Virus record (IMG/VR): IMGVR_UViG_3300045988_076157
Coordinates: 1-52,063 of that record
Reading direction: 5' to 3' (one strand)
DNA length: 52,063 nucleotides
Source: a virus
Shown here: positions 1-52,063 of the stretch, piece after piece
How positions within the stretch are numbered: the stretch's first letter is position 1
Layout of the letters: every line of letters starts with the position of its first letter
Program-made: the position numbers and the translations under genes
Notes under the pieces: generated by a model
Databases searched by the model: none
Told to the model about the DNA's origin: nothing
The model's input: only the letters and a program-made list of their open reading frames with translations

Positions 1-42
1 AGGGAGGTGAGAAAATGAGTCAGCCCTACAGAAAAGGAAACT
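1..42. repeat. Terminal overlap: bases 1-42 are identical to 52022-52063 (circular closure of a 52,021-bp unit)
   Basis: Direct comparison of the two window ends. The repeat cuts through the RBS and first codons of ORF 15-128. Confidence 0.95.
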
Positions 43-128
43 CCTGGTACATCCGGTTAGACAACGGATACGAAATGGAGTTCCCAAGCTACGAAGAGGC
101 TTGGGAGTACTACGAAGAAAGGAACTGA
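15..128 (+). CDS. Small hypothetical protein (37 aa, MSQPYRKGNSWYIRLDNGYEMEFPSYEEAWEYYEERN)
   Basis: ATG at 15 lies 5 nt after AGGGAGGTGA. The ORF is below the track cutoff. It is driven across the circular junction by the consensus promoter at 51977-52005. Confidence 0.5.
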   Translation: MSQPYRKGNSWYIRLDNGYEMEFPSYEEAWEYYEERN

Positions 129-134
129 GGGAAA

Positions 135-152
135 AGCCCCCGAAAGGGGGCT
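135..152. other. GC hairpin AGCCCCC-GAAA-GGGGGCT
   Basis: 7-bp stem with a GAAA tetraloop just after ORF 15-128. There is no T-tract on the plus strand; a T-run exists only on the minus strand. Confidence 0.4.
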
Positions 153-178
153 CACCCTAAATCATAGGAGGAACTGAA

Positions 179-502
179 ATGAAGCTGAACAAGACTTACA
201 GCCTGAGAACAATGCTTGATGCTTTGACTTCTGCGAGCGATAACACCAAGAAGCTCGCTGAGCAGCTCAAGGCCGAAGGACGTCACAGTCAAATATTCAC
301 AGTCTACGAGCCGGAAGGAATGCTGAGCACTTCCCCCTTCGCCAGAGTTACTCTTACTCACAGGGTTAGCGACACTCGCTGGGAGGGATACATGGAGACC
401 GTCGCGAAGGAGAATGGTCCAAAGACCCCGGTTGCTGTAAATCGTAGCAAGTACGCTTTGATTGCAAATGAGGACTTCACTCAGTTCACCGTTCAGATGT
501 AA
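179..502 (+). CDS. Hypothetical protein (107 aa)
   Basis: ORF track entry with RBS AGGAGG 7 nt upstream of the ATG. Confidence 0.7.
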   Translation: MKLNKTYSLRTMLDALTSASDNTKKLAEQLKAEGRHSQIFTVYEPEGMLSTSPFARVTLTHRVSDTRWEGYMETVAKENGPKTPVAVNRSKYALIANEDFTQFTVQM

Positions 503-514
503 GGAGGTAACACC

Positions 515-1189
515 ATGAGAGAGTACACCGTCAAGAACAATGATTTCACCGAATTCGATATCAATCCTGACCTGACCTTAGACAAGATTGACCGTAATGG
601 CACTCACTACTACACCAATAACCGTTGCCCCAAGTGCGGCGGAGAGAAGTACATCTCCTACTACACCCATGTTGACGGCGGTGTTTGCTTCCTCTGCGGC
701 GGTACTGGTGTTCATCCCACCAAGGTGGTTGTACGGACTGAAGAGTACGCTGCCAAGCTGGACGCCAAGCGTCTGGAGAAAGCTCGCAAGACCGCCGGTG
801 CTCGGAATGCTGAGTACCTCCATCGTCAGGGCTTCAACGCCGATGGTATGACTTGGGTAGTTATGGGTGAGACCTATTCTCGCAAGGACGAGCTGAAGGC
901 CGCTGGTTGTAAGTGGAGTCCTGAGTTCGGCTGGCACTTTGACCACGAGACCGAGCAGTTTGATACCGCTGTGGTGACCATACGTACCATGATTCCGTAC
1001 TTTGAGGACGAGAATGGTCAGCCCTGCACTTCCGCTATCGGTCAGTATTCCATTGACGGTACTCTGTACTTCCTTCCCTTTGAATTTATACAGGACTATG
1101 TAAAGTCCCTCCGTGAACAGTACATCGCTGACCACGCTCCTAAGACCGAGCAAGGTGGAGCGAGAGGTCAAGCTCGTTCGTCGCGCTAA
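515..1189 (+). CDS. DnaJ-type zinc-finger protein (two CxxCxGxG motifs), apparent N-terminal part of a split gene
   Basis: RBS AAGGAGG. Motifs CPKCGGEK and CFLCGGTG. The frame ends in an unconserved-looking tail (GGARGQARSSR) that overlaps the next ORF. Confidence 0.7.
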   Translation: MREYTVKNNDFTEFDINPDLTLDKIDRNGTHYYTNNRCPKCGGEKYISYYTHVDGGVCFLCGGTGVHPTKVVVRTEEYAAKLDAKRLEKARKTAGARNAEYLHRQGFNADGMTWVVMGETYSRKDELKAAGCKWSPEFGWHFDHETEQFDTAVVTIRTMIPYFEDENGQPCTSAIGQYSIDGTLYFLPFEFIQDYVKSLREQYIADHAPKTEQGGARGQARSSR

Positions 1190-1382
1190 GTTCGACACCA
1201 TGTATGGAACGACCTTTGTGTATACCTTTATGGACTCCGAGGGTCATCAGTTCATTTGGAAGACTGGCTGCTACCTCGACCAGTCTGAGGGTAGTACACT
1301 CACCATCCGTGGTACGATTAAAGCACATTCCGAGTACCGGGGTGCACGGCAAACTGAACTCACCCGGTGCCGAGTCGCGTAA
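1155..1382 (+). CDS. C-terminal continuation of the 515 gene in the +1 frame (VEREVKLVRRAKFDTMYGTTFVYTFMDSEGHQFIWKTG...)
   Basis: Open frame from 1113 with no convincing RBS of its own. Removing G1154 would fuse it in frame to 515-1153. Confidence 0.45.
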   Translation: MEREVKLVRRAKFDTMYGTTFVYTFMDSEGHQFIWKTGCYLDQSEGSTLTIRGTIKAHSEYRGARQTELTRCRVA

Positions 1383-1492
1383 ATCTCGTTCTTCCGAATT
1401 CCTCTCATCCTATTTCGAGTCCGAGGGGAAGGGGATGGTAAACTACTACCCCCGATTTCGGAGGACACCTCGAGGATTTTAGACCAAAGAAA

Positions 1493-1525
1493 CTCCCCCG
1501 CCGTATGGCGGGGGAGTACTTTATT
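1493..1525. terminator. Bidirectional rho-independent terminator between convergent arms
   Basis: Stem CTCCCCCGCC / GGCGGGGGAG with loop GTAT. T-rich runs flank it on both strands. Confidence 0.7.
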
Positions 1526-1657
1526 GAACATCATGGGGTGGCAGGGGGACAATTCGGTGCTCCTCCTCGCTCCACATGAACATCTCCGTACCGGGCTGCA
1601 CCGTACAGACAGGAGCGTACTTGTTAGGTGATACCCTTACGAAGAGCTGTGGAGGGT

Positions 1658-2263
1658 TCAGCACAGAATCTTTCCTACATCCTTGCACTTTTCCTTGTAC
1701 CTCTCATGATATTCTTCCTGAAGCATACCAACATAGCCGAAGTCATAGTCAGCAGCTTTCAGCTCAATGCAGAGTCGTTCCAGATACTTCAGCTCCAAGT
1801 CCACGTCGCATACGAGGCAGCTGATTTCGTTGAAGTCAGCTACGCAACCCCAGTCAAGCAGCATTCTCGCGCTTTTCTCATACAGGGCTTTGGTATCCGT
1901 CTCCCACTCCTTGTACTGCTCCATGGCTCTCTGCACGGCCTGTTTTCTTACCGCAGGGGTGACGGCCATACGATTGTACTGGTACCAGTCGTAGGGGATG
2001 ATGTCAACCGGCTCCACGTCCTCATTGGGAAGCAGCATTCCATGATGGTTGATGTAGTACCGCTTGAGCTTGCGGTGCATACAGGACTCCTCCAGATACT
2101 GGTATTCGTGCATACGTTTGAACCCTCTCAGACCGAGAAAATCAAAGAGATCAGCCATGTCATTGTGGAACATAAGAGCCAAGACCTGACGGGCATTGAC
2201 GACGGTAAACAGCTCCTTGACATCTTTGGGGCTGTACTCCGCCAGAGAGAATTTACTGTTCAT
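1658..2263 (-). CDS. Hypothetical protein (201 aa), last gene of the minus-strand arm
   Basis: ORF track entry. RBS GAAGGAGG 6 nt upstream of the ATG. No family recognised. Confidence 0.75.
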   Translation of the reverse strand: MNSKFSLAEYSPKDVKELFTVVNARQVLALMFHNDMADLFDFLGLRGFKRMHEYQYLEESCMHRKLKRYYINHHGMLLPNEDVEPVDIIPYDWYQYNRMAVTPAVRKQAVQRAMEQYKEWETDTKALYEKSARMLLDWGCVADFNEISCLVCDVDLELKYLERLCIELKAADYDFGYVGMLQEEYHERYKEKCKDVGKILC

Positions 2264-2466
2264 GTTCGTCCTCCTTCTAGCTGACTCAACAGCAGGTCAA
2301 TCTTTTCATCCTGCTTAGCTAGATGACTGTGTATGTCATCAACCGCTGCTTGAACGGCTTTGCTCATGGTGCTTTGGTCAACGTTTTCTCCATAGTTGGC
2401 TAAACCAATAAAGAAGGAAATAATTGCCATAACATCTAGCAGGGAGATCTGACCGTCTGTTTTCAT
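2260..2466 (-). CDS. Small membrane protein: N-terminal TM plus C-terminal coiled coil (BhlA/UviB holin-like architecture, tentative)
   Basis: 68 aa with TM ISLLDVMAIISFFIGLANY. The start overlaps the upstream stop, suggesting translational coupling. Confidence 0.55.
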   Translation of the reverse strand: MKTDGQISLLDVMAIISFFIGLANYGENVDQSTMSKAVQAAVDDIHSHLAKQDEKIDLLLSQLEGGRT

Positions 2467-2885
2467 GCCAGCTTCACCGCACCAACACAGGTATGGTTTA
2501 CCGTGCCAGCCACACCGCTGATATCCAGGGTAATGAGAGGACGATTAACACAGCAGGTGTTGATGCACAGATCAGTCTCGATATGATCGGTGTATACCGT
2601 GCCAGCAGTTACAGTCTGCTGAGCGATAGCACAGGGAAGAGCCACACCATCCTTGTACAGCTGGATGATAACTACACCCGCAGCGGTGGGAGTGTACGTC
2701 ACGTCAGCAGACAGATGATACAGACCAGACCGGTTTACACGGATGCTGGCTGTGTTCAAGGTCAGGGAACAGCCACTATTTACAACAGGAGTTCCTTCTA
2801 GGTTCAGAGGGGTCAGAGCAGCGGTGAACGCCTGATCAGAGTCATTGTACACTCGAACACAGGACTTTGCATACTGGTTATTCAT
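2463..2885 (-). CDS. Hypothetical protein with a C1q/TNF-like (BclA C-terminal-like) sequence pattern, tentative
   Basis: Start trimmed to the ATG at 2885 (RBS AAAGGAGA). The segment RSGLYHLSADVTYTPTAAGVVIIQLYKDGVAL resembles C1q-type jelly-roll strands. Multiple Cys residues. Confidence 0.5.
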   Translation of the reverse strand: MNNQYAKSCVRVYNDSDQAFTAALTPLNLEGTPVVNSGCSLTLNTASIRVNRSGLYHLSADVTYTPTAAGVVIIQLYKDGVALPCAIAQQTVTAGTVYTDHIETDLCINTCCVNRPLITLDISGVAGTVNHTCVGAVKLA

Positions 2886-2910
2886 TGTTGTTCTCCTTTC
2901 ATAAATTACG

Positions 2911-2932
2911 GGGGAGGGCATATGCCCTCCCC
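2911..2932 (-). terminator. Perfect palindromic hairpin GGGGAGGGCATATGCCCTCCCC
   Basis: 22-bp palindrome between genes 2968-3660 and 2463-2885. On the minus strand it is followed by GTAATTTAT. Confidence 0.5.
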
Positions 2933-2967
2933 TGAGTCGGACATAGTTATATGTCAATCTTCAGTTG

Positions 2968-3660
2968 TTAGCAGCCGCAGCCGTTGCCGCAACCGTAGGA
3001 GCCATAACCATTCGCCGGCGTGTAGGGGCTGCAGGTGATGTAGCTCGGGGTGGGGAAGGGACGAACAGCGTTGATGATGGTCTGAGTCTGAGACAGATTA
3101 CCCAGCTGGAGCTGAGCAGCCTGAAGGTTGTCACGCAGCTCCTGGATGGTGTTCTGAGTCATCAGAGCTCGAGTGGCATCACCGTCTGCCTTGATGGCGT
3201 TGACGATGTCACAGGTGTTGCGAGCGTTCTCGTAACGAACGGCATCGATGTTGCGATTGGTTTCGCAGCAGCACTGCTGAGCGGCAAAACGACTTTCAGC
3301 GATGTTGCTGTTCACACCATTGAAGCCTTGGCACAGCTGGCTCTGCAGACCATTCATGCCCTGAAGCATGGCGGTGTTCTGAGCATAAAAGCCGTCACAC
3401 AGACCGTTCTGAATGCCACGGATGCCGTTCTCGAGACCCTGATTGTTCAGACCCTCATACAGTTCCGCACGAGTCAGAGCACCCTGAGCAGCTGCATTGT
3501 TGCCAAAGCCGAAGCCGCCACCGCCCCATGCCAGCAGGAAGAACAGGAAGAACACCCAAACCCAGGTGCCACCTGCACCGCCAAACATGCCATCGGAGTC
3601 ACGATTCTGGAGAGCCATGACATCAGCCACGGACATTCCGCTACCAGTTTCCATACCCAT
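2968..3660 (-). CDS. Membrane-anchored Gly/Asn/Gln/Cys-rich protein with C-terminal GYGSYGCGNGCGC
   Basis: RBS AAGGAGG. TM TWVWVFFLFFLLAWGGGG. Internal Cys pairs (LCDGF, LCQGF, QQCCCE, NTCD). No family recognised. Confidence 0.75.
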   Translation of the reverse strand: MGMETGSGMSVADVMALQNRDSDGMFGGAGGTWVWVFFLFFLLAWGGGGFGFGNNAAAQGALTRAELYEGLNNQGLENGIRGIQNGLCDGFYAQNTAMLQGMNGLQSQLCQGFNGVNSNIAESRFAAQQCCCETNRNIDAVRYENARNTCDIVNAIKADGDATRALMTQNTIQELRDNLQAAQLQLGNLSQTQTIINAVRPFPTPSYITCSPYTPANGYGSYGCGNGCGC

Positions 3661-3690
3661 TGTGAAATACCTCCTTGTTAGAATTTTATA

Positions 3691-3906
3691 TCAACCCATT
3701 GGAAATTGGGATTGAAACTGCGCCCAGGCCTGATCGAAATCAATTCCCCGCTGCTTACAGAGATTCATACAGGTCTGTTTGATCTCTTCAGGAGACTTAC
3801 CCTGGGCCATTTGCTGAGCCTGACGAAACATGGGGTTAGACCCAAACTGTTTGGTCATAAATGACATAGGGTTCATCATAGCACCCATCATCTGGAAGGG
3901 ATTCAT
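3691..3906 (-). CDS. Hypothetical Met/Gln-rich small protein (71 aa)
   Basis: RBS AAAGGAGG. The start overlaps the upstream stop. Confidence 0.7.
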   Translation of the reverse strand: MNPFQMMGAMMNPMSFMTKQFGSNPMFRQAQQMAQGKSPEEIKQTCMNLCKQRGIDFDQAWAQFQSQFPMG

Positions 3907-4367
3907 TGCTTACTGCCTCCTTTCAGTTTCTGCTCCAACTTGGCGATCTTATCATTGAATGCCTGTATCATAGCATTGAAGTCCTCTTCTCGGACATAAC
4001 CGGTCAAATCCACAGCCGGAGGGGGAGGAGTCTCAACAGGCTTTACCGCAGGGCTGTCAATGATGTATCTTTCAAAGATTATGTTTCCATCAAGACCGAG
4101 CTGCTTGGTGTAGATCTTACCGTGAGCTTTGTCTGGAAATACAAACAGAGATCCATCGAAGTCAATCATAGCAGCGTTAGCTTCCTGCTCATTAGACACT
4201 GGTCTACCCTTAAGAATAGGAGCAGCTGTTTGCTGCATGGCTGGCTGAGGAGGGAAGCTGCTCCCCATCTGGGGATATTGAGCTTCCAACATCTGGAGTC
4301 TCTGTTGTGTATTCTGTATTGCGGGATTGTTGTACGGATAGGGAGTCATTGGTGCCATAGGATACAT
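3903..4367 (-). CDS. Hypothetical protein with a Pro/Gln-rich N-terminus (154 aa)
   Basis: RBS CAGGAGG 8 nt upstream of the ATG. First gene after the regulated-looking promoter region 4402-4464. Confidence 0.75.
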   Translation of the reverse strand: MYPMAPMTPYPYNNPAIQNTQQRLQMLEAQYPQMGSSFPPQPAMQQTAAPILKGRPVSNEQEANAAMIDFDGSLFVFPDKAHGKIYTKQLGLDGNIIFERYIIDSPAVKPVETPPPPAVDLTGYVREEDFNAMIQAFNDKIAKLEQKLKGGSKQ

Positions 4368-4401
4368 AGAAATTACCTCCTGTCTGGTATATTCTACCTC
4401 T

Positions 4402-4464
4402 ATTATACCTCGTCTGAATTGGCAGGAGTATACTAAAAGTATTCGTCAAGAATACTAAAAGTAT
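4402..4464 (-). promoter_or_regulatory. Putative regulated promoter: TATAAT plus two 13-bp ATACTTTTAGTAT sites spaced 22 bp apart
   Basis: Minus strand reads TTGACGAATACTTTTAGTATACTCCTGCCAATTCAGACGAGGTATAAT. The repeat copies are at 4430-4442 and 4452-4464. There is no well-spaced -35 element. Confidence 0.4.
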
Positions 4465-4473
4465 AATTTTGGG

Positions 4474-4509
4474 CATAAAAAGAACACCACCCTGTATAGA
4501 GTGGTGTTC
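4474..4509 (-). terminator. Rho-independent terminator after the sigma-r4-like gene
   Basis: 9-bp stem GAACACCAC / GTGGTGTTC, followed by TTTTTATG on the minus strand. Confidence 0.65.
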
Positions 4510-4514
4510 CTTAT

Positions 4515-4745
4515 TTAGAAAAGTTTGGACAGCTTGGAGAGAGCTTTGACGTGTCTTTTCTTTATGGTGACCTCTGCATAACCGAGGGTATCACCGATGT
4601 AGCGGAAGTCCTTGCCTTTGAGGTAGTGGAGCCTCAATATCTCCTTGTCCTCATCCGATAGGGTGGATTCGTTCAACAGGTCATCGAAGCGTCTCACACT
4701 TGGGATAGCCTCAAGGCGTTTCCTTGTATCAAGGTGAGTGCTCAA
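4515..4745 (-). CDS. Stand-alone sigma-70 region-4-like HTH protein (putative transcription regulator)
   Basis: 76 aa. The segment LSDEDKEILRLHYLKGKDFRYIGDTLGYAEVTIKKRHVKALSKL fits the ECF/LuxR-type region 4 pattern. TTG start with RBS AAGGGGTG. Confidence 0.7.
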   Translation of the reverse strand: MSTHLDTRKRLEAIPSVRRFDDLLNESTLSDEDKEILRLHYLKGKDFRYIGDTLGYAEVTIKKRHVKALSKLSKLF

Positions 4746-4827
4746 TCAAAACACCCCTTACTTGTACCGGCCACAGGTGGGGCAGCGACTCTGTCCCTTA
4801 CCTGTACTCTTGCCTCCGATACCTGTT

Positions 4828-5244
4828 TTACCCGAGGGACTCGACTTCGTCACTGAGGCTCCCTTGCTCGGGCTGTATGTTCTGGTTCTCGTTCTTGTCA
4901 CTGTTACTGTTTGCTTCGCCATAGTTTACCTCCTCAGAATTGCCTTGGACGTATTTGGCACTCTCACCAGATTGGAAAACGTTGTTACCGCTGCCCTCTC
5001 CGGTGTCTTGCTCAACTGTCGTTGTAACCATTTCAGTCGTGGTCATGTGCTTCTCGTACTGCACAAATATGGTGCAGATAACGAGGTTGACCAATATGCT
5101 GATGATGAGAATCAACCGCAGCCAGAAGTCCTCGCGCCGCTTTGATTCCAGCATGGTCATCACGATGTGGTTGAGAGCTATGCTTTGGTCAAGGGCGTCT
5201 TCTTCAGTCTTCATGGTTTCCAAGTCCTTGATAGGAATGTCCAT
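4828..5244 (-). CDS. Membrane protein with a central TM and acidic/Asn-rich tail (XhlA-like architecture, tentative)
   Basis: Start trimmed to the ATG at 5244 (GGAG 9 nt upstream). TM FWLRLILIISILVNLVICTIF. Confidence 0.6.
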   Translation of the reverse strand: MDIPIKDLETMKTEEDALDQSIALNHIVMTMLESKRREDFWLRLILIISILVNLVICTIFVQYEKHMTTTEMVTTTVEQDTGEGSGNNVFQSGESAKYVQGNSEEVNYGEANSNSDKNENQNIQPEQGSLSDEVESLG

Positions 5245-5557
5245 GCATTTCAACTCCTGTCTGTTTGATATGGTTCAGAATCTCAATGAGTACAGCGTGC
5301 GTATTGTTGAGGTCGCTGAGATTGTGGAACAGCGTTTTAATCTGCTCTTCATGAGAGTTGACCAAGAGGGCGAGGCTTTGCTGGCTGTTCTTTATCTCTT
5401 TAACATCAGTTTTCAACTCTGCAATACCGGCTACTGCTTGATTGAGCTTTTGTACGACCTCGCCATCGGCTTTGGCACGGCTGTTCATACCAACAACAAA
5501 GGTTGCAATACCAATCACACAGGCAATGATACTACAGATGAACAAAGTTGTCTCCAT
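5204..5557 (-). CDS. N-terminally anchored coiled-coil membrane protein
   Basis: RBS AAAGGAGG. TM LFICSIIACVIGIATFVVG. Directly downstream of the consensus promoter 5591-5619. Confidence 0.65.
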   Translation of the reverse strand: METTLFICSIIACVIGIATFVVGMNSRAKADGEVVQKLNQAVAGIAELKTDVKEIKNSQQSLALLVNSHEEQIKTLFHNLSDLNNTHAVLIEILNHIKQTGVEMHGHSYQGLGNHED

Positions 5558-5590
5558 GGGTACTGTCCTCCTTTCTTCAGTTCTACTCCT

Positions 5591-5619
5591 ATTATATACC
5601 GAGAAATTGGAAAAGTAAA
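5591..5619 (-). promoter_or_regulatory. Consensus phage promoter TTTACT-17-TATAAT
   Basis: Minus strand reads GGCTTTACTTTTCCAATTTCTCGGTATATAATAGG. One of eight copies. Confidence 0.6.
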
Positions 5620-5622
5620 GCC

Positions 5623-6096
5623 TTATTTTAGCGGGGACATACCGCCGTCTGCGAGCTCAAAATATTGACCAATGAGTTCATGAGGAAGATATTGAAGGGT
5701 GATCTTTCCCCCAGAGGATTCACCCATGCGCTGACACAGGTACAGCTTGTTGTCTTCTGGATCGGTGTAATACAATCCATAAACGTATTCCATGCCCCTG
5801 GCTGCTGTGATTGGGTCATCTTTGGTTCCTGCATGTTCTACCTCGATAATCGTAAACAAAGCAGGAGTTACATCGGGGGACCAACTTTCTTGGGAAGTGT
5901 GGGATGTAACGACCTTATAGAGCCGCTTCGTTTTGGGGTAGTATACCCGATCATCTACCTTGTATTTCACCCCATCTGCACTCCAAGTAGGATACAGCAT
6001 GGGTGCTTTAGCTGCTTGCAGATCTGTCAGAAATCCAGCTGCTATGTCCATACTTGCACGAATTGCTTTTGCTTGTTCAAGAATGTCAGTTCTCAT
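5623..6096 (-). CDS. Tail-associated protein with a CBM5/12-like carbohydrate-binding motif (tentative)
   Basis: RBS GAGGAGG. YPTWSADGVKYKVDDRVYYPKTKRLYKVVTSHTSQESWSPD fits the W..Y..GD.V.Y.G..Y...H.S...W.P pattern. Confidence 0.5.
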   Translation of the reverse strand: MRTDILEQAKAIRASMDIAAGFLTDLQAAKAPMLYPTWSADGVKYKVDDRVYYPKTKRLYKVVTSHTSQESWSPDVTPALFTIIEVEHAGTKDDPITAARGMEYVYGLYYTDPEDNKLYLCQRMGESSGGKITLQYLPHELIGQYFELADGGMSPLK

Positions 6097-6334
6097 TTGA
6101 TTCCTCCTCTGTTTCCACCCCTAAAGTGTTCAGCGCAGCCCTGTATTGAGCGATCTCTTCCTGGGCGGTCAGGACTTCTTTGCCGTCCCGGTAGAACTTA
6201 CTTTCGCTGTACGTGTCTCCAATGCCCACCGGGCGGTCATGGAGCGCCACCGCACCGGGGAAATCCCCGGCGTTGGTCTCTCGCAGAACAATGACGTTGG
6301 TCACCGCGCCGCCTGTCACGATCGCGTATCTCAT
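6086..6334 (-). CDS. Small tail-region protein ending in the motif YRAALNTLGVETEE
   Basis: RBS GGAGGTGG. The C-terminal motif is shared with the 8537-8905 product. Lies in the GC-rich cassette. Confidence 0.65.
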   Translation of the reverse strand: MRYAIVTGGAVTNVIVLRETNAGDFPGAVALHDRPVGIGDTYSESKFYRDGKEVLTAQEEIAQYRAALNTLGVETEEESNEN

Positions 6335-7077
6335 GCCGCCACCTCCTTGTGCTGCCGGATAACCACAATGCCGTCGGCAGGTTCAACGTTATAGGAACCG
6401 CCGTTGCCGGAGTTGGGGACAGTGGCGGTCAGGTTATCGCCGCCGCCGGAAGCGTACAGGTCGCCGTCCGTCTCGCCGAATTCGCGGGTGGTAGTGCCCT
6501 GCCCCTTGCCACCCGTGGTGGCACTGGACGTGCCGTCGCCGCCGTCTGTGCCGCCTGCGGCTGAGCCGCAAACTCCGTTGCTGCCACCCGAAATATAGCC
6601 GCCGCCACCAGAGCCACCATCTCCGGAACGGCCAGTACCGCCCGTTCCCCTACCGGTTGTAGAGCCTTTTCCTCCCGCCGCCACTGTGCTGAATGCCGAC
6701 GTTGTGCCGCCATCTGTACCATCTGTAGCGGATGTGGAACCTCCCGTACTGCCGTTCTTCCCAGCTGCGCCGATTGTGATTTGATAGGCGGTGTTGGCCG
6801 CCAGAGTGATAGACCTTACCGTGGTGGTGTAGCCCGCACCACCGCCGCCACAGCGTGCAGAACCCTTTCCACCGCCAGCGCCCACCAGAAATACATCAAT
6901 CACCATGTCTTTCAATGGCGTGAACGTGCCGCTGGACAGAAACTTGATGCGCCAGTTGTCGCTGCCGTCGTCCAGCACCTGATACGTGCCGTCTCCACCC
7001 GTCCAGTTGAAATCCTTGCCGATGATGGGCGCGGAAATGGCGCTGCCGCCCACAAAAATACCCTCTGTCTGGATCAT
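6331..7077 (-). CDS. Glycine-rich fibre-associated protein (249 aa)
   Basis: Start set to the ATG at 7077, which overlaps the tail-fibre stop (ATGA). VFLVGAGGGKG...GGGGAGY and long G/T/S runs. Strongly GC-rich. Confidence 0.7.
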   Translation of the reverse strand: MIQTEGIFVGGSAISAPIIGKDFNWTGGDGTYQVLDDGSDNWRIKFLSSGTFTPLKDMVIDVFLVGAGGGKGSARCGGGGAGYTTTVRSITLAANTAYQITIGAAGKNGSTGGSTSATDGTDGGTTSAFSTVAAGGKGSTTGRGTGGTGRSGDGGSGGGGYISGGSNGVCGSAAGGTDGGDGTSSATTGGKGQGTTTREFGETDGDLYASGGGDNLTATVPNSGNGGSYNVEPADGIVVIRQHKEVAA

Positions 7078-8540
7078 ACCATCATCACCTCCACCGGAAT
7101 ATCGACCGCGGGCACAGCGCCCGCCGCCTTGACCGTCAGCGAACCCGCCGCCTGTGCCGTCACACGGGGCTGCGCCGCGCCCCACGCGGCGAACTGCTCG
7201 TCGGTGGCACTCTGGGCGATGCGCAGGCTGCCGTTGGCCGATGCTGTCACGCCAGAGACGGCCAGCGTCTGCACGCCATTGCTCCACCCCGCCGCCGTCA
7301 GCGTGGCGGCTTTTGACACAGACTTGTCGGCCTTTTTGTTCCACGTGTCCTTTTCTACGTCAGTAACGACTCGGTGCGTGGAATCTTCTGTTAGGTCACT
7401 CAGCTTCTCTGGAATATCATCAGGGGACGCATAGTCCACCCCAGCTTTGGCGGCAGTCACACCCCCGCTGCCATTGCCCTTGAGAATGCCGCTAGAGGTG
7501 ATCTTGGCCTGCTTTTTATCCAGAGCCGTTTGGACGGCTGTACTAACAGGTTTATCCTCGTCACTTGTGTTATCCACATTCCCAAGTCCAACCATAGCTT
7601 TAGTATAATCTCCCTCTTCGGGATTTACCGAGCCAGATCTTCCATTGAAAGAGGTTACTCCACCGCCTGCAATTCCCTGGGCTTGGTCTTTGTAGTATTT
7701 GGCATTGTTGCGATACGCGGGATCCGTAGAGGAAACAGGTTGACCTTTCCTCGTCCCCACAGCCCAAGCTTCTGCGTCTTCTGCATCATCTGCAGCATTC
7801 TCAGCAGCTTCTTGAGCCTGAGTCTTGGCTGTAGTTGCATTTGTGGCAGAATTAGAAGCATTTTGAGCCGAGGTATAAGCAGCCGTAGCAGAACTCTGCG
7901 CATTGGTCTCAGCAGCTTGAGCATCGGTCTTTGCTTGCTCCGCAGCTGTTTGAGCTTGTTCCGCCTCAGTTTTTGCAGATTGTGCAGATAACTTGGCCTG
8001 TTCTGCAGCTATAGCCCCATTTTGAGCAGCATGAGCCGCCGTGATAGCATCTTCGGCTGCTTGAATAGCTTGATCAGCTTTTGCTCCGCTCTCAATCGCT
8101 TTCTGAATCTGTTCCGCAATAATGTTGTAATAATCACTAGATATGATTGTGTCATCTGCATAAGCAGACTTCTCCACCAGAATCTGGAATACAAAAGTAG
8201 CCAATTTGGTAGGTTTGTCACTTGTACCACCATAGAGATCAACTTCAGCATCTACTACTCCTGCCACAGACAACACCTGAGCTGCTACAGGAATAGTAAC
8301 GACCCTGTTAGCGTATGATACAGCATCTCCATTTTCTGTACGGTCATACAGACCACCTGTCCCATCAGGTTTTCCAAATCTCATCATGGCGGTAGACCCT
8401 GTGGGAATGGTGTAAGGCTGTACCCCATCCCAGAGGGTTGCCTTTATGGTTCGACTGTTAGAGTCTCCCTGTGCCATATACAAGATAGGGGGAGTTACCG
8501 CATTGGAAAGATTCAAATCCACAGTATGTGTAATGCTCAC
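7074..8540 (-). CDS. Tail fibre / receptor-binding protein (BppU-like N-terminus, Ala/Gln coiled coil, fibre motifs)
   Basis: GTG start with RBS GAGGAGG. AEAWAVG and GLGNVDNTSDEDKPVS motifs are typical of phage fibres. The 3' third shifts to high GC. Confidence 0.8.
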   Translation of the reverse strand: MSITHTVDLNLSNAVTPPILYMAQGDSNSRTIKATLWDGVQPYTIPTGSTAMMRFGKPDGTGGLYDRTENGDAVSYANRVVTIPVAAQVLSVAGVVDAEVDLYGGTSDKPTKLATFVFQILVEKSAYADDTIISSDYYNIIAEQIQKAIESGAKADQAIQAAEDAITAAHAAQNGAIAAEQAKLSAQSAKTEAEQAQTAAEQAKTDAQAAETNAQSSATAAYTSAQNASNSATNATTAKTQAQEAAENAADDAEDAEAWAVGTRKGQPVSSTDPAYRNNAKYYKDQAQGIAGGGVTSFNGRSGSVNPEEGDYTKAMVGLGNVDNTSDEDKPVSTAVQTALDKKQAKITSSGILKGNGSGGVTAAKAGVDYASPDDIPEKLSDLTEDSTHRVVTDVEKDTWNKKADKSVSKAATLTAAGWSNGVQTLAVSGVTASANGSLRIAQSATDEQFAAWGAAQPRVTAQAAGSLTVKAAGAVPAVDIPVEVMMV

Positions 8541-8905
8541 CTAGTCACCTCCTCTGTGGTTATTCCCAAAAGTTCAAGAGCAGCTTTGTACTCAGCAGCT
8601 TCTGCTTTTGCTTCCTCCAGGGCCTGTTCATCACTATCTGTTAGGTAAGGACGTCTTAAAGATACCCGTATTGCATTCCCATCGGACACCTTTTCCACCC
8701 CAACCAATTCAGTGTAGTTGAGATAGACGATGGAACTTTCTCCTGCGGAATAGGTTATTTTCTTAATACTGTTTGAGTCCGAGAATATCTCTAGAGCCTC
8801 CTTCAAAGTTATACCCAGCAAGTCTGCATACAGGGTGCCTGAAGAAGCGAGTCCACAGAAAGAACAATCATAAGTATTGGCTTCATCCAAGATGATTTTT
8901 GGCAT
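8537..8905 (-). CDS. Hypothetical tail-region protein ending in the motif YKAALELLGITTEE
   Basis: RBS AAGGGGGTG. 122 aa. Confidence 0.7.
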   Translation of the reverse strand: MPKIILDEANTYDCSFCGLASSGTLYADLLGITLKEALEIFSDSNSIKKITYSAGESSIVYLNYTELVGVEKVSDGNAIRVSLRRPYLTDSDEQALEEAKAEAAEYKAALELLGITTEEVTR

Positions 8906-8917
8906 AGTTTCACCCCC

Positions 8918-10633
8918 TTAATATCGTACATACCCATTGGAAAGGTATAGAGACTCGCCTTTCAAGTTGATTCCCGCAATTGCACTAACAATGTTCACTA
9001 CCAACTTATCAATAGTAGCACTACCAGCAAGAAGTTTGTTTGCTTCTATGATATCTGCAAAATAACCGTTGATTGTGCTATTGCAAGTTGTTGTGGCAAC
9101 GCTTCCACTTGTCAGATGTCGGTTGACAATTGCATCTGTAGCAATGTTTCCACCATCAACAGCATAGCTTCCGATCTTATCGTTAGTGACCGAACCATCG
9201 TAAATCTTGGAACTGGTTACAGCACCACCGGCCAGACAGTCTGTAGTTACTGATCCCGCTTTAATTGATTCTGCAATAACAGCACCCGCTTTGATAGTCC
9301 CGGTAATATTGGCTCCATTCACATATAGAGTATCAGCGCTAATGAATTTGCCAACGATAGAGCCATCTTGGGTAATGGCTGTTTCATAGGTCTGTCCTCC
9401 ATTTGAAGAAAAGCCAAGACCCCCAGAATTCCATCGCCAAATCTTGGTAGTGGTAGTCAGCTCGGGGGTATCCATTATGAGGATTTCTGTTGGTTGACCC
9501 TCATCATTGCGCTTGAAGATAACATACCCGCCACCTCCCCCGGTAATCCATGCGGTGGCATTCATGATTGCCTTTTGCATGTCAGAACTAGTGGGCATGG
9601 ACTGTATTTCTGTAGTTTGACCTGCTATGGTGTCCGCAATGCTGGTACGAATGTCTCCGATCTCTACAGAGGTGTATCTATCCAACAGTACATCATAGGT
9701 AGTTCTTACGACTTTGGCCTTTGTACTTACTCCAAGTTTAACGAAAACCACGGTAACTTCATCACAGAGGTTTACAGGTTCATCCAACTGATCAAAGGAC
9801 ACCTCTAGAGAGACCTTGGGAACCCCAACCTTGTTGTCTGTGATGTAATACTGAGCAGCGGTTCTCAGCTGATCTTCCGTAGGAGCCTCATCAAAGTTAC
9901 TCGAGAGGTCCAGGGAGAGAACTCTTACGAAGTCAAAGGTACCGGTTACATCAATGACTTTCTCAGGGAGCTGCACTACAGATTCCCCGTTTGTCCAATA
10001 GGGATAAACCTTAGTGTATACAGCAGCACAATTATGGTCTTGTTCCAAAGAGGTCAAGTTCTTGCCATATCGTATCGTGACCCCTTTGTCAGAACCTCTG
10101 TTCTTCCAAAGCTTCACAATAAAACGATCAAACTCATACTCTCCACCATACACGTCAAGTACACTTCCCCGTACACCCCCGAGGAGGGATCTTGCAGAGA
10201 TTGGTGTTATACACTTCAAGTTTGCTGTACTGGTTTTATCGGTCCGATAGATGAACCCCGCATTGCTAGGTATGGAAGTGCTTTGCATTTTCTGAAATAC
10301 CTCAGATAATCCGGAAGCGCTGAACGGGGGAATTGCTACACCAGACAGATCATAGCTGATGTGCTGAGCATACACGGTTACAAACCCGTTCAGAGGTTTG
10401 GTTATGCGGTAGATTCGGAAAGGCTGGGGCTTCTTGTTGGGATTGGGCTTGGCTAGAATGATTCCTCTGTCAGAGAGAGAACCATAATGAATACCTGTGA
10501 CAGGATAGGTCATTGCAAGCTCAAACCCCCCATTTCTCTCTTCCTCAACTACACAGGAGCCTGCATCATTGAGTACTCCGATACCATTGTCGGAAAAGAT
10601 TCTTTCTTGAGAATCATAAAGAATAGGTTTCAT
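8918..10633 (-). CDS. Tail-associated lysin-type baseplate protein (Tal; phage minor structural protein N-terminal / Prophage_tail-like)
   Basis: MKPILYDSQERIFSDNGIGVLNDA...NGGFELAMTYP is the classic N-terminus of this family. The ATG at 10633 overlaps the Dit stop. Confidence 0.85.
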   Translation of the reverse strand: MKPILYDSQERIFSDNGIGVLNDAGSCVVEEERNGGFELAMTYPVTGIHYGSLSDRGIILAKPNPNKKPQPFRIYRITKPLNGFVTVYAQHISYDLSGVAIPPFSASGLSEVFQKMQSTSIPSNAGFIYRTDKTSTANLKCITPISARSLLGGVRGSVLDVYGGEYEFDRFIVKLWKNRGSDKGVTIRYGKNLTSLEQDHNCAAVYTKVYPYWTNGESVVQLPEKVIDVTGTFDFVRVLSLDLSSNFDEAPTEDQLRTAAQYYITDNKVGVPKVSLEVSFDQLDEPVNLCDEVTVVFVKLGVSTKAKVVRTTYDVLLDRYTSVEIGDIRTSIADTIAGQTTEIQSMPTSSDMQKAIMNATAWITGGGGGYVIFKRNDEGQPTEILIMDTPELTTTTKIWRWNSGGLGFSSNGGQTYETAITQDGSIVGKFISADTLYVNGANITGTIKAGAVIAESIKAGSVTTDCLAGGAVTSSKIYDGSVTNDKIGSYAVDGGNIATDAIVNRHLTSGSVATTTCNSTINGYFADIIEANKLLAGSATIDKLVVNIVSAIAGINLKGESLYLSNGYVRY

Positions 10634-11328
10634 AATTTCCACCACCTTGGAGTGATGTTAACTTTTGTTATGTTCCCTGTCCAAGATATTTGGGTTTTAC
10701 CCGCTTTGAGAGAAGGGAACTCCATCGCTGAAATGTTTTTATTCTGGTATCCTGTAGAATCATATGCATTTTGTGTATCACTATCAATAAAGAGAACCCC
10801 ATTTGGGCTAGCCAGAATTGATACAGTCACGTCTCCTACAGTCAATTCAGCAGGTCCTTGTCCTATCACTTCAATTAGAGGCAATGCGGTGTATCCAGTG
10901 GGATTGAGCATCCAAGAGTTTTGAGAGACTTCAAGAACAGATTGTCCTGAGAAAAGAAACGATTGGGGTTGACAATCAAAAGATACTTTAGTTTCATGGT
11001 AGCAGTCTCGATAGTTTTCTATCTCATCAACGGAAGCAACCCTTGCCATACGATAGACTTCAGGGAACCTGGAGTCAACCAGTCGGTAATACCCATCTTG
11101 CTTTAGCCAGGAAAACACTTGATCATCTGAAGTGTTCTCAGGCAACCAATACAGTGTGTACTGATCGGTGTAGCTATCATACACTTTCTCATCTTCAAGA
11201 ATTGAACCCTGTTTCCCTGGTACTGTTTTGGTGGTTATACGGCGGGAGGGAAGCTTCCGGCCGTAGTATTCAGGGAGTATGATTCCCAGAGCATGGGAAG
11301 TCACTCCAGCAAATTCTATCATGTCCAT
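10630..11328 (-). CDS. Distal tail protein (Dit, Sipho_tail-like)
   Basis: Position between TMP and Tal, 232 aa, RBS GGAGGG. Confidence 0.75.
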   Translation of the reverse strand: MDMIEFAGVTSHALGIILPEYYGRKLPSRRITTKTVPGKQGSILEDEKVYDSYTDQYTLYWLPENTSDDQVFSWLKQDGYYRLVDSRFPEVYRMARVASVDEIENYRDCYHETKVSFDCQPQSFLFSGQSVLEVSQNSWMLNPTGYTALPLIEVIGQGPAELTVGDVTVSILASPNGVLFIDSDTQNAYDSTGYQNKNISAMEFPSLKAGKTQISWTGNITKVNITPRWWKL

Positions 11329-13640
11329 ACAGCTTCCCTCCTGTCTGCAATGTGTTGAATCTCATAAGCAATGGCTTGTGCCAACTGCTTCTCATCAGAG
11401 TATTTAGCTCCTTCAATGTTAATATTCACCGTGCCAAACATTGAAGATCCCGCTCTGTTCTCGTTTTGCTCCTTAGTGAGGATGGCCTCGCCCTGATGAA
11501 CCCTTACATTCATGTCGCGAGGAACATAATCCAAACCAGAAGCATAAGAACCTCTAACTCCACTTGTGGCATCGCTGTATCCTTCCTTGGCAGCCCCGAA
11601 AAGGCTTTTGATCTTTTGAACAACACCGTCAATCCACCCGGTGATCTTGTTCCAGATCGACTTCAGTCCTTCCCACAAACCATTGAAGATATCTTTACCG
11701 ATCTGTAGCATTTGCTTGGGGAGACCTTTCAAAAAGTCAATTGCTTTGTTAAACCATTCCTTGAACTTTCCGGGGAGGTTCTTCAAACCATCTACAATGG
11801 CTGTGAGGAATTTTGAAATTGTTTCCTTTGCTTTGTTATATGTGTCAACCCCCCACTGTACAATCTTACTATAGGATTCAACCAGCCAATCCCAAATACG
11901 ACCAGGGAGTTCAGAAAACCAAGTACCGATATCGGATATCAACTGAGGGATTGCTGTAGTTAGGTAACTCCAGGTCTCCTCTACCCAAGAAACAACTTTG
12001 CCGACTGCATACCCCAACCAATAAGCGATCTTTTCGGGCAACTCAGAGAACCAGTTTACAACACTATCGATTACTTGACCGATCTTATCGGGGAGCTCTT
12101 TAAAGAAGTTGACAATGTCGTCAATTGCTTGGCCAATCCAATCAACAACTGATTGAAATACCTCTTTGATACCATCCCACAGGTCTATCCAAAACTGACG
12201 GAATTGATCACAATTATTCCACAAAGATACAAATGCCAGTATTAACGCAGCTATCGCCATAACAAGGAGAAGAATTGGATTGGCCGCCATTACGGCATTT
12301 AAGGCAGTCATAACAGCGCTCAGGATAGGGATAATTTTTATCGCTGCGTTTATCATTGTGATGAGTTTACCCAGAACTACCAATAGAGGACCAACCGCTG
12401 CTGCGATTTCAAGTATGGTTACCAGGGCGGACTTTTGTTCCTCGGACAGTCCATCCAGCCAACCGATAGCTTTTTGAAGAAGACTGTTAAGAGAGTCTAC
12501 TAAAGGGATAAGCAGCTCCCCAAACGATGCTGCAAGGTTGACCGCGCTGTTCTTCAGCATTGCCAGCTTAGACTCCGTGGTCTCATAGCGGGTGTTTGCC
12601 TCATTTACCAGAGCAGTATTCTCTTGCCATGCATTGTTAGCAGTATCAATCGAGTCTGCAAGCAGGTCAGAAGCCAAACCCAGAGACTTCAACATATTGG
12701 ACTGACGGATACCAGTCAAACCGAGGTTATCAAGTACCAATACAGCGGACTCGCCGCTCTCGTCCAATTTACCCAGGCCTGTGATAAAAGACTGGATAGC
12801 CGTTATGGGAGAAGTTTCCCAAGCGGTTGCAAACTCTTTGGAAGTCATGCCGGAGACTCTGGCAAACTCAGCCAGCTTTTCTCCCTCATTCGCTACGGCT
12901 TTTTCAATCTCATTAAAGGTCTGTGTCATAGCAGTGCCACCAGCCTCGGCCTCGATACCAACAGAAGACATAGCCGTAGCCAGAGCCATCAACTCAGCTT
13001 CCGTAAGACCAGCCAGTTTACCACCAGCAGCCAATCTATTGGTCATAGCCACAATCTCAGACTCAGTGGTAGCAAAATTGTTACCCAAATCAACGATTGT
13101 TGCACCAAACCGAGAGACGTCCTCGCTGGAGGTGCCCATGATGTTCATCACTCGTGCAATAGAAGTAGCTGCCTCTTCCGAGCTCAGGTTAGTAGCATCA
13201 CCCAGCATTACCATGGTCTTGGTAAACTGTAACAGACTGTCCGTTCCTCTGACACCCAGCTGACCAGCCACTTCCATAACACCGGCGATTTCAGAGGCCG
13301 ACTGAGGCATGGTACTACTCATCTCTTTGATACCATCGCTTAGAGCAGCGAACTCTTCTTCCGTGGCATCCACGGTCTTACGAACACCGGTAAATGCGGA
13401 CTCAAAGTCGACCGCTGCTTTCGTAGCTACCGTTCCCAATCCAGCAAGAGGAACAGTAACGTTCTTGGTCAAGGTCTTACCAGCAGAGGTGAACGCAGAA
13501 CCAAGTCCTGTTAATTTATCTGTTACAGTTGCTCCTTCCCTCTTAAATACATTCAGCTGAGATAGAGCACCCTTAATTCCATCTTTAAAGCTGGTTGTAT
13601 CAAGCAGAAGATAGCCAACTGCACTTCCGAGATTTATCAA
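11319..13640 (-). CDS. Tail tape measure protein (TP901-family core)
   Basis: 773 aa. Core segment ...AGVMEVAGQLGV...FATTESEIVAMTNRLAAGGKLAGL... and a hydrophobic central segment. TTG start with RBS AAGGGGGTG. Confidence 0.9.
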   Translation of the reverse strand: MINLGSAVGYLLLDTTSFKDGIKGALSQLNVFKREGATVTDKLTGLGSAFTSAGKTLTKNVTVPLAGLGTVATKAAVDFESAFTGVRKTVDATEEEFAALSDGIKEMSSTMPQSASEIAGVMEVAGQLGVRGTDSLLQFTKTMVMLGDATNLSSEEAATSIARVMNIMGTSSEDVSRFGATIVDLGNNFATTESEIVAMTNRLAAGGKLAGLTEAELMALATAMSSVGIEAEAGGTAMTQTFNEIEKAVANEGEKLAEFARVSGMTSKEFATAWETSPITAIQSFITGLGKLDESGESAVLVLDNLGLTGIRQSNMLKSLGLASDLLADSIDTANNAWQENTALVNEANTRYETTESKLAMLKNSAVNLAASFGELLIPLVDSLNSLLQKAIGWLDGLSEEQKSALVTILEIAAAVGPLLVVLGKLITMINAAIKIIPILSAVMTALNAVMAANPILLLVMAIAALILAFVSLWNNCDQFRQFWIDLWDGIKEVFQSVVDWIGQAIDDIVNFFKELPDKIGQVIDSVVNWFSELPEKIAYWLGYAVGKVVSWVEETWSYLTTAIPQLISDIGTWFSELPGRIWDWLVESYSKIVQWGVDTYNKAKETISKFLTAIVDGLKNLPGKFKEWFNKAIDFLKGLPKQMLQIGKDIFNGLWEGLKSIWNKITGWIDGVVQKIKSLFGAAKEGYSDATSGVRGSYASGLDYVPRDMNVRVHQGEAILTKEQNENRAGSSMFGTVNINIEGAKYSDEKQLAQAIAYEIQHIADRREAVWT

Positions 13641-13652
13641 GGTTTCACCCCC

Positions 13653-13925
13653 TTACGTGTATTGAGAGTAGAGGTCACTGAACGAACGGTACTTTGTACG
13701 GAACACAGGCTCCTCTTCCGAGTCTATCTTGTTCATAATGTATGCACAAGCTTCATCAAAGCAGTAGGCCGTGTACTCATCCAGAGCACCCATCAATTCA
13801 GAGGGTCTCACCTTGTACCGTTGAGCGATACCGAGAATTCTCAGTATGTCACGACTCCCCACGAAAGGGCTGGAGTGCCTTGATACCCTGCTGGGTGTAG
13901 TTGAAGATGAACATGTACTGCTCAT
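13653..13925 (-). CDS. Frameshift extension of the tail chaperone (T-like part), in the +1 frame relative to 13849-14250
   Basis: Overlapping ORF with no start signal of its own. It ends 13 nt before the TMP start. The frame offset was computed from coordinates (14250-13925=325, remainder 1). Confidence 0.55.
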   Translation of the reverse strand: MSSTCSSSTTPSRVSRHSSPFVGSRDILRILGIAQRYKVRPSELMGALDEYTAYCFDEACAYIMNKIDSEEEPVFRTKYRSFSDLYSQYT

Positions 13926-14250
13926 CAGTCAGTTCCACGCCAGCGTCCTGAATCTGTTTGTAGGTCGGCTCAACGAACGCAGCCTCGCACAGAACGTCAA
14001 CGACGCTCAATACATCTTGCATAACAGACTCGTTGGCTGCATCCACGCCACCCTTAATGAACAGAGAATTAGCCGTAGTCAACAGAGCGTTGGGAATCTT
14101 GCCGGACTTGGCGAGAGCCATCATAGAGGGTCTACGCAGCCGAGCTACGAAGGGCTGACCCTCGGCAAAAGACGGGAGCTGTACGATAGCACCCCGGCCA
14201 TACTCCTGAAGAGAGTCCAGAGGGGTAATGTCCAGAGAGGTAATGTCCAT
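13849..14250 (-). CDS. Tail assembly chaperone (G-like)
   Basis: 133 aa, between the major tail protein and TMP. RBS AAGGAGG. Confidence 0.75.
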   Translation of the reverse strand: MDITSLDITPLDSLQEYGRGAIVQLPSFAEGQPFVARLRRPSMMALAKSGKIPNALLTTANSLFIKGGVDAANESVMQDVLSVVDVLCEAAFVEPTYKQIQDAGVELTDEQYMFIFNYTQQGIKALQPFRGES

Positions 14251-14264
14251 AGAAATATACCTCC

Positions 14265-14864
14265 TTAACCCGCAGCCTTGGGCAGCTCATCGGGACCGAT
14301 GTAACTGATTTTGTAGGGAGCCTGACCATCGGCCGGAGCAGAGTTGATGGTGTACTCGGGGGCGCGGAAAGCACCGTCCTGAGAGTTGAGCTGGATGGGA
14401 GTACCCTGACAATTCGGATACGCAATTTTCTCGTACCCGGTCAGAATGCCCGCAGCATTGTAGATGGCGGAATAGGCGTTGATGGTAACGACCTTGCCCT
14501 TCTCCGTGGAGCCAGCCACAGGAGGAGTATAAGAGCTCACGCCGAAGCCCTTATCCTCGTCACCCTCAGCGGTATGCTCAGCGGTGGTCCAGTACTTGAC
14601 CGTTCCACCCTGAAGAATCTTGACCTGCTCGGGATTGAAGACGTTATCAGTCAGAACGATGGTGTTGCCAGTGATGGTAGTGACTGTGGGCTTCTGAGCA
14701 ATCAGACGACCCTTGACCACCAGCTTTACGGCGTCCTGAGTATCGGCCTGAACAGTTACCTGAATCTGGGAGGCTGTATCCAGAATGAGCTCATTGGTGC
14801 CGTCGTCCAGAGTTACCAGAGCGACATCAATAGTGGGGATTTCATTGCCCTTTTTGATAGCCAT
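14265..14864 (-). CDS. Major tail protein
   Basis: 199 aa, RBS AAGGAGG, placed upstream of the chaperone/TMP pair. No sheath gene is present, consistent with a non-contractile tail. Confidence 0.75.
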   Translation of the reverse strand: MAIKKGNEIPTIDVALVTLDDGTNELILDTASQIQVTVQADTQDAVKLVVKGRLIAQKPTVTTITGNTIVLTDNVFNPEQVKILQGGTVKYWTTAEHTAEGDEDKGFGVSSYTPPVAGSTEKGKVVTINAYSAIYNAAGILTGYEKIAYPNCQGTPIQLNSQDGAFRAPEYTINSAPADGQAPYKISYIGPDELPKAAG

Positions 14865-14875
14865 ATTGTACCTCC

Positions 14876-15238
14876 TTAATTGTTGTAGTATTTACGATAA
14901 TTAACGTACCGTGTTGATACCATGTGACCCTTGACAGAGTCATCATAGAAGGAAGGTGTCCGGTAGTGCATAGACTTCACCATCGGAAACAATTCTTTCA
15001 TAGCAGTTTCAACAGAGTCGACATAAGTCTCCAGAGTTGTAAACTGGTCTTTCGGTACATAACACAGTACGTCATACAGGTTTTGTGTGGTGCTGAATCC
15101 TTGGAACTGAGTTGTACCCTCATCCCGAAGAACCAGATAGGGCTTAGTGCATTCGCCCTGATGCTGTGCAGGGGTGTACACATCAAACCCCTTGCTCTTC
15201 AAATGCTTGAAGATGTCTTTGTAGCGCGTATTTTCCAT
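14876..15238 (-). CDS. Tail terminator / tail completion protein (DUF3168-like, tentative)
   Basis: 120 aa, position-based, TAATG coupling to the upstream gene. Confidence 0.5.
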   Translation of the reverse strand: MENTRYKDIFKHLKSKGFDVYTPAQHQGECTKPYLVLRDEGTTQFQGFSTTQNLYDVLCYVPKDQFTTLETYVDSVETAMKELFPMVKSMHYRTPSFYDDSVKGHMVSTRYVNYRKYYNN

Positions 15239-15609
15239 TACAGCTTACCCAACCTTTCAAGGAGTCGCTGGAATCCCGGCATTATCTCATTGTTACCAAC
15301 ATAGTTGATTGTTGGGTCAATGATTGCGAACCGTTTCTCATGTGCCAGCTCCAACCAAATACCGTAATCAACACCGTGAGCCAGAGATAACTCATATCCC
15401 TTCTCAACCTTGTAAGAGGAGCCTGTAAGACGCTGTCGTGCGTGTCCGGTACGGTCTGTCCATGGGCGGTGCTGCTTGGCATAGTTCTGGAGCTTGAGAG
15501 CAGAGGTCTGAGCATACGCCGAAATAGCGGCATCCGACTTGCTCTCAAATTTCTCCAGTCCTTTGACGAGGTCAGAGATGTCCAGGTTGAAGCCAAATCC
15601 ATTAGGCAC
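15238..15609 (-). CDS. HK97 gp10-like neck/tail component (tentative)
   Basis: Start trimmed to the GTG at 15609 (RBS GGAGGAGG). QNYAKQHRPWTDRTGHARQRLTG resembles the gp10-family motif. Confidence 0.55.
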   Translation of the reverse strand: MPNGFGFNLDISDLVKGLEKFESKSDAAISAYAQTSALKLQNYAKQHRPWTDRTGHARQRLTGSSYKVEKGYELSLAHGVDYGIWLELAHEKRFAIIDPTINYVGNNEIMPGFQRLLERLGKL

Positions 15610-15973
15610 CTTCTTGAACCTCCTCCAAGTAAACCTCACAGACAATACCCGACTCAGACACGTCCTTGATTTCACCGATGTTGTACTTTTTACCCCCGAT
15701 AGAGCATGTGTACTCGGTATCAATCATATCGACAGCTTCACGCAGACACAAAATCATGGGAGCTGCTTTGGAACGAATAACTGCGCCGTCGGCGGCGGAC
15801 TTTTTCAGGTAGGAAACGTTCTCGTGATAAATCCCCTTGAACGTTACTGTGGATACGGCCACACCGTTGGGCTCCCCGAAGTCGTTCTTACCTTCCTTGT
15901 CAAACACAAACCATTGACCTTGGGTATTGATGCACCGCCGAACTTTATTCAGCTGGAAATTGGAAGCATACAT
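15602..15973 (-). CDS. Head closure / head-tail adaptor protein (tentative)
   Basis: 123 aa, position-based. Confidence 0.5.
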   Translation of the reverse strand: MYASNFQLNKVRRCINTQGQWFVFDKEGKNDFGEPNGVAVSTVTFKGIYHENVSYLKKSAADGAVIRSKAAPMILCLREAVDMIDTEYTCSIGGKKYNIGEIKDVSESGIVCEVYLEEVQEGA

Positions 15974-16231
15974 TTAGAACGCCCCTTTCAGAATACCCGA
16001 GTTGTTGGGTCTGTACTTGGCAGCCAGCCGCCGGAAGTACTTGGAGCTGTCCGCAGCACTCAGCCCGGACACCTGCAAAGTAGTATCTTCAGCCTTGATG
16101 AGCAAACACTGATACGCCGTCAGGTCGTAATTGCCACCGTTCTCCCGCAGATAGAAGTCAAGCTGCTCATCCGTGAAGAAAGGGATGTCTGCTTCTCGCA
16201 GTACAATCTTCAGGTCTTCAATGTTACTCAT
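15974..16231 (-). CDS. Head-tail connector protein (gp6-like, tentative)
   Basis: 85 aa, position-based. Confidence 0.5.
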   Translation of the reverse strand: MSNIEDLKIVLREADIPFFTDEQLDFYLRENGGNYDLTAYQCLLIKAEDTTLQVSGLSAADSSKYFRRLAAKYRPNNSGILKGAF

Positions 16232-16240
16232 ACAGTTACC

Positions 16241-16615
16241 TCAGCTTTCCCGGTGCCGCTTGATGAGAAGCCGCAGCTCTTTCTTGGAACGAATACCGTC
16301 ATGGTCGATACCCAGCTGGTCGGCATAGTCGCAGAGCTCTTCGAAACCCAGCTCACTCAGAGGGATTTCGGAATAGTCAACAGGCTCGTCGTCCTCTTCT
16401 TCATCCTCCAGCTCGTCATCTTCCAGACCATCCTCTTCGTCCTGAGCAGAATCATCGAGGTGGGGCATTTCCGGAGCCGGGGGGTAGTTATCTACCCCCA
16501 GCTCGGAAGTGACCGCTTCGTCCTCGAGAGGACGGAATCCTGCGGATTTATACATACACTCGTATGCACCGCGAGAGACCATCAGGGTAGTTACCCCATT
16601 CGTGATGCGAAGCAT
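16241..16615 (-). CDS. Acidic protein with a Rho_N/SAP-like C-terminal helix-extended-helix motif
   Basis: Start trimmed to the ATG at 16615 (RBS AAGGAGGTG). C-terminus LSELGFEELCDYADQLGIDHDGIRSKKELRLLIKRH. Confidence 0.55.
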   Translation of the reverse strand: MLRITNGVTTLMVSRGAYECMYKSAGFRPLEDEAVTSELGVDNYPPAPEMPHLDDSAQDEEDGLEDDELEDEEEDDEPVDYSEIPLSELGFEELCDYADQLGIDHDGIRSKKELRLLIKRHRES

Positions 16616-16629
16616 ACGGTCACACCTCC

Positions 16630-17670
16630 TTAAGACGCGATGACGTCCAGGATGTACACGCTGTCCGCAGACTCGAAGGAGGGCAGACAAATCATGGTGA
16701 CCTTGGTCTCCACGTTCACGGGGTCGGTCTTCTGGACAGTGGTAACAGCCACGCCAGTGTCAGTGATAGACACGTTGGCGGCACCAGTACCCATCAGGTC
16801 GGACTCCTCGGGAGTGGTACCGAACCACGTATTACCCAGAGTACCCTCGGGGAACAGGACGACGGTGTCATCGGGTACAAACTGAGTAGCCGTACCGGCA
16901 TCGTTCTTGTAACGCTTGCCGTAGACGATGAGCTCCAGACCCAGCTCATCCATCAGGTACTGACTCAGGCGGGCATCGGACAGGGCAGAGACCTGACCGT
17001 TGGACAGGACAAAGATGGACTTGATGATTTTCTCGTTAACACGCAGATAACCCCACGTCTTACGGGTGCAGACACCACGAGTGGGACGCACACCAGTGTC
17101 ATCCTCAATCTTGTCCATGGCCTTACGCATATCCTCAATGGGGTCAGAAGTCGTGGTGCTCCAGGAAGTAGTCACCTCGGACTTGTGATCACTGGGGATA
17201 CCGTAGTCGTAGTTGTACGCCTGACCGTTGGCAGTGATAGCGATGGCACCAGTGGTCAGAGCCATCATTCTCATCTGCTCACGGCGGGCACGAGCGCCCT
17301 CCAGCAGATGCATCTCGTCGGCGAACACACGATTCATGACGGCATCGATGTACGCCTGATTGCCGGTCTCCATGACCATGTTCAACTGCTGACGCAGCTC
17401 TTCGTCGATGTAGGTGCTCTCCTTGAAGAAGGGCATCTCAGCAGACAGCTTGTCGAAGCCGATACGCGGACGAGGCACCGCGCCGACATCGAATGCGGAG
17501 GGCTTCAGCACGACGGGCAGACCGTTGGCGCCCTTAATCCAGTCGAGCTTCAGACCCAGCTTCTTGTCAGCGGGGAACAGTTCCTCGCCCAGATAGGGAG
17601 GCATGTCCTGACGGTGCTCTTCCCAGTAGGAAGTCAGCTCCGGGGCTTTGACGAGATCAAAAATAGTCAT
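16630..17670 (-). CDS. Major capsid protein (Phage_cap_E-like)
   Basis: 346 aa. The N-terminus ...YWEEHRQDMPPYLGEELFPADKKLGLKLDWIKG... is typical of E-family capsids. Follows the scaffold gene. Confidence 0.9.
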   Translation of the reverse strand: MTIFDLVKAPELTSYWEEHRQDMPPYLGEELFPADKKLGLKLDWIKGANGLPVVLKPSAFDVGAVPRPRIGFDKLSAEMPFFKESTYIDEELRQQLNMVMETGNQAYIDAVMNRVFADEMHLLEGARARREQMRMMALTTGAIAITANGQAYNYDYGIPSDHKSEVTTSWSTTTSDPIEDMRKAMDKIEDDTGVRPTRGVCTRKTWGYLRVNEKIIKSIFVLSNGQVSALSDARLSQYLMDELGLELIVYGKRYKNDAGTATQFVPDDTVVLFPEGTLGNTWFGTTPEESDLMGTGAANVSITDTGVAVTTVQKTDPVNVETKVTMICLPSFESADSVYILDVIAS

Positions 17671-17692
17671 CTTGTAGTTCTCCTTTCTTTGA

Positions 17693-18091
17693 TTACTTCA
17701 GGAAGGTGATGTTCTTCATCTCACTCTTCCGGGTCGCCGTGATGAGCGCGGCGGTGGTGGTGTCCAGCTTGTTCAGGTCAACGAAGCCCCAAATCAGCAG
17801 GGTGCCGTTGTTGTCACCGTTGGTAACGTCAACGTCATGCAGCAGAACGCCAGTAGCGGCCTTGCCATCGTTGCCAGCAGAGGTGGCGTCCTTGGCCTGT
17901 ACGAAAGCCGTTTCACGAGCGGTCAGGTCACCGCTCAGGGGAGTGCCCGCAGGGACAATCTTCTTGCCGTCGCGGGTGATAGAGTAAGCGTCATCGACCA
18001 CGATACTGACAGACATCTGGTTCTGAACGTTGAACAGAATCTGTACAGGAGCCGCTCCGGTGACTTTGGTAATGCCGGTGTTGTTGAGCAT
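17693..18091 (-). CDS. Capsid accessory / decoration-like protein (DUF2190-like, tentative)
   Basis: 132 aa between scaffold and capsid. Contains the motif GVLLHDVDVTNGDNNGTLLIWGFV. Confidence 0.5.
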   Translation of the reverse strand: MLNNTGITKVTGAAPVQILFNVQNQMSVSIVVDDAYSITRDGKKIVPAGTPLSGDLTARETAFVQAKDATSAGNDGKAATGVLLHDVDVTNGDNNGTLLIWGFVDLNKLDTTTAALITATRKSEMKNITFLK

Positions 18092-18106
18092 TTTGTTTCC
18101 TCCTTA

Positions 18107-18784
18107 TCAGTTTTTGAAATAGCTGCTCTTACCGCCGGAGGTCTTGTGTGCCTTTGCGAGTCTGGCACCCAAACCCTCTTCATCGGTGGATTTACGATTG
18201 GAACCTCTGGTGGAACCACCTGTTCCAGTGTTCTTCTGGGTCTCACCAAACATGGTGGGATACTTGGTCTTCAGCTCTTCCAGCACCTTGGTGATGGGCT
18301 TTTCCTCCGTCACCTTGGGAGCCGCCAGCGTAATGATGTCATCAACGCAGTCGGGATTTACCCCGGCCGACAGTGCAGCGACCTTCATTTCCAGCTGAGT
18401 TGCCTTGGCATTGGCTTCGTCACGAGCAGCCTCCACAGCCTTTTTCGCTTCCGCATCCAACTGTTGCTGGGTCTTACCCGCGTCGAGAGTCTTCTTGATG
18501 GTAGCCATCTGAGTTTTGAAGTCCTTGTCGTCCTTGTACTCCAAACCCAGCTCTTTCAGGATAGCCTGTCTTGCAGTACGCTTCTCATTTGCCATCATAG
18601 CATTGAGTTGCTCCTGTGTATAGGACTTTCCCTCTTGCTGCTGATTGTTCTGATTGCCCTGAGTATTCTGCTGACTGCCTTCACCGCCACCGGAATTACC
18701 CTGGGAGCCGCCGTCGCCACCTTCTCCACCCTCAGCAAAGAACTGTAGACCAATGTGCTTGAGACTCATAGATTCCTGTTTCAT
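18107..18784 (-). CDS. Capsid scaffolding protein (DUF4355-like)
   Basis: LQFFAEGG N-terminal motif, Gln/Gly-rich linker and coiled-coil body. RBS AAGGAGG. Confidence 0.8.
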   Translation of the reverse strand: MKQESMSLKHIGLQFFAEGGEGGDGGSQGNSGGGEGSQQNTQGNQNNQQQEGKSYTQEQLNAMMANEKRTARQAILKELGLEYKDDKDFKTQMATIKKTLDAGKTQQQLDAEAKKAVEAARDEANAKATQLEMKVAALSAGVNPDCVDDIITLAAPKVTEEKPITKVLEELKTKYPTMFGETQKNTGTGGSTRGSNRKSTDEEGLGARLAKAHKTSGGKSSYFKN

Positions 18785-18811
18785 AGTGATTCCTCCTTGT
18801 AATACCCATGC

Positions 18812-19213
18812 TCACCGTGCATGGTAACGGTAATCCAGTTGATGAATTTCACCCTCAATCTGGTAAAGGGCACCATCAAGCTGTTTTGCGAGCTCAGCAC
18901 GCATACAGCTCAATTTACTATCAATCTTGCCAATTCTGTAGGCAAGCTTCATGGGGACAGGTTTGTTCATGGCGAAGAACTTTGCCCTCTTGAGGTACAG
19001 TTCCTTGGCTTCGGAAAGAACTTCCTTGGTAAACTGGTCATCCACCTGTACGATGGACTCCTTACCACAGCAGGGGCAGGTCAGAACCGTCATTGTGATG
19101 TCCCGGCCTTTCTCATTCAGCAGAAATGTGGCATGCACAACCTTCTCGGAAATGTTGCCGGAGACCTTGACCATGGCGTGACACAAATCACACCGTGTAG
19201 CGTTTATTTTCAT
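18812..19213 (-). CDS. Zinc-ribbon protein of unknown function with its own promoter
   Basis: Contains CDLC...CPCC. Directly downstream of the consensus promoter 19257-19285. Confidence 0.65.
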   Translation of the reverse strand: MKINATRCDLCHAMVKVSGNISEKVVHATFLLNEKGRDITMTVLTCPCCGKESIVQVDDQFTKEVLSEAKELYLKRAKFFAMNKPVPMKLAYRIGKIDSKLSCMRAELAKQLDGALYQIEGEIHQLDYRYHAR

Positions 19214-19256
19214 ACCGTCCTCCAGAAAAGAATACTAATAGTATAGTTCTGCCACA

Positions 19257-19285
19257 ATTATACTCTTAGTTATCGAAAAAGTAAA
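19257..19285 (-). promoter_or_regulatory. Consensus phage promoter TTTACT-17-TATAAT
   Basis: Minus strand reads GGGCTTTACTTTTTCGATAACTAAGAGTATAATTGTGG. Confidence 0.6.
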
Positions 19286-19310
19286 GCCCTCCTGTGGGAA
19301 AAGGAGGGCT
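19275..19310 (-). terminator. Terminator after the ARH gene, whose T-tract merges into the next -35 element
   Basis: Stem AGCCCTCC / GGAGGGCT, followed on the minus strand by TTACTTTTT. Confidence 0.55.
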
Positions 19311-19337
19311 TTTCAGAGTTATAATTCTCTCAGAGAC

Positions 19338-20180
19338 TCAGTTATATACCAGCCACACGGCCACATGAGAAAGCTCGCCAGAAATGGACTTCTCGAGCTT
19401 CTCGAGCCACTCCGAGGGGATGGCAGGGTAACCATATAGGGCACCGGCGAGACCACCGGAGAGGGCTGCTATCGTGTCAGCGTCGCCACCGTCATTCACG
19501 GCACCGAGGATGGCCTCCCGGAAACCGCTCGTATTCTTAACCCAGTACAGGGCATTGCTCAGAGTATTTATCACGTGACCAGTAGGCTCCATGTGAGCGC
19601 AAGGGGGAATAGGACGGTCATCCAGCATGTTGTTCACTGCCTGATAATACTTGGCAATAGCTTCATCGCACACTTTATTGGTGTGGGTGAGCTTAGACTG
19701 CTCCCGTGCCAGATTGAAGTCTTTGGCAAGGCAGGGTACCAGACACCGCATCAAACCACCATTACCATAGTCCTGACGTCCGCGTTTGCGCTGTCTCTCA
19801 ATATTCCGATGACCCCAGGACTCCCACCTGTGTCCTCTGTTTCCAGAGATGGCTGCATGACAGGTACTTCCCACATCAATAGGACCAGAGTCCAGCCAGT
19901 TCTCAAAGTTCTTGGCAATCTGAGCCATACGACCACTGAAGGTCAGTCTTTCCATCATGCCTCTTGCCACACACAGCATCATCTGAGTGTCATCCGTGAC
20001 TTTACCCGGCTTGATTCCCAGCCAGCCACCACCGATGATGTCAGTCACCTGACCATACTGCTTCTTGATGGCCTTGGCGGTCATGAACTCCGTAGAGGCA
20101 CCCATAGCGTCACCGATAGCAAACCCAAACAGGGCACCCATTATCTTGTCAACTCTCTTCTCATTCATGCTCATACTCAA
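19338..20180 (-). CDS. ADP-ribosylglycohydrolase (ARH/DraG family)
   Basis: N-terminal GALFGFAIGDAMGASTEF and C-terminal GGDADTIAALSGGLAGALYGYPAIPSEW are family signatures. TTG start with RBS GGAGGG. Confidence 0.9.
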   Translation of the reverse strand: MSMSMNEKRVDKIMGALFGFAIGDAMGASTEFMTAKAIKKQYGQVTDIIGGGWLGIKPGKVTDDTQMMLCVARGMMERLTFSGRMAQIAKNFENWLDSGPIDVGSTCHAAISGNRGHRWESWGHRNIERQRKRGRQDYGNGGLMRCLVPCLAKDFNLAREQSKLTHTNKVCDEAIAKYYQAVNNMLDDRPIPPCAHMEPTGHVINTLSNALYWVKNTSGFREAILGAVNDGGDADTIAALSGGLAGALYGYPAIPSEWLEKLEKSISGELSHVAVWLVYN

Positions 20181-20358
20181 TACAGCTCCCTCCTACCAGC
20201 ACTTCCAGTTCTTTGACACGAAACTTACTGCACCGGGATGTGTTACCCCAGATTTCGTTGTCGTTGAATCTGTTCTTACAGTCCTTGCATATCAAGTCCT
20301 TGTTAGAGATACGCATGGTACTCTGTGCCTCAGACTCTATACGTTTTTTCATGCTCAT
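20161..20358 (-). CDS. Small Cys-containing protein (65 aa) leading the ARH cassette
   Basis: Start trimmed to the ATG at 20358 (RBS AGGAGG 7 nt upstream). Overlaps the ARH start by 20 nt. Confidence 0.5.
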   Translation of the reverse strand: MSMKKRIESEAQSTMRISNKDLICKDCKNRFNDNEIWGNTSRCSKFRVKELEVLVGGSCIEYEHE

Positions 20359-20411
20359 AGTACAGCCTCCTACATAACAGATTAGACAGGTCTCTTCCAC
20401 CCGTCAACCCT

Positions 20412-20440
20412 ATTATAACTCCGTTCCTTGAAAAAGTAAA
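20412..20440 (-). promoter_or_regulatory. Consensus phage promoter TTTACT-17-TATAAT
   Basis: Minus strand reads GTACTTTACTTTTTCAAGGAACGGAGTTATAATAGGG. Sits immediately after the MuF-ART stop. Confidence 0.6.
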
Positions 20441-20448
20441 GTACTATT

Positions 20449-22047
20449 TTACAATTCTGGCAAAATTTCCATGAACACACGGATTATAGAGCTTCTGTGG
20501 CCGTCGGATTCCTCAATTTTGTTGATGCGCACTCTCGTACCCGCGTTGAGTAGTGTTTCACCCTCGCCAGTACCGAATGTAGAAATGGACATTATGGAGG
20601 AAGCTTGTGTGCCCTTGGGAGCGTAGAAAACAACCTCGACGTCCCCTCCAAACCCCTTATTCCAATCGGAAGATGTGCTCGTAAAGCCTGTATAAGTTCC
20701 AATAGTTCCCTGGAACATGTCATTCAGAGCCTGAGTAGACATGTTCTCCAGCTTAGTCATGTTCTCAAAGAAGTCACCGTCCATAAAGCCCGCCAAGTCT
20801 CCGAAGTTGGTACCTCTACGCAGTACCAAATCCTTCTCCAGAGAAGCTTTCTTCAGTGCAGATTGACACCGCTGTATATCGCCAGTGTACCAGTCACCAT
20901 ATTTATTGTCAGCAGCCTTTTTGCCCTCCCTTGCAGCGGTACGCAACCAACCATTCATCTTTGTATAGTCACTTCCTGTGTATTTTTTCAAGGAGGTCTT
21001 TTCTGCATCGGTAAAGTTCTCAAAGGCCGACTCTTCCATTTCCAGCATTCCTGACGTAGTTTGACGTTCAAACAGACTTATCCATTCCTTAGAGGAAGGA
21101 ATTTTCTGTACGTTGGTACCGGACTGTACATTGTTCTTGACTTCGGAGGCGATACCTCCCATACTCTCAATCCACTTATCCAAGGACGGGTCAGCTTTAC
21201 CCTCAACCCAGTCAGCTAACTGGTCGGCAATTTCAGTCATACTCTGCGGAATGTATGCCTCAAAGGTACACATGCCGTTAGGGTGGTCAAGAGGGAGACT
21301 GTCTTTAGGAAAGTGTTTACCATCTCGCTCCATACAGACTTCACAAGTACGATTGCCACCAGCAGACAGCCAAATGTAATCCTCAACGAAGGGATTGTTC
21401 TTGGTAGTCCGTACAAAAGCCTGTTGATAGGCGTGAGACACCATCGTACGAGCTAACCGCTGTGCATTGTAGTCTACCTTCTTGGCCGCGCCGGGGTACA
21501 CCTTAGACCAGTCCCAGTCTTTTCTTGCTTCAGGATTTAGATACTTCTCTAAATCCTTGGCTATATCATAGGCGCTCTTGTTCTCTGCTATGCCTTGTGC
21601 TATGATTGTATTTATGTTATACTGAGTCTTCATATGAGTTTTCCAAATGGCACGACTCAAACTCCACTTGCCCTCATAGAGTTGACCGGTGGATACCATT
21701 TTTACAATATCCGCTGGTACAAACCCATAAGCTCCTTGAATACCAAGACCCAGTTTGTTTACAAAGTTAGCATTATCGTCTACAACAGCTTGAGCTGCTG
21801 CTTTCATGTTACTCTTGATTTCTCCATTGAGGGACATCTCTGCTTTCTTTAGTTCTTTGTTGATTTCCTTTTGGAGATCCTCAAGGTATTGTTTGTAAAG
21901 CGGAGAAGAGGGTGTCTTAGGCAGATTCTTAGCTTTCTTAGCAACAGCCTTAGAAGCGTTTTTGTAGATGTCTACAATATGTTTCTGCTGTTGTTGAGTC
22001 AGCTTAACTCTCTCCTGTTCTGCTATATTCAAGCTGAATTTTGCCAT
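20449..22047 (-). CDS. Minor head protein (Phage_Mu_F / SPP1 gp7-like) fused to a C-terminal ADP-ribosyltransferase toxin domain
   Basis: MuF motif ...NRTCEVCMERDGKHFPKDSLPLDHPNGMCTFEAYIP. C-terminal R-S-E ART triad: YTGSDYTKMNGWLR, LVLRRG, GFTSTS and GEGETLL (ExE). Confidence 0.9.
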   Translation of the reverse strand: MAKFSLNIAEQERVKLTQQQQKHIVDIYKNASKAVAKKAKNLPKTPSSPLYKQYLEDLQKEINKELKKAEMSLNGEIKSNMKAAAQAVVDDNANFVNKLGLGIQGAYGFVPADIVKMVSTGQLYEGKWSLSRAIWKTHMKTQYNINTIIAQGIAENKSAYDIAKDLEKYLNPEARKDWDWSKVYPGAAKKVDYNAQRLARTMVSHAYQQAFVRTTKNNPFVEDYIWLSAGGNRTCEVCMERDGKHFPKDSLPLDHPNGMCTFEAYIPQSMTEIADQLADWVEGKADPSLDKWIESMGGIASEVKNNVQSGTNVQKIPSSKEWISLFERQTTSGMLEMEESAFENFTDAEKTSLKKYTGSDYTKMNGWLRTAAREGKKAADNKYGDWYTGDIQRCQSALKKASLEKDLVLRRGTNFGDLAGFMDGDFFENMTKLENMSTQALNDMFQGTIGTYTGFTSTSSDWNKGFGGDVEVVFYAPKGTQASSIMSISTFGTGEGETLLNAGTRVRINKIEESDGHRSSIIRVFMEILPEL

Positions 22048-22063
22048 AAGACACCCTCCTCAA

Positions 22064-23257
22064 TCACTTGGTCCCTTTTACCAGGAACGCTTCGGGATAC
22101 GTTTTCTGTACTTCCTTCAAGTATGCATCTGCATTGGCCTTAACGCTGAATGCGCCAAGTTGAATTCTGTAGATAGTGTTGCTCGTGACAGGCTTCACCA
22201 TTTCCTTGAAGGCGACGCCCAGGTAGTTACAGATACCCTTGGCAATGGTCTCACCGATGAGCTCGGTATTGTTAATGATCCACTGTGCCACTTCTGGCTC
22301 ATCATGGAAATCAACCTCAACATACGCCGTAGGAGCTGCGGGGGTCTTCACCTCAAAGAGGTTCGGATTGGCCTTGATGTTCTCGCTCTTGCCAGGGGTG
22401 AGAGGAGCTAGCACATCAAAGATGGCTTTGGCTGCTTTGTAACCCTCGCTGCTCTTGTCCATCTTGTAACAGAAGAGCCGGGTACCACTGGTTTTACCGT
22501 TGAAAGCGTTGGTATGGATAGGAACATGCAGATTTGCCTTAAAAGCATCGGAGGCTTTACAACGATTTGCCATAGTGTCATACTGACCGACCATGACCTT
22601 TACGCCACTCCGCTCCAGTGCTGTTTTGCAGGCCGCTGCAATCTTACCACACTGTACGTCCTCTGTCGTGTTTCCCACAGCGTAGGTATTGCGCCGCTGG
22701 TCAGAGGGGGACAAATACACTCTCTTTTCCATAGATTCCTCCCCTTCATAAGGTGGGTGGAAAATAGCCCATGTTCCGCTGGTGGGCATATTCCGCTTTT
22801 TATAACCAATGCCCTCAAAAGCACCGGTTCCGGCCGTGGACAACTTGGCTTTCTCAACTGTAGAGAAAACCATATTGTTACCCTCAAGCGTGATGAAGGT
22901 CGTTCCGCTGAACTTTTCATAGATGAAGAACACATGCTGATACATCCAGCGGTTTTCCTTCTTGTTGTACTCACAGTAGAAAGCAATGTCGCCTTTCTGA
23001 GCTTTGCTGTTGTCCTTAAGACGCCAGCCTTTAGCAGTGAGCCATTCACCGAGGGCACGACACCAAGCGGGATTGGAACACCCATCTAATAGATAGGGCT
23101 TTCCACTCAATCGATCAGCATACCATACGGTATACCCACAGTATGCTGCTCCGATAGCATTCCAGTACTTGTTTACTGTAGTGTTGTTTCCAGAACCAGT
23201 TTCTTGTTCACCTGCCAGCTTCTCTACAGGAGCCAGCATTTGAGATACAGTCTTCAT
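22064..23257 (-). CDS. Endolysin: CHAP-like peptidase + Amidase_3 (N-acetylmuramoyl-L-alanine amidase) + SPOR domain
   Basis: CHAP signatures YCGYTVWY, QHVFFIY and LEGNN. Amidase_3 block ...LHVPIHTNAFNG...VEVDFHD. C-terminal IYRIQLGAFSVKANADAYLKEV matches the SPOR pattern. Confidence 0.85.
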   Translation of the reverse strand: MKTVSQMLAPVEKLAGEQETGSGNNTTVNKYWNAIGAAYCGYTVWYADRLSGKPYLLDGCSNPAWCRALGEWLTAKGWRLKDNSKAQKGDIAFYCEYNKKENRWMYQHVFFIYEKFSGTTFITLEGNNMVFSTVEKAKLSTAGTGAFEGIGYKKRNMPTSGTWAIFHPPYEGEESMEKRVYLSPSDQRRNTYAVGNTTEDVQCGKIAAACKTALERSGVKVMVGQYDTMANRCKASDAFKANLHVPIHTNAFNGKTSGTRLFCYKMDKSSEGYKAAKAIFDVLAPLTPGKSENIKANPNLFEVKTPAAPTAYVEVDFHDEPEVAQWIINNTELIGETIAKGICNYLGVAFKEMVKPVTSNTIYRIQLGAFSVKANADAYLKEVQKTYPEAFLVKGTK

Positions 23258-23280
23258 ACTGTATCACCTCCTTATTGGAG

Positions 23281-23499
23281 TCAGGAATTGGGAGTTTCTT
23301 CATTACTGTCAACAGCATCCTGAATCTTCTGGCTCTGAGTGCCGAAGTAGAATGCGATGATAACAGCATAGATCGTCATGAAGTCCTGGCTGATCTTGCC
23401 CACAGTAGACATGTAGGCAAAGACACCAGTCAGCACAACAGTCACGATACTCTTCACCGAGACCAAATTCGCCAAACGTTTCTTCATCAGTTCGTTCAT
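23281..23499 (-). CDS. Holin-like protein (two TM segments)
   Basis: 72 aa, RBS AAGGAGG, immediately upstream of the endolysin. Confidence 0.6.
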   Translation of the reverse strand: MNELMKKRLANLVSVKSIVTVVLTGVFAYMSTVGKISQDFMTIYAVIIAFYFGTQSQKIQDAVDSNEETPNS

Positions 23500-23501
23500 A
23501 G

Positions 23502-23726
23502 TTAATCCTCCTTAGACTTTATTTTTATGCCAAACAACAGAGCTAATTCTGCTGTCCAAGCCGCAAACCAACCCACAATCAGAGTATCAGGCACAACATG
23601 ATCAAAAGACGAGATCACAAGTACAGCAATACAAAACCAGGTCAAATTTATGACCGAAATTATGGTGAATTTAGTCCTGGTTTTGAGCTTGCGTTTTTTC
23701 TCCACTCTGGATCCCTTGGTCTCCAT
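23502..23726 (-). CDS. Second holin/antiholin-like membrane protein (two TM segments)
   Basis: Basic N-terminus then two TM segments. Start uncertain (ATG at 23726 with GAGGGTG upstream, or TTG at 23750). Overlaps the portal 3' end. Confidence 0.5.
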   Translation of the reverse strand: METKGSRVEKKRKLKTRTKFTIISVINLTWFCIAVLVISSFDHVVPDTLIVGWFAAWTAELALLFGIKIKSKED

Positions 23727-25272
23727 TCTCTTCACCCTCATTTTCTTCAAGATTCTGCTGATTCTGCTTATCCTCCATCCCTTCGCTAGTCAATTCCATA
23801 AAGGCATCCTCCAAAATCTGGCGCTCAAGGGCAATCTGCCGCAGCTCCTCATCAGCCTCTTCATCTGTCAGGTTGCGCCATTTCTTCATGTAGGCTTTCT
23901 TGGACATCGTCTGAGCATTGACTTCAGCCAAATCCACTTGTTTCTCCTCGGACTCATCTTCAGGGAGAGGATACTGATTGTCTACTCGGATGGTATAGTC
24001 CACATCAGGTAACTTCTCTTCAATGTACTTGGCACCGGCTTCAGGATACAGACGAGCACCCTCGATAATACACCGAACCATCAGCTCCAGTGCAGGACGC
24101 CACACCAGCATCTTGTCTTCGCAGCGGACAATCAGGTCCCAATAGATGGCCTTGAGAGTCTTACCGGAAGATACAACACCCCTCAGAGCCTCAGGACTGA
24201 CATTGGGGACGGCACACTGTTCATGAGTCATGCTCTTGATACGGTCAAGGGTCGTACCCAGAGCCGCGCTGTAGCTCATCGGAGAATCCAGAACGCCTAC
24301 CTGTGCTGAACGGTCTGTGGCCTGATTCTGGTCGGATGCGATATCCCAGAAAGCACCCGCAGAAATACTCAAGCCCTTAGTACTCTCAGGGGAGGCATCC
24401 ACCGTGTACCGGATAGGATTCATACCCTTGCGCTCTGCATCCATATCAGCAGCAGCCAACTTACTGTACCACGCCTCATACTCACTGAGCAGCTCAACCT
24501 CGGACATACCAATAAGGTCGCCAGTCAGACCGTCGTTGACGATAACGCAAGCGGGGATGAACTCAAACAGAGTGGCAGTCGGCTCAGACAGAGTCTCAAT
24601 GAGTTCGCCCATGCCATTGTAGATTTCCTCAGAGTACCAGCACACACCGTTCTCCAGCCAGTACTTCTTCTTGTAAATACGCTGGTCTTGCTTGGACTTC
24701 TCGTCGTTGATGCCATAGAAAGCTACGATTTTGGTGAGCTTGTTGTAATCCTGAGGGTCAACGTCATACACAAACTCAAGGCTCGGAAGGAAACTGACCT
24801 GCATACCCTCCTCGGTGTTGACATTGAACATCAGGGCTACCCGCTTACCGATGAAGCAGTCCTTTGCAGCCTGAACCAGTGCGGGACGGAAGTTGTTTTC
24901 CTTCAGCACACTATCCACCAGCTCCTGATAGATGGTGGCTGCTTCCTTGGCCTTTTCTCTCTGCTCTTTGGTATCACCCAAATCCACATCTACAAACAGG
25001 TCAGGGGACTTGGAGAACAGAAAACGTGCTTCTTTGTCTATCAAGGCTCTTGTGATTTTGTACCGCAGGTCTGCCGGGGTGTAGTCCTTTGTACTCTCAA
25101 CAGGGTACTGGACACCTTTCTCGTAGGTATCATACAGCTGTATGATTTTATACATATCCCGCAGAACGGCGGAACCATACATGCCCTCCAGCTCGGCCTT
25201 GATAAGCGAGGAGGGGACATTCAACAGGCGGGACACCTCTATTGAGACATCCCTGTTTACGCTTGCTGCCAT
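23671..25272 (-). CDS. Portal protein (SPP1 gp6-like)
   Basis: 533 aa, follows TerL with start/stop overlap. Family-typical N-terminus ...LRDMYKIIQLYDTYEKG...LRYKITRALIDKEARFLF. Acidic C-terminal tail. Confidence 0.9.
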   Translation of the reverse strand: MAASVNRDVSIEVSRLLNVPSSLIKAELEGMYGSAVLRDMYKIIQLYDTYEKGVQYPVESTKDYTPADLRYKITRALIDKEARFLFSKSPDLFVDVDLGDTKEQREKAKEAATIYQELVDSVLKENNFRPALVQAAKDCFIGKRVALMFNVNTEEGMQVSFLPSLEFVYDVDPQDYNKLTKIVAFYGINDEKSKQDQRIYKKKYWLENGVCWYSEEIYNGMGELIETLSEPTATLFEFIPACVIVNDGLTGDLIGMSEVELLSEYEAWYSKLAAADMDAERKGMNPIRYTVDASPESTKGLSISAGAFWDIASDQNQATDRSAQVGVLDSPMSYSAALGTTLDRIKSMTHEQCAVPNVSPEALRGVVSSGKTLKAIYWDLIVRCEDKMLVWRPALELMVRCIIEGARLYPEAGAKYIEEKLPDVDYTIRVDNQYPLPEDESEEKQVDLAEVNAQTMSKKAYMKKWRNLTDEEADEELRQIALERQILEDAFMELTSEGMEDKQNQQNLEENEGEENGDQGIQSGEKTQAQNQD

Positions 25273-26549
25273 TATGATTCTCCTTTCCGACTATTTCTGG
25301 GCAGATACTTGATATCTGCGACCTCATACACGTCCAGAGCATACCAGATAGCCGAGAAGGTATGAGGGTCTATATTAAACTCGTCATAGACGAGATTGCC
25401 TTGGTTGTCCTTGGCATAGGTCAGAGTACGAAGTTCTCGTATTGTGTTGGGACAGTTGGGACTACAGATGATACGCCGGAAACGCTTGACCTTCCTTGTA
25501 TTCGCCAGTCTTGAGCCCGCCCATTTGTGGCACCCACGCATCCTGAAACCGGATTGACGATAAAAGGCGATGGCCTTGGGGTCTTCACAGTCGGCGATAA
25601 TTTGTACCTTGTCCAATCCATCCTTTTTGAGCTCCTTTTCCGTCTTGTCGTCTGTCATCTTGTTCTTGTAATACTCATAATAGATGTACAGAACCTTGGC
25701 TGAATCGTCCACAGCACACTTGATTACAGCATTGTAAGACTCTTCAAAACCGAAGTCCATACCACAGAATCGGAATTTCTCAGGGATACTCTTAACCGCT
25801 GCAATCACATCAGCATGACTCTTGGCAACCTCAAACTGAGGCAGTACCTGTCTGCCATTCAGACCGAACCTACCAAGACGAGCCACCCTATACAGGTCAG
25901 GGTCATACTCCCTCATCTCATTCAGAGTGTCTATGTAGGATTGAGGGAGGAACAGGTTGTCATCGGCAACGCTGTGGTGATAATAGACCCCGTTCTTGAC
26001 GATGGTACGCCGCTTGTACAGCAGCTCGTCGTCTAAGACAACATGTTCCCGCCCCTCTTCGTCTACGCGCTTGAAGAAGTGAGTATAGACCCAGTTTTCC
26101 GTACCTACGGGATTGGTACTCATGATGAAGTGCAGAGGCAATGTGGGATGACGCAGACGACCGAGGAGCTCCTTGTAACCGTCGTACTTGATTTCTGAGC
26201 ACTCCTCAAGCCATACAATCGTCACGCCGTTGATAGACTTCAACTTGCTGGGCTTATCCATTCCCTTGAAGATGATTTTGCTACCATTGGGGAACCGTAT
26301 ACCGAGGGGAGATGTGGTGCAGCGAACTTTTTTCGCGCTCTGACCAATCAAATCCAGCTCATCAAGGATTTCCACCAGCAGGTCGTAGCAGGACTCTCTC
26401 AGGGTATCATACACCTCACGCACAACCAGCACCTTGCGCTTCTCCATAAGACACTTGAAAATGATTTTACAAGCGATGTGGTAAGACTTGGACGAGCCAT
26501 ATCCCCCTACAAGGAGATATTTACTGTAATCCCAGTCTACCAATCCCAA
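25272..26549 (-). CDS. terL: Terminase large subunit (PBSX / Terminase_3-type), N-terminus disrupted
   Basis: Walker [12 protein letters not shown] and nuclease-domain length. As drawn it starts at a TTG with no RBS. The true ATG and RBS lie in another frame at 26593. Confidence 0.85.
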
Positions 26550-26593
26550 AGAAAGTTTTCAAATCTGGGATTCACTTCTTTGGTGATATTCAT
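26537..26593 (-). CDS. 18-codon [21 protein letters not shown] = displaced N-terminus of TerL
   Basis: Strong RBS GGAAGGGGGTGG 5 nt upstream of the ATG at 26593. The frame is broken by a 14-nt segment bounded by TGGGATT direct repeats. Confidence 0.5.
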
Positions 26594-26623
26594 GAGACCA
26601 CCCCCTTCCTTATTATATAGGTG

Positions 26624-27208
26624 TCAGAAACTCTCTCCAGAGAGCAGTCTTTTCAGCAGCTGTTCCTTGACTTCTTCAACTGTACCTCGATACTGCGCTT
26701 CACGTTGCTCCATGTCTTTCAGAGCTCTCATAAGACGTCTATTTTCCGCAGCCAAAACCATGTTCTGTTCTTTGAGAGACACAACCAGCTCCTTCTTCAG
26801 AAAACTTGCCTTATTCTGTTGAAGTTGTTCATACCCAGAAAGAACCAGCTCAATGGCCTCAGCCCTATACCGAGATTCAGAATTGATATAGTAACCGTGT
26901 TGCCGTATGGAGGGGAGAACCTCGTCAAATACCCAAGCCTCAAATTTTGTGGCTTCGGGTAGCTTGCTGCGAATAATTAGACGATATACGTCCCCTTCCT
27001 GGATGTACCGGAGATTCTGTACACCGCCTTCAGTCTTGGTAGGGATTAGTTCAGTTTCTCTGCGAATGTGACGCTTAAGAGCTTGTTTTACGTCAGAATA
27101 CCCGAGAGCACGAGCTACATCAATCCCACACATCAAGATTTTGCCATCACGCTCCGCAAAATGAACTTCTCCAAAGAGAGAATTCGTACGAGAGATAATT
27201 GTGTTCAT
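26624..27208 (-). CDS. Bro-N domain protein (antirepressor-like) with a C-terminal coiled coil
   Basis: FGEVHFAERDGKILMCGIDVARALGY...GGVQNLRYIQEGDVYRLIIRSKLPEATKFEAWVFDEVLPSIRQHGYY matches the Bro-N pattern. Start trimmed to the ATG at 27208. Confidence 0.85.
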   Translation of the reverse strand: MNTIISRTNSLFGEVHFAERDGKILMCGIDVARALGYSDVKQALKRHIRRETELIPTKTEGGVQNLRYIQEGDVYRLIIRSKLPEATKFEAWVFDEVLPSIRQHGYYINSESRYRAEAIELVLSGYEQLQQNKASFLKKELVVSLKEQNMVLAAENRRLMRALKDMEQREAQYRGTVEEVKEQLLKRLLSGESF

Positions 27209-27231
27209 GTAAGTTTTCCTTTCATCTATAT

Positions 27232-27261
27232 AAAGGGGGGGTTGAAACGACCCCCCCCTTT
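27232..27261 (-). terminator. G7/C8 hairpin terminator between terS and the Bro-N gene
   Basis: Minus strand reads GGGGGGGG-TCGTTTCAA-CCCCCCC followed by TTTATAT. Confidence 0.6.
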
Positions 27262-27285
27262 CCAAGTACAAGGGAGGAATTCCTC

Positions 27286-27984
27286 TCAGTCGTCTTTCGC
27301 TTTTGCTCGGACTACGTTGATTGTGATAGAGTCATCTCCATCACCCTCTTCAAGCAGCTTTTTCTTCATGTTGAACTCATCCAGACGCAGCTTCATCTCT
27401 CGGCTCATTTTGTCAATTTCAGCACGTTCCTTGGAAGTTACCCATTTGGCACCATAGGCACAGTCAAGGACATGCCTTGCACCGCCCTGACCGTCTCGAT
27501 CATACAAGCGGCTCTCAACATACTCCTCAATACGCTGCCTTGCGTCGTTCAAGACGCGCGCAAAAGTTAGTGTATCATCCGTGTCACAACGCATTTCATC
27601 AAGGATTACATCGATAGCGCCTCCTCTGTACTGCATCATTGTTACAGTAGATAACCCCAAGGCTCTTGCGAAGCCAGAGACCGTGTATGGGCGAACTTGT
27701 ACTCTTACAGGCTTTCCGTTCTCACCCATAACAATCTCACCGTTCTTGTTGAACGTGTAGCCCATACAGCTCTCGAAGTATGCATCGCACTTAGCCTTCA
27801 AATCCTCTACCGACAAAAATAAAGGTCGCTGTCCATTATCCTTGGCAGCACTTGGTCTAAGGGGGAGCCAGATACCTCTGAAGTCTATCTTCACATGCCG
27901 TTCATCAACCCATAGGCTGCGTACAACCGGGTGTTTGGGAGCATCGATCACTACTTTATGAATAAGCTTCGCACTGCCAGTCAC
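27286..27984 (-). CDS. terS: Terminase small subunit (Terminase_2-like)
   Basis: KCDAYFESC...RPYTVSGFARALGLSTVTMMQY...ARQRIEEYVESRL fits the TerS HTH pattern. First gene of the minus-strand arm. GTG start. Confidence 0.7.
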   Translation of the reverse strand: MTGSAKLIHKVVIDAPKHPVVRSLWVDERHVKIDFRGIWLPLRPSAAKDNGQRPLFLSVEDLKAKCDAYFESCMGYTFNKNGEIVMGENGKPVRVQVRPYTVSGFARALGLSTVTMMQYRGGAIDVILDEMRCDTDDTLTFARVLNDARQRIEEYVESRLYDRDGQGGARHVLDCAYGAKWVTSKERAEIDKMSREMKLRLDEFNMKKKLLEEGDGDDSITINVVRAKAKDD

Positions 27985-28013
27985 GTCTATTCCTCACTTT
28001 CCAGTATCCGGGG

Positions 28014-28196
28014 CGATTACTATCCGTATACCCCCGAGAACTCCAAGTATTTTCACACTCTTATCATACTACTTTTCTTGAAAAAAGTAAAGCTTTTACC
28101 GGCAGAAGTTACATTTTTAGCTAAAATTTTCTCTTAAAGAAACTCTTCGACTAAAAATACCTCTCGAGAAGAAACTTTCGATTACTATCCGTATAC
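28014..28196. repeat. 18-bp perfect direct repeat CGATTACTATCCGTATAC (28014-28031 and 28179-28196) bracketing the terS promoter
   Basis: Exact match read from the sequence. One copy is in the terS leader and the other lies upstream of the promoter. Confidence 0.85.
28064..28092 (-). promoter_or_regulatory. Consensus phage promoter TTTACT-17-TATGAT driving terS
   Basis: Minus strand reads GCTTTACTTTTTTCAAGAAAAGTAGTATGATAAG. Confidence 0.6.
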
Positions 28197-28231
28197 TCCC
28201 CAATAAAGTTTCTCCTAAAGAAAATTTACCA
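28131..28231. repeat. Three copies of TCTCnnnAAGAAA(C/A)T... upstream of the terS promoter
   Basis: TCTCTTAAAGAAACTCTTCGA (28131), TCTCGAGAAGAAACTTTCGA (28162) and TCTCCTAAAGAAAATTTACCA (28211). Confidence 0.6.
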
Positions 28232-28240
28232 AGATTGGGG

Positions 28241-28703
28241 TTTCATCTTAAAATTAGGCGGAATTCCTTGGTTTTCGCCTAATTTCATCTTAAAATTAGG
28301 CGGAATTTTACAAGTTACAAGTTGTTGGTATTTTCCAATACTTTACTCCGTGAAGTAAAGCAAAATTAGGCGAAATCACCCCAAGCAAGTCGTGGTTTCA
28401 AACAAGTTTGCATCTGGCCTAATTTTACACCTTCCTACTTCATTATAGAGAAAAATTTATAAAATAATAGAATAGAGAGAGTATAAAAATGCATATATAA
28501 TAATATCGCCGGAAAATTAGGCGGCCGCAAACCCCACATATTACACGATTTTCACGCCTAATTTACCTATTTTCACTTTTCCCCGTGAAGTAAAAGCCAA
28601 GGATTTTCCGATTTTTCACCCCTTAAAAGCCCGATTTCCGCCTAATTTTCTCCATAATGCGCCTATTTTTCATTTCCCCGTCGAGTAAAAGCCATGATTT
28701 TAC
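28241..28703. repeat. Iteron-like array: at least 7 exact and 2 degenerate AAATTAGGCG sites in both orientations, plus 25-bp and ~36-bp longer repeats
   Basis: Plus orientation at 28251, 28293, 28363 and 28514. Reverse orientation at 28276, 28555 and 28639. Degenerate copies at 28416 and 28660. 25-bp direct repeat at 28241-28265 and 28283-28307. CCGT(G/C)(A/G)AGTAAA(A)G occurs three times (28348, 28583, 28678). Confidence 0.85.
28441..28510. other. Very AT-rich tract in the centre of the iteron array (candidate DNA-unwinding element)
   Basis: CATTATAGAGAAAAATTTATAAAATAATAGAATAGAGAGAGTATAAAAATGCATATATAATAATAT. Confidence 0.45.
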
Positions 28704-28764
28704 AAGCCCAACCCTGTACCCCAAAAATCGCGAAAAAATTTTTTACAAAATTTTGAAAAACCCC

Positions 28765-28793
28765 TTTACTTTTGAGAAAATCGGAGTTATAAT
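28765..28793 (+). promoter_or_regulatory. Consensus phage promoter TTTACT-17-TATAAT (early arm)
   Basis: CCCCTTTACTTTTGAGAAAATCGGAGTTATAATATACCTGTAAGT. Confidence 0.6.
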
Positions 28794-28801
28794 ATACCTG
28801 T

Positions 28802-28902
28802 AAGTTGAACTTACGTGGAGGATAAAACAGACGCTCCTGAGCAAGACCTTTCTGCGGGAAAGTGAGTCAGGAAGCTGCGAAAGGCGAACCTCAGTTCAAC
28901 TT
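28802..28902 (+). other. Structured ~150-nt 5' leader of the first early gene (nested helices)
   Basis: 10-bp pairing AAGTTGAACT (28802) / AGTTCAACTT (28893). It encloses TCCTGA/TCAGGA and CTTTC/GAAAG helices. A competing local hairpin GTAAG-TTGAA-CTTAC sits at 28800-28814. Confidence 0.3.
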
Positions 28903-28950
28903 CACCCCATACCACTTCTAAACAGTTCGAATCTGAAAGGAGACCACACT

Positions 28951-29370
28951 ATGTCTACTACCCGCCGTACCATCGCCAACAGTGTTGACCTGTCCATGAG
29001 AGTCCTCAAGCGCAGATACGAGGACATCGTCGCTTATGGCGAAAACACTACCAACGACCTTCGTATTGCGTACAACATCTACAACCAGATTATGAACATG
29101 TACCGTCTTCTGCGTACAGTTCCTGCATACTCCGACGACCCCGGAGCTGCCGCCCTCAGTTGTGCAGTGAACGAGGCCGTGGAGAAGAACATCCAGGAGA
29201 TTGAGAACATCTTATTCCGCTTCTATGGTATACGCTACTACTACGCAATGGGATATTATGGATGGTATCACGCTGTTGATGAGTCTCTCATTCCCAGATA
29301 CCAGCAGCCGGAGCTCATTCGTAACTTCCCCTGTTCCATCTGCTTCCCTACCAAGGAGGACAATGACTAA
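28951..29370 (+). CDS. Hypothetical early protein (139 aa)
   Basis: RBS AAAGGAGA. First ORF after the early promoter. Confidence 0.7.
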   Translation: MSTTRRTIANSVDLSMRVLKRRYEDIVAYGENTTNDLRIAYNIYNQIMNMYRLLRTVPAYSDDPGAAALSCAVNEAVEKNIQEIENILFRFYGIRYYYAMGYYGWYHAVDESLIPRYQQPELIRNFPCSICFPTKEDND

Positions 29371-29486
29371 TGGACACCACTACTCTCATCTTTGTGATCA
29401 TTGGTGCCGCTACCATGGCCTGTTTGCTCGGTAAACTCATCGCATACTTGGACAATCCCCGCCGGAGAGGAGGTGACCGTACTTGA
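29370..29486 (+). CDS. Small single-TM peptide (38 aa, MDTTTLIFVIIGAATMACLLGKLIAYLDNPRRRGGDRT)
   Basis: Below the track cutoff. RBS AAGGAGGA 9 nt upstream. Its stop overlaps the next start (TTGA). Confidence 0.45.
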   Translation: MDTTTLIFVIIGAATMACLLGKLIAYLDNPRRRGGDRT

Positions 29487-29695
29487 GCACCATATTCCCC
29501 ACAGCTCCGTGTAAGGACTGTCCTCACCGCTCCGTCAAGTGTCACTCTACTTGTCAGTCCTACAAGGACTACATAATCCAAAAGCAGAAGCACACCGTCA
29601 TGAAAGCAGCGTCCTCACCCGACGTGAGTACTGCTGCCTCGAGCAAATTCCTCTCATCCTATTTCGCCCGCAAATCTCGGGGCGGGATAAAGTAA
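29483..29695 (+). CDS. Cys-rich small protein (CKDCPHRSVKCHSTC)
   Basis: TTG start after GGAGAGGAGGTGA. Contains one copy of the 21-bp repeat also found at 1397-1417. Confidence 0.55.
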   Translation: MSTIFPTAPCKDCPHRSVKCHSTCQSYKDYIIQKQKHTVMKAASSPDVSTAASSKFLSSYFARKSRGGIK

Positions 29696-29750
29696 CACTC
29701 CCTCTCTAAAACAGCACCTCGGCCATTTTAACTTGAAAGGATCGTGCCCT

Positions 29751-30032
29751 ATGGATTTTGAACCGATCACCCGTCAAGAATTTGACATCCTATCCTCACC
29801 CCGAAAATACTGCACGCCGCACAGTGTAAAACGACACCTGGAGGACTTCTTGAGCCTCAACTGTTTCGCAGCGAGAGTAACTATTTCTCCTGGAGAGTAC
29901 AAGAACACAGCGTCACTGAGATCATCACTCAGTTCAGCCGTCCAACGATACTATCGCCAGACCATACAGGTGCTCCTCGTCCAGAACGAGGTGTATCTGA
30001 TCAACACGGGATACAAGGAGGAGGCACAATGA
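29751..30032 (+). CDS. Hypothetical protein, tandem paralogue 1
   Basis: ATG at 29751. Shares ...DFL..C.AA+V...LINT with the next gene. Confidence 0.65.
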   Translation: MDFEPITRQEFDILSSPRKYCTPHSVKRHLEDFLSLNCFAARVTISPGEYKNTASLRSSLSSAVQRYYRQTIQVLLVQNEVYLINTGYKEEAQ

Positions 30033-30319
30033 AGTTTACAGATTTCTGTACCGACATAACACAACTACCCAAGCAGAACTACGCACAGCCTCGTCCGTAC
30101 AACTGGACTGATCTGAAGCGGGAGTTGAAGGACTTTCTTAACATAGGGTGTTATGCCGCCAAGGTATCTGAATTTTCTCAACGAGACATCCGATCTGCTA
30201 GAAGAAGCATCGAAAGTTGTGCCAAGAGATTCAATTTCCCTATCCGTGCTGTACACATCAATGGTGAGTTGTGGCTCATCAATACATCAAAGGAGGACAA
30301 CAAACATGCAGATTCTTGA
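30029..30319 (+). CDS. Hypothetical protein, tandem paralogue 2
   Basis: RBS GGAGGAGG. Paralogue of 29751-30032. Confidence 0.7.
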   Translation: MKFTDFCTDITQLPKQNYAQPRPYNWTDLKRELKDFLNIGCYAAKVSEFSQRDIRSARRSIESCAKRFNFPIRAVHINGELWLINTSKEDNKHADS

Positions 30320-30641
30320 GAACATCCAGACCCTGTCGGACTTTCTGACCAAGGAGACCTATCTTATCCTTGAAAACAGATTCCGTAACAAGCCCAGACC
30401 CATCCGTCGCACTGTGTACAAGGTCAGCACCGACATCGTCAAGTACAATAACTTCAGGCTCCCACGCCTCGGTAACGAAACAGTCGTAGCATTCTACGAT
30501 GAGGGTAATGACATTGAGCCGATCATGTTCGTGTCTGACAACTTCTATACCCTGTACCACACCAGGTCCCTGTGGAAGACCATCCAAGAGGACTGTAAGA
30601 TGGCTTACGACCTCAACCACATCCAGCTCATTGATTTTTAA
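30306..30641 (+). CDS. Hypothetical protein (111 aa)
   Basis: ATG at 30306 after AAGGAGGACAACAAAC. Confidence 0.65.
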   Translation: MQILENIQTLSDFLTKETYLILENRFRNKPRPIRRTVYKVSTDIVKYNNFRLPRLGNETVVAFYDEGNDIEPIMFVSDNFYTLYHTRSLWKTIQEDCKMAYDLNHIQLIDF

Positions 30642-30655
30642 GGAAGACAACAAAC

Positions 30656-30964
30656 ATGAAAGCTAAACAGTATGCAAGCGAGTACGTCGCCAAGCTCAAT
30701 CACTCCAAGACCGAAGAAGAAATCAGCCACATCACCGTGGAGTTGCTCATCCAGCTGATGAAGGAGGGTGAAGACCTCAAGCAGAAACGACACGTAAAGT
30801 TCGACAAGGGATTCATCCCTATCTGCAAGGAGCTCAATCAGAAGTGGAACGTCATTGCTGACCTCGTTGAGAAAGAGATGGGTATGGAGGTTCTTAGACC
30901 TAACGCATACAGAGACTTCCTGTTCCTGAAAGTACCCGGTATGGAGGAAGCATGGAGAAAGTGA
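30656..30964 (+). CDS. Hypothetical protein (102 aa)
   Basis: ATG after AAGGAAGACAACAAAC. Confidence 0.7.
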   Translation: MKAKQYASEYVAKLNHSKTEEEISHITVELLIQLMKEGEDLKQKRHVKFDKGFIPICKELNQKWNVIADLVEKEMGMEVLRPNAYRDFLFLKVPGMEEAWRK

Positions 30965-31140
30965 GTGAATCCACCCTGCTGAGATATGGGTCGGTGCTGA
31001 AGAGTAACAACTTCACCACCTCCAGAGGGTTCTACACTCTCCGCATCATCAGTTACGAGGGCCAGTTGTATTTCCACAAGATGAAAGACGGAAATCTGGT
31101 TGAGCTCATCAACCTTATAGAAATGGAGAAACGAGTATGA
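30952..31140 (+). CDS. Hypothetical protein (62 aa)
   Basis: ORF track entry. Start ambiguous (ATG at 30952 or GTG at 30961). Confidence 0.55.
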   Translation: MEKVSESTLLRYGSVLKSNNFTTSRGFYTLRIISYEGQLYFHKMKDGNLVELINLIEMEKRV

Positions 31141-31382
31141 TGACTATAAACATCGGTTACAACAACTTTGTTAACTCAGAGCATGTTGTGGCTATCGTCA
31201 GCCCTGAATCTGCACCCATCAAGCGCATGGTGCAGGAGGCCAAGGACTCTGGTCGTTGTGTTGACGCTACATATGGTCGCCGGACAAGAGCTGTCCTCGT
31301 CATGACCAACGGATCCATTGTGCTGTCGGCTATTCAACCTGCAACCATCATTGATCGTAATGCCCCGAAGGAGGTGGAGTGA
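31137..31382 (+). CDS. remA: RemA/YlzA-family (DUF370) DNA-binding regulator homologue
   Basis: INIGYNNFV...[55 protein letters not shown] aligns closely with B. subtilis RemA (INIGFGN...[34 protein letters not shown]...LSAVQPET). Confidence 0.9.
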   Translation: [81 protein letters not shown]

Positions 31383-31456
31383 TGGTGATAGAAGCCTTGC
31401 TCATTTATGGTATGCTCTTTATGTCAGCAGTATGCATTATTCTAATCTGGAGATAG
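31382..31456 (+). CDS. Possible 24-aa hydrophobic peptide (MVIEALLIYGMLFMSAVCIILIWR)
   Basis: TGATG overlap with the remA stop. GGAGGTGGAG upstream. Below the track cutoff. Confidence 0.3.
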   Translation: MVIEALLIYGMLFMSAVCIILIWR

Positions 31457-31467
31457 GGGGACAAGAA

Positions 31468-31671
31468 ATGGACGCAATCAATGCGTACATCAATACTTAT
31501 CTGGAAGCAGAAAAGCTTGTCAGAGACGTAACTGAAACATTAGGGCTTGACGCGGAACTAATGATGGCGAAAGCGAAGAGACTGGCACGGGAAACAGACC
31601 TTTCAACTGTGGAGGCTCTTCATTTCGTAGTCGGTCAAGTTGCCGGTGGGAAATACAAGGAGGACAAGTGA
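31468..31671 (+). CDS. Hypothetical protein (67 aa) ending YKEDK
   Basis: ATG at 31468, within track ORF 31318-31671. Confidence 0.6.
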   Translation: MDAINAYINTYLEAEKLVRDVTETLGLDAELMMAKAKRLARETDLSTVEALHFVVGQVAGGKYKEDK

Positions 31672-31862
31672 TGAAGCCTATTGCTTTTGATAAGCGTATA
31701 TGTGTCTGTGGAGGAACAAGATTCCACATGATGCCCAAGAAGTTCCTCAACGGTCAAACCGCTGTTGGATTATACTGTTCTGAGTGTGGGCAGTGGCAGA
31801 AGTGGATGAACAAGAGAGACCGTAGTAGATTTGAAGCTCTACAGTATAAGGAGGACAAGTGA
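31671..31862 (+). CDS. Zinc-ribbon protein (CVCGG...CSECG) ending YKEDK
   Basis: ATG after AAGGAGGACAAGTG. Start overlaps the upstream stop (TGATG). Confidence 0.65.
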   Translation: MKPIAFDKRICVCGGTRFHMMPKKFLNGQTAVGLYCSECGQWQKWMNKRDRSRFEALQYKEDK

Positions 31863-32143
31863 TGAAAGAGTATATTGATCGGGCGAAGTACAGAGAAAGG
31901 TTAAGCAACCTCGAAAGCTGGTGCCAAGACCTTAGAAAGCCAGGGCTGACACAAGCGTTGCAGATGTTCGACGAAATCCCCACAGCTGATGTAACAGAGG
32001 TGATACCCTGCAGAGAGTGCATTCACTATGAGCTAGGTGTTTGCCTGAAAATCTACTCAGATGGCAACGCGCACCCAGAGGCGTGGCAGAGCCGCAGGCC
32101 GGAGGACTTCTGCTCCTATGGGGAGAGAAAGGAGGCAGAGTAA
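31862..32143 (+). CDS. Small protein with the CxxCxH[YW] motif (PCRECIHYE ... FCSYG)
   Basis: Identical junction cassette AAGGAGGACAAGTGATGAA. 93 aa. Confidence 0.65.
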   Translation: MKEYIDRAKYRERLSNLESWCQDLRKPGLTQALQMFDEIPTADVTEVIPCRECIHYELGVCLKIYSDGNAHPEAWQSRRPEDFCSYGERKEAE

Positions 32144-32466
32144 TGGATGCCGTGAGGTTTTTGGAAGAACGAAAGAGAATGTTCAAGAATGGAAAACCTA
32201 TACCAAACCTTGACGTTGATATCACTTACGATTCCGAGATGGCAGTTAAGTTCGTCGAATCATGGTCTGCCGCACACCCTCGCAAGACGCGGCAGAGCGT
32301 GTTTCTGGAGCAGTTCCCAAACATCGAGCTTGACAGAAATGGAATAATTAACATTTCACCATGCAGAGTGGACCCGAAACAATATTCATCCAACGGCAAG
32401 AACTGCTGTAAATTTCAGGCTTGCAGTGACTGCCGCCGCGAGTTTTGGAGTCAGGAGGTAGAGTGA
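32143..32466 (+). CDS. Hypothetical Cys-containing protein (107 aa)
   Basis: TAATG coupling. RBS AAAGGAGG. Confidence 0.65.
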   Translation: MDAVRFLEERKRMFKNGKPIPNLDVDITYDSEMAVKFVESWSAAHPRKTRQSVFLEQFPNIELDRNGIINISPCRVDPKQYSSNGKNCCKFQACSDCRREFWSQEVE

Positions 32467-32540
32467 ATGACAACTTCGGTAGAGCTATGGCTTGTCCAAA
32501 CTGCGGCACGAAGATGGACGGAGGAAAGGAGTGAGTTTGT

Positions 32541-32750
32541 GTGACCCGTGGGGAATATATGAGACAGGCTCGGAAACGTGCAGGTCTGACCATTAAACAG
32601 CTTGGTCGTTTATCAGGAGTGGGCTACTCTACAGTCAGTGAGTTGGAAAGAGGTATAAGAAATGACTGTAGAATATCCACCCTGGAGTTACTCGCAGACA
32701 CATTGAGAATCAGCATAGATGAATACATAGGACATACAAGGAGGAAATGA
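32541..32750 (+). CDS. XRE-family helix-turn-helix protein (Cro/CI-type)
   Basis: RKRAGLTIKQLGRLSGVGYSTVSELERG is a canonical HTH_3 pattern. Confidence 0.8.
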   Translation: MTRGEYMRQARKRAGLTIKQLGRLSGVGYSTVSELERGIRNDCRISTLELLADTLRISIDEYIGHTRRK

Positions 32751-32752
32751 TA

Positions 32753-33121
32753 ATGATTAACCGGTTTACTTCCCAGATTCATGCTCTGATGAAAGAGCTG
32801 TGCGTTCCCATGAGAAACAAAGGGTATGACTACATCTTCAAAGCAGTAGAGATCCTGCTTGAGAATCCCAAAATTAGACTGTCTCTTACCAAGGAAGGTG
32901 GAGTGTATGAGCAAGTGGCTACCTACTATGGAGTACGAAACAATACCGTGGAACGCTGTATCCGCACATGCGTAGAAGCTGTGTATCTTGTTGCACCTAC
33001 TGAAACAATTCAGAAAGTGATTGGAGGAAACTTCAACGATTATACCGGCAAAATTACAAACGGTGACTTCTTGTATGCGTTGCGAAATGAGGTGCTGATC
33101 AGAGGAGGTGGTGCTTTGTGA
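32753..33121 (+). CDS. Spo0A C-terminal (effector, DNA-binding) domain-only protein
   Basis: CVPMRNKGYDYIFKAVEILL...LTKEGGVYEQVATYYGVRNNTVERCIRTCVEAVY...GKITNGDFLYAL parallels Spo0A GVPAHIKGYLYLREAI...[32 protein letters not shown]...KPTNSEFIA. There is no receiver domain. Confidence 0.85.
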   Translation: MINRFTSQIHALMKELCVPMRNKGYDYIFKAVEILLENPKIRLSLTKEGGVYEQVATYYGVRNNTVERCIRTCVEAVYLVAPTETIQKVIGGNFNDYTGKITNGDFLYALRNEVLIRGGGAL

Positions 33122-33172
33122 TACAGACGCCTGATTTATCTGACTTGAAGAAACGTCTGTCTGAGTAAAGAT

Positions 33173-33214
33173 GCCCCTGATGGGAGAAATCCTGTCAGGG
33201 GCTTATTCTATTTT
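33173..33214 (+). terminator. Rho-independent terminator ending the first early operon
   Basis: Stem GCCCCTGA / TCAGGGGC followed by TTATTCTATTTT. Confidence 0.7.
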
Positions 33215-33342
33215 GTATAAAATTTCTTAAAGTTCTTGATTTTTCCTCCAAATGCCAAAATTTGATAACTTCTAGTTTGGGTAAAAGACTCAAAAGCCTT
33301 AAATCCTACAGAATCGCTAACTTATTCTTGTAAAACTACAAC

Positions 33343-33371
33343 TTTACTTTTGTAAAAAGACGAGTTATAGT
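33343..33371 (+). promoter_or_regulatory. Consensus phage promoter TTTACT-17-TATAGT
   Basis: CAACTTTACTTTTGTAAAAAGACGAGTTATAGTATGCTTGTAAGT. Confidence 0.6.
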
Positions 33372-33417
33372 ATGCTTGTAAGTTAAAAGTACACCGAACT
33401 TCAAGGAGGATACAGAT

Positions 33418-33567
33418 ATGACATTCAAGCAGATAATCAAAGCCATTTCCGAGGGTACTCCTGTGGATGAGATCTGTGGTATGATTGATAATTCTTTTGG
33501 ACTTGGAAAGATTTCTTGGTCTGATCATGAGATGCTCTATAATTTGATAGCTCGTTTGGCTGACTGA
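33418..33567 (+). CDS. Small hypothetical protein (49 aa, MTFKQIIKAISEGTPVDEICGMIDNSFGLGKISWSDHEMLYNLIARLAD)
   Basis: Below the track cutoff. RBS AAGGAGGA 8 nt upstream. Confidence 0.5.
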   Translation: MTFKQIIKAISEGTPVDEICGMIDNSFGLGKISWSDHEMLYNLIARLAD

Positions 33568-33587
33568 TTTCAAGGAGGATTACAAAT

Positions 33588-33956
33588 ATGGTTACGATTT
33601 ACAAGGATAAACGCACTGGTAAGATGTATGCTCTGAACAGGATGATCACAATGGGCAACAAGGTGAACCTGGTTCAGATGGGTGGCAAGGAGAACAAGTT
33701 TGTTTCTGAGAGCACCCTCAAGCGTTGGTACAGCAAGTGGGATGAGGTTAACATGGTTGTTGAACTCAAAGCCTTTACTGGCATGATCATCGGTTGGTTC
33801 AAGGTCGAAGATGAGACGAAGGATACCATCGGTTTCTGGACCAAGTCAAACAAGTACCTGACATTTGACAAAGTGTCTGATGCTCAGCTGAACGCCAAGA
33901 ATCCCAAGTTCGCTAACCACATCGGGATGACCCTGGGTTATCCCACTGTATTTTGA
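33588..33956 (+). CDS. Hypothetical protein. Its C-terminal half is paralogous to the N-terminal domain of 43457-43885.
   Basis: RBS AAGGAGGA. Shares the K.FTG...G.F.V....K.T...FD+....Q.N....AN pattern. Confidence 0.7.
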   Translation: MVTIYKDKRTGKMYALNRMITMGNKVNLVQMGGKENKFVSESTLKRWYSKWDEVNMVVELKAFTGMIIGWFKVEDETKDTIGFWTKSNKYLTFDKVSDAQLNAKNPKFANHIGMTLGYPTVF

Positions 33957-33969
33957 GGAGGACAAGACA

Positions 33970-34623
33970 ATGACTGACATGAACAAGATCACCGACAAGA
34001 TCCAGAAGTTGCTCAATCTGGCGGGCAACAATCCTAACGAGGAGGAGGCTCAGGCCGCTCTCCTCAAGGCTCAAGAGCTCATGGCTCAGTACAACCTCGA
34101 CAGGGAGTCTTTGGGTGACAAGGAGAAAATCAAGTACTCCTTCGAAATCTCCAATGTCAAGGCCAATCCCAGAGCAAGACGATTGCTCAGCATCATCGCT
34201 GAGGCTTTCGCTTGTAATCCCCTGATCTCCGCAGATCACAAGTGCGGCTTCTTTGGCCGAGAGGACAATGCCAAAGCTGCCAAGGAATGTATGCAGTTTA
34301 TTCACCGTACGATGGAGCGTGGCATGAACCGTGTGTGCAAAGAGCACGGTCTTAAGTCTACAGCTGTTGCAGGTGCTTCTGATATCTACAACGGTTATGC
34401 AGCCGGATTCCTGTCCGGTCTTAAGGAGGTTGTAGATGCTCAGACTGTGGCCTTGGCTGTGGTTGTAACTCAGGATGTGAAGGACGCCTATGCTGCCCGT
34501 TTCCCCAATCTGGGTACATTCAAGGGCAAGACTACTACATGGAATCATGCGTACAAGGACGCCTATCAGTCCGGTGTAACAGATGGACGTTCCGCCATGG
34601 GGAAGAGATCCTTGAAGGCATAA
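33970..34623 (+). CDS. DUF2786-type protein (N-terminal KIQKLLNLA...NEEEAQAALLKAQELM motif)
   Basis: Characteristic N-terminal helix pair of DUF2786 proteins, common in phage and plasmid replication regions. Confidence 0.7.
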   Translation: MTDMNKITDKIQKLLNLAGNNPNEEEAQAALLKAQELMAQYNLDRESLGDKEKIKYSFEISNVKANPRARRLLSIIAEAFACNPLISADHKCGFFGREDNAKAAKECMQFIHRTMERGMNRVCKEHGLKSTAVAGASDIYNGYAAGFLSGLKEVVDAQTVALAVVVTQDVKDAYAARFPNLGTFKGKTTTWNHAYKDAYQSGVTDGRSAMGKRSLKA

Positions 34624-34766
34624 ATGAAAAGGTGTGAAAAGGGTAGGACGGAGCAAGGATAACACCGAGAATCGAAGGAATCCTTGTTCTGTTCACCCGA
34701 ATTTGTGACTTTCTTTTTTCCGTCCGAAGGAGTATACTTGGATTATACCGATTGGAGGTTTTTGCT

Positions 34767-35363
34767 ATGGATTATCAATTTTCTGTCAAAACAATGTCTG
34801 AGTCCCAGCGCATGTTGGCTCTCACAAAAGCCCTTATCATGAGTGGAGTCAGTTTGGATGTGTTTCCTTTGGCGTGGCTCAACGGCACCGATTTCTATCG
34901 TGCTCCCGCATCTAAGCACTTTCATGCTGCCTATTCTGGAGGCCTGTTTGAGCACAGCCTGAATGTAACAGTGAAGTTACTTCAGTTCACCGAAGCCGGT
35001 CTGTGTTCTCCCTGGGGTAGACCCGAAAGCCCCATCATTATTGGTATGCTTCATGACACCACAAAGATCAACCGTTACAAAGCGTACCAGGACATGAACA
35101 CAGTCACTCAGGAAATGGAGACCTTCTACCAGGACAATCCTGAGTATGAGAATCTCGGCGGTCACGGTAACGATTCTGTTCTCAAGCTCAAGAAGGTCAT
35201 GGATCTCATTGAAGAAGAGGAACTGTGTATCAGGTACCACATGGGCGCTTATGAGACAGAGGATTGGGACGGCTTTGATAAAGCTATTCGGAAGTTCCCA
35301 AATGTGCTCTTCACCCACACAGCTGACATGTATGCTTCTAAGTGCATGGAGGTGACTCCATGA
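34767..35363 (+). CDS. HD-domain phosphohydrolase
   Basis: HFHAAYSGGLFEHSL ... MLHDTTK ... GHGNDS fits the HD-superfamily metal-binding pattern. ATG at 34767 after GGAGG. Confidence 0.7.
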   Translation: MDYQFSVKTMSESQRMLALTKALIMSGVSLDVFPLAWLNGTDFYRAPASKHFHAAYSGGLFEHSLNVTVKLLQFTEAGLCSPWGRPESPIIIGMLHDTTKINRYKAYQDMNTVTQEMETFYQDNPEYENLGGHGNDSVLKLKKVMDLIEEEELCIRYHMGAYETEDWDGFDKAIRKFPNVLFTHTADMYASKCMEVTP

Positions 35364-36376
35364 GGAACAAGCCTAAGGATGTTCCATACTGTGGTGTGAG
35401 AAAGGACAGAATTCTCAAAGGAGAGCCTGTGGTAGATCCTGAGATACTCCGGTATCTGTATCAGTTTATTGTAAGACGATACAAGATCCATCTGCGGAAA
35501 GATGTTCAGGGTTTGCCTTCTCCTTGGACAAAGGATCCTGTATTACAAGAATACAGGTTCACCAACGTGAGACGAGAACATGACAGAGAAACCAAGTGGC
35601 TGATCAAGAACATTACAAGCAACCCTGATCTGTCCTATCCAAACAAACTCTTGAACTGTATCTTGTTCCGGTTATACAACAAACATGAGACTTCTGAACT
35701 GATCTCTCAACCTATTCCTTTTGATAAGTATAAGTCTTCAGGGGGGTGGGATCCTGAGTGGTATCGTGCTCTGTTTGAAGCTGCCCAAGCAGAAGATTCT
35801 CACAGGGTGTTCTTCACTGGAGCATTCATTACTGGAGGACTGAAGCGAGCACTGAAATGGTATCTACCCAAGGATGATCCTAAAAACAGCATGGAAATGA
35901 GAATGTTGTGGTTTATGAAAGTCCTCATAGACGATAATGTTGTCAGCAAGATCAAGTCTGCAGTTAACCAAAAAGAGGTGTTCAAAACTCTATGCAGCTA
36001 TGACGGACTTGGGGAGCTTCTGTCTTATCAGATCTTTGTAGATATGACTTACATAGAAGAGTTTCCTTTCAGCGAAAATGAGTTTACTGTAGCAGGTCCT
36101 GGTTGTAAGATAGGACTGAGATTTCTGTTTAAAGACACAGATGGTATGACCCCAGAAGAATGTTTGTTCTGGTTGAGAGATAACCTTGAGTCTATCTTCA
36201 AAAACAAGACCAAGGGGAAATTCAGCTGCGAAGCTCTCTTTACAGATTTGCCTGAGTATGATCGCTGTTTTAATGTCATGAGCTTGGAGAACTGTTTCTG
36301 TGAGTTGAGTAAATATGTGAGAGCTACTAAAGGAACAGGCAGACCCAGAAAGAGATACAAGGAGGTACATGAATGA
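35360..36376 (+). CDS. Helical DNA base-hypermodification-type protein (resembles the 5-hm-pyrimidine DNA kinase helical domain / aGPT-pyrophosphorylase group, tentative)
   Basis: The string PWTKDPVLQEYRFTNVRREHDRETKWL and the later GLGELLSYQIFVDMTY...FTVAGPGCKIGLRFLF recall that group. No P-loop. ATGA overlap with the HD gene. Confidence 0.4.
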   Translation: MRNKPKDVPYCGVRKDRILKGEPVVDPEILRYLYQFIVRRYKIHLRKDVQGLPSPWTKDPVLQEYRFTNVRREHDRETKWLIKNITSNPDLSYPNKLLNCILFRLYNKHETSELISQPIPFDKYKSSGGWDPEWYRALFEAAQAEDSHRVFFTGAFITGGLKRALKWYLPKDDPKNSMEMRMLWFMKVLIDDNVVSKIKSAVNQKEVFKTLCSYDGLGELLSYQIFVDMTYIEEFPFSENEFTVAGPGCKIGLRFLFKDTDGMTPEECLFWLRDNLESIFKNKTKGKFSCEALFTDLPEYDRCFNVMSLENCFCELSKYVRATKGTGRPRKRYKEVHE

Positions 36377-36963
36377 AAACAAGAAATGAGATGAGACGAG
36401 ACAGAACCTTAGCTTGGTTGGTAGTGATTTGCATAATTTTGGTTGCGATTTCAGGAGTAAGTTTGGCGTGCTCTCTTTGGGAAAGCCATAAGAACAATCA
36501 GCCTTTAGATAGAGAGTCTAAGACTGTGTATTCTGAAATAGGAACTCCTCTACGAATTGTCCCCCCTCCCAAGATCATTCTCAGCCCTGATACATCTACT
36601 CCTCAAGCTCCAGAATACGATTATGACTATGTATGTCGTGTAGTTATGGCTGAGACCGGCGGAGAATATAATGAAGATCTGACTCTGGCCGTCTGTCAGG
36701 CTATTATGAATGCGGCTACAGAAAACGATTGGACTCCTGAGGAAGTCTGTATCAATTACAAGTACACAGGACCTCATGACTATGTGAGTGATTTCATACA
36801 AGATATCTGTGACAGAATCTTCCTCTATGGAGAAGTCTATGAGGACTCAGGGAATGCCCAAGTTTTCTACAACCCTTCATATGGACATAGCAGCTATCAT
36901 GAGAGTCAAATCTTTGTGTGTGAGATTGGTGGAGTTCGTTTCTTTGAAAGGGTGGCTGTATGA
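36373..36963 (+). CDS. Membrane-anchored SleB/CwlJ-family cell wall hydrolase (Hydrolase_2)
   Basis: N-terminal TM LAWLVVICIILVAISGVSLA. Catalytic-domain pattern VCRVVMAETGGE...LAVCQAIMNA...QVFYNPS...EIGGVRFF parallels SleB (ARLVYSEARGE...VAAVVLNR...FYNP...IGNHVF). Confidence 0.7.
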   Translation: MKTRNEMRRDRTLAWLVVICIILVAISGVSLACSLWESHKNNQPLDRESKTVYSEIGTPLRIVPPPKIILSPDTSTPQAPEYDYDYVCRVVMAETGGEYNEDLTLAVCQAIMNAATENDWTPEEVCINYKYTGPHDYVSDFIQDICDRIFLYGEVYEDSGNAQVFYNPSYGHSSYHESQIFVCEIGGVRFFERVAV

Positions 36964-37781
36964 TACCTGTATTTGTTCCATCCTACAAGCGTCCCAAGGC
37001 TACCTTACTTGTTCGTTCACTGAACTGGGACTTTCCTCTGTATGTATTTGTACGCAAAGAGGAACTTGAGGACTATTCTTGGATAAAGAAACGTCCTAAT
37101 ACCAAGCTGATAACTTTGAAAAATGTACACGACATCGGTGAGACTCGAGCAGCAATGTTACGATATGCTTCAGTACATGGCATCCCTCGGGTGTTCATGT
37201 TGGATGATGACGTTACACGATTAGATCTGTCCGTATGGGACGAGGAGCGCCGGGTAGTGCGTGCCTCTGGTACGGTACGAGGGTGTCCTGAAAACTGGCA
37301 GGTCGTTCTTGCAGAGTGGGAAAGCTTGTGGGGAGATGAAGCCCTATTTGGTGCTTCTTACAGACCATTCAGTTGGAGCATAAAGAAAAATGCACTCAAT
37401 ACCAATCGGCGTGTTCAACTTCAACAAGCTGTAGGTGTGAATGTGGAGCGCATTGTAGCTGAGGGACTCCGATACTACAGCAATAAAGATGTAGGCAATG
37501 AAGACCTGTTCTTACAACTAGAATGCTATCAACAGGGACTTGAGTGTGTACAGACTCCGATGATACAGTATGATTGTCCCGCTATGGGTGCTGGGAAAGG
37601 AGGCTGTAATGCTTCCGAACTTGGCTCAATTGCTGAGAAGCAACATCGACGCGTGAGGAAATTCCTGAAGGCTTGTGGTAATGACCCCGCAGTCCGTGTA
37701 TCAACTACTCGAAGTGGAGTAGAAAGCATAAAGTTCAACTGGAAAGTGATTGACAAATTGATGGGAGGATCCTATGAGTAA
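36960..37781 (+). CDS. GT-A-like glycosyltransferase (TET/JBP-associated TAGT-like, tentative)
   Basis: IPVFVPSYKRP N-terminus and MLDDDV (DxD) motif. Embedded among nucleotide-modification genes. Confidence 0.45.
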   Translation: MIPVFVPSYKRPKATLLVRSLNWDFPLYVFVRKEELEDYSWIKKRPNTKLITLKNVHDIGETRAAMLRYASVHGIPRVFMLDDDVTRLDLSVWDEERRVVRASGTVRGCPENWQVVLAEWESLWGDEALFGASYRPFSWSIKKNALNTNRRVQLQQAVGVNVERIVAEGLRYYSNKDVGNEDLFLQLECYQQGLECVQTPMIQYDCPAMGAGKGGCNASELGSIAEKQHRRVRKFLKACGNDPAVRVSTTRSGVESIKFNWKVIDKLMGGSYE

Positions 37782-38250
37782 CAAAAGTTGGTTAGATATG
37801 GCCGAAATGTATGCGAAACAGCACAGTGGCTGTAACAAGGTGGCTGTGGGTTGTGCTATTGTATCTTTGACTAGCAACAACGTCTTGGCTTTTGGAGCTA
37901 ACAAAGCCATGCCTGATCTGTGCAAATCCCCCAGGGGTTGTTTGAGGGTTGAGCTGTATGGAGACGACAGCAAGAACCACCGGAACTCTGGTGATTGCCG
38001 AGCTATTCATAGTGAGATTGATGCAATTGCTTCTGCAGCTCGCTATGGGATTTCCTTGAATCGATCCGTGGCATATGTTACACGTTATCCCTGCGAGAGC
38101 TGTGCCAAAGCTTTGATCCAGGCTGGCATCTATGAGGTGTACTATGGAGGTACAGCTGAGATCAGTGATTACACCAGAGCGCTCTTTGAACGATACAATG
38201 TAAGATGTTACCATGTCACAGATTGGCGTGAGGATCTGTCTGACCGATAA
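37774..38250 (+). CDS. dCMP deaminase (ComEB/cytidine-deoxycytidylate deaminase family)
   Basis: Zinc motifs HSEIDAI (HxE) and PCESCAKAL (PCxxC). Confidence 0.85.
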   Translation: MSNKSWLDMAEMYAKQHSGCNKVAVGCAIVSLTSNNVLAFGANKAMPDLCKSPRGCLRVELYGDDSKNHRNSGDCRAIHSEIDAIASAARYGISLNRSVAYVTRYPCESCAKALIQAGIYEVYYGGTAEISDYTRALFERYNVRCYHVTDWREDLSDR

Positions 38251-38262
38251 GGAGGGTTGATT

Positions 38263-38766
38263 ATGGAATACGTTGGGTTGAGTCAAGCTCAGTTGGACAT
38301 TTTGGCAAAGGCTAGAAGCACATACGGTGCTACTGCACAGATCCTTGTATCTAATGAGGAACTCTGTGAGCTGGCTGCGGTGTGTGCTAAGTTCCCTCGC
38401 TATGAGTCTCCTGAGAAAGCTAGGGAGGAGCTCTATGACCGAGCTGTGGATGAGGTAGCAGATGTGATTATCGTTTTGGATCACATCGTGAGCATCTTCG
38501 ATATCAAAGCTGAAGACATGAGAACTCGTATTTCCGGGAAGATTGGTCGTCTGGCCTATTGGCTGAGTCAATCTGAGTCTATGGAAGAGACTACTCTCTA
38601 TCGAGACATACCTTCTACTGATCCAAATCAACTGTCCCTGTTTGATAACCTTGGTTGTCCTTGCGTTGGCTGTAGTTACTACAAGAACTTCCTGGAACTG
38701 AAGATCGGGGGGAAGTGCTATGAATGCCGAGGGACTGGCAAAAACTTCAATCCAAGGGAGGACTAA
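38263..38766 (+). CDS. MazG-like nucleotide pyrophosphohydrolase with a C-terminal Cys cluster
   Basis: LVSNEELCELAAV...DEVADVIIVLDHI fits the MazG EExxE/D...ADV pattern. C-terminus CPCVGC...CYECRGTG. Confidence 0.7.
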   Translation: MEYVGLSQAQLDILAKARSTYGATAQILVSNEELCELAAVCAKFPRYESPEKAREELYDRAVDEVADVIIVLDHIVSIFDIKAEDMRTRISGKIGRLAYWLSQSESMEETTLYRDIPSTDPNQLSLFDNLGCPCVGCSYYKNFLELKIGGKCYECRGTGKNFNPRED

Positions 38767-38769
38767 TCC

Positions 38770-40707
38770 ATGCCCATGACATTGAGCGAGTTCAATCGCT
38801 TGATAGGACAAGACTCATACGTCCGCTGCATGGATAAGAAGCGGCTGGACACAGCTATCGTAAATGAAGCTGCTGCTGACGCTCATCTCTTCTCTGGAGG
38901 TCAGATTGGCTGGTGGGTTCGAACTGGTTACATAGTCGTTGACATTGACCAAGGCAAGGAAGAAGCTCTAAAAGTCATCAAGGCTCTTGGTCTTAAGACC
39001 CTGATGGCCAAGACTCCCAAGGGACTTCACCTGTACTTCAAATGTGACAAGGAGTACCCTCAGAAAGTCGGTATGGTTTTGCCTTGCGGATTGAAGTGCG
39101 ATTTCCGGTGTGCCAACAAAGGTTATGTGATTCTCCCCTGGGGTTCAGAAAATCGTTCCTTCAACAAGTGCAGACAAATTGCGGAGCTGTCTCCTGAATG
39201 GACGCCTATGGTTAACCGAAAGGAGACTTTGCTCGGACTCAAAGATGGAGATGGTCGTAACGCTACCCTGTTTGCTCATCTTATGGCCTACAAGAACAGA
39301 GGCGCTGACGATGAACAAATTGATCAGATAGCTAGAGTCATAAACAAGTACATCTTTGATGAGCCTATGGAGGACTCTGAGCTTGAGCGGATCATAGAGA
39401 ACACCAAGAACTATGAAGCTGCCAAACAGTTTGACAATCCTTATCTGCTCTATAATGGCAAAGGCATACCAAACGGTGTGAATTATAGAGCAATCTGTGA
39501 CTCGTTTGTAAACCGTGGGGATATCTTTGTACTTGGAGGAGAGTGCTATCAGTACAAAGACGGTGTGTATTCTGAGGCTAGTAGTTATGTTCGCAACGCC
39601 ATTAAGGACATGATTGTTGTAGACAACTTGATTACTCAGACTCGGATCATGGAGGCATATCGTCTCATAACTGATGACACTCGCTTGCAGCGGACAGCTC
39701 TTGAACTCAACCGTGACAAGAATCTCATCAATTTTCAGAACGGTGTATGGGATATCGACAAGAAGGAGCTCCTCCCCCATGATAGCAAGTATCTTCAGAC
39801 TCTTCAAATCCCCCATTCCATTGGGGAGTATGTTCCTTTCAAGGAGACTAAACTGTTTGATTTCTTCCAGAAAACCAAGCTTCCCAAGGAAGATGTCAAG
39901 ATGTTGCTCAAATACATGGCCTATTGCTTGACGCTGGACTATGGTTTGAAGACTTTCATGATTCTCTGCGGACAATCCAATACCGGTAAATCCGTCTTGA
40001 TTAGGTTCTTTGAGACTCTTGTGGGTAAACAAAACGTGTCCTCTCTGAGCATGCACGAGCTGAATATGCGATTTTATCCAGCTCAGCTGTATAACCGCTT
40101 GCTCAACTCTTGCGCAGATAACTCGTCCTTGCCTCTGTCCTCTATCGAGAACTTGAAAAAGATCACCGGTGGCGACCAAATTATGCATGAACGGAAAGGC
40201 AAGGAGCCCTTCTTCTTTGTACCGTTTTGTAAGTTGATTTTCTCATTCAACCAGTTACCCTTACAGCTGGAAGAAAAATCCAACGCATTCTACAAGCGTA
40301 TGAGGATTCTGTTCATGAATAGGGAACTGTTTTTGAACAACGAGTATGTCAATGATCTTTGTAGCGAGGAAAGCGTATCCCAAGTCATTCCCTATCTGTT
40401 ACGGTTACTTCCTCTGAAGGAGATTCCTAGAACAAGTATGAGTGACAGATACGTGGAAGCTCTTAGACAAGACAGTGATAGCATTCATGCATTTGTATTT
40501 AACTATTGCGAGCTTGGAAACGACTGTATTGTGGAGAAGAATGCTCTATATGAAGCATACTGCCGGTTTTGTATTGATACTGGAAGAGAAAGCCATAAAA
40601 AGCATGCCTTTGCTCGTAACATGAGGGCACGAGGCTTCAAGGATCTACGGGATAGCAAATCCCGAGATTACGTTTGGTCTGGCATTGCTTTGAAGAAAGG
40701 AGTGTGA
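38770..40707 (+). CDS. Primase-helicase (Prim-Pol domain + D5_N + P4/D5-type SF3 helicase)
   Basis: Prim-Pol segment YIVVDIDQGKEE...KTPKGLHLYF. P-loop MILCGQSNTGKS. 645 aa. Confidence 0.9.
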   Translation: MPMTLSEFNRLIGQDSYVRCMDKKRLDTAIVNEAAADAHLFSGGQIGWWVRTGYIVVDIDQGKEEALKVIKALGLKTLMAKTPKGLHLYFKCDKEYPQKVGMVLPCGLKCDFRCANKGYVILPWGSENRSFNKCRQIAELSPEWTPMVNRKETLLGLKDGDGRNATLFAHLMAYKNRGADDEQIDQIARVINKYIFDEPMEDSELERIIENTKNYEAAKQFDNPYLLYNGKGIPNGVNYRAICDSFVNRGDIFVLGGECYQYKDGVYSEASSYVRNAIKDMIVVDNLITQTRIMEAYRLITDDTRLQRTALELNRDKNLINFQNGVWDIDKKELLPHDSKYLQTLQIPHSIGEYVPFKETKLFDFFQKTKLPKEDVKMLLKYMAYCLTLDYGLKTFMILCGQSNTGKSVLIRFFETLVGKQNVSSLSMHELNMRFYPAQLYNRLLNSCADNSSLPLSSIENLKKITGGDQIMHERKGKEPFFFVPFCKLIFSFNQLPLQLEEKSNAFYKRMRILFMNRELFLNNEYVNDLCSEESVSQVIPYLLRLLPLKEIPRTSMSDRYVEALRQDSDSIHAFVFNYCELGNDCIVEKNALYEAYCRFCIDTGRESHKKHAFARNMRARGFKDLRDSKSRDYVWSGIALKKGV

Positions 40708-40709
40708 AC

Positions 40710-40919
40710 ATGGAAAAAAGACCTGTCCCCGGATTTGAAGGAAGATATGAGATAGACGCTCAAGGCTCTGTGTACAATATCAAAGGGCACCCGATCAAGC
40801 CTGTACGCACTCCGTATGGGGATGTTGTTGATCTTTGTGCATATGGACAACGAGAGCTACTTCTCATAAACGATATTCTCAAGGAGGTGTTTGACATTGC
40901 CCCAGGTAAAGGTTGTTGA
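40710..40919 (+). CDS. Small NUMOD4-motif protein
   Basis: VPGFEGRYEIDAQGSVYNIKG matches the NUMOD4 pattern. No nuclease domain follows it. Confidence 0.6.
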   Translation: MEKRPVPGFEGRYEIDAQGSVYNIKGHPIKPVRTPYGDVVDLCAYGQRELLLINDILKEVFDIAPGKGC

Positions 40920-41220
40920 TGCATACAGAATAGCCATTAAAACATTGGAGGAATTGCCAGCGAAAAGCTTGAAAAGCAAATCCGGTCAGCGAGTAAATAC
41001 ACATGAGGTGGCTGCTATTCTTCGCACAGTCTTACACTGGTGTCATCCAGAGTTGACAACTCAGGATATTCAAAAGGTGACTCGTTGCGAGAACTGCGAG
41101 CACTATCACAGATACAAGAAGAAGGGTGAGTCCTTCAGACCTCAAGTTGTGTATATGTGCAGTCTCACCAAGACTCGTCGTTCACCAGACTTCTTCTGTA
41201 AGGACGGGGTTGAGAAATGA
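40891..41220 (+). CDS. Small protein with the CxxCxH[YW] motif (RCENCEHYH ... FFCKDG)
   Basis: ORF track entry. Start uncertain (TTG). Confidence 0.55.
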   Translation: MTLPQVKVVDAYRIAIKTLEELPAKSLKSKSGQRVNTHEVAAILRTVLHWCHPELTTQDIQKVTRCENCEHYHRYKKKGESFRPQVVYMCSLTKTRRSPDFFCKDGVEK

Positions 41221-41579
41221 AGCAGCAGATTGGTTATGTAGGAGATCCAAAAGAGCCTATTTCTGATGAGTCTGTGGTGTTCACTGCTATGTACAACTTG
41301 CTGTATGAAAAAAGTCAAGAAGAGCCGAACAAAGGAATCATCGTGTATGGAGGAGACTCAAATCGACGAAAAGTTCGTTGGTCTAAAGTACTTCAGATGG
41401 CACACATGCTTGAAGACTTCTTCATAATGCGTCGTCAACGGTGCGGGAAAGAAATTTGCCAAAACTGTAAACACTGGGAGTCCATATCTGTGGTGTCTCC
41501 TTGGATGGGTGAGTGTAAGAAATACATAAAGCGGATGCATGCTTTAGAGTGCTGTAAACGGTGGAAGGAATCCTCATGA
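41217..41579 (+). CDS. Small protein with the CxxCxH[YW] motif (ICQNCKHWE ... ECCKRW)
   Basis: ATGA coupling to both neighbouring genes. Confidence 0.65.
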   Translation: MKQQIGYVGDPKEPISDESVVFTAMYNLLYEKSQEEPNKGIIVYGGDSNRRKVRWSKVLQMAHMLEDFFIMRRQRCGKEICQNCKHWESISVVSPWMGECKKYIKRMHALECCKRWKESS

Positions 41580-43282
41580 GTTATCAATATGCTACAATTG
41601 ACATTGAGACCACAGGTCTAAACCGTTACAAGGACTCTATCACATGGATTGGCGTGGGCTTGGCAAAGACTATTGACGATGACTTGTCAAAAATCTTGAT
41701 TTATGATGGCACATCAAAAACAGATATGCAGAAGTTCCGCAACGTTATGCGGCATGTGAGAGAAGCCAAAGCCAAGACCGTGTTTCAGAACGGAAAATTC
41801 GATACTCTGTTCATCGAGCATGCGTTGGGATTAAAAATCCCTATTCATGAAGACACCATGCTTATGGGTACAGCCTATGATCTCGTGGCCGAACACGGTT
41901 TGAAGAAAATGGCTCAAGCATACCTTGGTGTGCCTAACTGGGACATCTCTAAGAAGGAGAAACTTGGAGGTGGCCGAGAAACTGTTGTACCATATCTGAA
42001 ATGTGACGTCAAATACACCTGGCAGCTCTTTCAGTATCTGTGTACTCACATGAACTCTCAACAGATGAAGATCTATACTGATCTGTTGCGTCCCGCTTAC
42101 AGGGCATACCGTGATATTGAACGGAATGGTCTATACCTTGATCTGGGTGCTTTGAAGTCTGTACAGAAAAAGTATGGCGATGAGGAGAAACGGCTTGCTA
42201 AAGAGCTCAAAGCCCATCATGACATCAACTGGAATAGCTCCGCTCAAGTTGCTCATGCGTTGTTTGATCTAGAGGGATTGCCTGTACTGTACAAAACAAA
42301 CAAAGGCGCTCCCTCTACCGCAGCAGACGTGTTAAAAGAGCTGTCCATGAAGGGTTATGAAGTCCCAAAGCTATTGCTTCAATACAAAGACGCATCTACC
42401 CGAAACAAGATGTTCTTGAACAGATGGGAGAAGGATTGTTATGATAGCCGAATACATCCCAATTTCAATCTCACCAACGTGGTATCAGGTCGGACCAGTT
42501 GCAATAACCCAAATCTCCAGCAGGTTCCCCGAACAAAGGACATTAGAGGACTGTTTGCAGGTGCTCCTGGTATGATACTCTTTGAAGCGGATTATTCCCA
42601 GCTGGAGCTGAGGATAGCTGCTCATTATGCCAGAGAAAAGACCATGCTGGATATCTATTACAACAATGGCGACATACACACAGAAACTGCAAAATTATTC
42701 ACGAATGGTCGTGAGCCCACGAAAGAAGAACGTGGCAAAGCCAAGGCAGTAAATTTTGGCTTCTTGTATGGTATGCAAGCCAAGAAGTTCGTGAAATATG
42801 CTCTGGACAACTATGGACAAGTGTTTACTCAACATGAAGCTGAACACATCCGAGATCTGTTCTTTGCCAAGTATTCTAGACTTTTACCCTGGCACAAAGA
42901 ACAGGAGTCCCTCTGTGAGATGCAGGGTGGTGTAGGTAATATGTTCGGCCGGTTCCGTCGTCTGCCTCTTATTTACTCAGGGAACAAGTGGGAACGCGCC
43001 AGTGCTGCCCGTCGTGCCATCAATACGCCGGTTCAAGGCTCCGGCTCGGATCTTCTTATCTCAGCGGTGACTCAGATCAACAAGGAGCTCAAGGGAATTG
43101 CTTGGGTCGGAGCCACTGTTCACGATTCAATTATAGGAGAATGCCGAGAAGAAGACAAGGATTTTGTGGATGAAACCATTCGCCGTATAATGAAACACCC
43201 AAAAGTTCTAGATGATTTTGGGGTTGAGCTCAGAGTGACTTTGGACGTAGACATTGGCTGGGGTCCATGGGGAACTCATTAA
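41576..43282 (+). CDS. DNA polymerase I family (family A) with a 3'-5' exonuclease domain
   Basis: Exonuclease motif ATIDIETTGL. Polymerase motifs RTSCNNPNLQQVPR, KAVNFGFLYGM and VHDSII. Confidence 0.9.
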   Translation: MSYQYATIDIETTGLNRYKDSITWIGVGLAKTIDDDLSKILIYDGTSKTDMQKFRNVMRHVREAKAKTVFQNGKFDTLFIEHALGLKIPIHEDTMLMGTAYDLVAEHGLKKMAQAYLGVPNWDISKKEKLGGGRETVVPYLKCDVKYTWQLFQYLCTHMNSQQMKIYTDLLRPAYRAYRDIERNGLYLDLGALKSVQKKYGDEEKRLAKELKAHHDINWNSSAQVAHALFDLEGLPVLYKTNKGAPSTAADVLKELSMKGYEVPKLLLQYKDASTRNKMFLNRWEKDCYDSRIHPNFNLTNVVSGRTSCNNPNLQQVPRTKDIRGLFAGAPGMILFEADYSQLELRIAAHYAREKTMLDIYYNNGDIHTETAKLFTNGREPTKEERGKAKAVNFGFLYGMQAKKFVKYALDNYGQVFTQHEAEHIRDLFFAKYSRLLPWHKEQESLCEMQGGVGNMFGRFRRLPLIYSGNKWERASAARRAINTPVQGSGSDLLISAVTQINKELKGIAWVGATVHDSIIGECREEDKDFVDETIRRIMKHPKVLDDFGVELRVTLDVDIGWGPWGTH

Positions 43283-43346
43283 AATACTGAGAAAACGGTT
43301 GAAAAACCAAGCAAAGAGTAGATAAGGTCTCTAAGACAAGGAAATT

Positions 43347-43364
43347 TTGATCAAATTGATCAAA
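43347..43364. promoter_or_regulatory. Tandem palindromic sites TTGATCAAA x2 abutting the -35 of the 43373 promoter
   Basis: TTTTGATCAAATTGATCAAAAATAGGGCTTTACT. Confidence 0.4.
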
Positions 43365-43372
43365 AATAGGGC

Positions 43373-43401
43373 TTTACTTTTGTCTCAGAATAGGTTATGA
43401 T
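43373..43401 (+). promoter_or_regulatory. Consensus phage promoter TTTACT-17-TATGAT
   Basis: GGGCTTTACTTTTGTCTCAGAATAGGTTATGATTCTATCTGTAAA. Confidence 0.55.
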
Positions 43402-43456
43402 TCTATCTGTAAAAAGAAGTTAAAACTGCTTCAAAACAATTTAGGAGGATACAACA

Positions 43457-43885
43457 ATGATCGAAGTCAAGAAGGGCGAAACTGTTATCGTCAAGGGCTT
43501 TACCGGTATCAAGCTGGGCGTGTTCGAGGTTTCCAAGGCGGACAAGAAGACTGTTACCGTCATGAAGAGAAACGGTGACGAGATGATCTTTGACCGCAAG
43601 ACTGGCAAGCAGATCAACGTGGAGGAAGGCAAGGAGAAGTATGCCAACTCCCTCATGGAGGATGATGGCAGCTATGTTGCTCCCTCTGCCTCTAAGAAGT
43701 CTAAGAAAGCCTCCAAGCCTGCGACCAAGAAGGCCAAGCCCGAGCCTGAAGACGATGACGAAGATGAGGACGAAGATGAGGAAGAGGAAGTCAAGCCTGT
43801 GAAGAAGGCAAAGAAGTCTGCCAAGAAGACCAAGAAGGTCACTGAGGAAGACGACGATGACGACTTTGAGGACATGGATGACTGA
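43457..43885 (+). CDS. Small-domain protein with alternating Lys-rich and Asp/Glu-rich C-terminal tail (ends DDDDDFEDMDD)
   Basis: RBS AGGAGGA. The tail block KKAKPEPEDDDEDEDEDEE is shared with the 46067-46738 product. Confidence 0.75.
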   Translation: MIEVKKGETVIVKGFTGIKLGVFEVSKADKKTVTVMKRNGDEMIFDRKTGKQINVEEGKEKYANSLMEDDGSYVAPSASKKSKKASKPATKKAKPEPEDDDEDEDEDEEEEVKPVKKAKKSAKKTKKVTEEDDDDDFEDMDD

Positions 43886-43892
43886 TCTCATC

Positions 43893-43909
43893 CGGGGGCA
43901 TTGCCCCCG
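43893..43909 (+). other. GC hairpin CGGGGGC-ATT-GCCCCCG after the acidic-tail gene (no T-tract)
   Basis: 7-bp stem read from the sequence. Confidence 0.4.
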
Positions 43910-44091
43910 CCTCTAATGCAGCTCAAGACTGGTGGGAAAGCCTTTACTGGCGAGTAACTCGGTGTACACCACTCAAAAGTGTACCTCGCTTGAACGGTGA
44001 CAAGCCCGTGTAAATGCAGAGTCAAGGAAAAGCTCAGTAGGAAGAGCATCTGAGGGAGGCCGACTATCCCCGGTGGCTGGCCTCCCTACAC

Positions 44092-44167
44092 GGGACATTA
44101 GCTCAGTTGGTAGAGCATCTGGCTCATAACCGGGTGGCCACGGGTTCAAGTCCCTTATGTCCCACCA
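44092..44167 (+). tRNA. tRNA with anticodon CAU (elongator Met, or Ile2 if lysidine-modified), CCA encoded
   Basis: Manual cloverleaf: acceptor GGGACAT/ATGTCCC, D-arm GCTC-AGTTGGTA-GAGC, anticodon loop CTCATAA (CAT at 44125-44127), T-loop TTCAAGT, 3' ACCA. One C-T mismatch in the T-stem. The G1-C72 pair argues against an initiator tRNA. Confidence 0.85.
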
Positions 44168-44311
44168 CCCGTGCGTGCGCTTCACGGGTTCATTTATGCG
44201 CCTCTTTCCTATAAGCTGACTGGCATAAGAGAGTTCAGAGAAATCTGAGAGTGCAGCTCACTCCCCCAAGGAACGTGCTAGTGTTTGAGACTAGATGCAA
44301 GGAGTGCCCCA

Positions 44312-45307
44312 GTGCAATTCTGGCAGCCTATACAAACTGAGGAGGTGAAAACTCTGTATATCAGCTATTCGCGCATGTCCACATATCTGAAATGCCCCTA
44401 CCAACACTGGCTTCGGTATGTACGACGGCTGGAGAAACGATCCCCTGAAAGACCGTTGTATTTTGGTACAGACTTCCATAAGTTGCTTGAGCTCCGCAAT
44501 GACCCGGAAGCACTGAAAGAAGCCAAGCAGGTCATCAAGGACACCTATTATGAACTCCCAGCCTCACAGCAGGGAATCCTAGGAGAAAACTACATCGAAG
44601 ATCTGTTTACAATCTTCAAGGACTATCGACGGTTGTATAAAGATGTACGTCAACCTCAAGTGACCGAGAAAGAGTTTGAACTGGAAGTTGGAAGATCCAA
44701 CGGTGAACCCATTGTTTTTGTAGGGAAGATTGATGAACTGTATCTCATGAAGAGACAAGGAGTCAAGTACATTACTATTGGTGAACACAAAACGTTTTCC
44801 AATAAGCCCAGCGCCGATCTATTGGTAATGAATACTCAAAAGTGTTTGTATGCCAAAGCGGCGTATCTTTTGAAGGGTGTATTACCCGACAAGGTAAAGT
44901 GGGACTACATCAAGTCTACTCCAGCAGCTGAGCCTATTTGGCTTGAAAAAACCAAAAGATTCAGTGAAGCAGCTTCTACCAAGATAACACCCATGAGTTG
45001 GAGGAGAGCCTGTAAAAAGCGAGATATCCTTGATCCGGAGATTCTTCATAAGGGAGACCGATACAAGGACAATGTTTCTGAATTTTTCTTCCAGGTTGAT
45101 CTTCCTATTGACCCTAAAATGGTGGATGTTATCTGGGATGGGTATCTATACACAGCTCAAAACATAATCCGTTGCGGATCTGACAACAAGACTCATAATG
45201 TTACCCGAGATTGTTCTTGGTGTAGTTACCATGATATTTGCTATGCTGAGATGACCGGAGGAGATGTTGAGTACACCATTGCAAAAGACTTTGTAGAAAA
45301 GGAGTGA
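44312..45307 (+). CDS. PD-(D/E)XK exonuclease, Cas4/AddB-like with a four-Cys (Fe-S-type) cluster
   Basis: Motifs GKIDEL...GEHKT (D...ExK) and QKCLYAKAAY (QxxxY). Cys in YLKCPY plus CSWCSYHDIC. GTG at 44312 after AAGGAG. Confidence 0.8.
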   Translation: MQFWQPIQTEEVKTLYISYSRMSTYLKCPYQHWLRYVRRLEKRSPERPLYFGTDFHKLLELRNDPEALKEAKQVIKDTYYELPASQQGILGENYIEDLFTIFKDYRRLYKDVRQPQVTEKEFELEVGRSNGEPIVFVGKIDELYLMKRQGVKYITIGEHKTFSNKPSADLLVMNTQKCLYAKAAYLLKGVLPDKVKWDYIKSTPAAEPIWLEKTKRFSEAASTKITPMSWRRACKKRDILDPEILHKGDRYKDNVSEFFFQVDLPIDPKMVDVIWDGYLYTAQNIIRCGSDNKTHNVTRDCSWCSYHDICYAEMTGGDVEYTIAKDFVEKE

Positions 45308-45311
45308 CATC

Positions 45312-46049
45312 ATGGGTCTATTAGACTCTGCCGTTGACATCCAAGAACTCGGTCAACGGAATTTTTGGGTGCTGTATGGTAAATCCAACAGCGGAAAGAC
45401 CTACATAGCATCCACCTTTCCCAAGCCACTTCTGTATGTACAGATTGGTGATGACGGCTCTAACACGATTGCTCATGTAGAAGGTATCAAGGCTATTTCT
45501 ATTGAGAACGTGGAACAGTTCAAAACCCTCTGCGAAGAGCTCAAGAAAGACAAGAAGTACAAAACCATTGCTGTTGATACTTTTTCACTGGTTGTGAATG
45601 AGTGGGTACAGCAAAAAGTTACCACCAAGGGCAAGAAAATGACTCAGCAGCTCTGGGGTGATCTGAAAACCGAGCAGGAAGAGCTGATCAAGGCTCTCCA
45701 TCGGTTAGCAAAGAAACACATTGTAGTGGCTACCTGCCACGAAAGCATGGATGCTATCGAAGGCATGGAAGATGAGATTACTCCGGACATCCGGCCGTCT
45801 GTTTCTAAGGGTGCCCGCACATATCTTGAGGGTATGGCCAATTATGGGATTCATACAACCAAGATTGTCAAGGAAATTACCAAGGGGAATGAGACCAAAG
45901 AAGTTGTCAAGTATGCCGCTGATATTGGTCCCAATCCTTACTACTGGACGAAACTCCAGATTGATCCGAGCATCAAAGTTCCCAAGCGCATAATCAATCC
46001 GACCTATGACAAGTTCATGGAAGTCATCGGTTCGGTTGACAATAACTAG
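45312..46049 (+). CDS. Sak4-like / AAA_24 RecA-fold recombination ATPase
   Basis: Walker A LYGKSNSGKT, Walker B IAVDTF, and position next to the nuclease and the DUF669 gene. Confidence 0.8.
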   Translation: MGLLDSAVDIQELGQRNFWVLYGKSNSGKTYIASTFPKPLLYVQIGDDGSNTIAHVEGIKAISIENVEQFKTLCEELKKDKKYKTIAVDTFSLVVNEWVQQKVTTKGKKMTQQLWGDLKTEQEELIKALHRLAKKHIVVATCHESMDAIEGMEDEITPDIRPSVSKGARTYLEGMANYGIHTTKIVKEITKGNETKEVVKYAADIGPNPYYWTKLQIDPSIKVPKRIINPTYDKFMEVIGSVDNN

Positions 46050-46066
46050 ATCTTGGAGGTATTACA

Positions 46067-46738
46067 ATGAGCAGAAGAATGAAAGTCGATATGACCAACG
46101 TGGAGAGTTACACCCGTTGTCCCGAGGGTCAGTTCCCTGCCAAGCTGGTCAAACTGGAAGAATGCACCATTCAGGGTTCCGGCGACGACGGTCTGAAGGC
46201 AAAGTTTGAAGTCACTGGTGGTTCTGGCAAGGGCAGCAACGTCTTTGAGACCTTCTCTCTGGGTGAGAAAGCTCTGTGGAAGCTGAAGATGATGCTGGAG
46301 GCCATGGGCATGAAGGCCACCGGCAAGATGACTTTGGATCTGGACAAGCTGGAAGGCAAGTCCGTCGGTATCGAAGTCGTTCATGATGAGTTCAATGGTC
46401 GGAAAACTGCAAAGATCGCCCAGTACCTCAAGCTGAGTGAGCTGGAAGACACTGAGGCTGATGAAGACGACGAAGATGAGGATGATGACGATGAGGATGA
46501 GGAGCCGGTAAAGAAGCCTGCAAAGAAAGCTCCTGCCAAGAAGTCCAAAAAGCAGCCTGAGCCGGATGAGGACGAGGATGAGGATGATGACGAAGATGAG
46601 GACGAAGACGAGGAAAAGTCTGCCCCCAAGAAGTCTTCTAAGAAAGCTCCTGCAAAGGCTGCCAAAAAGTCTTCCAAGAAGGCAAAGCCTGAACCCGAGG
46701 ACGATGATGAGGACGACTGGGAGGACGATGAGGACTGA
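46067..46738 (+). CDS. DUF669-family (SSB-like) protein with a long alternating acidic/basic tail ending DDWEDDED
   Basis: N-terminal domain CPEGQFPAKLVKLEE...KAKFEVTGG...FSLGEKALWKLKMMLEAMG fits DUF669. The tail has three acidic and two Lys-rich blocks. Confidence 0.75.
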   Translation: MSRRMKVDMTNVESYTRCPEGQFPAKLVKLEECTIQGSGDDGLKAKFEVTGGSGKGSNVFETFSLGEKALWKLKMMLEAMGMKATGKMTLDLDKLEGKSVGIEVVHDEFNGRKTAKIAQYLKLSELEDTEADEDDEDEDDDDEDEEPVKKPAKKAPAKKSKKQPEPDEDEDEDDDEDEDEDEEKSAPKKSSKKAPAKAAKKSSKKAKPEPEDDDEDDWEDDED

Positions 46739-46757
46739 TGTCCTCTGATTCTCATAC

Positions 46758-46779
46758 GGGGGAGGGGCAACCCTCCCCC
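46758..46779 (+). other. 9-bp GC hairpin GGGGGAGGG-GCAA-CCCTCCCCC (no T-tract)
   Basis: Read from the sequence, just after the 46067-46738 stop. Confidence 0.45.
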
Positions 46780-46794
46780 AGATAGGAGATGATT

Positions 46795-47733
46795 ATGCTA
46801 TATGACTACAGCATTCCAGGAGACTGCAAAGAGCTAAGAAGATCTATTTTCACAGAGCTGATGACTCCCGATACAAAAACTGGATACATGGACGGGGAAG
46901 ACTATCAACTCATGAGACCATACGCAAAGGAACGAGCACTTGATCTTGAATCCTGTCTATGGCTGGCCTTTCTGTATGGTATTTCCTACTCATGTACAAC
47001 CACAATGCGGTTTCTTGAAGAATTCCCCACTATTGCAGATGTAACTCCTAAACGAGTCAACGCATTTTGGAAAGACAAGAAAGAATCCCTTTGGTTTAAT
47101 CCCGACAAGAAGTACCTCAAAAACAACGATCAAGTTATACCGGCCATTCGGTCTATCTGTGAATTGTCCCATAAAAACTTGAGTGACTACCTTTGCCCAT
47201 TGTTAGAGCAAGGATTTGATGTTACATACAAGGAAATTACCAAGCGTTGGCGTTTCTTTGGTCCCCATGGAGCATACTTGTTCTTTGATGCCCTGTACGG
47301 TATGCAACCAAGCTGGTATTCTGATCCTGAACACCTGGATTGGAAAAACTGTGGTCAAACTGTTGTGGAAGGTATGGCTCATCTACTTTGTGATGATGAA
47401 GCTATACAAACCAAACAATACAACCTGGAACGATACAATCGAATGCTGGATAAACTGGCCAACAGATTCCATAAACCTAAGATTGTCTTGGAGTCCAATC
47501 TTTGTTTCTTCCGCAAGCTGTTCAAGGGTTCCCGATATTTGGGCTATTATGCAGACCGCAACCTGATGGAGTGTCATGCTACAGCTGACATACTGAGGGA
47601 AGATTGTGGAATAGATGTTTGGAAACTGCGCAAAAAGACTACTCAGGATGATCTACGTGGAGAGATACATGGTTGGGACGCCATACGCAAAGAAAGGTTG
47701 AAATTGTTTTTGACTACAGGAGCTCTATCATGA
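46795..47733 (+). CDS. Helical protein, second candidate DNA base-hypermodification enzyme (aGPT-pyrophosphorylase / glycosylase-like, tentative)
   Basis: WRFFGPHGAYLFFDALYGM...NCGQTVVEGMAHLL resembles the G.G.f.a.q...D..y...GPG...G pattern also present in 35360-36376. ATGA-coupled to the P-loop kinase. Confidence 0.35.
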   Translation: MLYDYSIPGDCKELRRSIFTELMTPDTKTGYMDGEDYQLMRPYAKERALDLESCLWLAFLYGISYSCTTTMRFLEEFPTIADVTPKRVNAFWKDKKESLWFNPDKKYLKNNDQVIPAIRSICELSHKNLSDYLCPLLEQGFDVTYKEITKRWRFFGPHGAYLFFDALYGMQPSWYSDPEHLDWKNCGQTVVEGMAHLLCDDEAIQTKQYNLERYNRMLDKLANRFHKPKIVLESNLCFFRKLFKGSRYLGYYADRNLMECHATADILREDCGIDVWKLRKKTTQDDLRGEIHGWDAIRKERLKLFLTTGALS

Positions 47734-48320
47734 GACTTCTTATCAATATCCGAGGATGCAATGGTGCTGGTAAATCTACCATCCCCATGTCTATGCTAGA
47801 TGATCCAGAGATGTTTATTGAAGAGCTCAAGTACAGTGATGGCAAAAGGATCGGTGCATTCACTGTATTCCCATCCTATGGTTGGGTTGCTCTAGGAACC
47901 TATTTCAACAAGACCGGAGGGCTTGATGGTATTCGCAACATGGAATGTACCAAGACCACCCTCTATGCAGCCTTGGGTCTCTACCCTGACTATGATATCC
48001 TCATGGAAGGGATCCTCTGTAGTACAGTGTTCTCTAGCTATTCTGACCTGTTTCACGAGATAGAGAATCAGACCGGCAGACAGATAATGATTCTATCCCT
48101 TCTTCCGCCCCTCGAGGTCTGTCTAGAGCGCATTCAAACTCGGAATGGAGGTAAACCCATTAAAGAAGACCTCGTGGCAGGAAAGCGAAGTTCTGTGGCA
48201 AGGAGCCACGAAAAGTTCAAGCAAGAAGGATTCACATGTATAAAGGTAGACTCTTCCCGAGTCCCTAGAGAAAGAATGCTCAAAGCATTTCTTCAAACTG
48301 TGGAAAAACATCGGAGGTAA
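47730..48320 (+). CDS. P-loop kinase (nucleotide or DNA 5-hydroxymethyl-pyrimidine kinase candidate)
   Basis: Walker A GCNGAGKST near the N-terminus, 196 aa. Context between hypermodification-type genes. Confidence 0.6.
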   Translation: MRLLINIRGCNGAGKSTIPMSMLDDPEMFIEELKYSDGKRIGAFTVFPSYGWVALGTYFNKTGGLDGIRNMECTKTTLYAALGLYPDYDILMEGILCSTVFSSYSDLFHEIENQTGRQIMILSLLPPLEVCLERIQTRNGGKPIKEDLVAGKRSSVARSHEKFKQEGFTCIKVDSSRVPRERMLKAFLQTVEKHRR

Positions 48321-48322
48321 CT

Positions 48323-48658
48323 ATGGACCAGAAAATGGAAATTCATCAGCATCTCTGTGAGAAGATGCATGACCTGTATGAGCGTAAAAACGCTGACTAT
48401 GGGGATAGCTTTGCTCAGCTCCGCAAGCGATATCCAAACTTCGTGTGTATGCGGCTGTTTGACAAGTTAAACCGACTTGACACCATCATCCAGCCGGGGT
48501 ATGAGTGTAAGGTGTCTGACGAGAAGATTGAGGACACCCTGATGGATATTGCCAACTATGCGATCATGGAGCTGACTGAACGCATCGCTGACAGAAATCC
48601 CCCTATATCTGCAAGCAACCTGTATGCAACTTCTATTGATGCAAAGGAGGTACACTAA
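48323..48658 (+). CDS. DUF1599 (nucleotide modification associated domain 1, MazG-related) protein
   Basis: KNADYGDSF...MRLFDKLNRLDTI...EDTLMDIANYAIM fits the DUF1599 pattern. Confidence 0.7.
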   Translation: MDQKMEIHQHLCEKMHDLYERKNADYGDSFAQLRKRYPNFVCMRLFDKLNRLDTIIQPGYECKVSDEKIEDTLMDIANYAIMELTERIADRNPPISASNLYATSIDAKEVH

Positions 48659-48659
48659 C

Positions 48660-49388
48660 ATGTCTGTATTCATTTTCAATGCACAAACGGTAAATGATGC
48701 TTGGGAGCAGGCATTCGGCGCTCTGGCGATCCAGGCTTCTGAGGGCTTTGCTGACACTTCCCGTGATGGCGGAGTGGTTGGTGAGATCACTGATGCTGTT
48801 TTCTGTATCAAGGATCCTACTCGCAACATTGTGACCAGTCCGATCCGAAAGATGCCCTTGCGCTATGCTGTCGGAGAGTTGGCTTGGTATCTGTCCGGTT
48901 CCAACAAGGTCTCTGATATCAGTCGGTTTGCTAAGAAGTGGGTTGACATCTCTGATGATGGTGAAACCAATAACTCTGCTTATGGGTATCGTATCTTCAC
49001 CAAGTTTGGGTTTGATCAGTGGGAGTATGTGAAGTCTCTCCTGATGAAAGACCCCAATTCTCGTCAGGCAGTCATTCACATCAAGAATGCTGATGATACA
49101 CCCACCAAGGACACTCCCTGCACGGTGTATCTCCAGTTCTTCATCCGCGATGGCAAGTTGAATCTGTCGGTACATATGCGATCCAACGATATTTGGATGG
49201 GTGTGCCTTATGACATGTTCAGCTTTTGCTTCCTGCAGATGAAGATGGCTATGGAGTTAGGTGTTGAGATCGGTGAATACCACCACTACGCTGGGTCTCT
49301 GCACATGTATGCTCGAGATTGGGAGACTGCTCAGAAAACTGTGGGTAGTTGTTCCTGCAAGAAGCTCAAGCGTGAAGGAGTGAACTGA
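48660..49388 (+). CDS. ThyA-fold deoxypyrimidylate C5-(hydroxy)methylase, T4 gp42-like, Asp at the base-specificity position
   Basis: Catalytic Cys154 in TPCTVYLQF. MRSNDIWMGVPYDMF aligns ungapped with E. coli [15 protein letters not shown], so N177 corresponds to Asp185 (GAC at 49212-49214). NSAYGY, DPNSRQ and GSLHMY strings resemble T4 dCMP hydroxymethylase. Confidence 0.8.
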   Translation: MSVFIFNAQTVNDAWEQAFGALAIQASEGFADTSRDGGVVGEITDAVFCIKDPTRNIVTSPIRKMPLRYAVGELAWYLSGSNKVSDISRFAKKWVDISDDGETNNSAYGYRIFTKFGFDQWEYVKSLLMKDPNSRQAVIHIKNADDTPTKDTPCTVYLQFFIRDGKLNLSVHMRSNDIWMGVPYDMFSFCFLQMKMAMELGVEIGEYHHYAGSLHMYARDWETAQKTVGSCSCKKLKREGVN

Positions 49389-49762
49389 TGTCATACAACA
49401 GGGTCACCAAAGGACCTGAGCTCATCAAGGTGATGGTCAAAATTCTTGATGAGAATAAGGACGTTCTGGTATGGGATCACTTCTGCTATGCTCCGAAAGA
49501 CCTGTACCTCAAGTTCCTGGAAAACCGAGGTATTGAGAGATTTGAACTGGCAGAGTACCTTCAGCGGTGGTGCCTGTTAGACTTCAATTGCGACTTACCT
49601 ATGACCAGAGCTCAGGACATGACTGTGCTCAAAGAACTGATAATGGACAAATACTCCAAGATCTTCCCGTATCTGTCTCGCCCCAGCACTACAGACAGAC
49701 AGGGTTGGTGTAGAGTTTGGTTGTCCGAACATATGGAAAGAGAAATGAGGAAAAAGAAATGA
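49388..49762 (+). CDS. Hypothetical protein (124 aa)
   Basis: ORF track entry, coupled to both neighbours. Confidence 0.65.
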   Translation: MSYNRVTKGPELIKVMVKILDENKDVLVWDHFCYAPKDLYLKFLENRGIERFELAEYLQRWCLLDFNCDLPMTRAQDMTVLKELIMDKYSKIFPYLSRPSTTDRQGWCRVWLSEHMEREMRKKK

Positions 49763-50145
49763 TTGATAAGACTACTTATGATGAGGATACTTTGTTCCCC
49801 CAGATTGCCGCAGTGGACTTTGACGGTCTGCTTGTAGAAAACAAGTTCCCGGAGATCGGTGAGATCCGTCAGCCCATGTTTGATGCTGTAAAGCAACTTC
49901 AGCAGAATGGTTGGAAGATCATTCTGTGGAGCTGTCGTACTGACGAGATGTTGGCCGAGGCTGTTGCTTTCTGCACGAATCATGGTCTTGTTCCTGATGC
50001 CGTGAATGAAAATCTCAAGGAAGTACAGAAGTATTTCGGTGGAGATACTCGTAAAGTATTTGCCAACATCTATCTGGATGACCGGAGTGCGAACTACCGG
50101 AGCGACCTTGGAGTATTCGCAACTATCCCGCCGGAGACTCTGTAG
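49759..50145 (+). CDS. HAD-superfamily phosphatase (nucleotidase-like)
   Basis: AAVDFDGLL (DxD nucleophile motif) near the N-terminus. 128 aa. Confidence 0.6.
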   Translation: MIDKTTYDEDTLFPQIAAVDFDGLLVENKFPEIGEIRQPMFDAVKQLQQNGWKIILWSCRTDEMLAEAVAFCTNHGLVPDAVNENLKEVQKYFGGDTRKVFANIYLDDRSANYRSDLGVFATIPPETL

Positions 50146-50147
50146 CT

Positions 50148-50522
50148 ATGAAGGAGAGTAATTTTCAGAGCAGGGCACTCCAGTACCTCAACTCCATACC
50201 GGGGTGCAGGGCTGAGAACGTTTCCGGGAACGCTATGCAGTCCGGTAGACCGGACATCAATGGTTGCTTCTTGGGTCGTGCATTTAAGTTGGAGCTTAAA
50301 GTCCCTGACCACAAGAATGTAACCAGCAAAAAGCAGGAACTTGAGCTCCGTAAATGGGCTACCGTAGGTTGCTCCATTGGAGTCCTTTATTCCATGGCTG
50401 CCCTAAAAGACTGGGTAGGGACAATGCAGCATCTTTGTAAAGAGGGGTACTGGACTGGAGAGCCTTGGGTAGTGACCAAGAGAGAAGAGGAGCATGGTTG
50501 TGAATCTTGGTTCTGGGTCTAA
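50148..50522 (+). CDS. VRR-NUC domain nuclease
   Basis: ESNFQSRALQYL...GRPDINGCFLGRAFKLELK...KKQELELRKW fits the VRR-NUC D...ExK...Q pattern. Classic pairing with a downstream SNF2 helicase. Confidence 0.75.
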   Translation: MKESNFQSRALQYLNSIPGCRAENVSGNAMQSGRPDINGCFLGRAFKLELKVPDHKNVTSKKQELELRKWATVGCSIGVLYSMAALKDWVGTMQHLCKEGYWTGEPWVVTKREEEHGCESWFWV

Positions 50523-51924
50523 ATTCATATTCAAGACGAAGCCTTGGGCACATCAGCTCAAGGCTCTTGAATATATGTATCCTCGGGATGCTGCTGCTCT
50601 GTATACCAAACCGGGCAGCGGCAAGACCAAAATCATGATTGACCTCATTGTCAACCGAGGGTTCAAGCGTGTATTAGTAGTAGCTCCTAAAAAGCCATGT
50701 GAAGTGTGGAAGCCTCAGATACAGCTACACTCTGACATCCCGCCGGAAAACATACATGAATTGTATTCTCTCAGCGGGAAGAAGAAAGCTGAGCTGCTAA
50801 AGACTTTCAAGACTGTACAACCGGGCGAGGGCTGCTCCATCTTCATCTGTAACTATGACTCCGTCTGGCAAAAACCTGTTGATAAAGTCTGGTTCTACAA
50901 GAAGCTGGGAATTGACTGTGTTATCTGCGATGAGAGTCACCGCATCAAGTCTCCATCAAGCAAGTGTTCCTGTTTTCTTGCTCGTCTCGGAAAGGTTGTT
51001 CCGCATCGGTATCTGCTGACCGGTACACCGCTGGCTGAAAATCCTATGGATGTGTATGCACAGTACAGATTCCTCGACCGGTCTATCTATGGTACCAACT
51101 ACCGAGCATTCTGCGAGCAGTACCAGAATGTTGACATCAACCTGAGTGCTCGTGTCGGCTTTCCAATTCTGGACAAGAAGCAGCCTTACAAAAACCTTGA
51201 TGACCTCAAAGATAAGATGTTCAGCTGTGCTTTCTACATGAAATCCACAGTAAAGCTCCCAAAAACGACCAGAATGGTTGTCAAGATATCCATGCCCGCC
51301 GGATTGGAATACTTGTACAAGGAGCTTGATAAAGAAGGTGCCCTGGAGATGGAAGAAGGTTTCTTGACCGTGAACAATGCTCTGTCCATGGTTATACGGA
51401 AACAGCAAGTAACAAGTGGGTATCTCCCTCTGGAACGAGATGATGGTACAACCGAGCTCAAGCGTATCAGTACATATAGGCGTACATTTTTATACAAGTT
51501 CCTCAAGCAGTTGCCAGAGTCTGAGCCGGTTGTAATCTTTGCGAAGTTCCAAAAAGACCTGTACTCTATCCGCAAGGTCACAGAACGCCTTGGTTGCGGA
51601 TATTCAGAAGTATCTGGCCGGGAAAATACCCTCAGGGACTGGAAGTCTGGAAAGACCCGAGTTCTGGGTGTACAGTATACAGCAGGGTCAGAGAGTATTG
51701 ACCTCACTCGTGCTCATCTCTGTATATTCTACACCCTTGACCACTCTTTGGGGAAATATGAGCAAGCGCGGGCACGAGTACATAGACCTGGTCAAGAAAG
51801 CCCATGCATCTACTACCACTTCACCGCTGTGATGTCTTCTGGTAGAACGGTTGACCAAGACATTGTTCAGTGCTGGAAAGACAAGAAAAATTATATAGAC
51901 CTTATCATGAGAGGAGCCTTGTAA
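50494..51924 (+). CDS. SNF2-family DEAD/H helicase
   Basis: PGSGKT, VICDESHRIK and LLTGTPLAENPMDVY motifs, plus the C-terminal helicase motif HRPGQ. Start is ATG at 50494 or GTG at 50500. Confidence 0.9.
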   Translation: MVVNLGSGSKFIFKTKPWAHQLKALEYMYPRDAAALYTKPGSGKTKIMIDLIVNRGFKRVLVVAPKKPCEVWKPQIQLHSDIPPENIHELYSLSGKKKAELLKTFKTVQPGEGCSIFICNYDSVWQKPVDKVWFYKKLGIDCVICDESHRIKSPSSKCSCFLARLGKVVPHRYLLTGTPLAENPMDVYAQYRFLDRSIYGTNYRAFCEQYQNVDINLSARVGFPILDKKQPYKNLDDLKDKMFSCAFYMKSTVKLPKTTRMVVKISMPAGLEYLYKELDKEGALEMEEGFLTVNNALSMVIRKQQVTSGYLPLERDDGTTELKRISTYRRTFLYKFLKQLPESEPVVIFAKFQKDLYSIRKVTERLGCGYSEVSGRENTLRDWKSGKTRVLGVQYTAGSESIDLTRAHLCIFYTLDHSLGKYEQARARVHRPGQESPCIYYHFTAVMSSGRTVDQDIVQCWKDKKNYIDLIMRGAL

Positions 51925-51946
51925 ATACAGGGTTCCTCTTTGTTTT
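51914..51946 (+). terminator. Probable terminator overlapping the SNF2 stop codon
   Basis: 8-bp stem (two G-U pairs) GAGCCTTG / CAGGGTTC with loop TAAATA, followed by CTCTTTGTTTT. Confidence 0.45.
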
Positions 51947-51976
51947 GAAAATTTTCAAGAAATTTTGTAAAAAGTA

Positions 51977-52005
51977 CTTTACTTTTCCAAAAGATAGAGT
52001 TATAA
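51977..52005 (+). promoter_or_regulatory. Consensus phage promoter TTTACT-17-TATAAT reading across the circular junction
   Basis: GTACTTTACTTTTCCAAAAGATAGAGTTATAATAGGCTTGTAAGG, followed by RBS AGGGAGGTG and the ATG equivalent to position 15. Confidence 0.6.
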
Positions 52006-52021
52006 TAGGCTTGTAAGGTTG

Positions 52022-52063
52022 AGGGAGGTGAGAAAATGAGTCAGCCCTACAGAAAAGGAAACT
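52022..52063. repeat. Second copy of the 42-bp terminal overlap
   Basis: Identical to bases 1-42. Confidence 0.95.

Follow-up and report, generated by a model that had tools for sequence, protein, structure and literature searches.

A MuF-ADP-ribosyltransferase fusion gene with a linked, putatively dual immunity cassette in an apparently non-integrating phage of gut Clostridia

The 3' end of a minor-capsid gene in the phage genome of IMG/VR record IMGVR_UViG_3300045988_076157 carries what is likely a polymorphic toxin module of the MuF type with dual immunity. The window, i.e., the whole stretch of 52,063 nucleotides that was analysed, represents a complete, circular genome of about 52,021 bp (42-nt end overlap). 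The gene is predicted to encode an SPP1-gp7/MuF minor-capsid protein with a C-terminal ADP-ribosyltransferase (ART) domain of the C3/VIP2 type, and it is followed by a promoter, the gene of a small four-cysteine protein, termed here Cys65, and that of an ADP-ribosyl(arginine) hydrolase (ARH). The ART domain, the promoter, Cys65, and ARH are one 1.82-kb module. As judged from the sequence comparisons described below, Cys65 is probably the primary, inhibitor-type immunity protein of the ART, and ARH is probably an optional, enzymatic second antidote. The coordinates of all features are given in Table 1.

Table 1. Features of the MuF-ART locus and its flanks (positions in the window)
Feature	Position	Strand	Basis
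MuF(gp7)-ART fusion gene, 532 aa	20449..22047	(-)	PF04233, TIGR01641, phrog_1657, PF03496 matches
N-terminal MuF/head-morphogenesis region, residues 9-297	21157..22023	(-)	phrog_1657, E 1.3e-60
Pfam MuF core, residues 144-255	21283-21618	(-)	PF04233, above cut-off
C-terminal ART domain, residues 340-523	20479..21030	(-)	PF03496, E 1.4e-26
Putative toxin-immunity module, 1.82 kb (ART domain, promoter, Cys65, ARH), insertion/deletion unit	19333..21154	(-)	L003 comparison
Predicted sigma-A/sigma-70-type promoter, TTTACT-17-TATAAT, ahead of the immunity genes	20412..20440	(-)	Promoter scan
Cys65, 65 aa, probable zinc-binding non-enzymatic immunity protein	20161..20358	(-)	RBS AGGAGG, four-Cys family
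DraG/Tri1-like ADP-ribosyl(arginine) hydrolase (ARH), 278 aa	19338..20174	(-)	PF03747
Predicted intrinsic terminator closing the cassette and the terS-to-MuF operon	19283..19312	(-)	11-bp stem, U-run
Predicted second promoter of the same type, flank outside the module	19257..19285	(-)	Also in cassette-less L003

That the gene is a MuF/gp7-ART fusion, as in polymorphic MuF toxins, had been proposed in a sequence-only reading of this DNA, and family matches over both parts of the protein bear this out. The product matched Phage_Mu_F (PF04233; 33.6 bits, cut-off 29.6), phageSPP1_gp7 (TIGR01641; 45.4 bits, cut-off 39.65), and the head morphogenesis family phrog_1657, and its ART domain matched ADPrib_exo_Tox (PF03496; 93.5 bits, cut-off 23.4). 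In IMG, the gene is named "SPP1 gp7 family putative phage head morphogenesis protein". It sits in the head module, between the portal/lysin and the scaffold/capsid genes, within the series terL, portal, (holin-like, lysin), MuF-ART, cassette, Zn ORF, scaffold, decoration, and MCP. SPP1 gp7 is described in the literature as a portal-associated minor capsid protein (Jamet et al. 2017; PMC10083569), and by analogy, the fusion protein would be packaged and ejected together with the DNA.

The complete R-S-E signature ascribed to the ART domain was recovered at the positions claimed, with the catalytic residues intact. The YTGSDYTKMNGWLR motif corresponds to residues 356-369, LRRG to residues 409-412 (nt 20812-20823; catalytic R411), FTSTS to residues 455-459 (nt 20671-20685; catalytic S457-T458-S459), and GEGE to residues 494-497 (nt 20557-20568; catalytic E495-x-E497, here E495-G-E497). 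The best solved relatives are Lmo0066 (8za7_B; E 1.7e-08), C3larvin, C3, CDTa, and Vip2, and in HMMER alignments with Lmo0066 and C3larvin, the Arg, STS, and ExE/QxE positions of these two proteins are in register with the motifs. The R, STS, and ExE motifs are invariant across the ART relatives of this clade. Arginine is the acceptor suggested by the ExE motif and by the hydrolase partner, since an arginine-ADP-ribose hydrolase of the DraG/Tri1 type fits an ExE, i.e., arginine-specific, ART. The T4 Alt-linked family phrog_802 matched the fusion protein marginally (E 3e-4), over the linker region.

The boundaries of the module emerge from the comparison with L003, a relative that is collinear with the window up to nt 21155 and from nt 19332 on, and in which everything between (21154-19333) is absent. 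The short MuF gene of L003 shows 86.6% nucleotide identity up to nt 21155, and its product, which has a 94%-identical MuF N-terminal region, ends in ...ESMGGVANGSK followed by the stop codon. In the relatives of the phage, ART, Cys65, and ARH occur all together or not at all; Cys65 and ARH were never found in relatives whose MuF lacks the ART domain, the short-MuF relatives being L003, L006, L008-L012, and L015. Other relatives carry other MuF C-termini, namely, an HEFGH peptidase-like one in L005, a C-terminal domain without family assignment in L007, and another R-S-E-like one in L004, and such interchangeable C-terminal domains are the signature of polymorphic toxins. Dozens of related contigs show this entire arrangement.

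The assignment of the distal cassette gene to the ARH/DraG family stood. ARH matched PF03747 with 174 bits (E 7e-51) and, among solved structures, DraG (2woc; E 2.6e-44), Tri1 (6dre; E 5e-30), and Lmo0067 (8za7_A; E 4.7e-19). The binuclear-metal and active-site motifs GDAMGASTEF (GDAxGxxxEF), TDDT, IDVGS (DVG), and GGDADT are conserved and align with those of DraG, one of the aligned residues being the Asp that entry 2woe carries in mutated form. Scores against the equivalog models for DraG (TIGR02662; 194.6, cut-off 337) and Tri1 (NF041672; 130.7 bits, cut-off 490) are below both cut-offs, so that ARH is a relative of DraG and Tri1 and an orthologue of neither. Tri1 reportedly unites an active-site plug with hydrolase activity. 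A Tri1-type N-terminal plug extension was considered for ARH and set aside: ARH has 278 aa and its alignment with DraG begins at residue 11 (DraG residue 13), whereas Tri1 has 366 aa. The start of the gene had to be revised from the TTG at 20180 to the ATG at 20174, which is likely the correct one because it gives a 14-nt overlap with the Cys65 stop as in relatives and because the 278-aa form appears in public gene calls. Through this overlap, ARH is predicted to be translationally coupled to Cys65.

The 65-residue cysteine protein of the cassette was confirmed as well, and its role, left unexplained in the earlier reading, is that of the part most tightly tied to the ART. Its gene starts 90 nt past the toxin stop codon, with the ATG seven bases 3' of AGGAGG, and its four cysteines (C24, C27, C43, and C59) are all invariant in the alignment of a family that comprises 319 representative clusters and has no name. 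Cys65 had no Pfam match at E <= 0.01 and no NCBIfam match above noise, and no PDB relative was found by sequence or fold. Its similarity to the zinc ribbons of Brf1 and HypA is weak and non-significant, and its structure was predicted with moderate confidence (pLDDT 79). An identity of Cys65 with Imm41, which Zhang et al. (2012) catalogued as non-enzymatic immunity protein for Tox-ART-RSE, was considered and rejected, as no Pfam immunity family matches.

An ART-seeded search identified a member of the Cys65 family directly 3' of the ART in all 26 loci and ARH in 15 of them. The genetic linkage of ART and ARH was retained, whereas ARH as the sole antidote was not. Among 37 unique ART loci, Cys65 was present in 36, with a remote four-Cys ORF in the last one, and ARH, scored within 3.5-4 kb flanks of each locus, was present in 22; genomes counted as ARH-less might carry the gene elsewhere, beyond these flanks. 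The ARH-less ARTs that were checked have intact RRG, STS, and ExE motifs. This near-invariable partnership with Cys65, the lower frequency of ARH, and the preservation of the motifs where ARH is missing argue for Cys65 as the primary immunity protein. Pairwise identities of the ART correlated best with those of Cys65 (Spearman 0.69, vs 0.28 for its own MuF and 0.20 for ARH), although mirror-tree correlations of this kind, when the phages are related to each other, give no independent evidence that two proteins are in physical contact. Compared with L001, the backbone has approximately 95% nucleotide identity, the ART 74-83%, and the Cys65 gene 65%.

An unlikely alternative role of Cys65 is that of a zinc-ribbon chaperone or packaging adaptor for the ART, or of a small cassette regulator, which would leave ARH as the only true antidote. 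It is favoured by the four invariant cysteines and the zinc-ribbon similarity mentioned above, and also by fusions of the Cys domain to unrelated domains (DUF1643 and DUF6508) in some genomes, which suggest that it could be a generic small zinc module. Effector-specific chaperones that adjoin toxins are known from type VI secretion systems (T6SS). However, the loci with an intact ART and without ARH would then have no antidote. The Cys domain also occurs without ART, both as orphan genes in bacterial contigs, which is typical of immunity genes, and in a natural fusion in which it is N-terminal to an ARH (seen only in P0090; 4 contigs), and this distribution fits immunity rather than a chaperone. 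In addition, Cys65 lies immediately behind the toxin, which is the canonical place for an immunity gene (Jamet et al. 2017).

Both the promoter and the terminator that had been assigned to the cassette were found. The promoter is at the position given earlier, but it had been called a consensus promoter and falls short of the full consensus, with 10 of 12 matches and a 17-nt spacer. With this one included, the intergenic regions contain 8 copies of (G/A)CTTTACTTTT...TATAAT in the same orientation, where 0.9 would be expected, and these near-identical elements stand before operons of both the replication module and the structural genes, one of which is the terS-to-MuF operon with the toxin gene. 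A -35/-10 pair follows the toxin stop codon in approximately 35 of 36 related loci, despite differing spacer sequences, and on these sequence grounds, the predicted cassette promoter is real and conserved. The excess of promoter copies, the strong domain E-values, and the recurrence in dozens of contigs place these features beyond chance. A difference in timing between the antidote and the late toxin, as suggested earlier, does not follow from the cassette promoter, which is of the general class of this phage and has a counterpart in front of the operon of the toxin itself. The terminator (19312-19283) has a dG of -18.9 kcal/mol and a z of -4.84; relatives have a terminator after ARH, with differing stem sequences, and in L003 it is directly 3' of the short MuF. 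No terminator was found between toxin and cassette, so that read-through would add to the cassette's own promoter. The second promoter precedes the Zn-ribbon ORF (18812-19213) and the scaffold, decoration, and capsid genes.

According to the mechanism that we favour, the MuF part would be incorporated into the procapsid at the portal, as expected from its family member SPP1 gp7, and would bring the ART into the virion. The ART would be ejected together with the DNA and, once in the next cell, would ADP-ribosylate arginines of host proteins in an NAD+-dependent manner, as suggested by the intact R/S-T-S/E-x-E triad and the pairing with an arginine-type hydrolase. In the virion-making cell, two proteins would neutralise the ART, their transcripts arising by read-through and from the promoter after the toxin stop codon. 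Cys65 would most likely bind and block the ART one-to-one, providing "structural" immunity of the Bsi/Tis1 type, and the coupled ARH, which is optional and absent in approximately 40% of relatives, would erase residual ADP-ribosyl-arginine in the manner of BAH/Aph1. The extra promoter would keep immunity transcripts at least at the level of toxin transcripts and may also serve to silence the injected toxin soon after infection. What the sequences show are the identities of the domains, the intact motifs, the promoter and terminator with their conservation, the all-or-none nature of the module, and the linkage counts, whereas packaging, ejection, toxicity, the target residue, and the binding role of Cys65 are what we infer from the locus.

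None of the scanned ORFs was identified as an integrase or recombinase, and among the genes of the phage are those of a DNA polymerase, a primase, and a helicase, along with DNA-modification genes. Relatives were present in only 2 of 185,579 species genomes, both of them MAGs of Clostridia, one from yak colon and one from horse faeces, in which the matching contigs are short or of phage size, and the contigs derive from herbivore-gut material. The genome apparently belongs to a non-integrating phage of gut Clostridia. It also contains an Ant-like gene, and a temperate ancestry is possible. MuF toxins were found almost only in temperate phages in the surveys of Zhang et al. (2012) and Jamet et al. 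(2017). With no integrase and two MAG matches, the temperate character associated with these toxins (Jamet et al. 2017) was not seen here, and the classical role of a lysogen weapon against competitors may therefore not apply.

This virulent appearance, which makes competition by lysogens unlikely, is one of the arguments for a host-takeover switch, a possibility raised by Jamet et al. and Ahmad et al. (PMC10083569). The injected ART would then reprogramme the host early, in the manner of T4 Alt, and ARH, perhaps with Cys65 as regulator, would be the eraser of a DraT/DraG-like circuit. The cassette promoter shares its class with the promoters of the replication-module operons, so that early firing is possible, and ARH is closest to a regulatory enzyme, DraG. 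However, the approximately 40% of relatives without ARH keep an active-looking ART and Cys65, indicating that the design does not depend on an eraser; the divergence hot spot and the strict pairing of ART with Cys65 agree with the logic of a toxin and its immunity protein; and ARTs of the Bxa type act promiscuously and are lethal unless their neighbours are present. A switch of this kind appears improbable as the main function, but it overlaps with the toxin-immunity reading, as immunity and timed shut-off are not exclusive.

It is very improbable that the ART is mainly aimed at animal gut cells, i.e., that it is released by lysis and modifies epithelial cytoskeletal targets, with immunity only protecting the producing bacterium. 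Its nearest relatives C3, CDTa, and Vip2 are actin- or Rho-targeting toxins, the contigs are of herbivore-gut origin, and Bxa was shown to modify epithelial cytoskeletal proteins, but the protein has no secretion or uptake signal, the capsid-internal fusion points to delivery into bacteria, and no lasting benefit to a lysogen is expected from a phage that does not look temperate. The least probable reading is that of an anti-defence moron which strips ADP-ribose set by bacterial ART defences independently of the phage ART: the promoter and terminator that bound the cassette are moron-like and ARH genes alone occur in many phages, jumbo phages and Streptomyces phages included, but Cys65 and ARH are gained and lost with the ART as one unit, never occurring in relatives without it, and there were no PADLOC matches.

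The toxin-immunity module can be compared with several known systems. T4 Alt is likewise a head-carried ART that is injected with the DNA, but it has no MuF fusion and no dedicated hydrolase or immunity gene. Lmo0066 and Lmo0067 of Listeria monocytogenes, an ART and an ARH crystallised in one entry (PDB 8za7), both match the proteins described here, whereas Lmo0066 is a chromosomal, free-standing ART of 180 aa without MuF; no paper describing it was found in the literature collection searched. The C. difficile phage phiCDKH01 has a MuF-ART with 29.5% identity, which is followed by different small ORFs and no ARH. MuF polymorphic toxins, which include the EFV toxin and of whose C-terminal toxins 14% are ARTs (Zhang et al. 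2012; Jamet et al. 2017), share with the present locus the constant MuF N-terminus, the variable C-terminal toxin, the proposed packaging and injection with the DNA, and a small ORF (<150 aa) right after the toxin as candidate immunity gene, here Cys65; those surveyed come nearly all from temperate phages, unlike the phage studied here, in which no integrase was found.

Tre1/Tri1 of the Serratia T6SS (Ting et al. 2018) had been cited as the precedent, and it is similar in that an arginine-specific ART is neutralised by a DraG-like ARH. The fusion of the Cys domain to ARH mentioned above follows a two-part logic like that of Tri1. Differences are the delivery by T6SS and the length of ARH, which is approximately 90 residues shorter than Tri1, the presumed plug residing in the separate 65-aa protein. 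Another example of a constant binding immunity protein combined with a variable eraser is that of the MuF toxin Apk2, which is invariably accompanied by a Tis1-like immunity protein but only variably by the hydrolase Aph1 (Ahmad et al. 2023, PMC10083569), just as Cys65 is always present here and ARH in approximately 60%. Apk2 synthesizes (p)ppApp and is not an ADP-ribosylating enzyme, and all three proteins are unrelated in sequence to those of the present locus.

The closest system is Bxa/BAH/Bsi (Brown et al. 2021; Alexei et al. 2024, PMC11699363). Bxa is a MuF-ART of a Bacteroides stercoris prophage that is toxic to E. coli and modifies arginine, and it is neutralised by the ARH BAH and the small binder Bsi (PMC11699363). 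As here, a MuF N-terminus is joined to a C-terminal ART, directed at arginine in Bxa and presumably so in the present protein, and the gene lies among those for head morphogenesis. Next to Bxa are encoded an ARH by which the modification is reversed and a small non-enzymatic protein that acts as second immunity protein, the roles predicted here for ARH and Cys65, and N-terminal homologues in relatives are fused to other toxins. Bxa differs in having 869 aa, a middle domain, and a location in an integrated Bacteroidales prophage, as opposed to 532 aa and an apparently non-integrating Clostridia phage. BAH was likened to ARH1, whereas the present ARH is closest to DraG/Tri1, and no conserved internal promoter was reported for Bxa, whereas the cassette described here has a predicted one. 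Bsi, compared by description only, has at least 92 residues and no described cysteine or zinc feature, as opposed to the 65 residues and four cysteines of Cys65. The novelty attributed to the locus in the sequence-only reading was therefore overstated: ARH had already been listed as the enzymatic immunity protein of Tox-ART-RSE, i.e., of R-S-E ART toxins, in 2012 (Zhang et al. 2012, PMC3482391), and with Bxa/BAH/Bsi, the combination of a MuF-ART, an ARH, and a small immunity protein was characterised in 2024, of which the present locus is a further example.

The 532-aa product encoded downstream of the lysin gene was found to match Phage_Mu_F (PF04233) and phageSPP1_gp7 (TIGR01641), each above the curated cut-off, and phrog_1657 ("head morphogenesis") over residues 9 to 297, and its residues 340 to 523 match ADPrib_exo_Tox (PF03496, E 1.4e-26). 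The solved structures closest to the ADP-ribosyltransferase (ART) domain are those of Lmo0066 (8za7_B), C3larvin, C3, CDTa, and Vip2, and alignment to solved relatives identifies LRRG as the catalytic Arg, FTSTS as the S-T-S motif, and GEGE as the ExE/QxE motif. The MuF/gp7-ART fusion with an R-S-E signature claimed by the sequence-only reading is thereby borne out. The ExE motif marks the arginine-specific variant of ARTs. The hydrolase (ARH) matches PF03747 (E 7e-51), DraG (2woc, E 2.6e-44), Tri1 (6dre, E 5e-30), and Lmo0067 (8za7_A), an ARH that shares its crystal entry with Lmo0066; a literature search found no paper describing Lmo0066/Lmo0067 (PDB 8za7). ARH keeps all four motifs of the metal and active site (GDAxGxxxEF, TDDT, DVG, and GGDADT). 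Since the score lies below the NCBIfam equivalog cut-offs for both DraG and Tri1, ARH is related to both proteins and is an orthologue of neither. An ExE ART adjoining a hydrolase of the Arg-ADP-ribose type is a chemically coherent pair. As for the start codon of ARH, TTG at 20180 was dropped in favor of ATG at 20174, in agreement with relatives and public gene calls.

Features of the phage genome (head-operon genes in order of transcription) and of loci on related contigs
Feature	Coordinates	Strand	Basis
terL		minus	
Portal	23671-25272	minus	
Two small membrane ORFs		minus	
Lysin	22064-23257	minus	CHAP+Amidase_3+SPOR
Lysis cassette (membrane ORFs and lysin)	22064-23750	minus	
MuF-ART	20449-22047	minus	
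Cassette promoter, TTTACT-17-TATAAT	20440-20412	minus	promoter scan
65-aa four-Cys ORF (Cys65)	20161-20358	minus	
Start region of Cys65, GGAGGCTGTACT-ATGAGCATGAA	20340-20372	minus	
Start region of ARH, GGGAGCTGTATTGAGT-ATGAGCATGAA	20160-20195	minus	
ARH	19338-20174	minus	
Stem-loop and U-run	19312-19283	minus	-18.9 kcal/mol, z -4.84
Second promoter, hexamers identical to those of the cassette promoter	19285-19257	minus	promoter scan
133-aa Zn-ribbon-like ORF (CxxC...CPCC)	18812-19213	minus	phrog_1315
Scaffold, decoration, major capsid		minus	
Promoter-type copies	28093, 20442, 19287, 5621	minus	
Promoter-type copies preceding replication-module operons	28763, 33341, 43371, 51976	plus	
Ant-like anti-repressor gene	26624-27271	minus	phrog_130/2899, E 3e-34
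Perfect 25-nt direct repeats, TTTCATCTTAAAATTAGGCGGAATT	28241-28265, 28283-28307		
Spo0A C-terminal DNA-binding domain homologue	32747-33121	plus	PF08769, E 8.5e-20
Thymidine-hypermodification gene set	35342-36376, 36960-37781, 48624-49388	plus	
Imperfect repeats	43748-43848, 46460-46669	plus	
L001, inserted small ORFs	7681-7968		
L023, inserted small ORFs	5571-5813		
L026, MuF-ART and small-ORF array	4879-5748		
L027, orphan Cys65 copy	~5700-6300		
L030/L031, four-Cys protein and ARH	3575-6255		

Dozens of related head modules were obtained when viral contigs were scanned with four seeds (MuF-ART, ARH, the small protein, and an ART-domain profile); a scan of genome contigs with the ART profile returned only two matches, both on Clostridia MAG contigs (yak colon and horse faeces). 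In the related loci, the ART domain, the small protein, and ARH were found to occur jointly or to be all absent. The related contig L003, whose MuF N-terminal region is 94% identical to that of this phage, is collinear with it as far as nt 21155 and once more starting at nt 19332, without the intervening 1,822 bp; its MuF ends in ESMGGVANGSK and a stop codon, followed by the same terminator and promoter. ART, promoter, small protein, and ARH form one sharply bounded module of 1.82 kb. Other relatives have at the ART position a short MuF, a HEFGH peptidase-like domain, or a different R-S-E-like domain, and such variable C-termini on a constant MuF correspond to the pattern that Zhang et al. 2012 and Jamet et al. 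2017 described for polymorphic toxins. A megablast search with 10 kb around the locus gave no match among 50,697 deposited phages. At the protein level, MuF-ART fusions were found among deposited phages in C. difficile phages only, where different small ORFs lie next to the toxin and ARH is absent, and the ARH matches were in unrelated contexts (jumbo phages, Streptomyces phages). PADLOC gave no defense-system match. In one C. difficile phage (L026, phiCDKH01), repeated small ORFs and an orphan fragment of an ART C-terminus come after MuF-ART, unannotated in GenBank; this is a classical array of orphan toxin tip and immunity genes. The 133-aa ORF was dropped as a module member because relatives without any toxin also carry it; it precedes the scaffold gene in nearly all relatives whatever their toxin content and is tandemly duplicated in many of them.

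The promoter and terminator that had been proposed for the antidote cassette both hold up. The motif (G/A)CTTTACTTTT...TATAAT, in its fuller form (G/A)CTTTACTTTT-N13-(GAG)TTATAAT, has eight copies in the genome, all intergenic and co-oriented with the genes, against about 0.9 expected by chance; eight copies were reached in none of 100 shuffles, and the cassette promoter is therefore credible. Furthermore, in approximately 35 of 36 loci, the gap that separates the toxin stop codon from the small ORF holds a -35/-10 pair, in many cases with an extended TGnTATAAT, despite spacers that are unrelated in sequence. The terminator is a stable stem-loop with a U-run. In the interval from the toxin stop codon to the first promoter, the scan detected no terminator-like site, so the cassette would be transcribed by read-through as well as from its own promoter. 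The proposal that the antidote is timed differently from the late toxin is unsupported and was dropped, as it was drawn from the promoter alone and the element is common to eight sites: the copies are spread over the replication and structural halves of the genome, and the one at 28093 precedes terS and hence the operon holding the toxin. The start regions of Cys65 and ARH resemble each other, which suggests a local duplication of the start region.

Nucleotides 1 to 42 are identical to nucleotides 52022 to 52063, so the genome is complete and was assembled as a circle of about 52,021 bp. The phage possesses its own DNA polymerase, primase, helicase, and thymidine-hypermodification genes, no integrase was found in its genome, and it seems to be virulent rather than temperate. 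Its Spo0A homologue suggests a spore-forming host, and interference with sporulation is possible. The hypermodification set comprises a 5-hmdU DNA kinase (PF18723, E 7e-68), a TET-associated-glycosyltransferase-like protein (PF20691), and a thymidylate-synthase-like protein (PF00303), and the phage DNA probably carries modified T. An Ant-like gene lies between terS and terL, which is odd for a phage with neither integrase nor repressor detected. The lysis cassette is located inside the head operon, in the gap between portal and MuF; L003 has the same lysin there (94% identity), and L001 and L002 have a different one. In the divergent region where the structural and replication arms meet, there are two 25-nt direct repeats spaced 42 nt apart, a possible operator or origin element. 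Imperfect repeats in two replication-module proteins encode acidic (D/E) and then lysine-rich runs.

Comparison of the loci shows the small protein, and not the hydrolase, to be the constant partner of the ART. In the search with the ART profile, which does not select for the small protein, a Cys65-family ORF was found directly after the toxin gene in all 26 loci, and ARH in 15 of them. Among 37 unique ART loci, the Cys65 family is present in 36 and ARH in 22, and the 37th, L025, has a remote 83-aa four-Cys ORF at the same position. The ARH-less loci retain RRG, S-T-S (or SAS), and ExE. Pairwise identities of the ART correlate with those of Cys65 with a Spearman coefficient of 0.69, compared with 0.28 for its own MuF domain, 0.20 for ARH, and 0.13 for the scaffold protein. 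Relative to L001, the backbone shows about 95% nucleotide identity, whereas the Cys65 gene shows 65% and the ART domain 74 to 83%. Extra small ORFs lie between the post-toxin promoter and the Cys65 homologue in L001, L002, L023, L054, L083, and L084, including one for a 223-aa protein in L083 and one for a protein of about 80 to 95 aa (MENK..YPxVLxG..NGWIRRNVYWRDG); an indel of 1 nt within the latter ORF distinguishes L001 from L002. Insertions or additional immunity genes have a hot spot in this gap.

Four cysteines are invariant in the Cys65 family, whose consensus is RIESEA..RITNxDLVCKDC..DDS..GNTSxC..KP..VLxGGxC..Y. The family had no match in Pfam, NCBIfam, PDB, or BFVD, and its IMG label is "hypothetical protein". 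A single-sequence search returned one near-identical cluster only and further relatives were reached by profile; an exhaustive profile search gave 319 representative clusters, nearly all of 55 to 95 aa and none annotated. The structure model (pLDDT 79) had no Foldseek match in PDB or BFVD, and a profile search of PDB sequences gave only non-significant, zinc-ribbon-like matches. Members also occur outside ART loci. P0090 is a natural fusion of the Cys domain (residues 2 to 68) to ARH (residues 80 to 351). The four contigs that carry it come from different samples, and its neighbors are DUF3987, HTH, and GIY-YIG genes, a mobile-element context, with ART absent from the vicinity. P0029 is an orphan copy that stands by itself on bacterial contigs of 77 to 83 kb, next to a tRNA gene and a relic lysis cassette. 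In L027 (ENA contig k141_189464), it lies just downstream of the tRNA gene, next to a relic holin/amidase pair, and is flanked by direct repeats of about 36 nt with a TGgTATAAT promoter-like box; neither ART nor ARH is present around it. In L030 and L031, P0059, an 84-aa four-Cys protein of the L025 type, is encoded on a bacterial chromosome 1.6 kb from an opposite-strand ARH, without an ART.

Polymorphic toxin systems typically include orphan and fused immunity genes. Because of linkage, co-divergence, and the orphan and fused copies taken together, the small protein is the strongest contender for the role of primary immunity protein, of the inhibitor type, and ARH would be a facultative enzymatic back-up. 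ARH, which the sequence-only reading had named as the antidote, is retained as one of two candidates and is the dispensable one. We regard the four-Cys family as a candidate ART inhibitor that depends on zinc, and as a possible new family of inhibitors acting on C3/VIP2-type ARTs; it is the part worth pursuing, and its orphan and fused copies outside phages are of note. A more far-reaching reading, which we consider rather unlikely, is that Cys65 represents an undescribed family of zinc-dependent ART inhibitors providing primary immunity for a clade of capsid-delivered ARTs, and that its free-standing copies are defenses captured by hosts or mobile elements to disarm phage-injected ARTs. Behind the latter part are two cases, namely, the chromosomal orphan beside the tRNA gene and the fusion to ARH in its DUF3987/HTH context. 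If this were true, MuF toxins would act during infection itself and not in competition between lysogens, since the phage seems virulent.

Clear parallels exist with known systems. Bxa, the MuF-ART encoded by a prophage of B. stercoris, modifies arginine and is lethal to E. coli; BAH, the hydrolase encoded next to it, neutralizes it, and so does the small binder Bsi on its own (PMC11699363). With Apk2, a MuF toxin that is a (p)ppApp synthetase, a binding immunity protein is always there and a hydrolase only variably (PMC10083569), which is the same asymmetry as that between Cys65 and ARH. ARH was catalogued in 2012 as an enzymatic immunity protein of Tox-ART-RSE (PMC3482391), and fusions of Alt/VIP2-type ARTs to MuF have been described as common in phages (PMC9503650). 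The overall design has already been characterized (Bxa/BAH/Bsi; Apk2/Tis1/Aph1) and would not change the field's thinking; the locus is a further example and not a new arrangement. The observation and most of the earlier interpretation stand, but not ARH as sole antidote, the timing, or the novelty of the arrangement. The benefit of MuF-fused toxins to the phage is still an open question (PMC10083569). This locus differs from the characterized systems in its Clostridia host lineage, in a small protein from an apparently new family, in an internal promoter conserved across relatives, and in a phage that does not look temperate, whereas MuF toxins were found almost exclusively in temperate phages by Jamet et al. 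It is a clean and complete case in a Clostridia phage that seems to be virulent, and it combines a bounded module with a conserved promoter inside it and two candidate antidotes.

What the first reader, a model, noticed from the sequence alone, without database searches (positions are those of the whole stretch)
32541..33121. Receiver-less Spo0A effector domain encoded by the phage, next to an XRE regulator
The 32753-33121 product aligns along its whole length with the C-terminal DNA-binding/activation domain of Spo0A (KGY.Y...A, TK..Y..VA..Y....N.VER.IR..VE, K.TN.(E/D)F). It has no phosphoacceptor receiver domain. In Bacillus, Spo0A lacking the receiver domain is known to bind 0A boxes independently of phosphorylation. 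A phage copy could therefore switch Spo0A-regulon genes on or off regardless of the phosphorelay, forcing or blocking sporulation entry, or it could read 0A-like boxes on the phage genome. It is translationally coupled (ATGA) to an XRE HTH gene and is the last gene before a strong terminator. Together with RemA (31137), a SleB-like hydrolase (36373) and a sigma region-4 protein (4515), it forms a notable set of host developmental-regulator mimics.
Basis: partly seen in the sequence, partly recalled or inferred. Interest (0 to 1): 0.75.

Follow-up and report, generated by a model that had tools for sequence, protein, structure and literature searches.

The report
Phage-encoded receiver-less Spo0A-like DNA-binding protein
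A gut phage carries a small gene for just the DNA-binding half of a Spo0A-like sporulation regulator; the gene is real and under selection, but phage genes of this kind were described in 2023, and this copy is too diverged from true Spo0A to assume it copies the host protein's function.

Summary
ORF 32753-33121 (122 aa) matches Pfam Spo0A_C over the whole profile (E 8.5e-20). Its AlphaFold model superposes on the Spo0A effector crystal structures (TM 0.79-0.87). It has no receiver domain. It follows a 69-aa XRE HTH gene and precedes a 13-bp-stem terminator. dN/dS among four related phages is 0.07-0.15.

The kind is already published. Schwartz et al. 2023 (mBio) reported receiver-less spo0A in gut phages with the same phosphorelay-bypass hypothesis, and a 2025 review lists it as "not validated".

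What I add:
- It is not a recent copy of host spo0A. It is 26-33% identical to 67 genuine Spo0A effector domains, which share at least 44% with each other. It keeps 20 of their 47 near-invariant positions.
- It keeps the recognition-helix residues (VER.IR..E and K.TN..F). It loses residues of the sigma-A-activating region.
- It belongs to a very large stand-alone family (1351 clusters).
- Canonical 0A boxes are not enriched on this phage or near 28 other phage copies.

Best guess: a constitutive early protein that occupies host 0A-type sites and interferes with Spo0A control. This is unproven.

RemA and the sigma region-4 protein are confirmed; the "SleB-like" gene is not.

The parts
32753..33121 (+). 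Gene for a 122-aa stand-alone Spo0A_C-fold HTH protein. An alternative ATG at 32747 is probably not used.
   Evidence: Pfam PF08769 E 8.5e-20, whole profile. PDB sequence hits 1fc3 and 1lq1. AF2 pLDDT 91 and Foldseek TM 0.79-0.87 to 1lq1/1fc3. dN/dS 0.07-0.15.
32541..32750 (+). Gene for a 69-aa XRE/Cro-like HTH protein, immediately upstream in the same operon.
   Evidence: HTH_3 E 1.5e-12 and HTH_31 E 2.6e-11. 94% and 83% identical in L001 and L003, but replaced by an unrelated 63-aa ORF in L002.
32740..32744 (+). Shine-Dalgarno GGAGG for the Spo0A_C gene, inside the 3' end of the XRE gene.
   Evidence: Read directly from the sequence: 8 nt to ATG 32753 and 2 nt to ATG 32747.
33173..33212 (+). 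Intrinsic terminator closing the early operon.
   Evidence: 13-pair stem with 8 GC pairs, 4-nt loop and T-rich tail. Conserved in L001.
28763..28795 (+). Sigma-A-type promoter block (CTTTACTTTT-N-GAGTTATAAT). It probably drives the early operon 28951-33121 that ends with XRE and Spo0A_C.
   Evidence: One of 8 copies genome-wide against 0.9 expected, each oriented with its operon. Assignment of this operon to this promoter is inferred.
33341..33373 (+). Second copy of the same promoter block, directly after the terminator. It starts the replication and DNA-modification operon.
   Evidence: (repeat D1).
31137..31382 (+). RemA-like gene in the same early operon.
   Evidence: PF04025 E 5.7e-32. 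Present in all close relatives. It is directly upstream of the Spo0A_C gene in L166, the contig of the nearest distinct relative P0015.
28252..28668 (.). Array of 9 AAAATTAGGCG repeats in both orientations around an AT-rich core (28430-28519). This is context only; a link to the Spo0A_C protein is not established.
   Evidence: All 9 hits with at most 1 mismatch that lie in this region are confined to this 417-bp stretch. GC content of the core is 0.22. The repeat variant follows the TerS variant, not the Spo0A_C variant, in relatives.

Best explanation
The gene encodes a functional, stand-alone DNA-binding protein with the six-helix Spo0A effector fold. It belongs to a very large, old family of receiver-less Spo0A_C proteins carried by phages, other mobile elements and Bacillota chromosomes.

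In this apparently virulent 52-kb gut phage it is the last gene of the first plus-strand operon. It is transcribed from a host sigma-A-type promoter together with a RemA-like protein and a small XRE protein (inferred). Because it has no receiver domain, its DNA binding is constitutive (inferred).

The only part of Spo0A that it and its whole family keep nearly invariant is the DNA-reading head (VER.IR..E helix and K.TN..F loop). I therefore think it most likely recognises 0A-type sites with a G-N-C-G core. Such sites are not enriched on phage DNA, so the targets would lie mainly in the host chromosome.

The residues of Spo0A's sigma-A-activating surface are not kept. The likeliest action is therefore occupancy or competition at Spo0A-controlled promoters, and possibly at origin sites. 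That would uncouple the host's stationary-phase and sporulation decision from the phosphorelay during infection, more likely blocking than forcing spore entry.

Shown here: domain identity, fold, absence of a receiver, purifying selection, operon position and degree of divergence. Inferred: DNA specificity, host targets and the direction of the effect.
For: Identity and fold.

Functional gene: dN/dS 0.07-0.15 across four phages. Length and start are conserved.

Reading head conserved family-wide: E213, R214 and R217 are kept in 96-98% of 112 stand-alone relatives whose overall identity to the window protein is about 34%. That pattern fits a shared, conserved DNA target.

Phage DNA is not that target for canonical boxes:
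- Window: TGTCGAA 3 against 6.7 expected; TGNCGAA 17 against 23.
- 28 distinct phage loci: 32 against 30.5, and 141 against 125.

Accessory, movable cassette: related phage L158 has a primase-helicase 72% identical to the window's, but carries a 27%-identical Spo0A_C at a different position. The window genome is also a mosaic of L001-like and L002-like modules.

Co-carried with a canonical RemA-like regulator.

Literature: receiver-less spo0A is enriched in phages of spore-formers (PMC10294663). PF08769 is enriched on gut Firmicutes mobile elements (PMC6907783). An isolated Spo0A DNA-binding domain binds legitimate targets without phosphorylation (PMC3485338).
Against: - No binding or expression data exist; a 2025 review lists phage spo0A as 'not validated'.
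- The protein is only 26-33% identical to genuine effector domains and has lost 27 of 47 near-invariant positions, including several next to the recognition helix (S210N, R211T, T207V, T208R, H218T). Its specificity may therefore differ from TGNCGAA.
- The host is unknown. No close relative was found in 185,579 species genomes, so it is not shown that the host sporulates.
- Homologues in other phages sit inside replication and recombination modules or upstream of the terminase genes. That placement would equally suit a phage-intrinsic regulator.
- The roles I assign to E213/R214/R217 (base contacts) and to residues 227-240 (sigma-A activation) come from my memory of Zhao et al. 2002 and earlier genetics. 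I could not re-read those sources here.
Confidence: 0.4

Rival explanations
1. Phage-intrinsic regulator or origin-binding protein. The Spo0A-fold domain has been taken over by phages as an ordinary early DNA-binding factor. It would act on the phage's own control region, for example the TAG(G/T)CG-core repeats flanking the AT-rich core at 28252-28668. It would control the early/late switch, replication or packaging, and have nothing to do with sporulation.
For: - It is the last gene of the early operon, at the boundary with the replication module.
- In other phages the homologue lies between SSB, AAA ATPase, primase or HMUDK genes, or two genes upstream of TerS/TerL.
- The control region carries 9 repeats found nowhere else in the genome.
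- Their core AGGCG(G/A)A / AGTCGGA keeps G2, C4 and G5 of the 0A box. The core is shared by relatives whose flanking repeat sequence differs.
- PHROGs places the protein in families of unknown function.
Against: - The repeat variant follows TerS, RemA and DUF2786 similarity (window close to L002), not Spo0A_C similarity (window 97% to L001, which has the other variant).
- With only two variants this is weak evidence, but it points to another binder (TerS/pac, RemA-like protein or the initiator).
- A phage-specific operator reader would be expected to diversify its recognition helix, yet that helix is the most conserved part of the family.
- All eight operon promoters are of one host-like type, so no class-specific activator is called for.
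Confidence: 0.25
2. Anti-silencing competitor. The protein displaces or pre-empts host Spo0A~P on phage DNA, to prevent the phi29/Nf-type Spo0A-mediated shut-down and spore entrapment of the phage genome.
For: Host Spo0A represses phi29-family phages through 0A boxes (PMC2731898, listed; PMC12991052). The window protein keeps the reading head but not the activation surface.
Against: The phage has only 3 perfect 0A boxes, fewer than expected and all inside coding regions (1191, 17451, 30800). None lies at the eight promoters. There is therefore little for host Spo0A to bind in the first place.
Confidence: 0.08
3. Decaying or non-functional fragment of a captured host spo0A gene.
For: It covers only the C-terminal half of Spo0A.
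Against: - dN/dS is 0.07-0.15, with dS up to about 1.5-1.7.
- The 122-aa length, start codon and SD are conserved.
- The fold is predicted with confidence.
- Identity to any genuine Spo0A is far below the genuine range, so it is not a recent fragment.
- More than 1300 clusters of relatives were found, and most of the best hits are stand-alone proteins.
Confidence: 0.02

Closest known systems
Truncated, receiver-less spo0A homologues of human-gut phages (Schwartz et al. 2023, mBio, PMC10294663)
   Same: Phage-encoded, effector domain only, from gut metagenomes. The same hypothesis of phosphorelay-independent control of sporulation. Not experimentally validated.
   Different: The published set was found through KEGG spo0A (K07699) annotation. 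The window protein is a separate small lineage: only 4 clusters at 86% identity or more, and the next relative is at about 40%. It is more diverged from genuine Spo0A than the median stand-alone relative, keeping 20 conserved positions against a median of 29 out of 47. The host is unknown.
Spo0A effector (C-terminal) domain of Bacillus/Geobacillus, PDB 1LQ1 and 1FC3
   Same: The same six-helix fold, TM 0.79-0.87. Retained: V212, E213, R214, I216, R217, E221, K246, T248, N249, F252, G172, Y175 and Y198.
   Different: 23-25% identity in the structural alignment. There is no receiver domain. Sigma-A-activating-region positions are changed (G227A, F236I, R226V, W224Y), as are residues flanking the recognition helix (S210N, R211T, H218T).
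Constitutively active Spo0A forms in B. subtilis (isolated C-terminal domain; sad67-type deletions)
   Same: A Spo0A DNA-binding domain freed from the receiver binds legitimate targets without phosphorylation (stated in PMC3485338).
   Different: Those are the genuine effector domain with an intact activation surface. The phage protein is a distant paralogue, so activation cannot be assumed.
Phage-encoded sigF/sigG-like sigma factors (Schwartz et al. 2022, mSphere, as cited in PMC10294663)
   Same: Phage copies of sporulation transcription regulators proposed to derail host dormancy.
   Different: A different protein family. Those were tested by expression in B. subtilis and reduced spore yield by up to 99% (as summarised). 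Nothing comparable exists for phage Spo0A_C.
Pfam PF08769 stand-alone and tandem Spo0A_C proteins on mobile elements and chromosomes of gut Firmicutes (Jiang et al. 2019, PMC6907783)
   Same: Same domain family. Its enrichment on mobile elements has been noted.
   Different: That paper gives only the enrichment statistic. The tandem proteins with 2-8 domains seen here are, as far as I found, uncharacterised.

Membership tests
Pfam Spo0A_C (PF08769) domain family | Profile match above the curated gathering score over most of the model | tested here: met
   71.1 bits against a cutoff of 25, E 8.5e-20, profile positions 1-102 of 104.
Pfam Spo0A_C (PF08769) domain family | Six-helix effector fold containing the HTH | tested here: met
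   AF2 pLDDT 91 with six helices. The only significant PDB fold matches are 1lq1 and 1fc3, TM 0.72-0.87.
Pfam Spo0A_C (PF08769) domain family | Conserved recognition-helix signature (V-E-R-x-I-R-x-x-x-E) and K-x-T-N-x-x-F motif | tested here: met
   NTVERCIRTCVE and GKITNGDF. All of V212, E213, R214, I216, R217, E221, K246, T248, N249 and F252 are kept.
Spo0A proper (orthologue of the sporulation master regulator) | N-terminal phosphoacceptor receiver domain (Response_reg with the D56 site) | tested here: not met
   The 122-aa protein starts at effector helix A. The upstream ORF is an XRE HTH protein. By contrast, 10 of 13 hits of about 250 aa carry Response_reg.
Spo0A proper (orthologue of the sporulation master regulator) | Effector-domain sequence within the range of genuine Spo0A proteins | tested here: not met
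   A panel of 67 genuine full-length Spo0A shows pairwise identity of at least 44%, median 67%. The window protein is 26-33% identical to the panel. It keeps 20 of 47 near-invariant columns, against at least 41 in every genuine protein. Pfam score is 71 bits against about 150 bits for a genuine Spo0A.
Spo0A proper (orthologue of the sporulation master regulator) | Sigma-A-activating region residues (B. subtilis 227-240; roles recalled from the literature) | tested here: not met
   G227A and F236I, plus neighbouring R226V and W224Y. F236 is kept in 89% of stand-alone relatives but not here.
Spo0A proper (orthologue of the sporulation master regulator) | Specific binding to the 0A box TGNCGAA and control of spoIIA/spoIIE/spoIIG/abrB-type promoters | not testable with these tools
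   Needs EMSA, ChIP-seq or reporter assays. Only residue conservation could be examined here.
Phage-carried truncated spo0A (Schwartz et al. 2023) | Encoded on a bona fide phage genome | tested here: met
   Terminase, portal, major capsid, tape measure and tail genes. DNA polymerase A and D5-type primase-helicase. A 42-nt terminal overlap indicates a closed 52,021-bp genome.
Phage-carried truncated spo0A (Schwartz et al. 2023) | Effector domain only, aligning to the C-terminal part of bacterial Spo0A | tested here: met
Phage-carried truncated spo0A (Schwartz et al. 2023) | Phage infects a spore-forming host | tested here: inconclusive
   No close homologue or prophage copy in 185,579 species genomes. 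Only one IMG/VR relative. The host is inferred to be a gut member of the Bacillota only from gene content (RemA-like, Spo0A_C, sigma region 4) and from the sample types.

The most novel reading that the evidence does not exclude
The phage uses its Spo0A-fold protein on itself. On this reading, the conserved VER.IR reading head recognises the 0A-like TAG(G/T)CG cores of the nine repeats. These repeats flank an AT-rich core in the divergent control region (28252-28668), which looks like an origin. The protein would then be an origin or switch factor derived from the Spo0A effector domain. Such a factor could also let host Spo0A~P and the phage protein compete for the same sites, tying phage replication or packaging to the host's sporulation state.
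Probability: 0.12. Interest if true: 0.6.

Novelty: new member of a known kind. Interest (0 to 1): 0.3.

Why it matters
Sporulation shelters gut Bacillota from phages and drives their transmission between hosts. A phage protein that occupies Spo0A sites regardless of the phosphorelay would be a direct viral lever on that decision. The concept is published but untested.

This window offers a clean candidate for testing: a complete genome, a short gene under strong purifying selection, and defined promoter and terminator.

The analysis also adds a caution for the field. Many phage 'spo0A' genes are members of an old, highly diverged stand-alone family. These keep the DNA-reading head of Spo0A but not its activation surface. 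They should not be annotated or modelled as constitutively active Spo0A without binding data.

Tried and rejected
1. Canonical 0A boxes on the phage. TGTCGAA and TGNCGAA are at or below expectation in the window and in 28 other Spo0A_C-bearing phage loci. I rejected them as phage targets.

2. The AAAATTAGGCG repeat array as the Spo0A_C binding site. I followed it into three relatives. The core is shared, but the repeat variant tracks TerS, RemA and DUF2786 rather than Spo0A_C. I kept it only as a low-probability reading.

3. The XRE-Spo0A_C pair as a conserved two-gene module. Rejected. The XRE is replaced in L002, and the neighbours in other phages are AntA, SSB, HMUDK_hel and AAA ATPases.

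4. Host identification. The single-protein scan of genome contigs found nothing. The profile scan returned mostly genuine Spo0A genes at 33% identity or less. IMG/VR held only the one contig already known. The phage GenBank collection gave four unannotated human-faecal contigs at 24-29% identity and no DNA-level relative.

5. Retrieving the residue-level DNA contacts from Zhao et al. 2002. The paper is not held, and open papers give no residue list. Those residue roles are therefore marked as recalled from memory.

6. Rfam scan of the window. It found only the tRNA-Met.

7. The first profile-based locus search failed because the alignment was too diverse. I repeated it with 10 sequences.

8. 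A lysogeny module. No integrase or recombinase family was hit among the ORFs scanned. 'Virulent' remains an inference, because not every small ORF was scanned.

Full report
**What is there**

The window is a complete phage genome. Its first 42 nt repeat at its end, giving a closed 52,021-bp circle.
- The minus strand from about 27984 down to about 1658 carries the late genes: small and large terminase, portal, head morphogenesis protein, major capsid, tape measure, tail proteins and an endolysin-like protein. It also carries a 76-aa sigma-70 region-4 protein at 4515-4745.
- The plus strand from 28951 through the window end to about 1382 carries a block of small early genes, then replication and DNA-modification genes. 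These include DUF2786, an HD protein, a 5-hmdU DNA kinase helical domain, TAGT glycosyltransferase, dCMP deaminase, a D5-type primase-helicase, DNA polymerase A, a PD-(D/E)XK nuclease, AAA_24, a second HMUDK domain, a thymidylate-synthase-like protein and an SNF2 helicase.
- No integrase or recombinase family was hit among the ORFs scanned, so the phage is probably virulent. This is an inference.

**Checking the observation**

ORF 32753-33121 (122 aa; an in-frame ATG also exists at 32747) matches Pfam Spo0A_C at E 8.5e-20 and 71 bits, across profile positions 1-102 of 104. Against PDB sequences it hits only the Spo0A effector domains 1fc3 and 1lq1. An AlphaFold2 model built on 30 relatives has pLDDT 91 and six helices. 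Its only significant PDB fold matches are those two entries, TM 0.72-0.87.

The upstream ORF 32541-32750 is an XRE HTH protein. A hairpin of 13 pairs with 8 GC pairs and a T-rich tail lies at 33173-33202. There is no receiver domain, and all four close homologue clusters are also 122 aa.

The gene is under strong purifying selection. dN/dS is 0.07-0.15 among four phages, with dS up to about 1.7.

Four peripheral details need correction or comment:
- The likely start is ATG 32753, which lies 8 nt from the GGAGG. The ATG in the ATGA overlap lies only 2 nt from it.
- The RemA-like gene is real, E 5.7e-32.
- The sigma region-4 gene is real but lies on the minus strand.
- The 'SleB-like hydrolase' at 36373 has no Pfam hit and matches only a PHROG of unknown function.

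**Operon context**

Eight copies of a promoter block, (G/A)CTTTACTTTT-N10-11-GAGTTATAAT, occur in the genome against 0.9 expected. Each points along its own operon, four on each strand. One copy at 28763 precedes the early gene block. The next, at 33341, sits just after the terminator that follows the Spo0A_C gene.

The XRE and Spo0A_C genes are therefore the last genes of the first plus-strand transcription unit, presumably read by host sigma-A RNA polymerase. This is inferred.

**It is not a copy of host Spo0A**

An exhaustive HMMER search of 1.84 billion representative proteins found 1351 relatives at E ≤ 1e-3. Only one, its own cluster, reached E ≤ 1e-30 (97% identical); the next-best hits are 40-42% identical at most. 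The best hits are mostly stand-alone proteins of 110-190 aa, tandem proteins with 2-8 Spo0A_C domains, and a minority of full-length Spo0A.

A pattern scan of one genome per species returned 80 loci. About 67 of these are ordinary full-length Spo0A genes from diverse Bacillota. I used them as a reference panel:
- Genuine effector domains are at least 44% identical to each other, median 67%. The phage protein is 26-33% identical to them.
- Of 47 columns that are at least 90% conserved in the panel, every genuine protein keeps at least 41. Stand-alone relatives keep a median of 29. The phage protein keeps 20.

The pattern of kept and lost positions is informative:
- Kept: the fold core (G172, Y175, Y198, A202), the recognition helix (V212, E213, R214, I216, R217, E221) and the K246/T248/N249/F252 motif.
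- Lost: S210N, R211T, T207V, T208R and H218T around the helix, plus W224Y, R226V, G227A and F236I.

From my memory of the 1LQ1 paper and of spo0A genetics, E213, R214 and R217 make the base contacts to G2, C4 and G5 of TGNCGAA, and residues 227-240 form the sigma-A-activating region. I could not re-read those sources here.

**Where could it bind?**

Canonical 0A boxes are not enriched:
- Window: TGTCGAA 3 against 6.7 expected; TGNCGAA 17 against 23.
- 28 distinct 10-kb phage loci carrying a Spo0A_C gene: 32 against 30.5, and 141 against 125.

The divergent control region between the terminase and early genes holds nine AAAATTAGGCG repeats, found nowhere else in the genome. They flank an AT-rich core with GC 0.22. 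Their core, AGGCG(G/A)A, resembles a 0A box at G2, C4 and G5.

I followed this array into relatives:
- L002 has the same repeats.
- L001 and L003 have AAAAATAG(T/G)CGGAA instead.

The genomes are mosaics. The window resembles L002 for TerS, RemA, DUF2786 and the modification genes. It resembles L001 for the first early gene, XRE and Spo0A_C. The repeat variant therefore travels with TerS and its neighbours, not with Spo0A_C.

**Comparative context**

In IMG/VR, all relatives examined are stand-alone proteins of 113-213 aa, except one 399-aa ORF. Their neighbours vary:
- AntA - Spo0A_C - x - SSB - AAA ATPase, in a very common phage group of about 60 kb.
- SSB - Spo0A_C - AAA ATPase.
- Two genes upstream of the terminase genes.
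- HMUDK_hel - Spo0A_C - dCMP deaminase - x - D5 primase-helicase, in L158.

The L158 primase-helicase is 72% identical to the window's, yet its Spo0A_C is only 27% identical and sits at a different position.

The XRE neighbour is absent from relative L002. A RemA-like gene lies directly upstream of the nearest distinct relative, P0015 at about 40% identity, but it is absent from the other phage loci. The gene thus behaves as a movable accessory cassette inside early regions.

**Most likely mechanism**

A family whose members differ at two-thirds of their positions, yet keep the Spo0A reading head at 96-98%, probably reads a common and conserved DNA element. In Bacillota, that element is the 0A-type box of the host.

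With no receiver domain, binding would be constitutive. With the activation-surface residues changed, simple occupancy or competition seems more likely than Spo0A-like activation. My best explanation (confidence 0.4) is an early, constitutive 0A-site binder that disconnects the host's Spo0A programme from the phosphorelay during infection, probably holding the cell out of sporulation.

The main rival (0.25) is a phage-intrinsic early regulator or origin protein. Minor rivals are an anti-silencing competitor on phage DNA (0.08) and a dead fragment (0.02, contradicted by the selection data).

**Novelty**

Schwartz et al. 2023 (PMC10294663) reported that gut-phage spo0A homologues are truncated to the effector domain. 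They proposed that these homologues bypass host signals. Jiang et al. 2019 noted that PF08769 is enriched on gut Firmicutes mobile elements. BFVD holds gut-virome proteins already annotated 'Spo0A C terminal'. A 2025 review lists phage spo0A as 'not validated'.

This is therefore a new, rather isolated member of a known kind. The useful additions are the quantified distance from genuine Spo0A, the retained-head/lost-activation-surface pattern, the negative 0A-box scans and the operon map.

Noticed in passing
window 1-42 and 52022-52063: The first 42 nt are identical to the last 42 nt. The window is therefore a closed circular assembly of a complete 52,021-bp phage genome. The plus-strand gene arm runs across the window ends.
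   Followed up: yes
window 5611, 19277, 20432, 28083 (minus strand); 28763, 33341, 43371, 51976 (plus strand): Eight copies of one promoter block, (G/A)CTTTACTTTT-N10-11-GAGTTATAAT, against 0.9 expected. Each points along its operon, on both the early and late arms, so there is no obvious separate late-promoter class. Several are preceded by A/T-rich palindromes such as CAAAATTTTG and TTGAAAATTTTCAA, which could be UP elements or operators for the small XRE protein.
   Followed up: partly
window 28252-28668: An origin-like or pac-like control region. Nine AAAATTAGGCG repeats, five to the left (mostly plus orientation) and four to the right (mostly minus), surround an AT-rich core at 28430-28519 (GC 0.22). 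Additional CCGTGAAGTAAA(A)GC repeats are present. Relatives L001 and L003 carry AAAAATAG(T/G)CGGAA repeats instead, and the repeat variant follows the TerS variant.
   Followed up: partly
window 35342-38250 and 47673-49388: A thymidine hypermodification gene set: 5-hmdU DNA kinase helical domain (35342), an unknown 196-aa ORF (36373), TET-associated glycosyltransferase TAGT (36960), dCMP deaminase (37774), a second HMUDK domain (47673) and a thymidylate-synthase-like protein (48624). The phage DNA is probably hypermodified at T, which would matter for any protein reading T-containing sites. HMUDK_hel and TAGT are only 60-66% identical to those of L001, although neighbouring genes are about 95% identical.
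   Followed up: no
Its position suggests a role in the DNA-modification pathway.
   Followed up: partly
window 31137-31382; L166 281-517: A canonical RemA-like protein (E 5.7e-32, whole profile) sits in the same early operon. No PHROG family matches it. A RemA-like gene is also directly upstream of the nearest distinct Spo0A_C relative, P0015 at about 40% identity. It is absent from the other Spo0A_C phage loci scanned.
   Followed up: partly
window 4515-4745 (minus strand): A 76-aa protein consisting only of sigma-70 region 4 (PF04545 E 2e-8; phrog_36 'transcriptional regulator'), located among the late and lysis-side genes. It could be a -35-element-binding factor, given the shared CTTTACTTTT -35 block.
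   Followed up: no
P0005-P0012, P0019, P0020, P0007; L165 6001-8922: Proteins made of 2-8 tandem Spo0A_C domains exist, for example P0007 with 959 aa and 8 domains. Two such paralogues (454 and 462 aa) lie side by side in a bacterial MAG chromosome among housekeeping genes (uvrC, glmS), with bofA nearby. I found no description of these in the literature searched.
   Followed up: partly
L001 18566-20369: In relative L001 the DNA polymerase A gene carries intein and HNH insertions. The product is at least 862 aa, against 573 aa in the window. L003 has a GIY-YIG/NUMOD3 homing endonuclease next to the large terminase gene.
   Followed up: no
window 20449-22047 (minus strand): The head-morphogenesis protein (SPP1 gp7-like) has a C-terminal region (residues 346-528) that matches an ADP-ribosyltransferase exoenzyme toxin PHROG at E 8.5e-8.
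   Followed up: no
window 44092-44167: A single tRNA-Met (CAT) gene lies between the DNA polymerase gene and the PD-(D/E)XK nuclease gene.
   Followed up: no

What the first reader, a model, noticed from the sequence alone, without database searches (positions are those of the whole stretch)
34767..38766. Nucleotide/DNA-modification block 1: HD hydrolase, helical hypermodification-type protein, GT-A-like glycosyltransferase, dCMP deaminase and MazG
Six translationally coupled genes (ATGA/overlap junctions at 35360, 36373, 36960 and 37774) sit in one early operon. dCMP deaminase (HxE, PCxxC) and MazG are confidently identified. The 35360-36376 product carries PWTKDPVLQEYRFTNVRREHDRETKWL, which I associate with the helical domain of 5-hydroxymethyl-pyrimidine DNA kinases and the aGPT-pyrophosphorylase group described for thymidine-hypermodifying phages (Iyer et al. 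2013; Lee et al. 2018). The 36960-37781 product has a GT-A-like IPVFVPSYKRP...MLDDDV signature reminiscent of TET/JBP-associated glycosyltransferases. Combined with block 2 and the gp42-like enzyme, this looks like a multi-step post-replicative base hypermodification (phosphorylation, substitution and/or glycosylation of a 5-hydroxymethyl pyrimidine). I do not recognise this gene combination from characterised phages.
Basis: partly seen in the sequence, partly recalled or inferred. Interest (0 to 1): 0.7.

Follow-up and report, generated by a model that had tools for sequence, protein, structure and literature searches.

The report
Phage DNA base hypermodification gene block
This gut-type phage carries a two-part gene set for chemically decorating a pyrimidine base in its own DNA, built from known enzyme families in a combination that no studied phage has, which points to an undescribed DNA modification.

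Summary
Positions 34767-38766 carry six tightly packed + strand genes. Three junctions are ATGA overlaps, one is an 8-nt overlap, and ribosome-binding sites are visible.

The 35360-36376 product is a full-length HMUDK_hel protein (E 6.5e-68). The 36960-37781 product is a TAGT GT-A glycosyltransferase (E 2.7e-13) with the R...DDD...ED motif. The dCMP deaminase is solid. MazG and HD are only moderately supported.

Block 1 is half of a 5-HMUDK/AADT-type hypermodification system. Block 2 (46789-50145) holds a divergent amino-acid:DNA transferase, the 5-hmdU-DNA-kinase-family kinase, DUF1599, a ThyA homologue and a HAD phosphatase.

Two features differ from the characterised thymidine pathways of M6, ViI and PaMx11.
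- The ThyA homologue has the cytosine-type active site (Thr/Met/Asp, as in MilA and the RB69-like enzyme), not the Asn/Asn/Asn of dUMP hydroxymethylases.
- The TAGT gene is an accessory present in only some relatives. It was found only with cytosine-type enzymes.

Which base is modified (hmC, hmU or both), and the final chemistry, cannot be decided in silico. I rate this a new variant of a known kind, of moderately high interest.

The parts
34767..35363 (+). HD-type metal-dependent phosphohydrolase (candidate (d)NTP/(d)NMP hydrolase). Its membership in the pathway is uncertain.
   Evidence: phrog_28876 'metal-dependent phosphohydrolase' at 1.9e-23. Pfam HD at E 0.016, below cut-off. An H..H / HD / H / D pattern is visible in the translation. 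A 33%-identical homologue occurs in bajarodcaudo virus 5, which lacks every other modification gene.
35360..36376 (+). HMUDK_hel protein (aGPT-Pplase 'clade 1'), a paralogue of amino-acid:DNA transferases. It has a conserved Glu-Asn-x-x-Cys motif and is probably a second Cys-dependent DNA-base transferase of unknown group specificity.
   Evidence: PF18723 at E 6.5e-68, covering 3-275 of 281 profile positions. 27% identical to PaMx11 gp50 (E 2.6e-26). AF2 model pLDDT 91; the top three PDB hits are all PaMx11 gp46/PUGT (probability 0.91-0.97, E 0.04-0.1, TM 0.36-0.42). E310, N311, C312, C314 and E315 are invariant in 36 homologues.
36373..36963 (+). Membrane-anchored protein with a weak SleB/Hydrolase_2-like C-terminal region. 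Probably a passenger gene, not a nucleotide enzyme.
   Evidence: Hydrophobic N-terminal segment (residues about 14-35). Pfam Hydrolase_2 only at E 0.17. phrog_18750 (unknown function) at 5e-10. Relatives carry a Hydrolase_2 or 3D-domain gene at a different place in the block. No significant pairwise similarity to the L056 Hydrolase_2 protein.
36960..37781 (+). TAGT-family GT-A glycosyltransferase, a predicted DNA hydroxymethyl-pyrimidine glycosyltransferase. It is an accessory gene of the system.
   Evidence: PF20691 at E 2.7e-13, above cut-off. phrog_842 at 1.7e-13. R11, D82-D84 and D182 are invariant and E181 is nearly invariant across 20 homologues; this matches the R...DDD...ED[Y/F] motif described for phage GT-A DNA glycosyltransferases and JGT (bioRxiv 10.1101/2023.12.21.572611). 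Present in L002-L005, L062 and L067, absent from L055, L056 and L063, and relocated next to the kinase in L020/L064.
37774..38250 (+). dCMP deaminase (zinc-dependent; HSE...PCESC).
   Evidence: PF00383 at E 6.6e-17. phrog_174 at 1.2e-28. Found in every family locus that reaches the block-1 position.
38263..38766 (+). MazG-like all-alpha NTP pyrophosphohydrolase with a C-terminal Cys-rich (CxCxxC...CxxC) tail. It is a candidate dCTPase or dTTPase/dUTPase.
   Evidence: phrog_2245 'nucleoside triphosphate pyrophosphohydrolase' at 3.2e-11. PDB 2gta (B. subtilis YpjD) at E 0.03, aligning EELCELA/EELGELA and DEVADVIIVL/EEIGDVLFVL. No Pfam hit even at E 10. Start inferred from the RBS.
46789..47733 (+). 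Divergent amino-acid:DNA transferase (AADT, aGPT-Pplase2, Pfam 'ADDT'). It is the likely group-transfer enzyme of the pathway.
   Evidence: The window copy has no Pfam hit. Homologues 50-64% identical to it pass PF18724 (P0066, P0075, P0119 and P0160; E 1e-9 to 4e-6). AF2 model pLDDT 93; top PDB hit 8Z2M, PaMx11 gp46/PUGT (probability 0.97, TM 0.51/0.54). Invariant E235-S236-x-L238-C239 aligns with gp46 E243-T244-I-L-C247.
47673..48320 (+). P-loop kinase of the 5-hmdU DNA kinase family (5-HMUDK). The true start is probably downstream of the listed TTG.
   Evidence: PF18748 at E 5.9e-24, 85 bits against a cut-off of 27. 27% identical to PaMx11 gp49 (E 1e-10). Walker A GCNGAGKST is visible in the alignment.
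48323..48658 (+). DUF1599 ('nucleotide modification associated domain 1') protein.
   Evidence: PF07659 at E 4.2e-10. In some relatives the slot between the kinase and the ThyA homologue instead holds a Thymidylate_kin-like P-loop gene and no DUF1599 gene.
48624..49388 (+). ThyA-fold pyrimidine hydroxymethylase with cytosine-type active-site residues. It is a predicted dCMP 5-hydroxymethylase (gp42/MilA-like specificity).
   Evidence: PF00303 at E 2.2e-27. Best PDB hit is MilA CMP hydroxymethylase (1.2e-33), against 1e-21 for thymidylate synthases. Asp at E. coli N177, Asp at L143, Asp kept at D169, Thr at H147 and Met at Q165, read with the rules stated in PMC13326640.
49388..49762 (+). Conserved small protein of unknown function that always follows the ThyA homologue.
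   Evidence: No family hit. Homologues of 31-100% identity lie at the same position in family loci.
49717..50145 (+). HAD-type phosphatase (BT0820 family), a candidate dNMP nucleotidase.
   Evidence: NF046079 at E 1.6e-25, below the equivalog cut-off. phrog_1238 at 6.8e-21. Conserved after the ThyA homologue in all family loci.

Best explanation
Block 1 is one half of a two-block system that replaces and then decorates a pyrimidine in the phage's own DNA.

**Before replication (inferred).** The ThyA-fold enzyme (48624-49388) converts dCMP to 5-hydroxymethyl-dCMP. The MazG-like pyrophosphohydrolase, the HD hydrolase and the HAD phosphatase deplete competing canonical nucleotides and regenerate dNMP substrate. 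The dCMP deaminase balances the dC/dU pools and may convert part of the hm-dCMP to hm-dUMP. The phage family-A polymerase then incorporates the hydroxymethyl-pyrimidine.

**After replication (inferred by homology to M6, ViI and PaMx11).** The 5-HMUDK-family kinase phosphorylates the hydroxymethyl group in DNA. The AADT (46789-47733) attacks C6 with Cys239, expels phosphate and adds a small nucleophile such as an amino acid or amine. The HMUDK_hel paralogue of block 1 has the same fold and a conserved Glu-x-x-x-Cys motif, and probably performs a related but still undefined transfer. The TAGT enzyme adds a sugar to hydroxymethyl groups that remain, most likely on 5-hmC. That is the substrate shown for phage GT-A DNA glycosyltransferases of the kind TAGT belongs to, and the base that the ThyA active site predicts.

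The result would be DNA carrying at least two kinds of bulky C5 adducts, which would protect it from host nucleases.

**Shown here:** gene presence, family membership, conserved catalytic motifs, conserved synteny, and the accessory status of TAGT.
**Inferred:** every enzymatic step, the identity of the modified base, the nucleophile and the sugar.
For: **Family membership.** HMUDK_hel, TAGT and the deaminase. The kinase and ThyA homologue. The AADT through homologues that pass PF18724 and a top structural hit to PaMx11 gp46. HMUDK_hel also has gp46 as its top three structural hits.

**Catalytic motifs.** The AADT motif E-S-x-L-C and the HMUDK_hel motif E-N-C-F-C are invariant. The AADT motif aligns with gp46 E243/T244/C247. 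Those residues bind the metal or are the nucleophile in the crystal structure (PMC11472151).

**Same parts list as a characterised system.** PaMx11 has an AADT (gp46), kinase (gp49), HMUDK_hel-like gp50, ThyA homologue (gp51), HD protein (gp52), dCMP deaminase (gp56) and pyrophosphohydrolase (gp62).

**Cytosine-type hydroxymethylase.** The window enzyme has the triad Thr/Met/Asp at E. coli positions 147/165/177, plus Asp143 and Asp169. MilA and the RB69-like enzyme share the triad. ViI-like, M6-like, SPO1-like and PaMx11-type enzymes all have Asn/Asn/Asn. The rules come from PMC13326640. All 30 window-family ThyA genes read (29 loci and the window) are cytosine-type.

**TAGT is tied to the pathway.**
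- It is translationally coupled between HMUDK_hel and the deaminase.
- That position is conserved down to 51% identity.
- In L020/L064 a TAGT gene sits directly between the kinase and a radical-SAM gene.
- No TAGT was found in about 26 loci with Asn-type enzymes.
- Cultured Microbacterium phage Ilzat pairs a TAGT-like glycosyltransferase with a ThyA homologue that has Cys-Thr, Met-Arg and Asp at the corresponding positions (read by eye), plus a thymidylate kinase and MazG.

**Insertion into a shared backbone.** The related bajarodcaudo virus 5 has the same replication backbone and none of these genes.
Against: - No chemistry was measured, so the modified base is inferred from a few active-site residues.
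- By overall similarity the ThyA homologue is closer to dUMP hydroxymethylases (PaMx11 gp51, E 4.6e-33) than to T4-group enzymes (E about 1e-8 to 1e-11).
- The kinase and AADT families have been shown to act only on 5-hmU DNA (PMC8989533, PMC13458397).
- In PaMx11 gp46 the Glu/Thr-bound metal contacts thymine O4. The window AADT keeps Glu-Ser, which argues for a uracil-type substrate.
- The window encodes no dNMP kinase for hm-dCMP, although some relatives have a Thymidylate_kin-like gene.
- The HMUDK_hel paralogues of M6 and ViI were not needed for product formation in vitro, so their activity is unknown.
- The structural matches have weak E-values (0.04-0.3) and modest TM-scores.
- The MazG and HD assignments are sub-threshold in Pfam.
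Confidence: 0.5

Rival explanations
1. Canonical thymidine hypermodification, with thymine as the only modified base. Two routes are possible: the ThyA homologue still uses dUMP despite its Asp, or its hm-dCMP product is quantitatively deaminated to hm-dUMP by the adjacent deaminase. 5-hmU enters DNA, and the kinase and AADT act as they do in M6, ViI and PaMx11. TAGT glycosylates leftover 5-hmU (a base-J-like product) or a hydroxyl on the appended group.
For: - Every characterised 5-HMUDK/AADT pathway acts on 5-hmU.
- The parts list equals that of PaMx11.
- The AADT keeps the Glu-Ser pair equivalent to the ligands of the O4-binding metal.
- The dCMP deaminase is found in every family locus that reaches the block-1 position, and the window copy overlaps the upstream gene by 8 nt.
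- No hm-dCMP kinase is encoded in the window.
- The eukaryotic relative JGT glycosylates 5-hmU.
- From my own recollection, phage XP-12 derives dTTP by deaminating a 5-methyl-dC nucleotide, which would be a precedent for this routing.
Against: - Three base-contacting positions of the hydroxymethylase are switched together to the cytosine pattern. They stay so in all 30 family genes read and in an unrelated lineage, L048. That is hard to explain if dUMP were the substrate.
- The direct deaminase plus dUMP-hydroxymethylase route is what all known thymidine hypermodifiers use.
- In the loci examined, TAGT relatives occur only with cytosine-type enzymes.
Confidence: 0.3
2. The TAGT-family gene, and the membrane protein beside it, are morons unrelated to DNA. 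The glycosyltransferase would modify a cell-envelope polymer or a protein, as the structural relative TarP does for wall teichoic acid. It would lie in the nucleotide block only by chance of insertion.
For: - It sits next to a membrane-anchored protein with weak SleB-like features.
- It is dispensable in many relatives.
- Pyle et al. report TarP as the top solved structural relative of phage GT-A enzymes, and about 65% of their GT-containing contigs have no neighbouring base-modification gene.
Against: - It scores above the Pfam TAGT cut-off and has the DNA-GT motif set.
- It has no signal peptide or transmembrane segment.
- When present it always lies inside one of the two modification blocks, either between HMUDK_hel and the deaminase or between the kinase and a radical-SAM gene.
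- The membrane protein changes position independently of it.
Confidence: 0.07
3. The block only reshapes nucleotide pools for replication (deaminase, NTP pyrophosphohydrolase, HD hydrolase). HMUDK_hel and TAGT would be inactive relics, and virion DNA would be canonical or carry plain 5-hm-pyrimidine.
For: - The HMUDK_hel paralogues were dispensable in vitro in M6 and ViI.
- An HD homologue also occurs in a phage without modification genes.
Against: - Candidate catalytic residues are invariant in HMUDK_hel (36 sequences), the AADT (36) and TAGT (20). That indicates purifying selection on active sites.
- The kinase and AADT are retained across the family, down to 44% and 30% identity respectively.
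Confidence: 0.05

Closest known systems
Thymidine hypermodification systems of Pseudomonas phages PaMx11 and M6, Salmonella phage ViI and Acinetobacter phage SH-Ab 15599 (5-HMUDK plus AADT/aGPT-Pplase2; Lee et al. 2018 and 2021; PMC11472151; PMC13458397)
   Same: - The same enzyme families are present: 5-HMUDK kinase, AADT with the E-[ST]-x-L-C motif, the HMUDK_hel (clade 1) paralogue, a ThyA-fold hydroxymethylase, dCMP deaminase, an HD protein and a MazG-like pyrophosphohydrolase.
- The same logic applies: hydroxymethyl-pyrimidine is built in before replication, then phosphorylated and substituted on DNA.
   Different: - The hydroxymethylase has the cytosine-type triad Thr/Met/Asp instead of Asn/Asn/Asn.
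- The AADT belongs to a divergent subfamily with a C-terminal extension, shared with L048, and falls below the Pfam threshold.
- The genes are split into two blocks 8 kb apart, on either side of the replication genes.
- A TAGT glycosyltransferase, DUF1599 and a HAD phosphatase are added.
- No PLP, FAD or acetyltransferase tailoring enzymes are present in the window.
Phage GT-A (TAGT-like) DNA glycosyltransferase pathways on 5-hmC (Burke et al. 2021; Pyle et al. 2024), and T-even glucosyl-hmC
   Same: - A TAGT-family GT-A enzyme with the R...DDD...ED motif.
- Association with a ThyA-fold enzyme and a dCMP deaminase, as noted for 'ThyS-associated' GT contigs.
- T4-like pool logic: a gp42-like hydroxymethylase, a deaminase and a pyrophosphohydrolase.
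   Different: - No TET/JBP dioxygenase and no C5 methyltransferase is present.
- The glycosyltransferase is embedded in a kinase/AADT system. The papers read here do not describe that combination.
- No sugar-nucleotide tailoring genes are present.
Microbacterium phages Ilzat (Ilzatvirus) and Pajaza (Pikminvirus), cultured but with no DNA modification data found here
   Same: - Ilzat has a TAGT-like glycosyltransferase, a ThyA homologue with Cys-Thr, Met-Arg and Asp at the corresponding positions, a thymidylate kinase and MazG.
- Pajaza has an HMUDK_hel-like protein, a ThyA homologue with the same residues and MazG.
   Different: Neither phage has the full set. Ilzat lacks HMUDK_hel and the kinase. 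For Pajaza no TAGT, 5-HMUDK or AADT was detected in the 13.3-kb stretch searched. Identity to the window proteins is only 23-27%.

Membership tests
5-HMUDK/AADT thymidine hypermodification system (Lee et al. 2018/2021) | A P-loop kinase of the 5-hmdU DNA kinase family | tested here: met
   Product of 47673-48320: PF18748 at E 5.9e-24, 85.1 bits against a cut-off of 27. 27% identical to PaMx11 gp49.
5-HMUDK/AADT thymidine hypermodification system (Lee et al. 2018/2021) | An amino-acid:DNA transferase (aGPT-Pplase2, PF18724) with the catalytic Cys and neighbouring Glu | tested here: met
   The window protein 46789-47733 itself misses PF18724. Homologues 50-64% identical to it pass the threshold. 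The top PDB fold hit is 8Z2M at probability 0.97. E235, S236 and C239 are invariant and align with gp46 E243, T244 and C247. Membership is therefore transitive, not direct.
5-HMUDK/AADT thymidine hypermodification system (Lee et al. 2018/2021) | A source of 5-hmU: a dUMP hydroxymethylase (ThyA homologue with Asn at E. coli position 177) or a thymine dioxygenase | tested here: not met
   A ThyA homologue is present, but it has Asp177, Thr147 and Met165 (the cytosine pattern). ViI-like, M6-like, SPO1-like and PaMx11-type enzymes have Asn/Asn/Asn. No TET/JBP gene is present. 5-hmU could still arise by deamination of hm-dCMP; this was not tested.
5-HMUDK/AADT thymidine hypermodification system (Lee et al. 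2018/2021) | Hypermodified thymidine in virion DNA | not testable with these tools
   Needs nucleoside LC-MS of phage DNA. The phage is known only from metagenome contigs.
HMUDK_hel / aGPT-Pplase clade 1 (PF18723) | A full-length match to the family profile | tested here: met
   E 6.5e-68; residues 29-323 match profile positions 3-275 of 281. 36-41% identical to the Ackermannviridae (ViI-group) homologue over 95-98% of its length.
HMUDK_hel / aGPT-Pplase clade 1 (PF18723) | Co-occurrence with, or fusion to, a 5-HMUDK kinase | tested here: met
   The kinase lies in the same genome, about 11 kb downstream. In M6-like loci the two genes are adjacent. phrog_800 covers both halves.
TAGT (TET-associated glycosyltransferase, PF20691) | A profile match above the curated cut-off, plus the GT-A motif R...DDD...ED[Y/F] | tested here: met
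   50.7 bits against 27.5. R11, D82-D84 and D182 are invariant and E181 is nearly invariant in 20 homologues. The motif is defined in the Pyle et al. preprint.
TAGT (TET-associated glycosyltransferase, PF20691) | Genomic association with a TET/JBP (5mYOX) dioxygenase | tested here: not met
   No such domain in any ORF scanned across the window. The association here is with a ThyA-fold enzyme, an arrangement Pyle et al. also report for GT-A enzymes.
TAGT (TET-associated glycosyltransferase, PF20691) | Sugar transfer to 5-hydroxymethyl-pyrimidine in DNA | not testable with these tools
   Requires an enzyme assay on 5-hmC and 5-hmU DNA.
dCMP 5-hydroxymethylase (T4 gp42 / MilA-type specificity within the ThyA fold) | Asp at E. 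coli N177 (cytosine), an acidic residue at L143 (hydroxymethyl rather than methyl), and Asp kept at D169 (not a 5-hydroxy-dCMP synthase) | tested here: met
   D177, D143 and D169 in the window enzyme and in all 29 family loci with a readable ThyA gene. The rules are stated in PMC13326640. The best PDB match is MilA. Substrate use itself is untested.
MazG-like NTP pyrophosphohydrolase | A profile match and the EExxE...ExxD metal-binding motif | tested here: inconclusive
   No Pfam or NCBIfam hit. phrog_2245 at 3.2e-11. PDB YpjD at E 0.03 with the motif aligned.

The most novel reading that the evidence does not exclude
The kinase, the AADT and the HMUDK_hel paralogue act on 5-hydroxymethylcytosine rather than 5-hydroxymethyluracil. 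This phage family, and independently the L048 lineage, would then make the first cytosine counterpart of the 'thymidine hypermodifications': a 5-phosphomethyl-cytosine intermediate substituted by an amino acid or amine. TAGT would add a sugar to the same hmC pool. A variant reading is that one dCMP hydroxymethylase plus the deaminase feeds both hmC and hmU into DNA, so that both pyrimidines are hypermodified by different enzymes.
Probability: 0.3. Interest if true: 0.8.

Novelty: new variant of a known kind. Interest (0 to 1): 0.62.

Why it matters
Phage DNA hypermodifications defeat restriction enzymes and CRISPR nucleases, and they are a source of new DNA-modifying enzymes.

All kinase/AADT pathways worked out so far start from 5-hydroxymethyluracil. 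Here the same machinery is consistently paired with a hydroxymethylase whose active site reads as cytosine-specific. In a subset of genomes it is also paired with a DNA glycosyltransferase.

Two outcomes are possible:
- If the base is hmC, the substrate range of DNA-base kinases and amino-acid:DNA transferases extends to cytosine.
- If the route runs through deamination, it is a new way to make 5-hmU.

Either way the product (amino-acid or amine adducts together with a glycosylated base) is likely to be an undescribed modification.

The phage family is common in metagenomes. The searches returned about 50 TAGT, 150 AADT and more than 1,000 HMUDK_hel protein clusters. It would affect how such DNA sequences and how it is restricted. 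It also offers a natural with/without-TAGT comparison for assigning function.

Tried and rejected
- **DNA search.** A megablast of the block against 50,697 phage records gave no match.
- **PDB by sequence.** Searches with HMUDK_hel, the AADT, the kinase and HD found nothing meaningful. A PDB search with a profile of the AADT family also found nothing.
- **Profile-profile comparison.** hhalign between the AADT and HMUDK_hel families, and between the AADT family and PaMx11/M6-type AADTs, failed; the alignments had low diversity (Neff about 2). The relationship therefore rests on Pfam hits of close homologues, Foldseek ranking and motif alignment.
- **Promoter and terminator scans.** They gave no more sites than shuffled sequence, so operon boundaries are not established.
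- **NCBIfam.** It added only the HAD phosphatase.
- **Iyer et al. 2013.** The paper that defined these families could not be retrieved.
- **SP-15/Carin-5-type oligosaccharide thymidine modification.** Considered and rejected: it has a different gene set and no kinase/AADT.
- **5-hydroxy-dCMP synthase (RB69 type).** Rejected because Asp169 is retained.
- **dCMP methylase.** Rejected because position 143 is acidic.
- **Base specificity from the AADT motif.** I tried to read it from the metal-ligand motif. Glu-Ser is kept in the window and Glu-Val in L048, which is not decisive.
- **The 36373-36963 protein.** It could not be tied to the Hydrolase_2 genes of relatives by pairwise comparison.

Full report
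**Observation**

The region 34767-38766 contains six + strand ORFs of 198, 338, 196, 273, 158 and about 167 codons. Read from the sequence:
- The first three junctions are ATGA start/stop overlaps, at 35360, 36373 and 36960.
- The fourth is an 8-nt overlap at 37774.
- The last two are gaps of a few bases.
- GGAGG-type ribosome-binding sites precede most starts.
- The MazG-like gene more likely starts at ATG 38263 than at the TTG listed at 38257.

There is no + strand terminator-like site between 34203 and 40800. The simple promoter scan finds nothing above shuffled expectation. 'One operon' is therefore plausible but not shown.

The window is essentially a whole phage genome. The minus-strand half encodes the terminase, an SPP1-type portal, the major capsid protein, tail proteins and a CHAP/Amidase_3 lysin. 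The + strand half encodes replication genes. A protein from the window occurs on a JGI contig of exactly 52,063 bases.

**Gene identities in block 1**

- **35360-36376.** A full-length member of Pfam HMUDK_hel (E 6.5e-68).
- **36960-37781.** A member of TAGT (E 2.7e-13, above the curated cut-off).
- **37774-38250.** A dCMP/cytidine deaminase (E 6.6e-17).
- **MazG-like gene.** It has no Pfam or NCBIfam match. It rests on a PHROG family (3.2e-11) and a weak match to B. subtilis YpjD that aligns the acidic motifs (E 0.03).
- **HD gene.** It is below the Pfam cut-off (E 0.016) but matches a PHROG phosphohydrolase family (1.9e-23).
- **36373-36963.** I treat it as a passenger gene.

**What HMUDK_hel is**

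In Lee et al. 2018 the thymidine-hypermodifying phages carry two paralogous 'aG/PT-PPlase' genes. SP10 has one of them fused to the kinase. By homology, the window protein belongs with the HMUDK_hel-type paralogue:
- It is 36-41% identical to an Ackermannviridae (ViI-group) protein over 95-98% of its length.
- It is 27% identical to PaMx11 gp50.
- Its M6-like homologues lie immediately downstream of the kinase.
- Some database records label these proteins 'aGPT-Pplase1'.

In the in vitro reconstitutions these paralogues were not required. The transferase that was required is the clade 2 enzyme, now called amino-acid:DNA transferase or AADT.

The AF2 model of the window protein (pLDDT 91) has PaMx11 gp46 as its top three PDB matches. 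Their statistics are weak (E 0.04-0.1, TM 0.36-0.42).

Its invariant segment S-L-E-N-C-F-C-E-L-S-K-Y corresponds, by inspection, to gp46 E243-T244-I-L-C247. In the crystal structure Glu243 and Thr244 hold the active-site metal and Cys247 is the nucleophile. I infer that the protein is a catalytically competent relative of AADT. Its reaction is unknown.

**Block 2 completes the system**

- **Kinase.** 47673-48320 is a 5-hmdU-DNA-kinase-family kinase (PF18748, 85 bits).
- **ThyA homologue.** 48624-49388.
- **AADT.** The upstream ORF 46789-47733 has no Pfam hit of its own. Homologues 50-64% identical to it pass PF18724 'Amino acid:DNA transferase'. Its AF2 model (pLDDT 93) has 8Z2M, PaMx11 gp46, as top PDB hit (probability 0.97, TM 0.51-0.54). 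Its invariant E-S-x-L-C aligns with the gp46 catalytic motif.
- **Others.** DUF1599 (48323-48658), a conserved unknown (49388-49762) and a BT0820-type HAD phosphatase (49717-50145) follow.

PaMx11 has the same list: AADT gp46, kinase gp49, gp50, ThyA homologue gp51, HD protein gp52, dCMP deaminase gp56 and pyrophosphohydrolase gp62. The window therefore carries a system of the 5-HMUDK/AADT kind, split into two blocks that flank the primase-helicase and polymerase genes.

The nearest deposited phage, bajarodcaudo virus 5, has a polymerase 56% identical. It shares the replication backbone and an HD homologue, but none of the other modification genes.

**The unexpected part: the hydroxymethylase reads as cytosine-specific**

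PMC13326640 summarises the rules:
- The residue at E. coli ThyA N177 sets uracil (Asn) versus cytosine (Asp).
- An acidic residue at L143 goes with a hydroxymethyl product rather than a methyl product.
- D169N marks 5-hydroxy-dCMP synthases.

The window enzyme has Asp177, Asp143 and Asp169. It also has Thr at 147 and Met at 165. The Thr/Met/Asp triad is shared by MilA CMP hydroxymethylase, which is its best PDB match (E 1.2e-33; alignment). It is also shared by the RB69-like enzyme (L007). From my own recollection, T4 gp42 has it too.

The ViI-like, M6-like, SPO1-like and PaMx11-type enzymes all read Asn/Asn/Asn.

All 30 window-family ThyA genes read (29 loci and the window) are cytosine-type. 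So is an unrelated 106-kb contig, L048, in which the enzyme again sits beside an AADT and a kinase. The L048 AADT shares with the window AADT a C-terminal extension that the M6/PaMx11 enzymes lack.

By overall similarity the window enzyme is nearer to the dUMP hydroxymethylases (E 4.6e-33 to PaMx11 gp51) than to T4-group enzymes. This looks like a specificity switch inside the clade that travels with the kinase/AADT genes.

**TAGT is an accessory**

- Relatives L055, L056 and L063 have HMUDK_hel followed directly by the deaminase, or with only a 62-codon ORF between them.
- L002-L005, L062 and L067 have TAGT between the two genes.
- L018-L021 and L064 carry a different TAGT gene (25-30% identical, PF20691 at 2e-12) directly after the kinase. 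In L020/L064 it is followed by a radical-SAM/SPASM gene and a Thymidylate_kin-like P-loop gene.
- When present, TAGT always lies inside one of the two modification blocks.
- R11, D82-D84 and D182 are invariant, and E181 is nearly invariant. This matches the motif described for phage GT-A DNA glycosyltransferases and trypanosome JGT.
- None of about 26 loci with Asn-type enzymes has a TAGT relative within 10 kb. These loci are mostly one lineage, so this is a hint, not a statistic.
- Cultured Microbacterium phage Ilzat pairs a TAGT-like gene with a ThyA homologue that has Cys-Thr, Met-Arg and Asp at the corresponding positions (read by eye), a thymidylate kinase and MazG. It lacks the kinase and HMUDK_hel.

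**Mechanism**

The part I hold with high confidence (about 0.85) is that these genes make a hydroxymethyl-pyrimidine nucleotide, deplete its canonical competitor, and then modify the hydroxymethyl group on DNA by phosphorylation with substitution and, in this genome, by glycosylation.

The identity of the base is open.
- **For cytosine:** the hydroxymethylase signature, its stability across the family and in L048, the T4-like logic of the accessory genes, and the known 5-hmC substrates of phage GT-A enzymes.
- **For uracil:** every characterised kinase and AADT acts on 5-hmU. The AADT keeps the Glu-Ser equivalent of the ligands whose metal contacts thymine O4. The deaminase is found in every family locus that reaches the block-1 position, and the window copy is coupled to the upstream gene. 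The window has no hm-dCMP kinase.
- **A mixed outcome** fits all the observations: hm-dCMP partly deaminated, hmC glycosylated, hmU phosphorylated and substituted.

I commit to the hmC-containing reading as the most likely (0.5, including the mixed case). The pure thymidine reading is the main rival (0.3).

**Comparison with the literature**

The papers I could read describe two kinds of pairing. Kinase/AADT clusters occur with PLP, radical-SAM, FAD, acetyltransferase, amidoligase, glutamine amidotransferase or TET/JBP partners. GT-A enzymes occur with 5mYOX or ThyS partners.

A full-text search for papers combining these terms with hydroxymethylcytosine or dCMP hydroxymethylase found four papers. 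None of those I read places an AADT/kinase pathway on cytosine or pairs it with a glycosyltransferase.

I therefore rate the finding a new variant of a known kind. Its families are all known. Its combination and predicted substrate are not.

Noticed in passing
window 46789-47733; L011 about 4000-5000: The AADT gene behaves like a swappable cassette. Contig L011 comes from the same sample series and has flanking genes 86-100% identical to the window, yet its protein at this position is only 26% identical. Other relatives range from 25% to 78%. This suggests exchange of the group-transfer specificity between near-identical phages.
   Followed up: partly
L020 9048-13751 (the same contig as L064): A relative carries AADT, kinase, TAGT, a radical-SAM/SPASM enzyme, a Thymidylate_kin-like P-loop protein and the cytosine-type ThyA homologue in one run. 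This is a richer tailoring set than the window's and probably makes a different final modification.
   Followed up: partly
L048 6728-15358 (IMGVR_UViG_3300032053_000017, a 106-kb contig): An unrelated large phage contig has this gene run: myo-inositol-1-phosphate synthase, GIY-YIG nuclease, AADT, dual-specificity phosphatase, 5-HMUDK-family kinase, C5 cytosine DNA methylase, AAA protein, cytosine-type ThyA homologue and a nucleoside 2-deoxyribosyltransferase-like protein. It is a second, independent pairing of kinase/AADT with a cytosine-type hydroxymethylase, possibly with an inositol-derived adduct.
   Followed up: no
window 20449-22047 (-): A head-morphogenesis (Mu F-like) protein is fused to a C-terminal ADP-ribosyltransferase exoenzyme domain (PF03496, E 1.4e-26). 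It could be a virion-delivered ART toxin or effector.
   Followed up: no
window 22064-23257 (-): A CHAP + Amidase_3 + SPOR lysin gene sits between the portal and the Mu F-like head gene, not in a lysis cassette. The domains point to a Gram-positive host. That is consistent with the best ThyA match, a phage of Agathobaculum butyriciproducens (59.5% identity).
   Followed up: no
window 36373-36963: A membrane-anchored protein with a faint SleB/Hydrolase_2-like motif (VVMAETGGEY) is translationally coupled inside the nucleotide block. Relatives carry a clear Hydrolase_2 or 3D-domain gene nearby but at other positions. Its role in an early operon is unexplained.
   Followed up: partly
window 38263-38766, C-terminal 40 residues: The MazG-like protein ends in a Cys-rich segment (CPCVGC...CYEC) that looks like a zinc ribbon. 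This is unusual for MazG-family enzymes.
   Followed up: no
L076 (Microbacterium phage Pajaza, record positions 34721-37510) and L075 (Ilzat, record positions 34104-36385): These cultured Microbacterium phages carry ThyA homologues with Cys-Thr, Met-Arg and Asp at the corresponding positions (read by eye). Pajaza pairs it with an HMUDK_hel-like protein whose motif reads Q-N-V-F-C. Ilzat pairs it with a TAGT-like glycosyltransferase. They are culturable models in which these families could be tested.
   Followed up: partly
window 44092-44167 (+): A single tRNA-Met (CAT) gene lies between the polymerase region and the PD-(D/E)XK nuclease gene.
   Followed up: no
window 33970-34623 (+): A DUF2786 + DUF7168 protein lies immediately upstream of the block and is conserved at that place in relatives. 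Its function is unknown.
   Followed up: no
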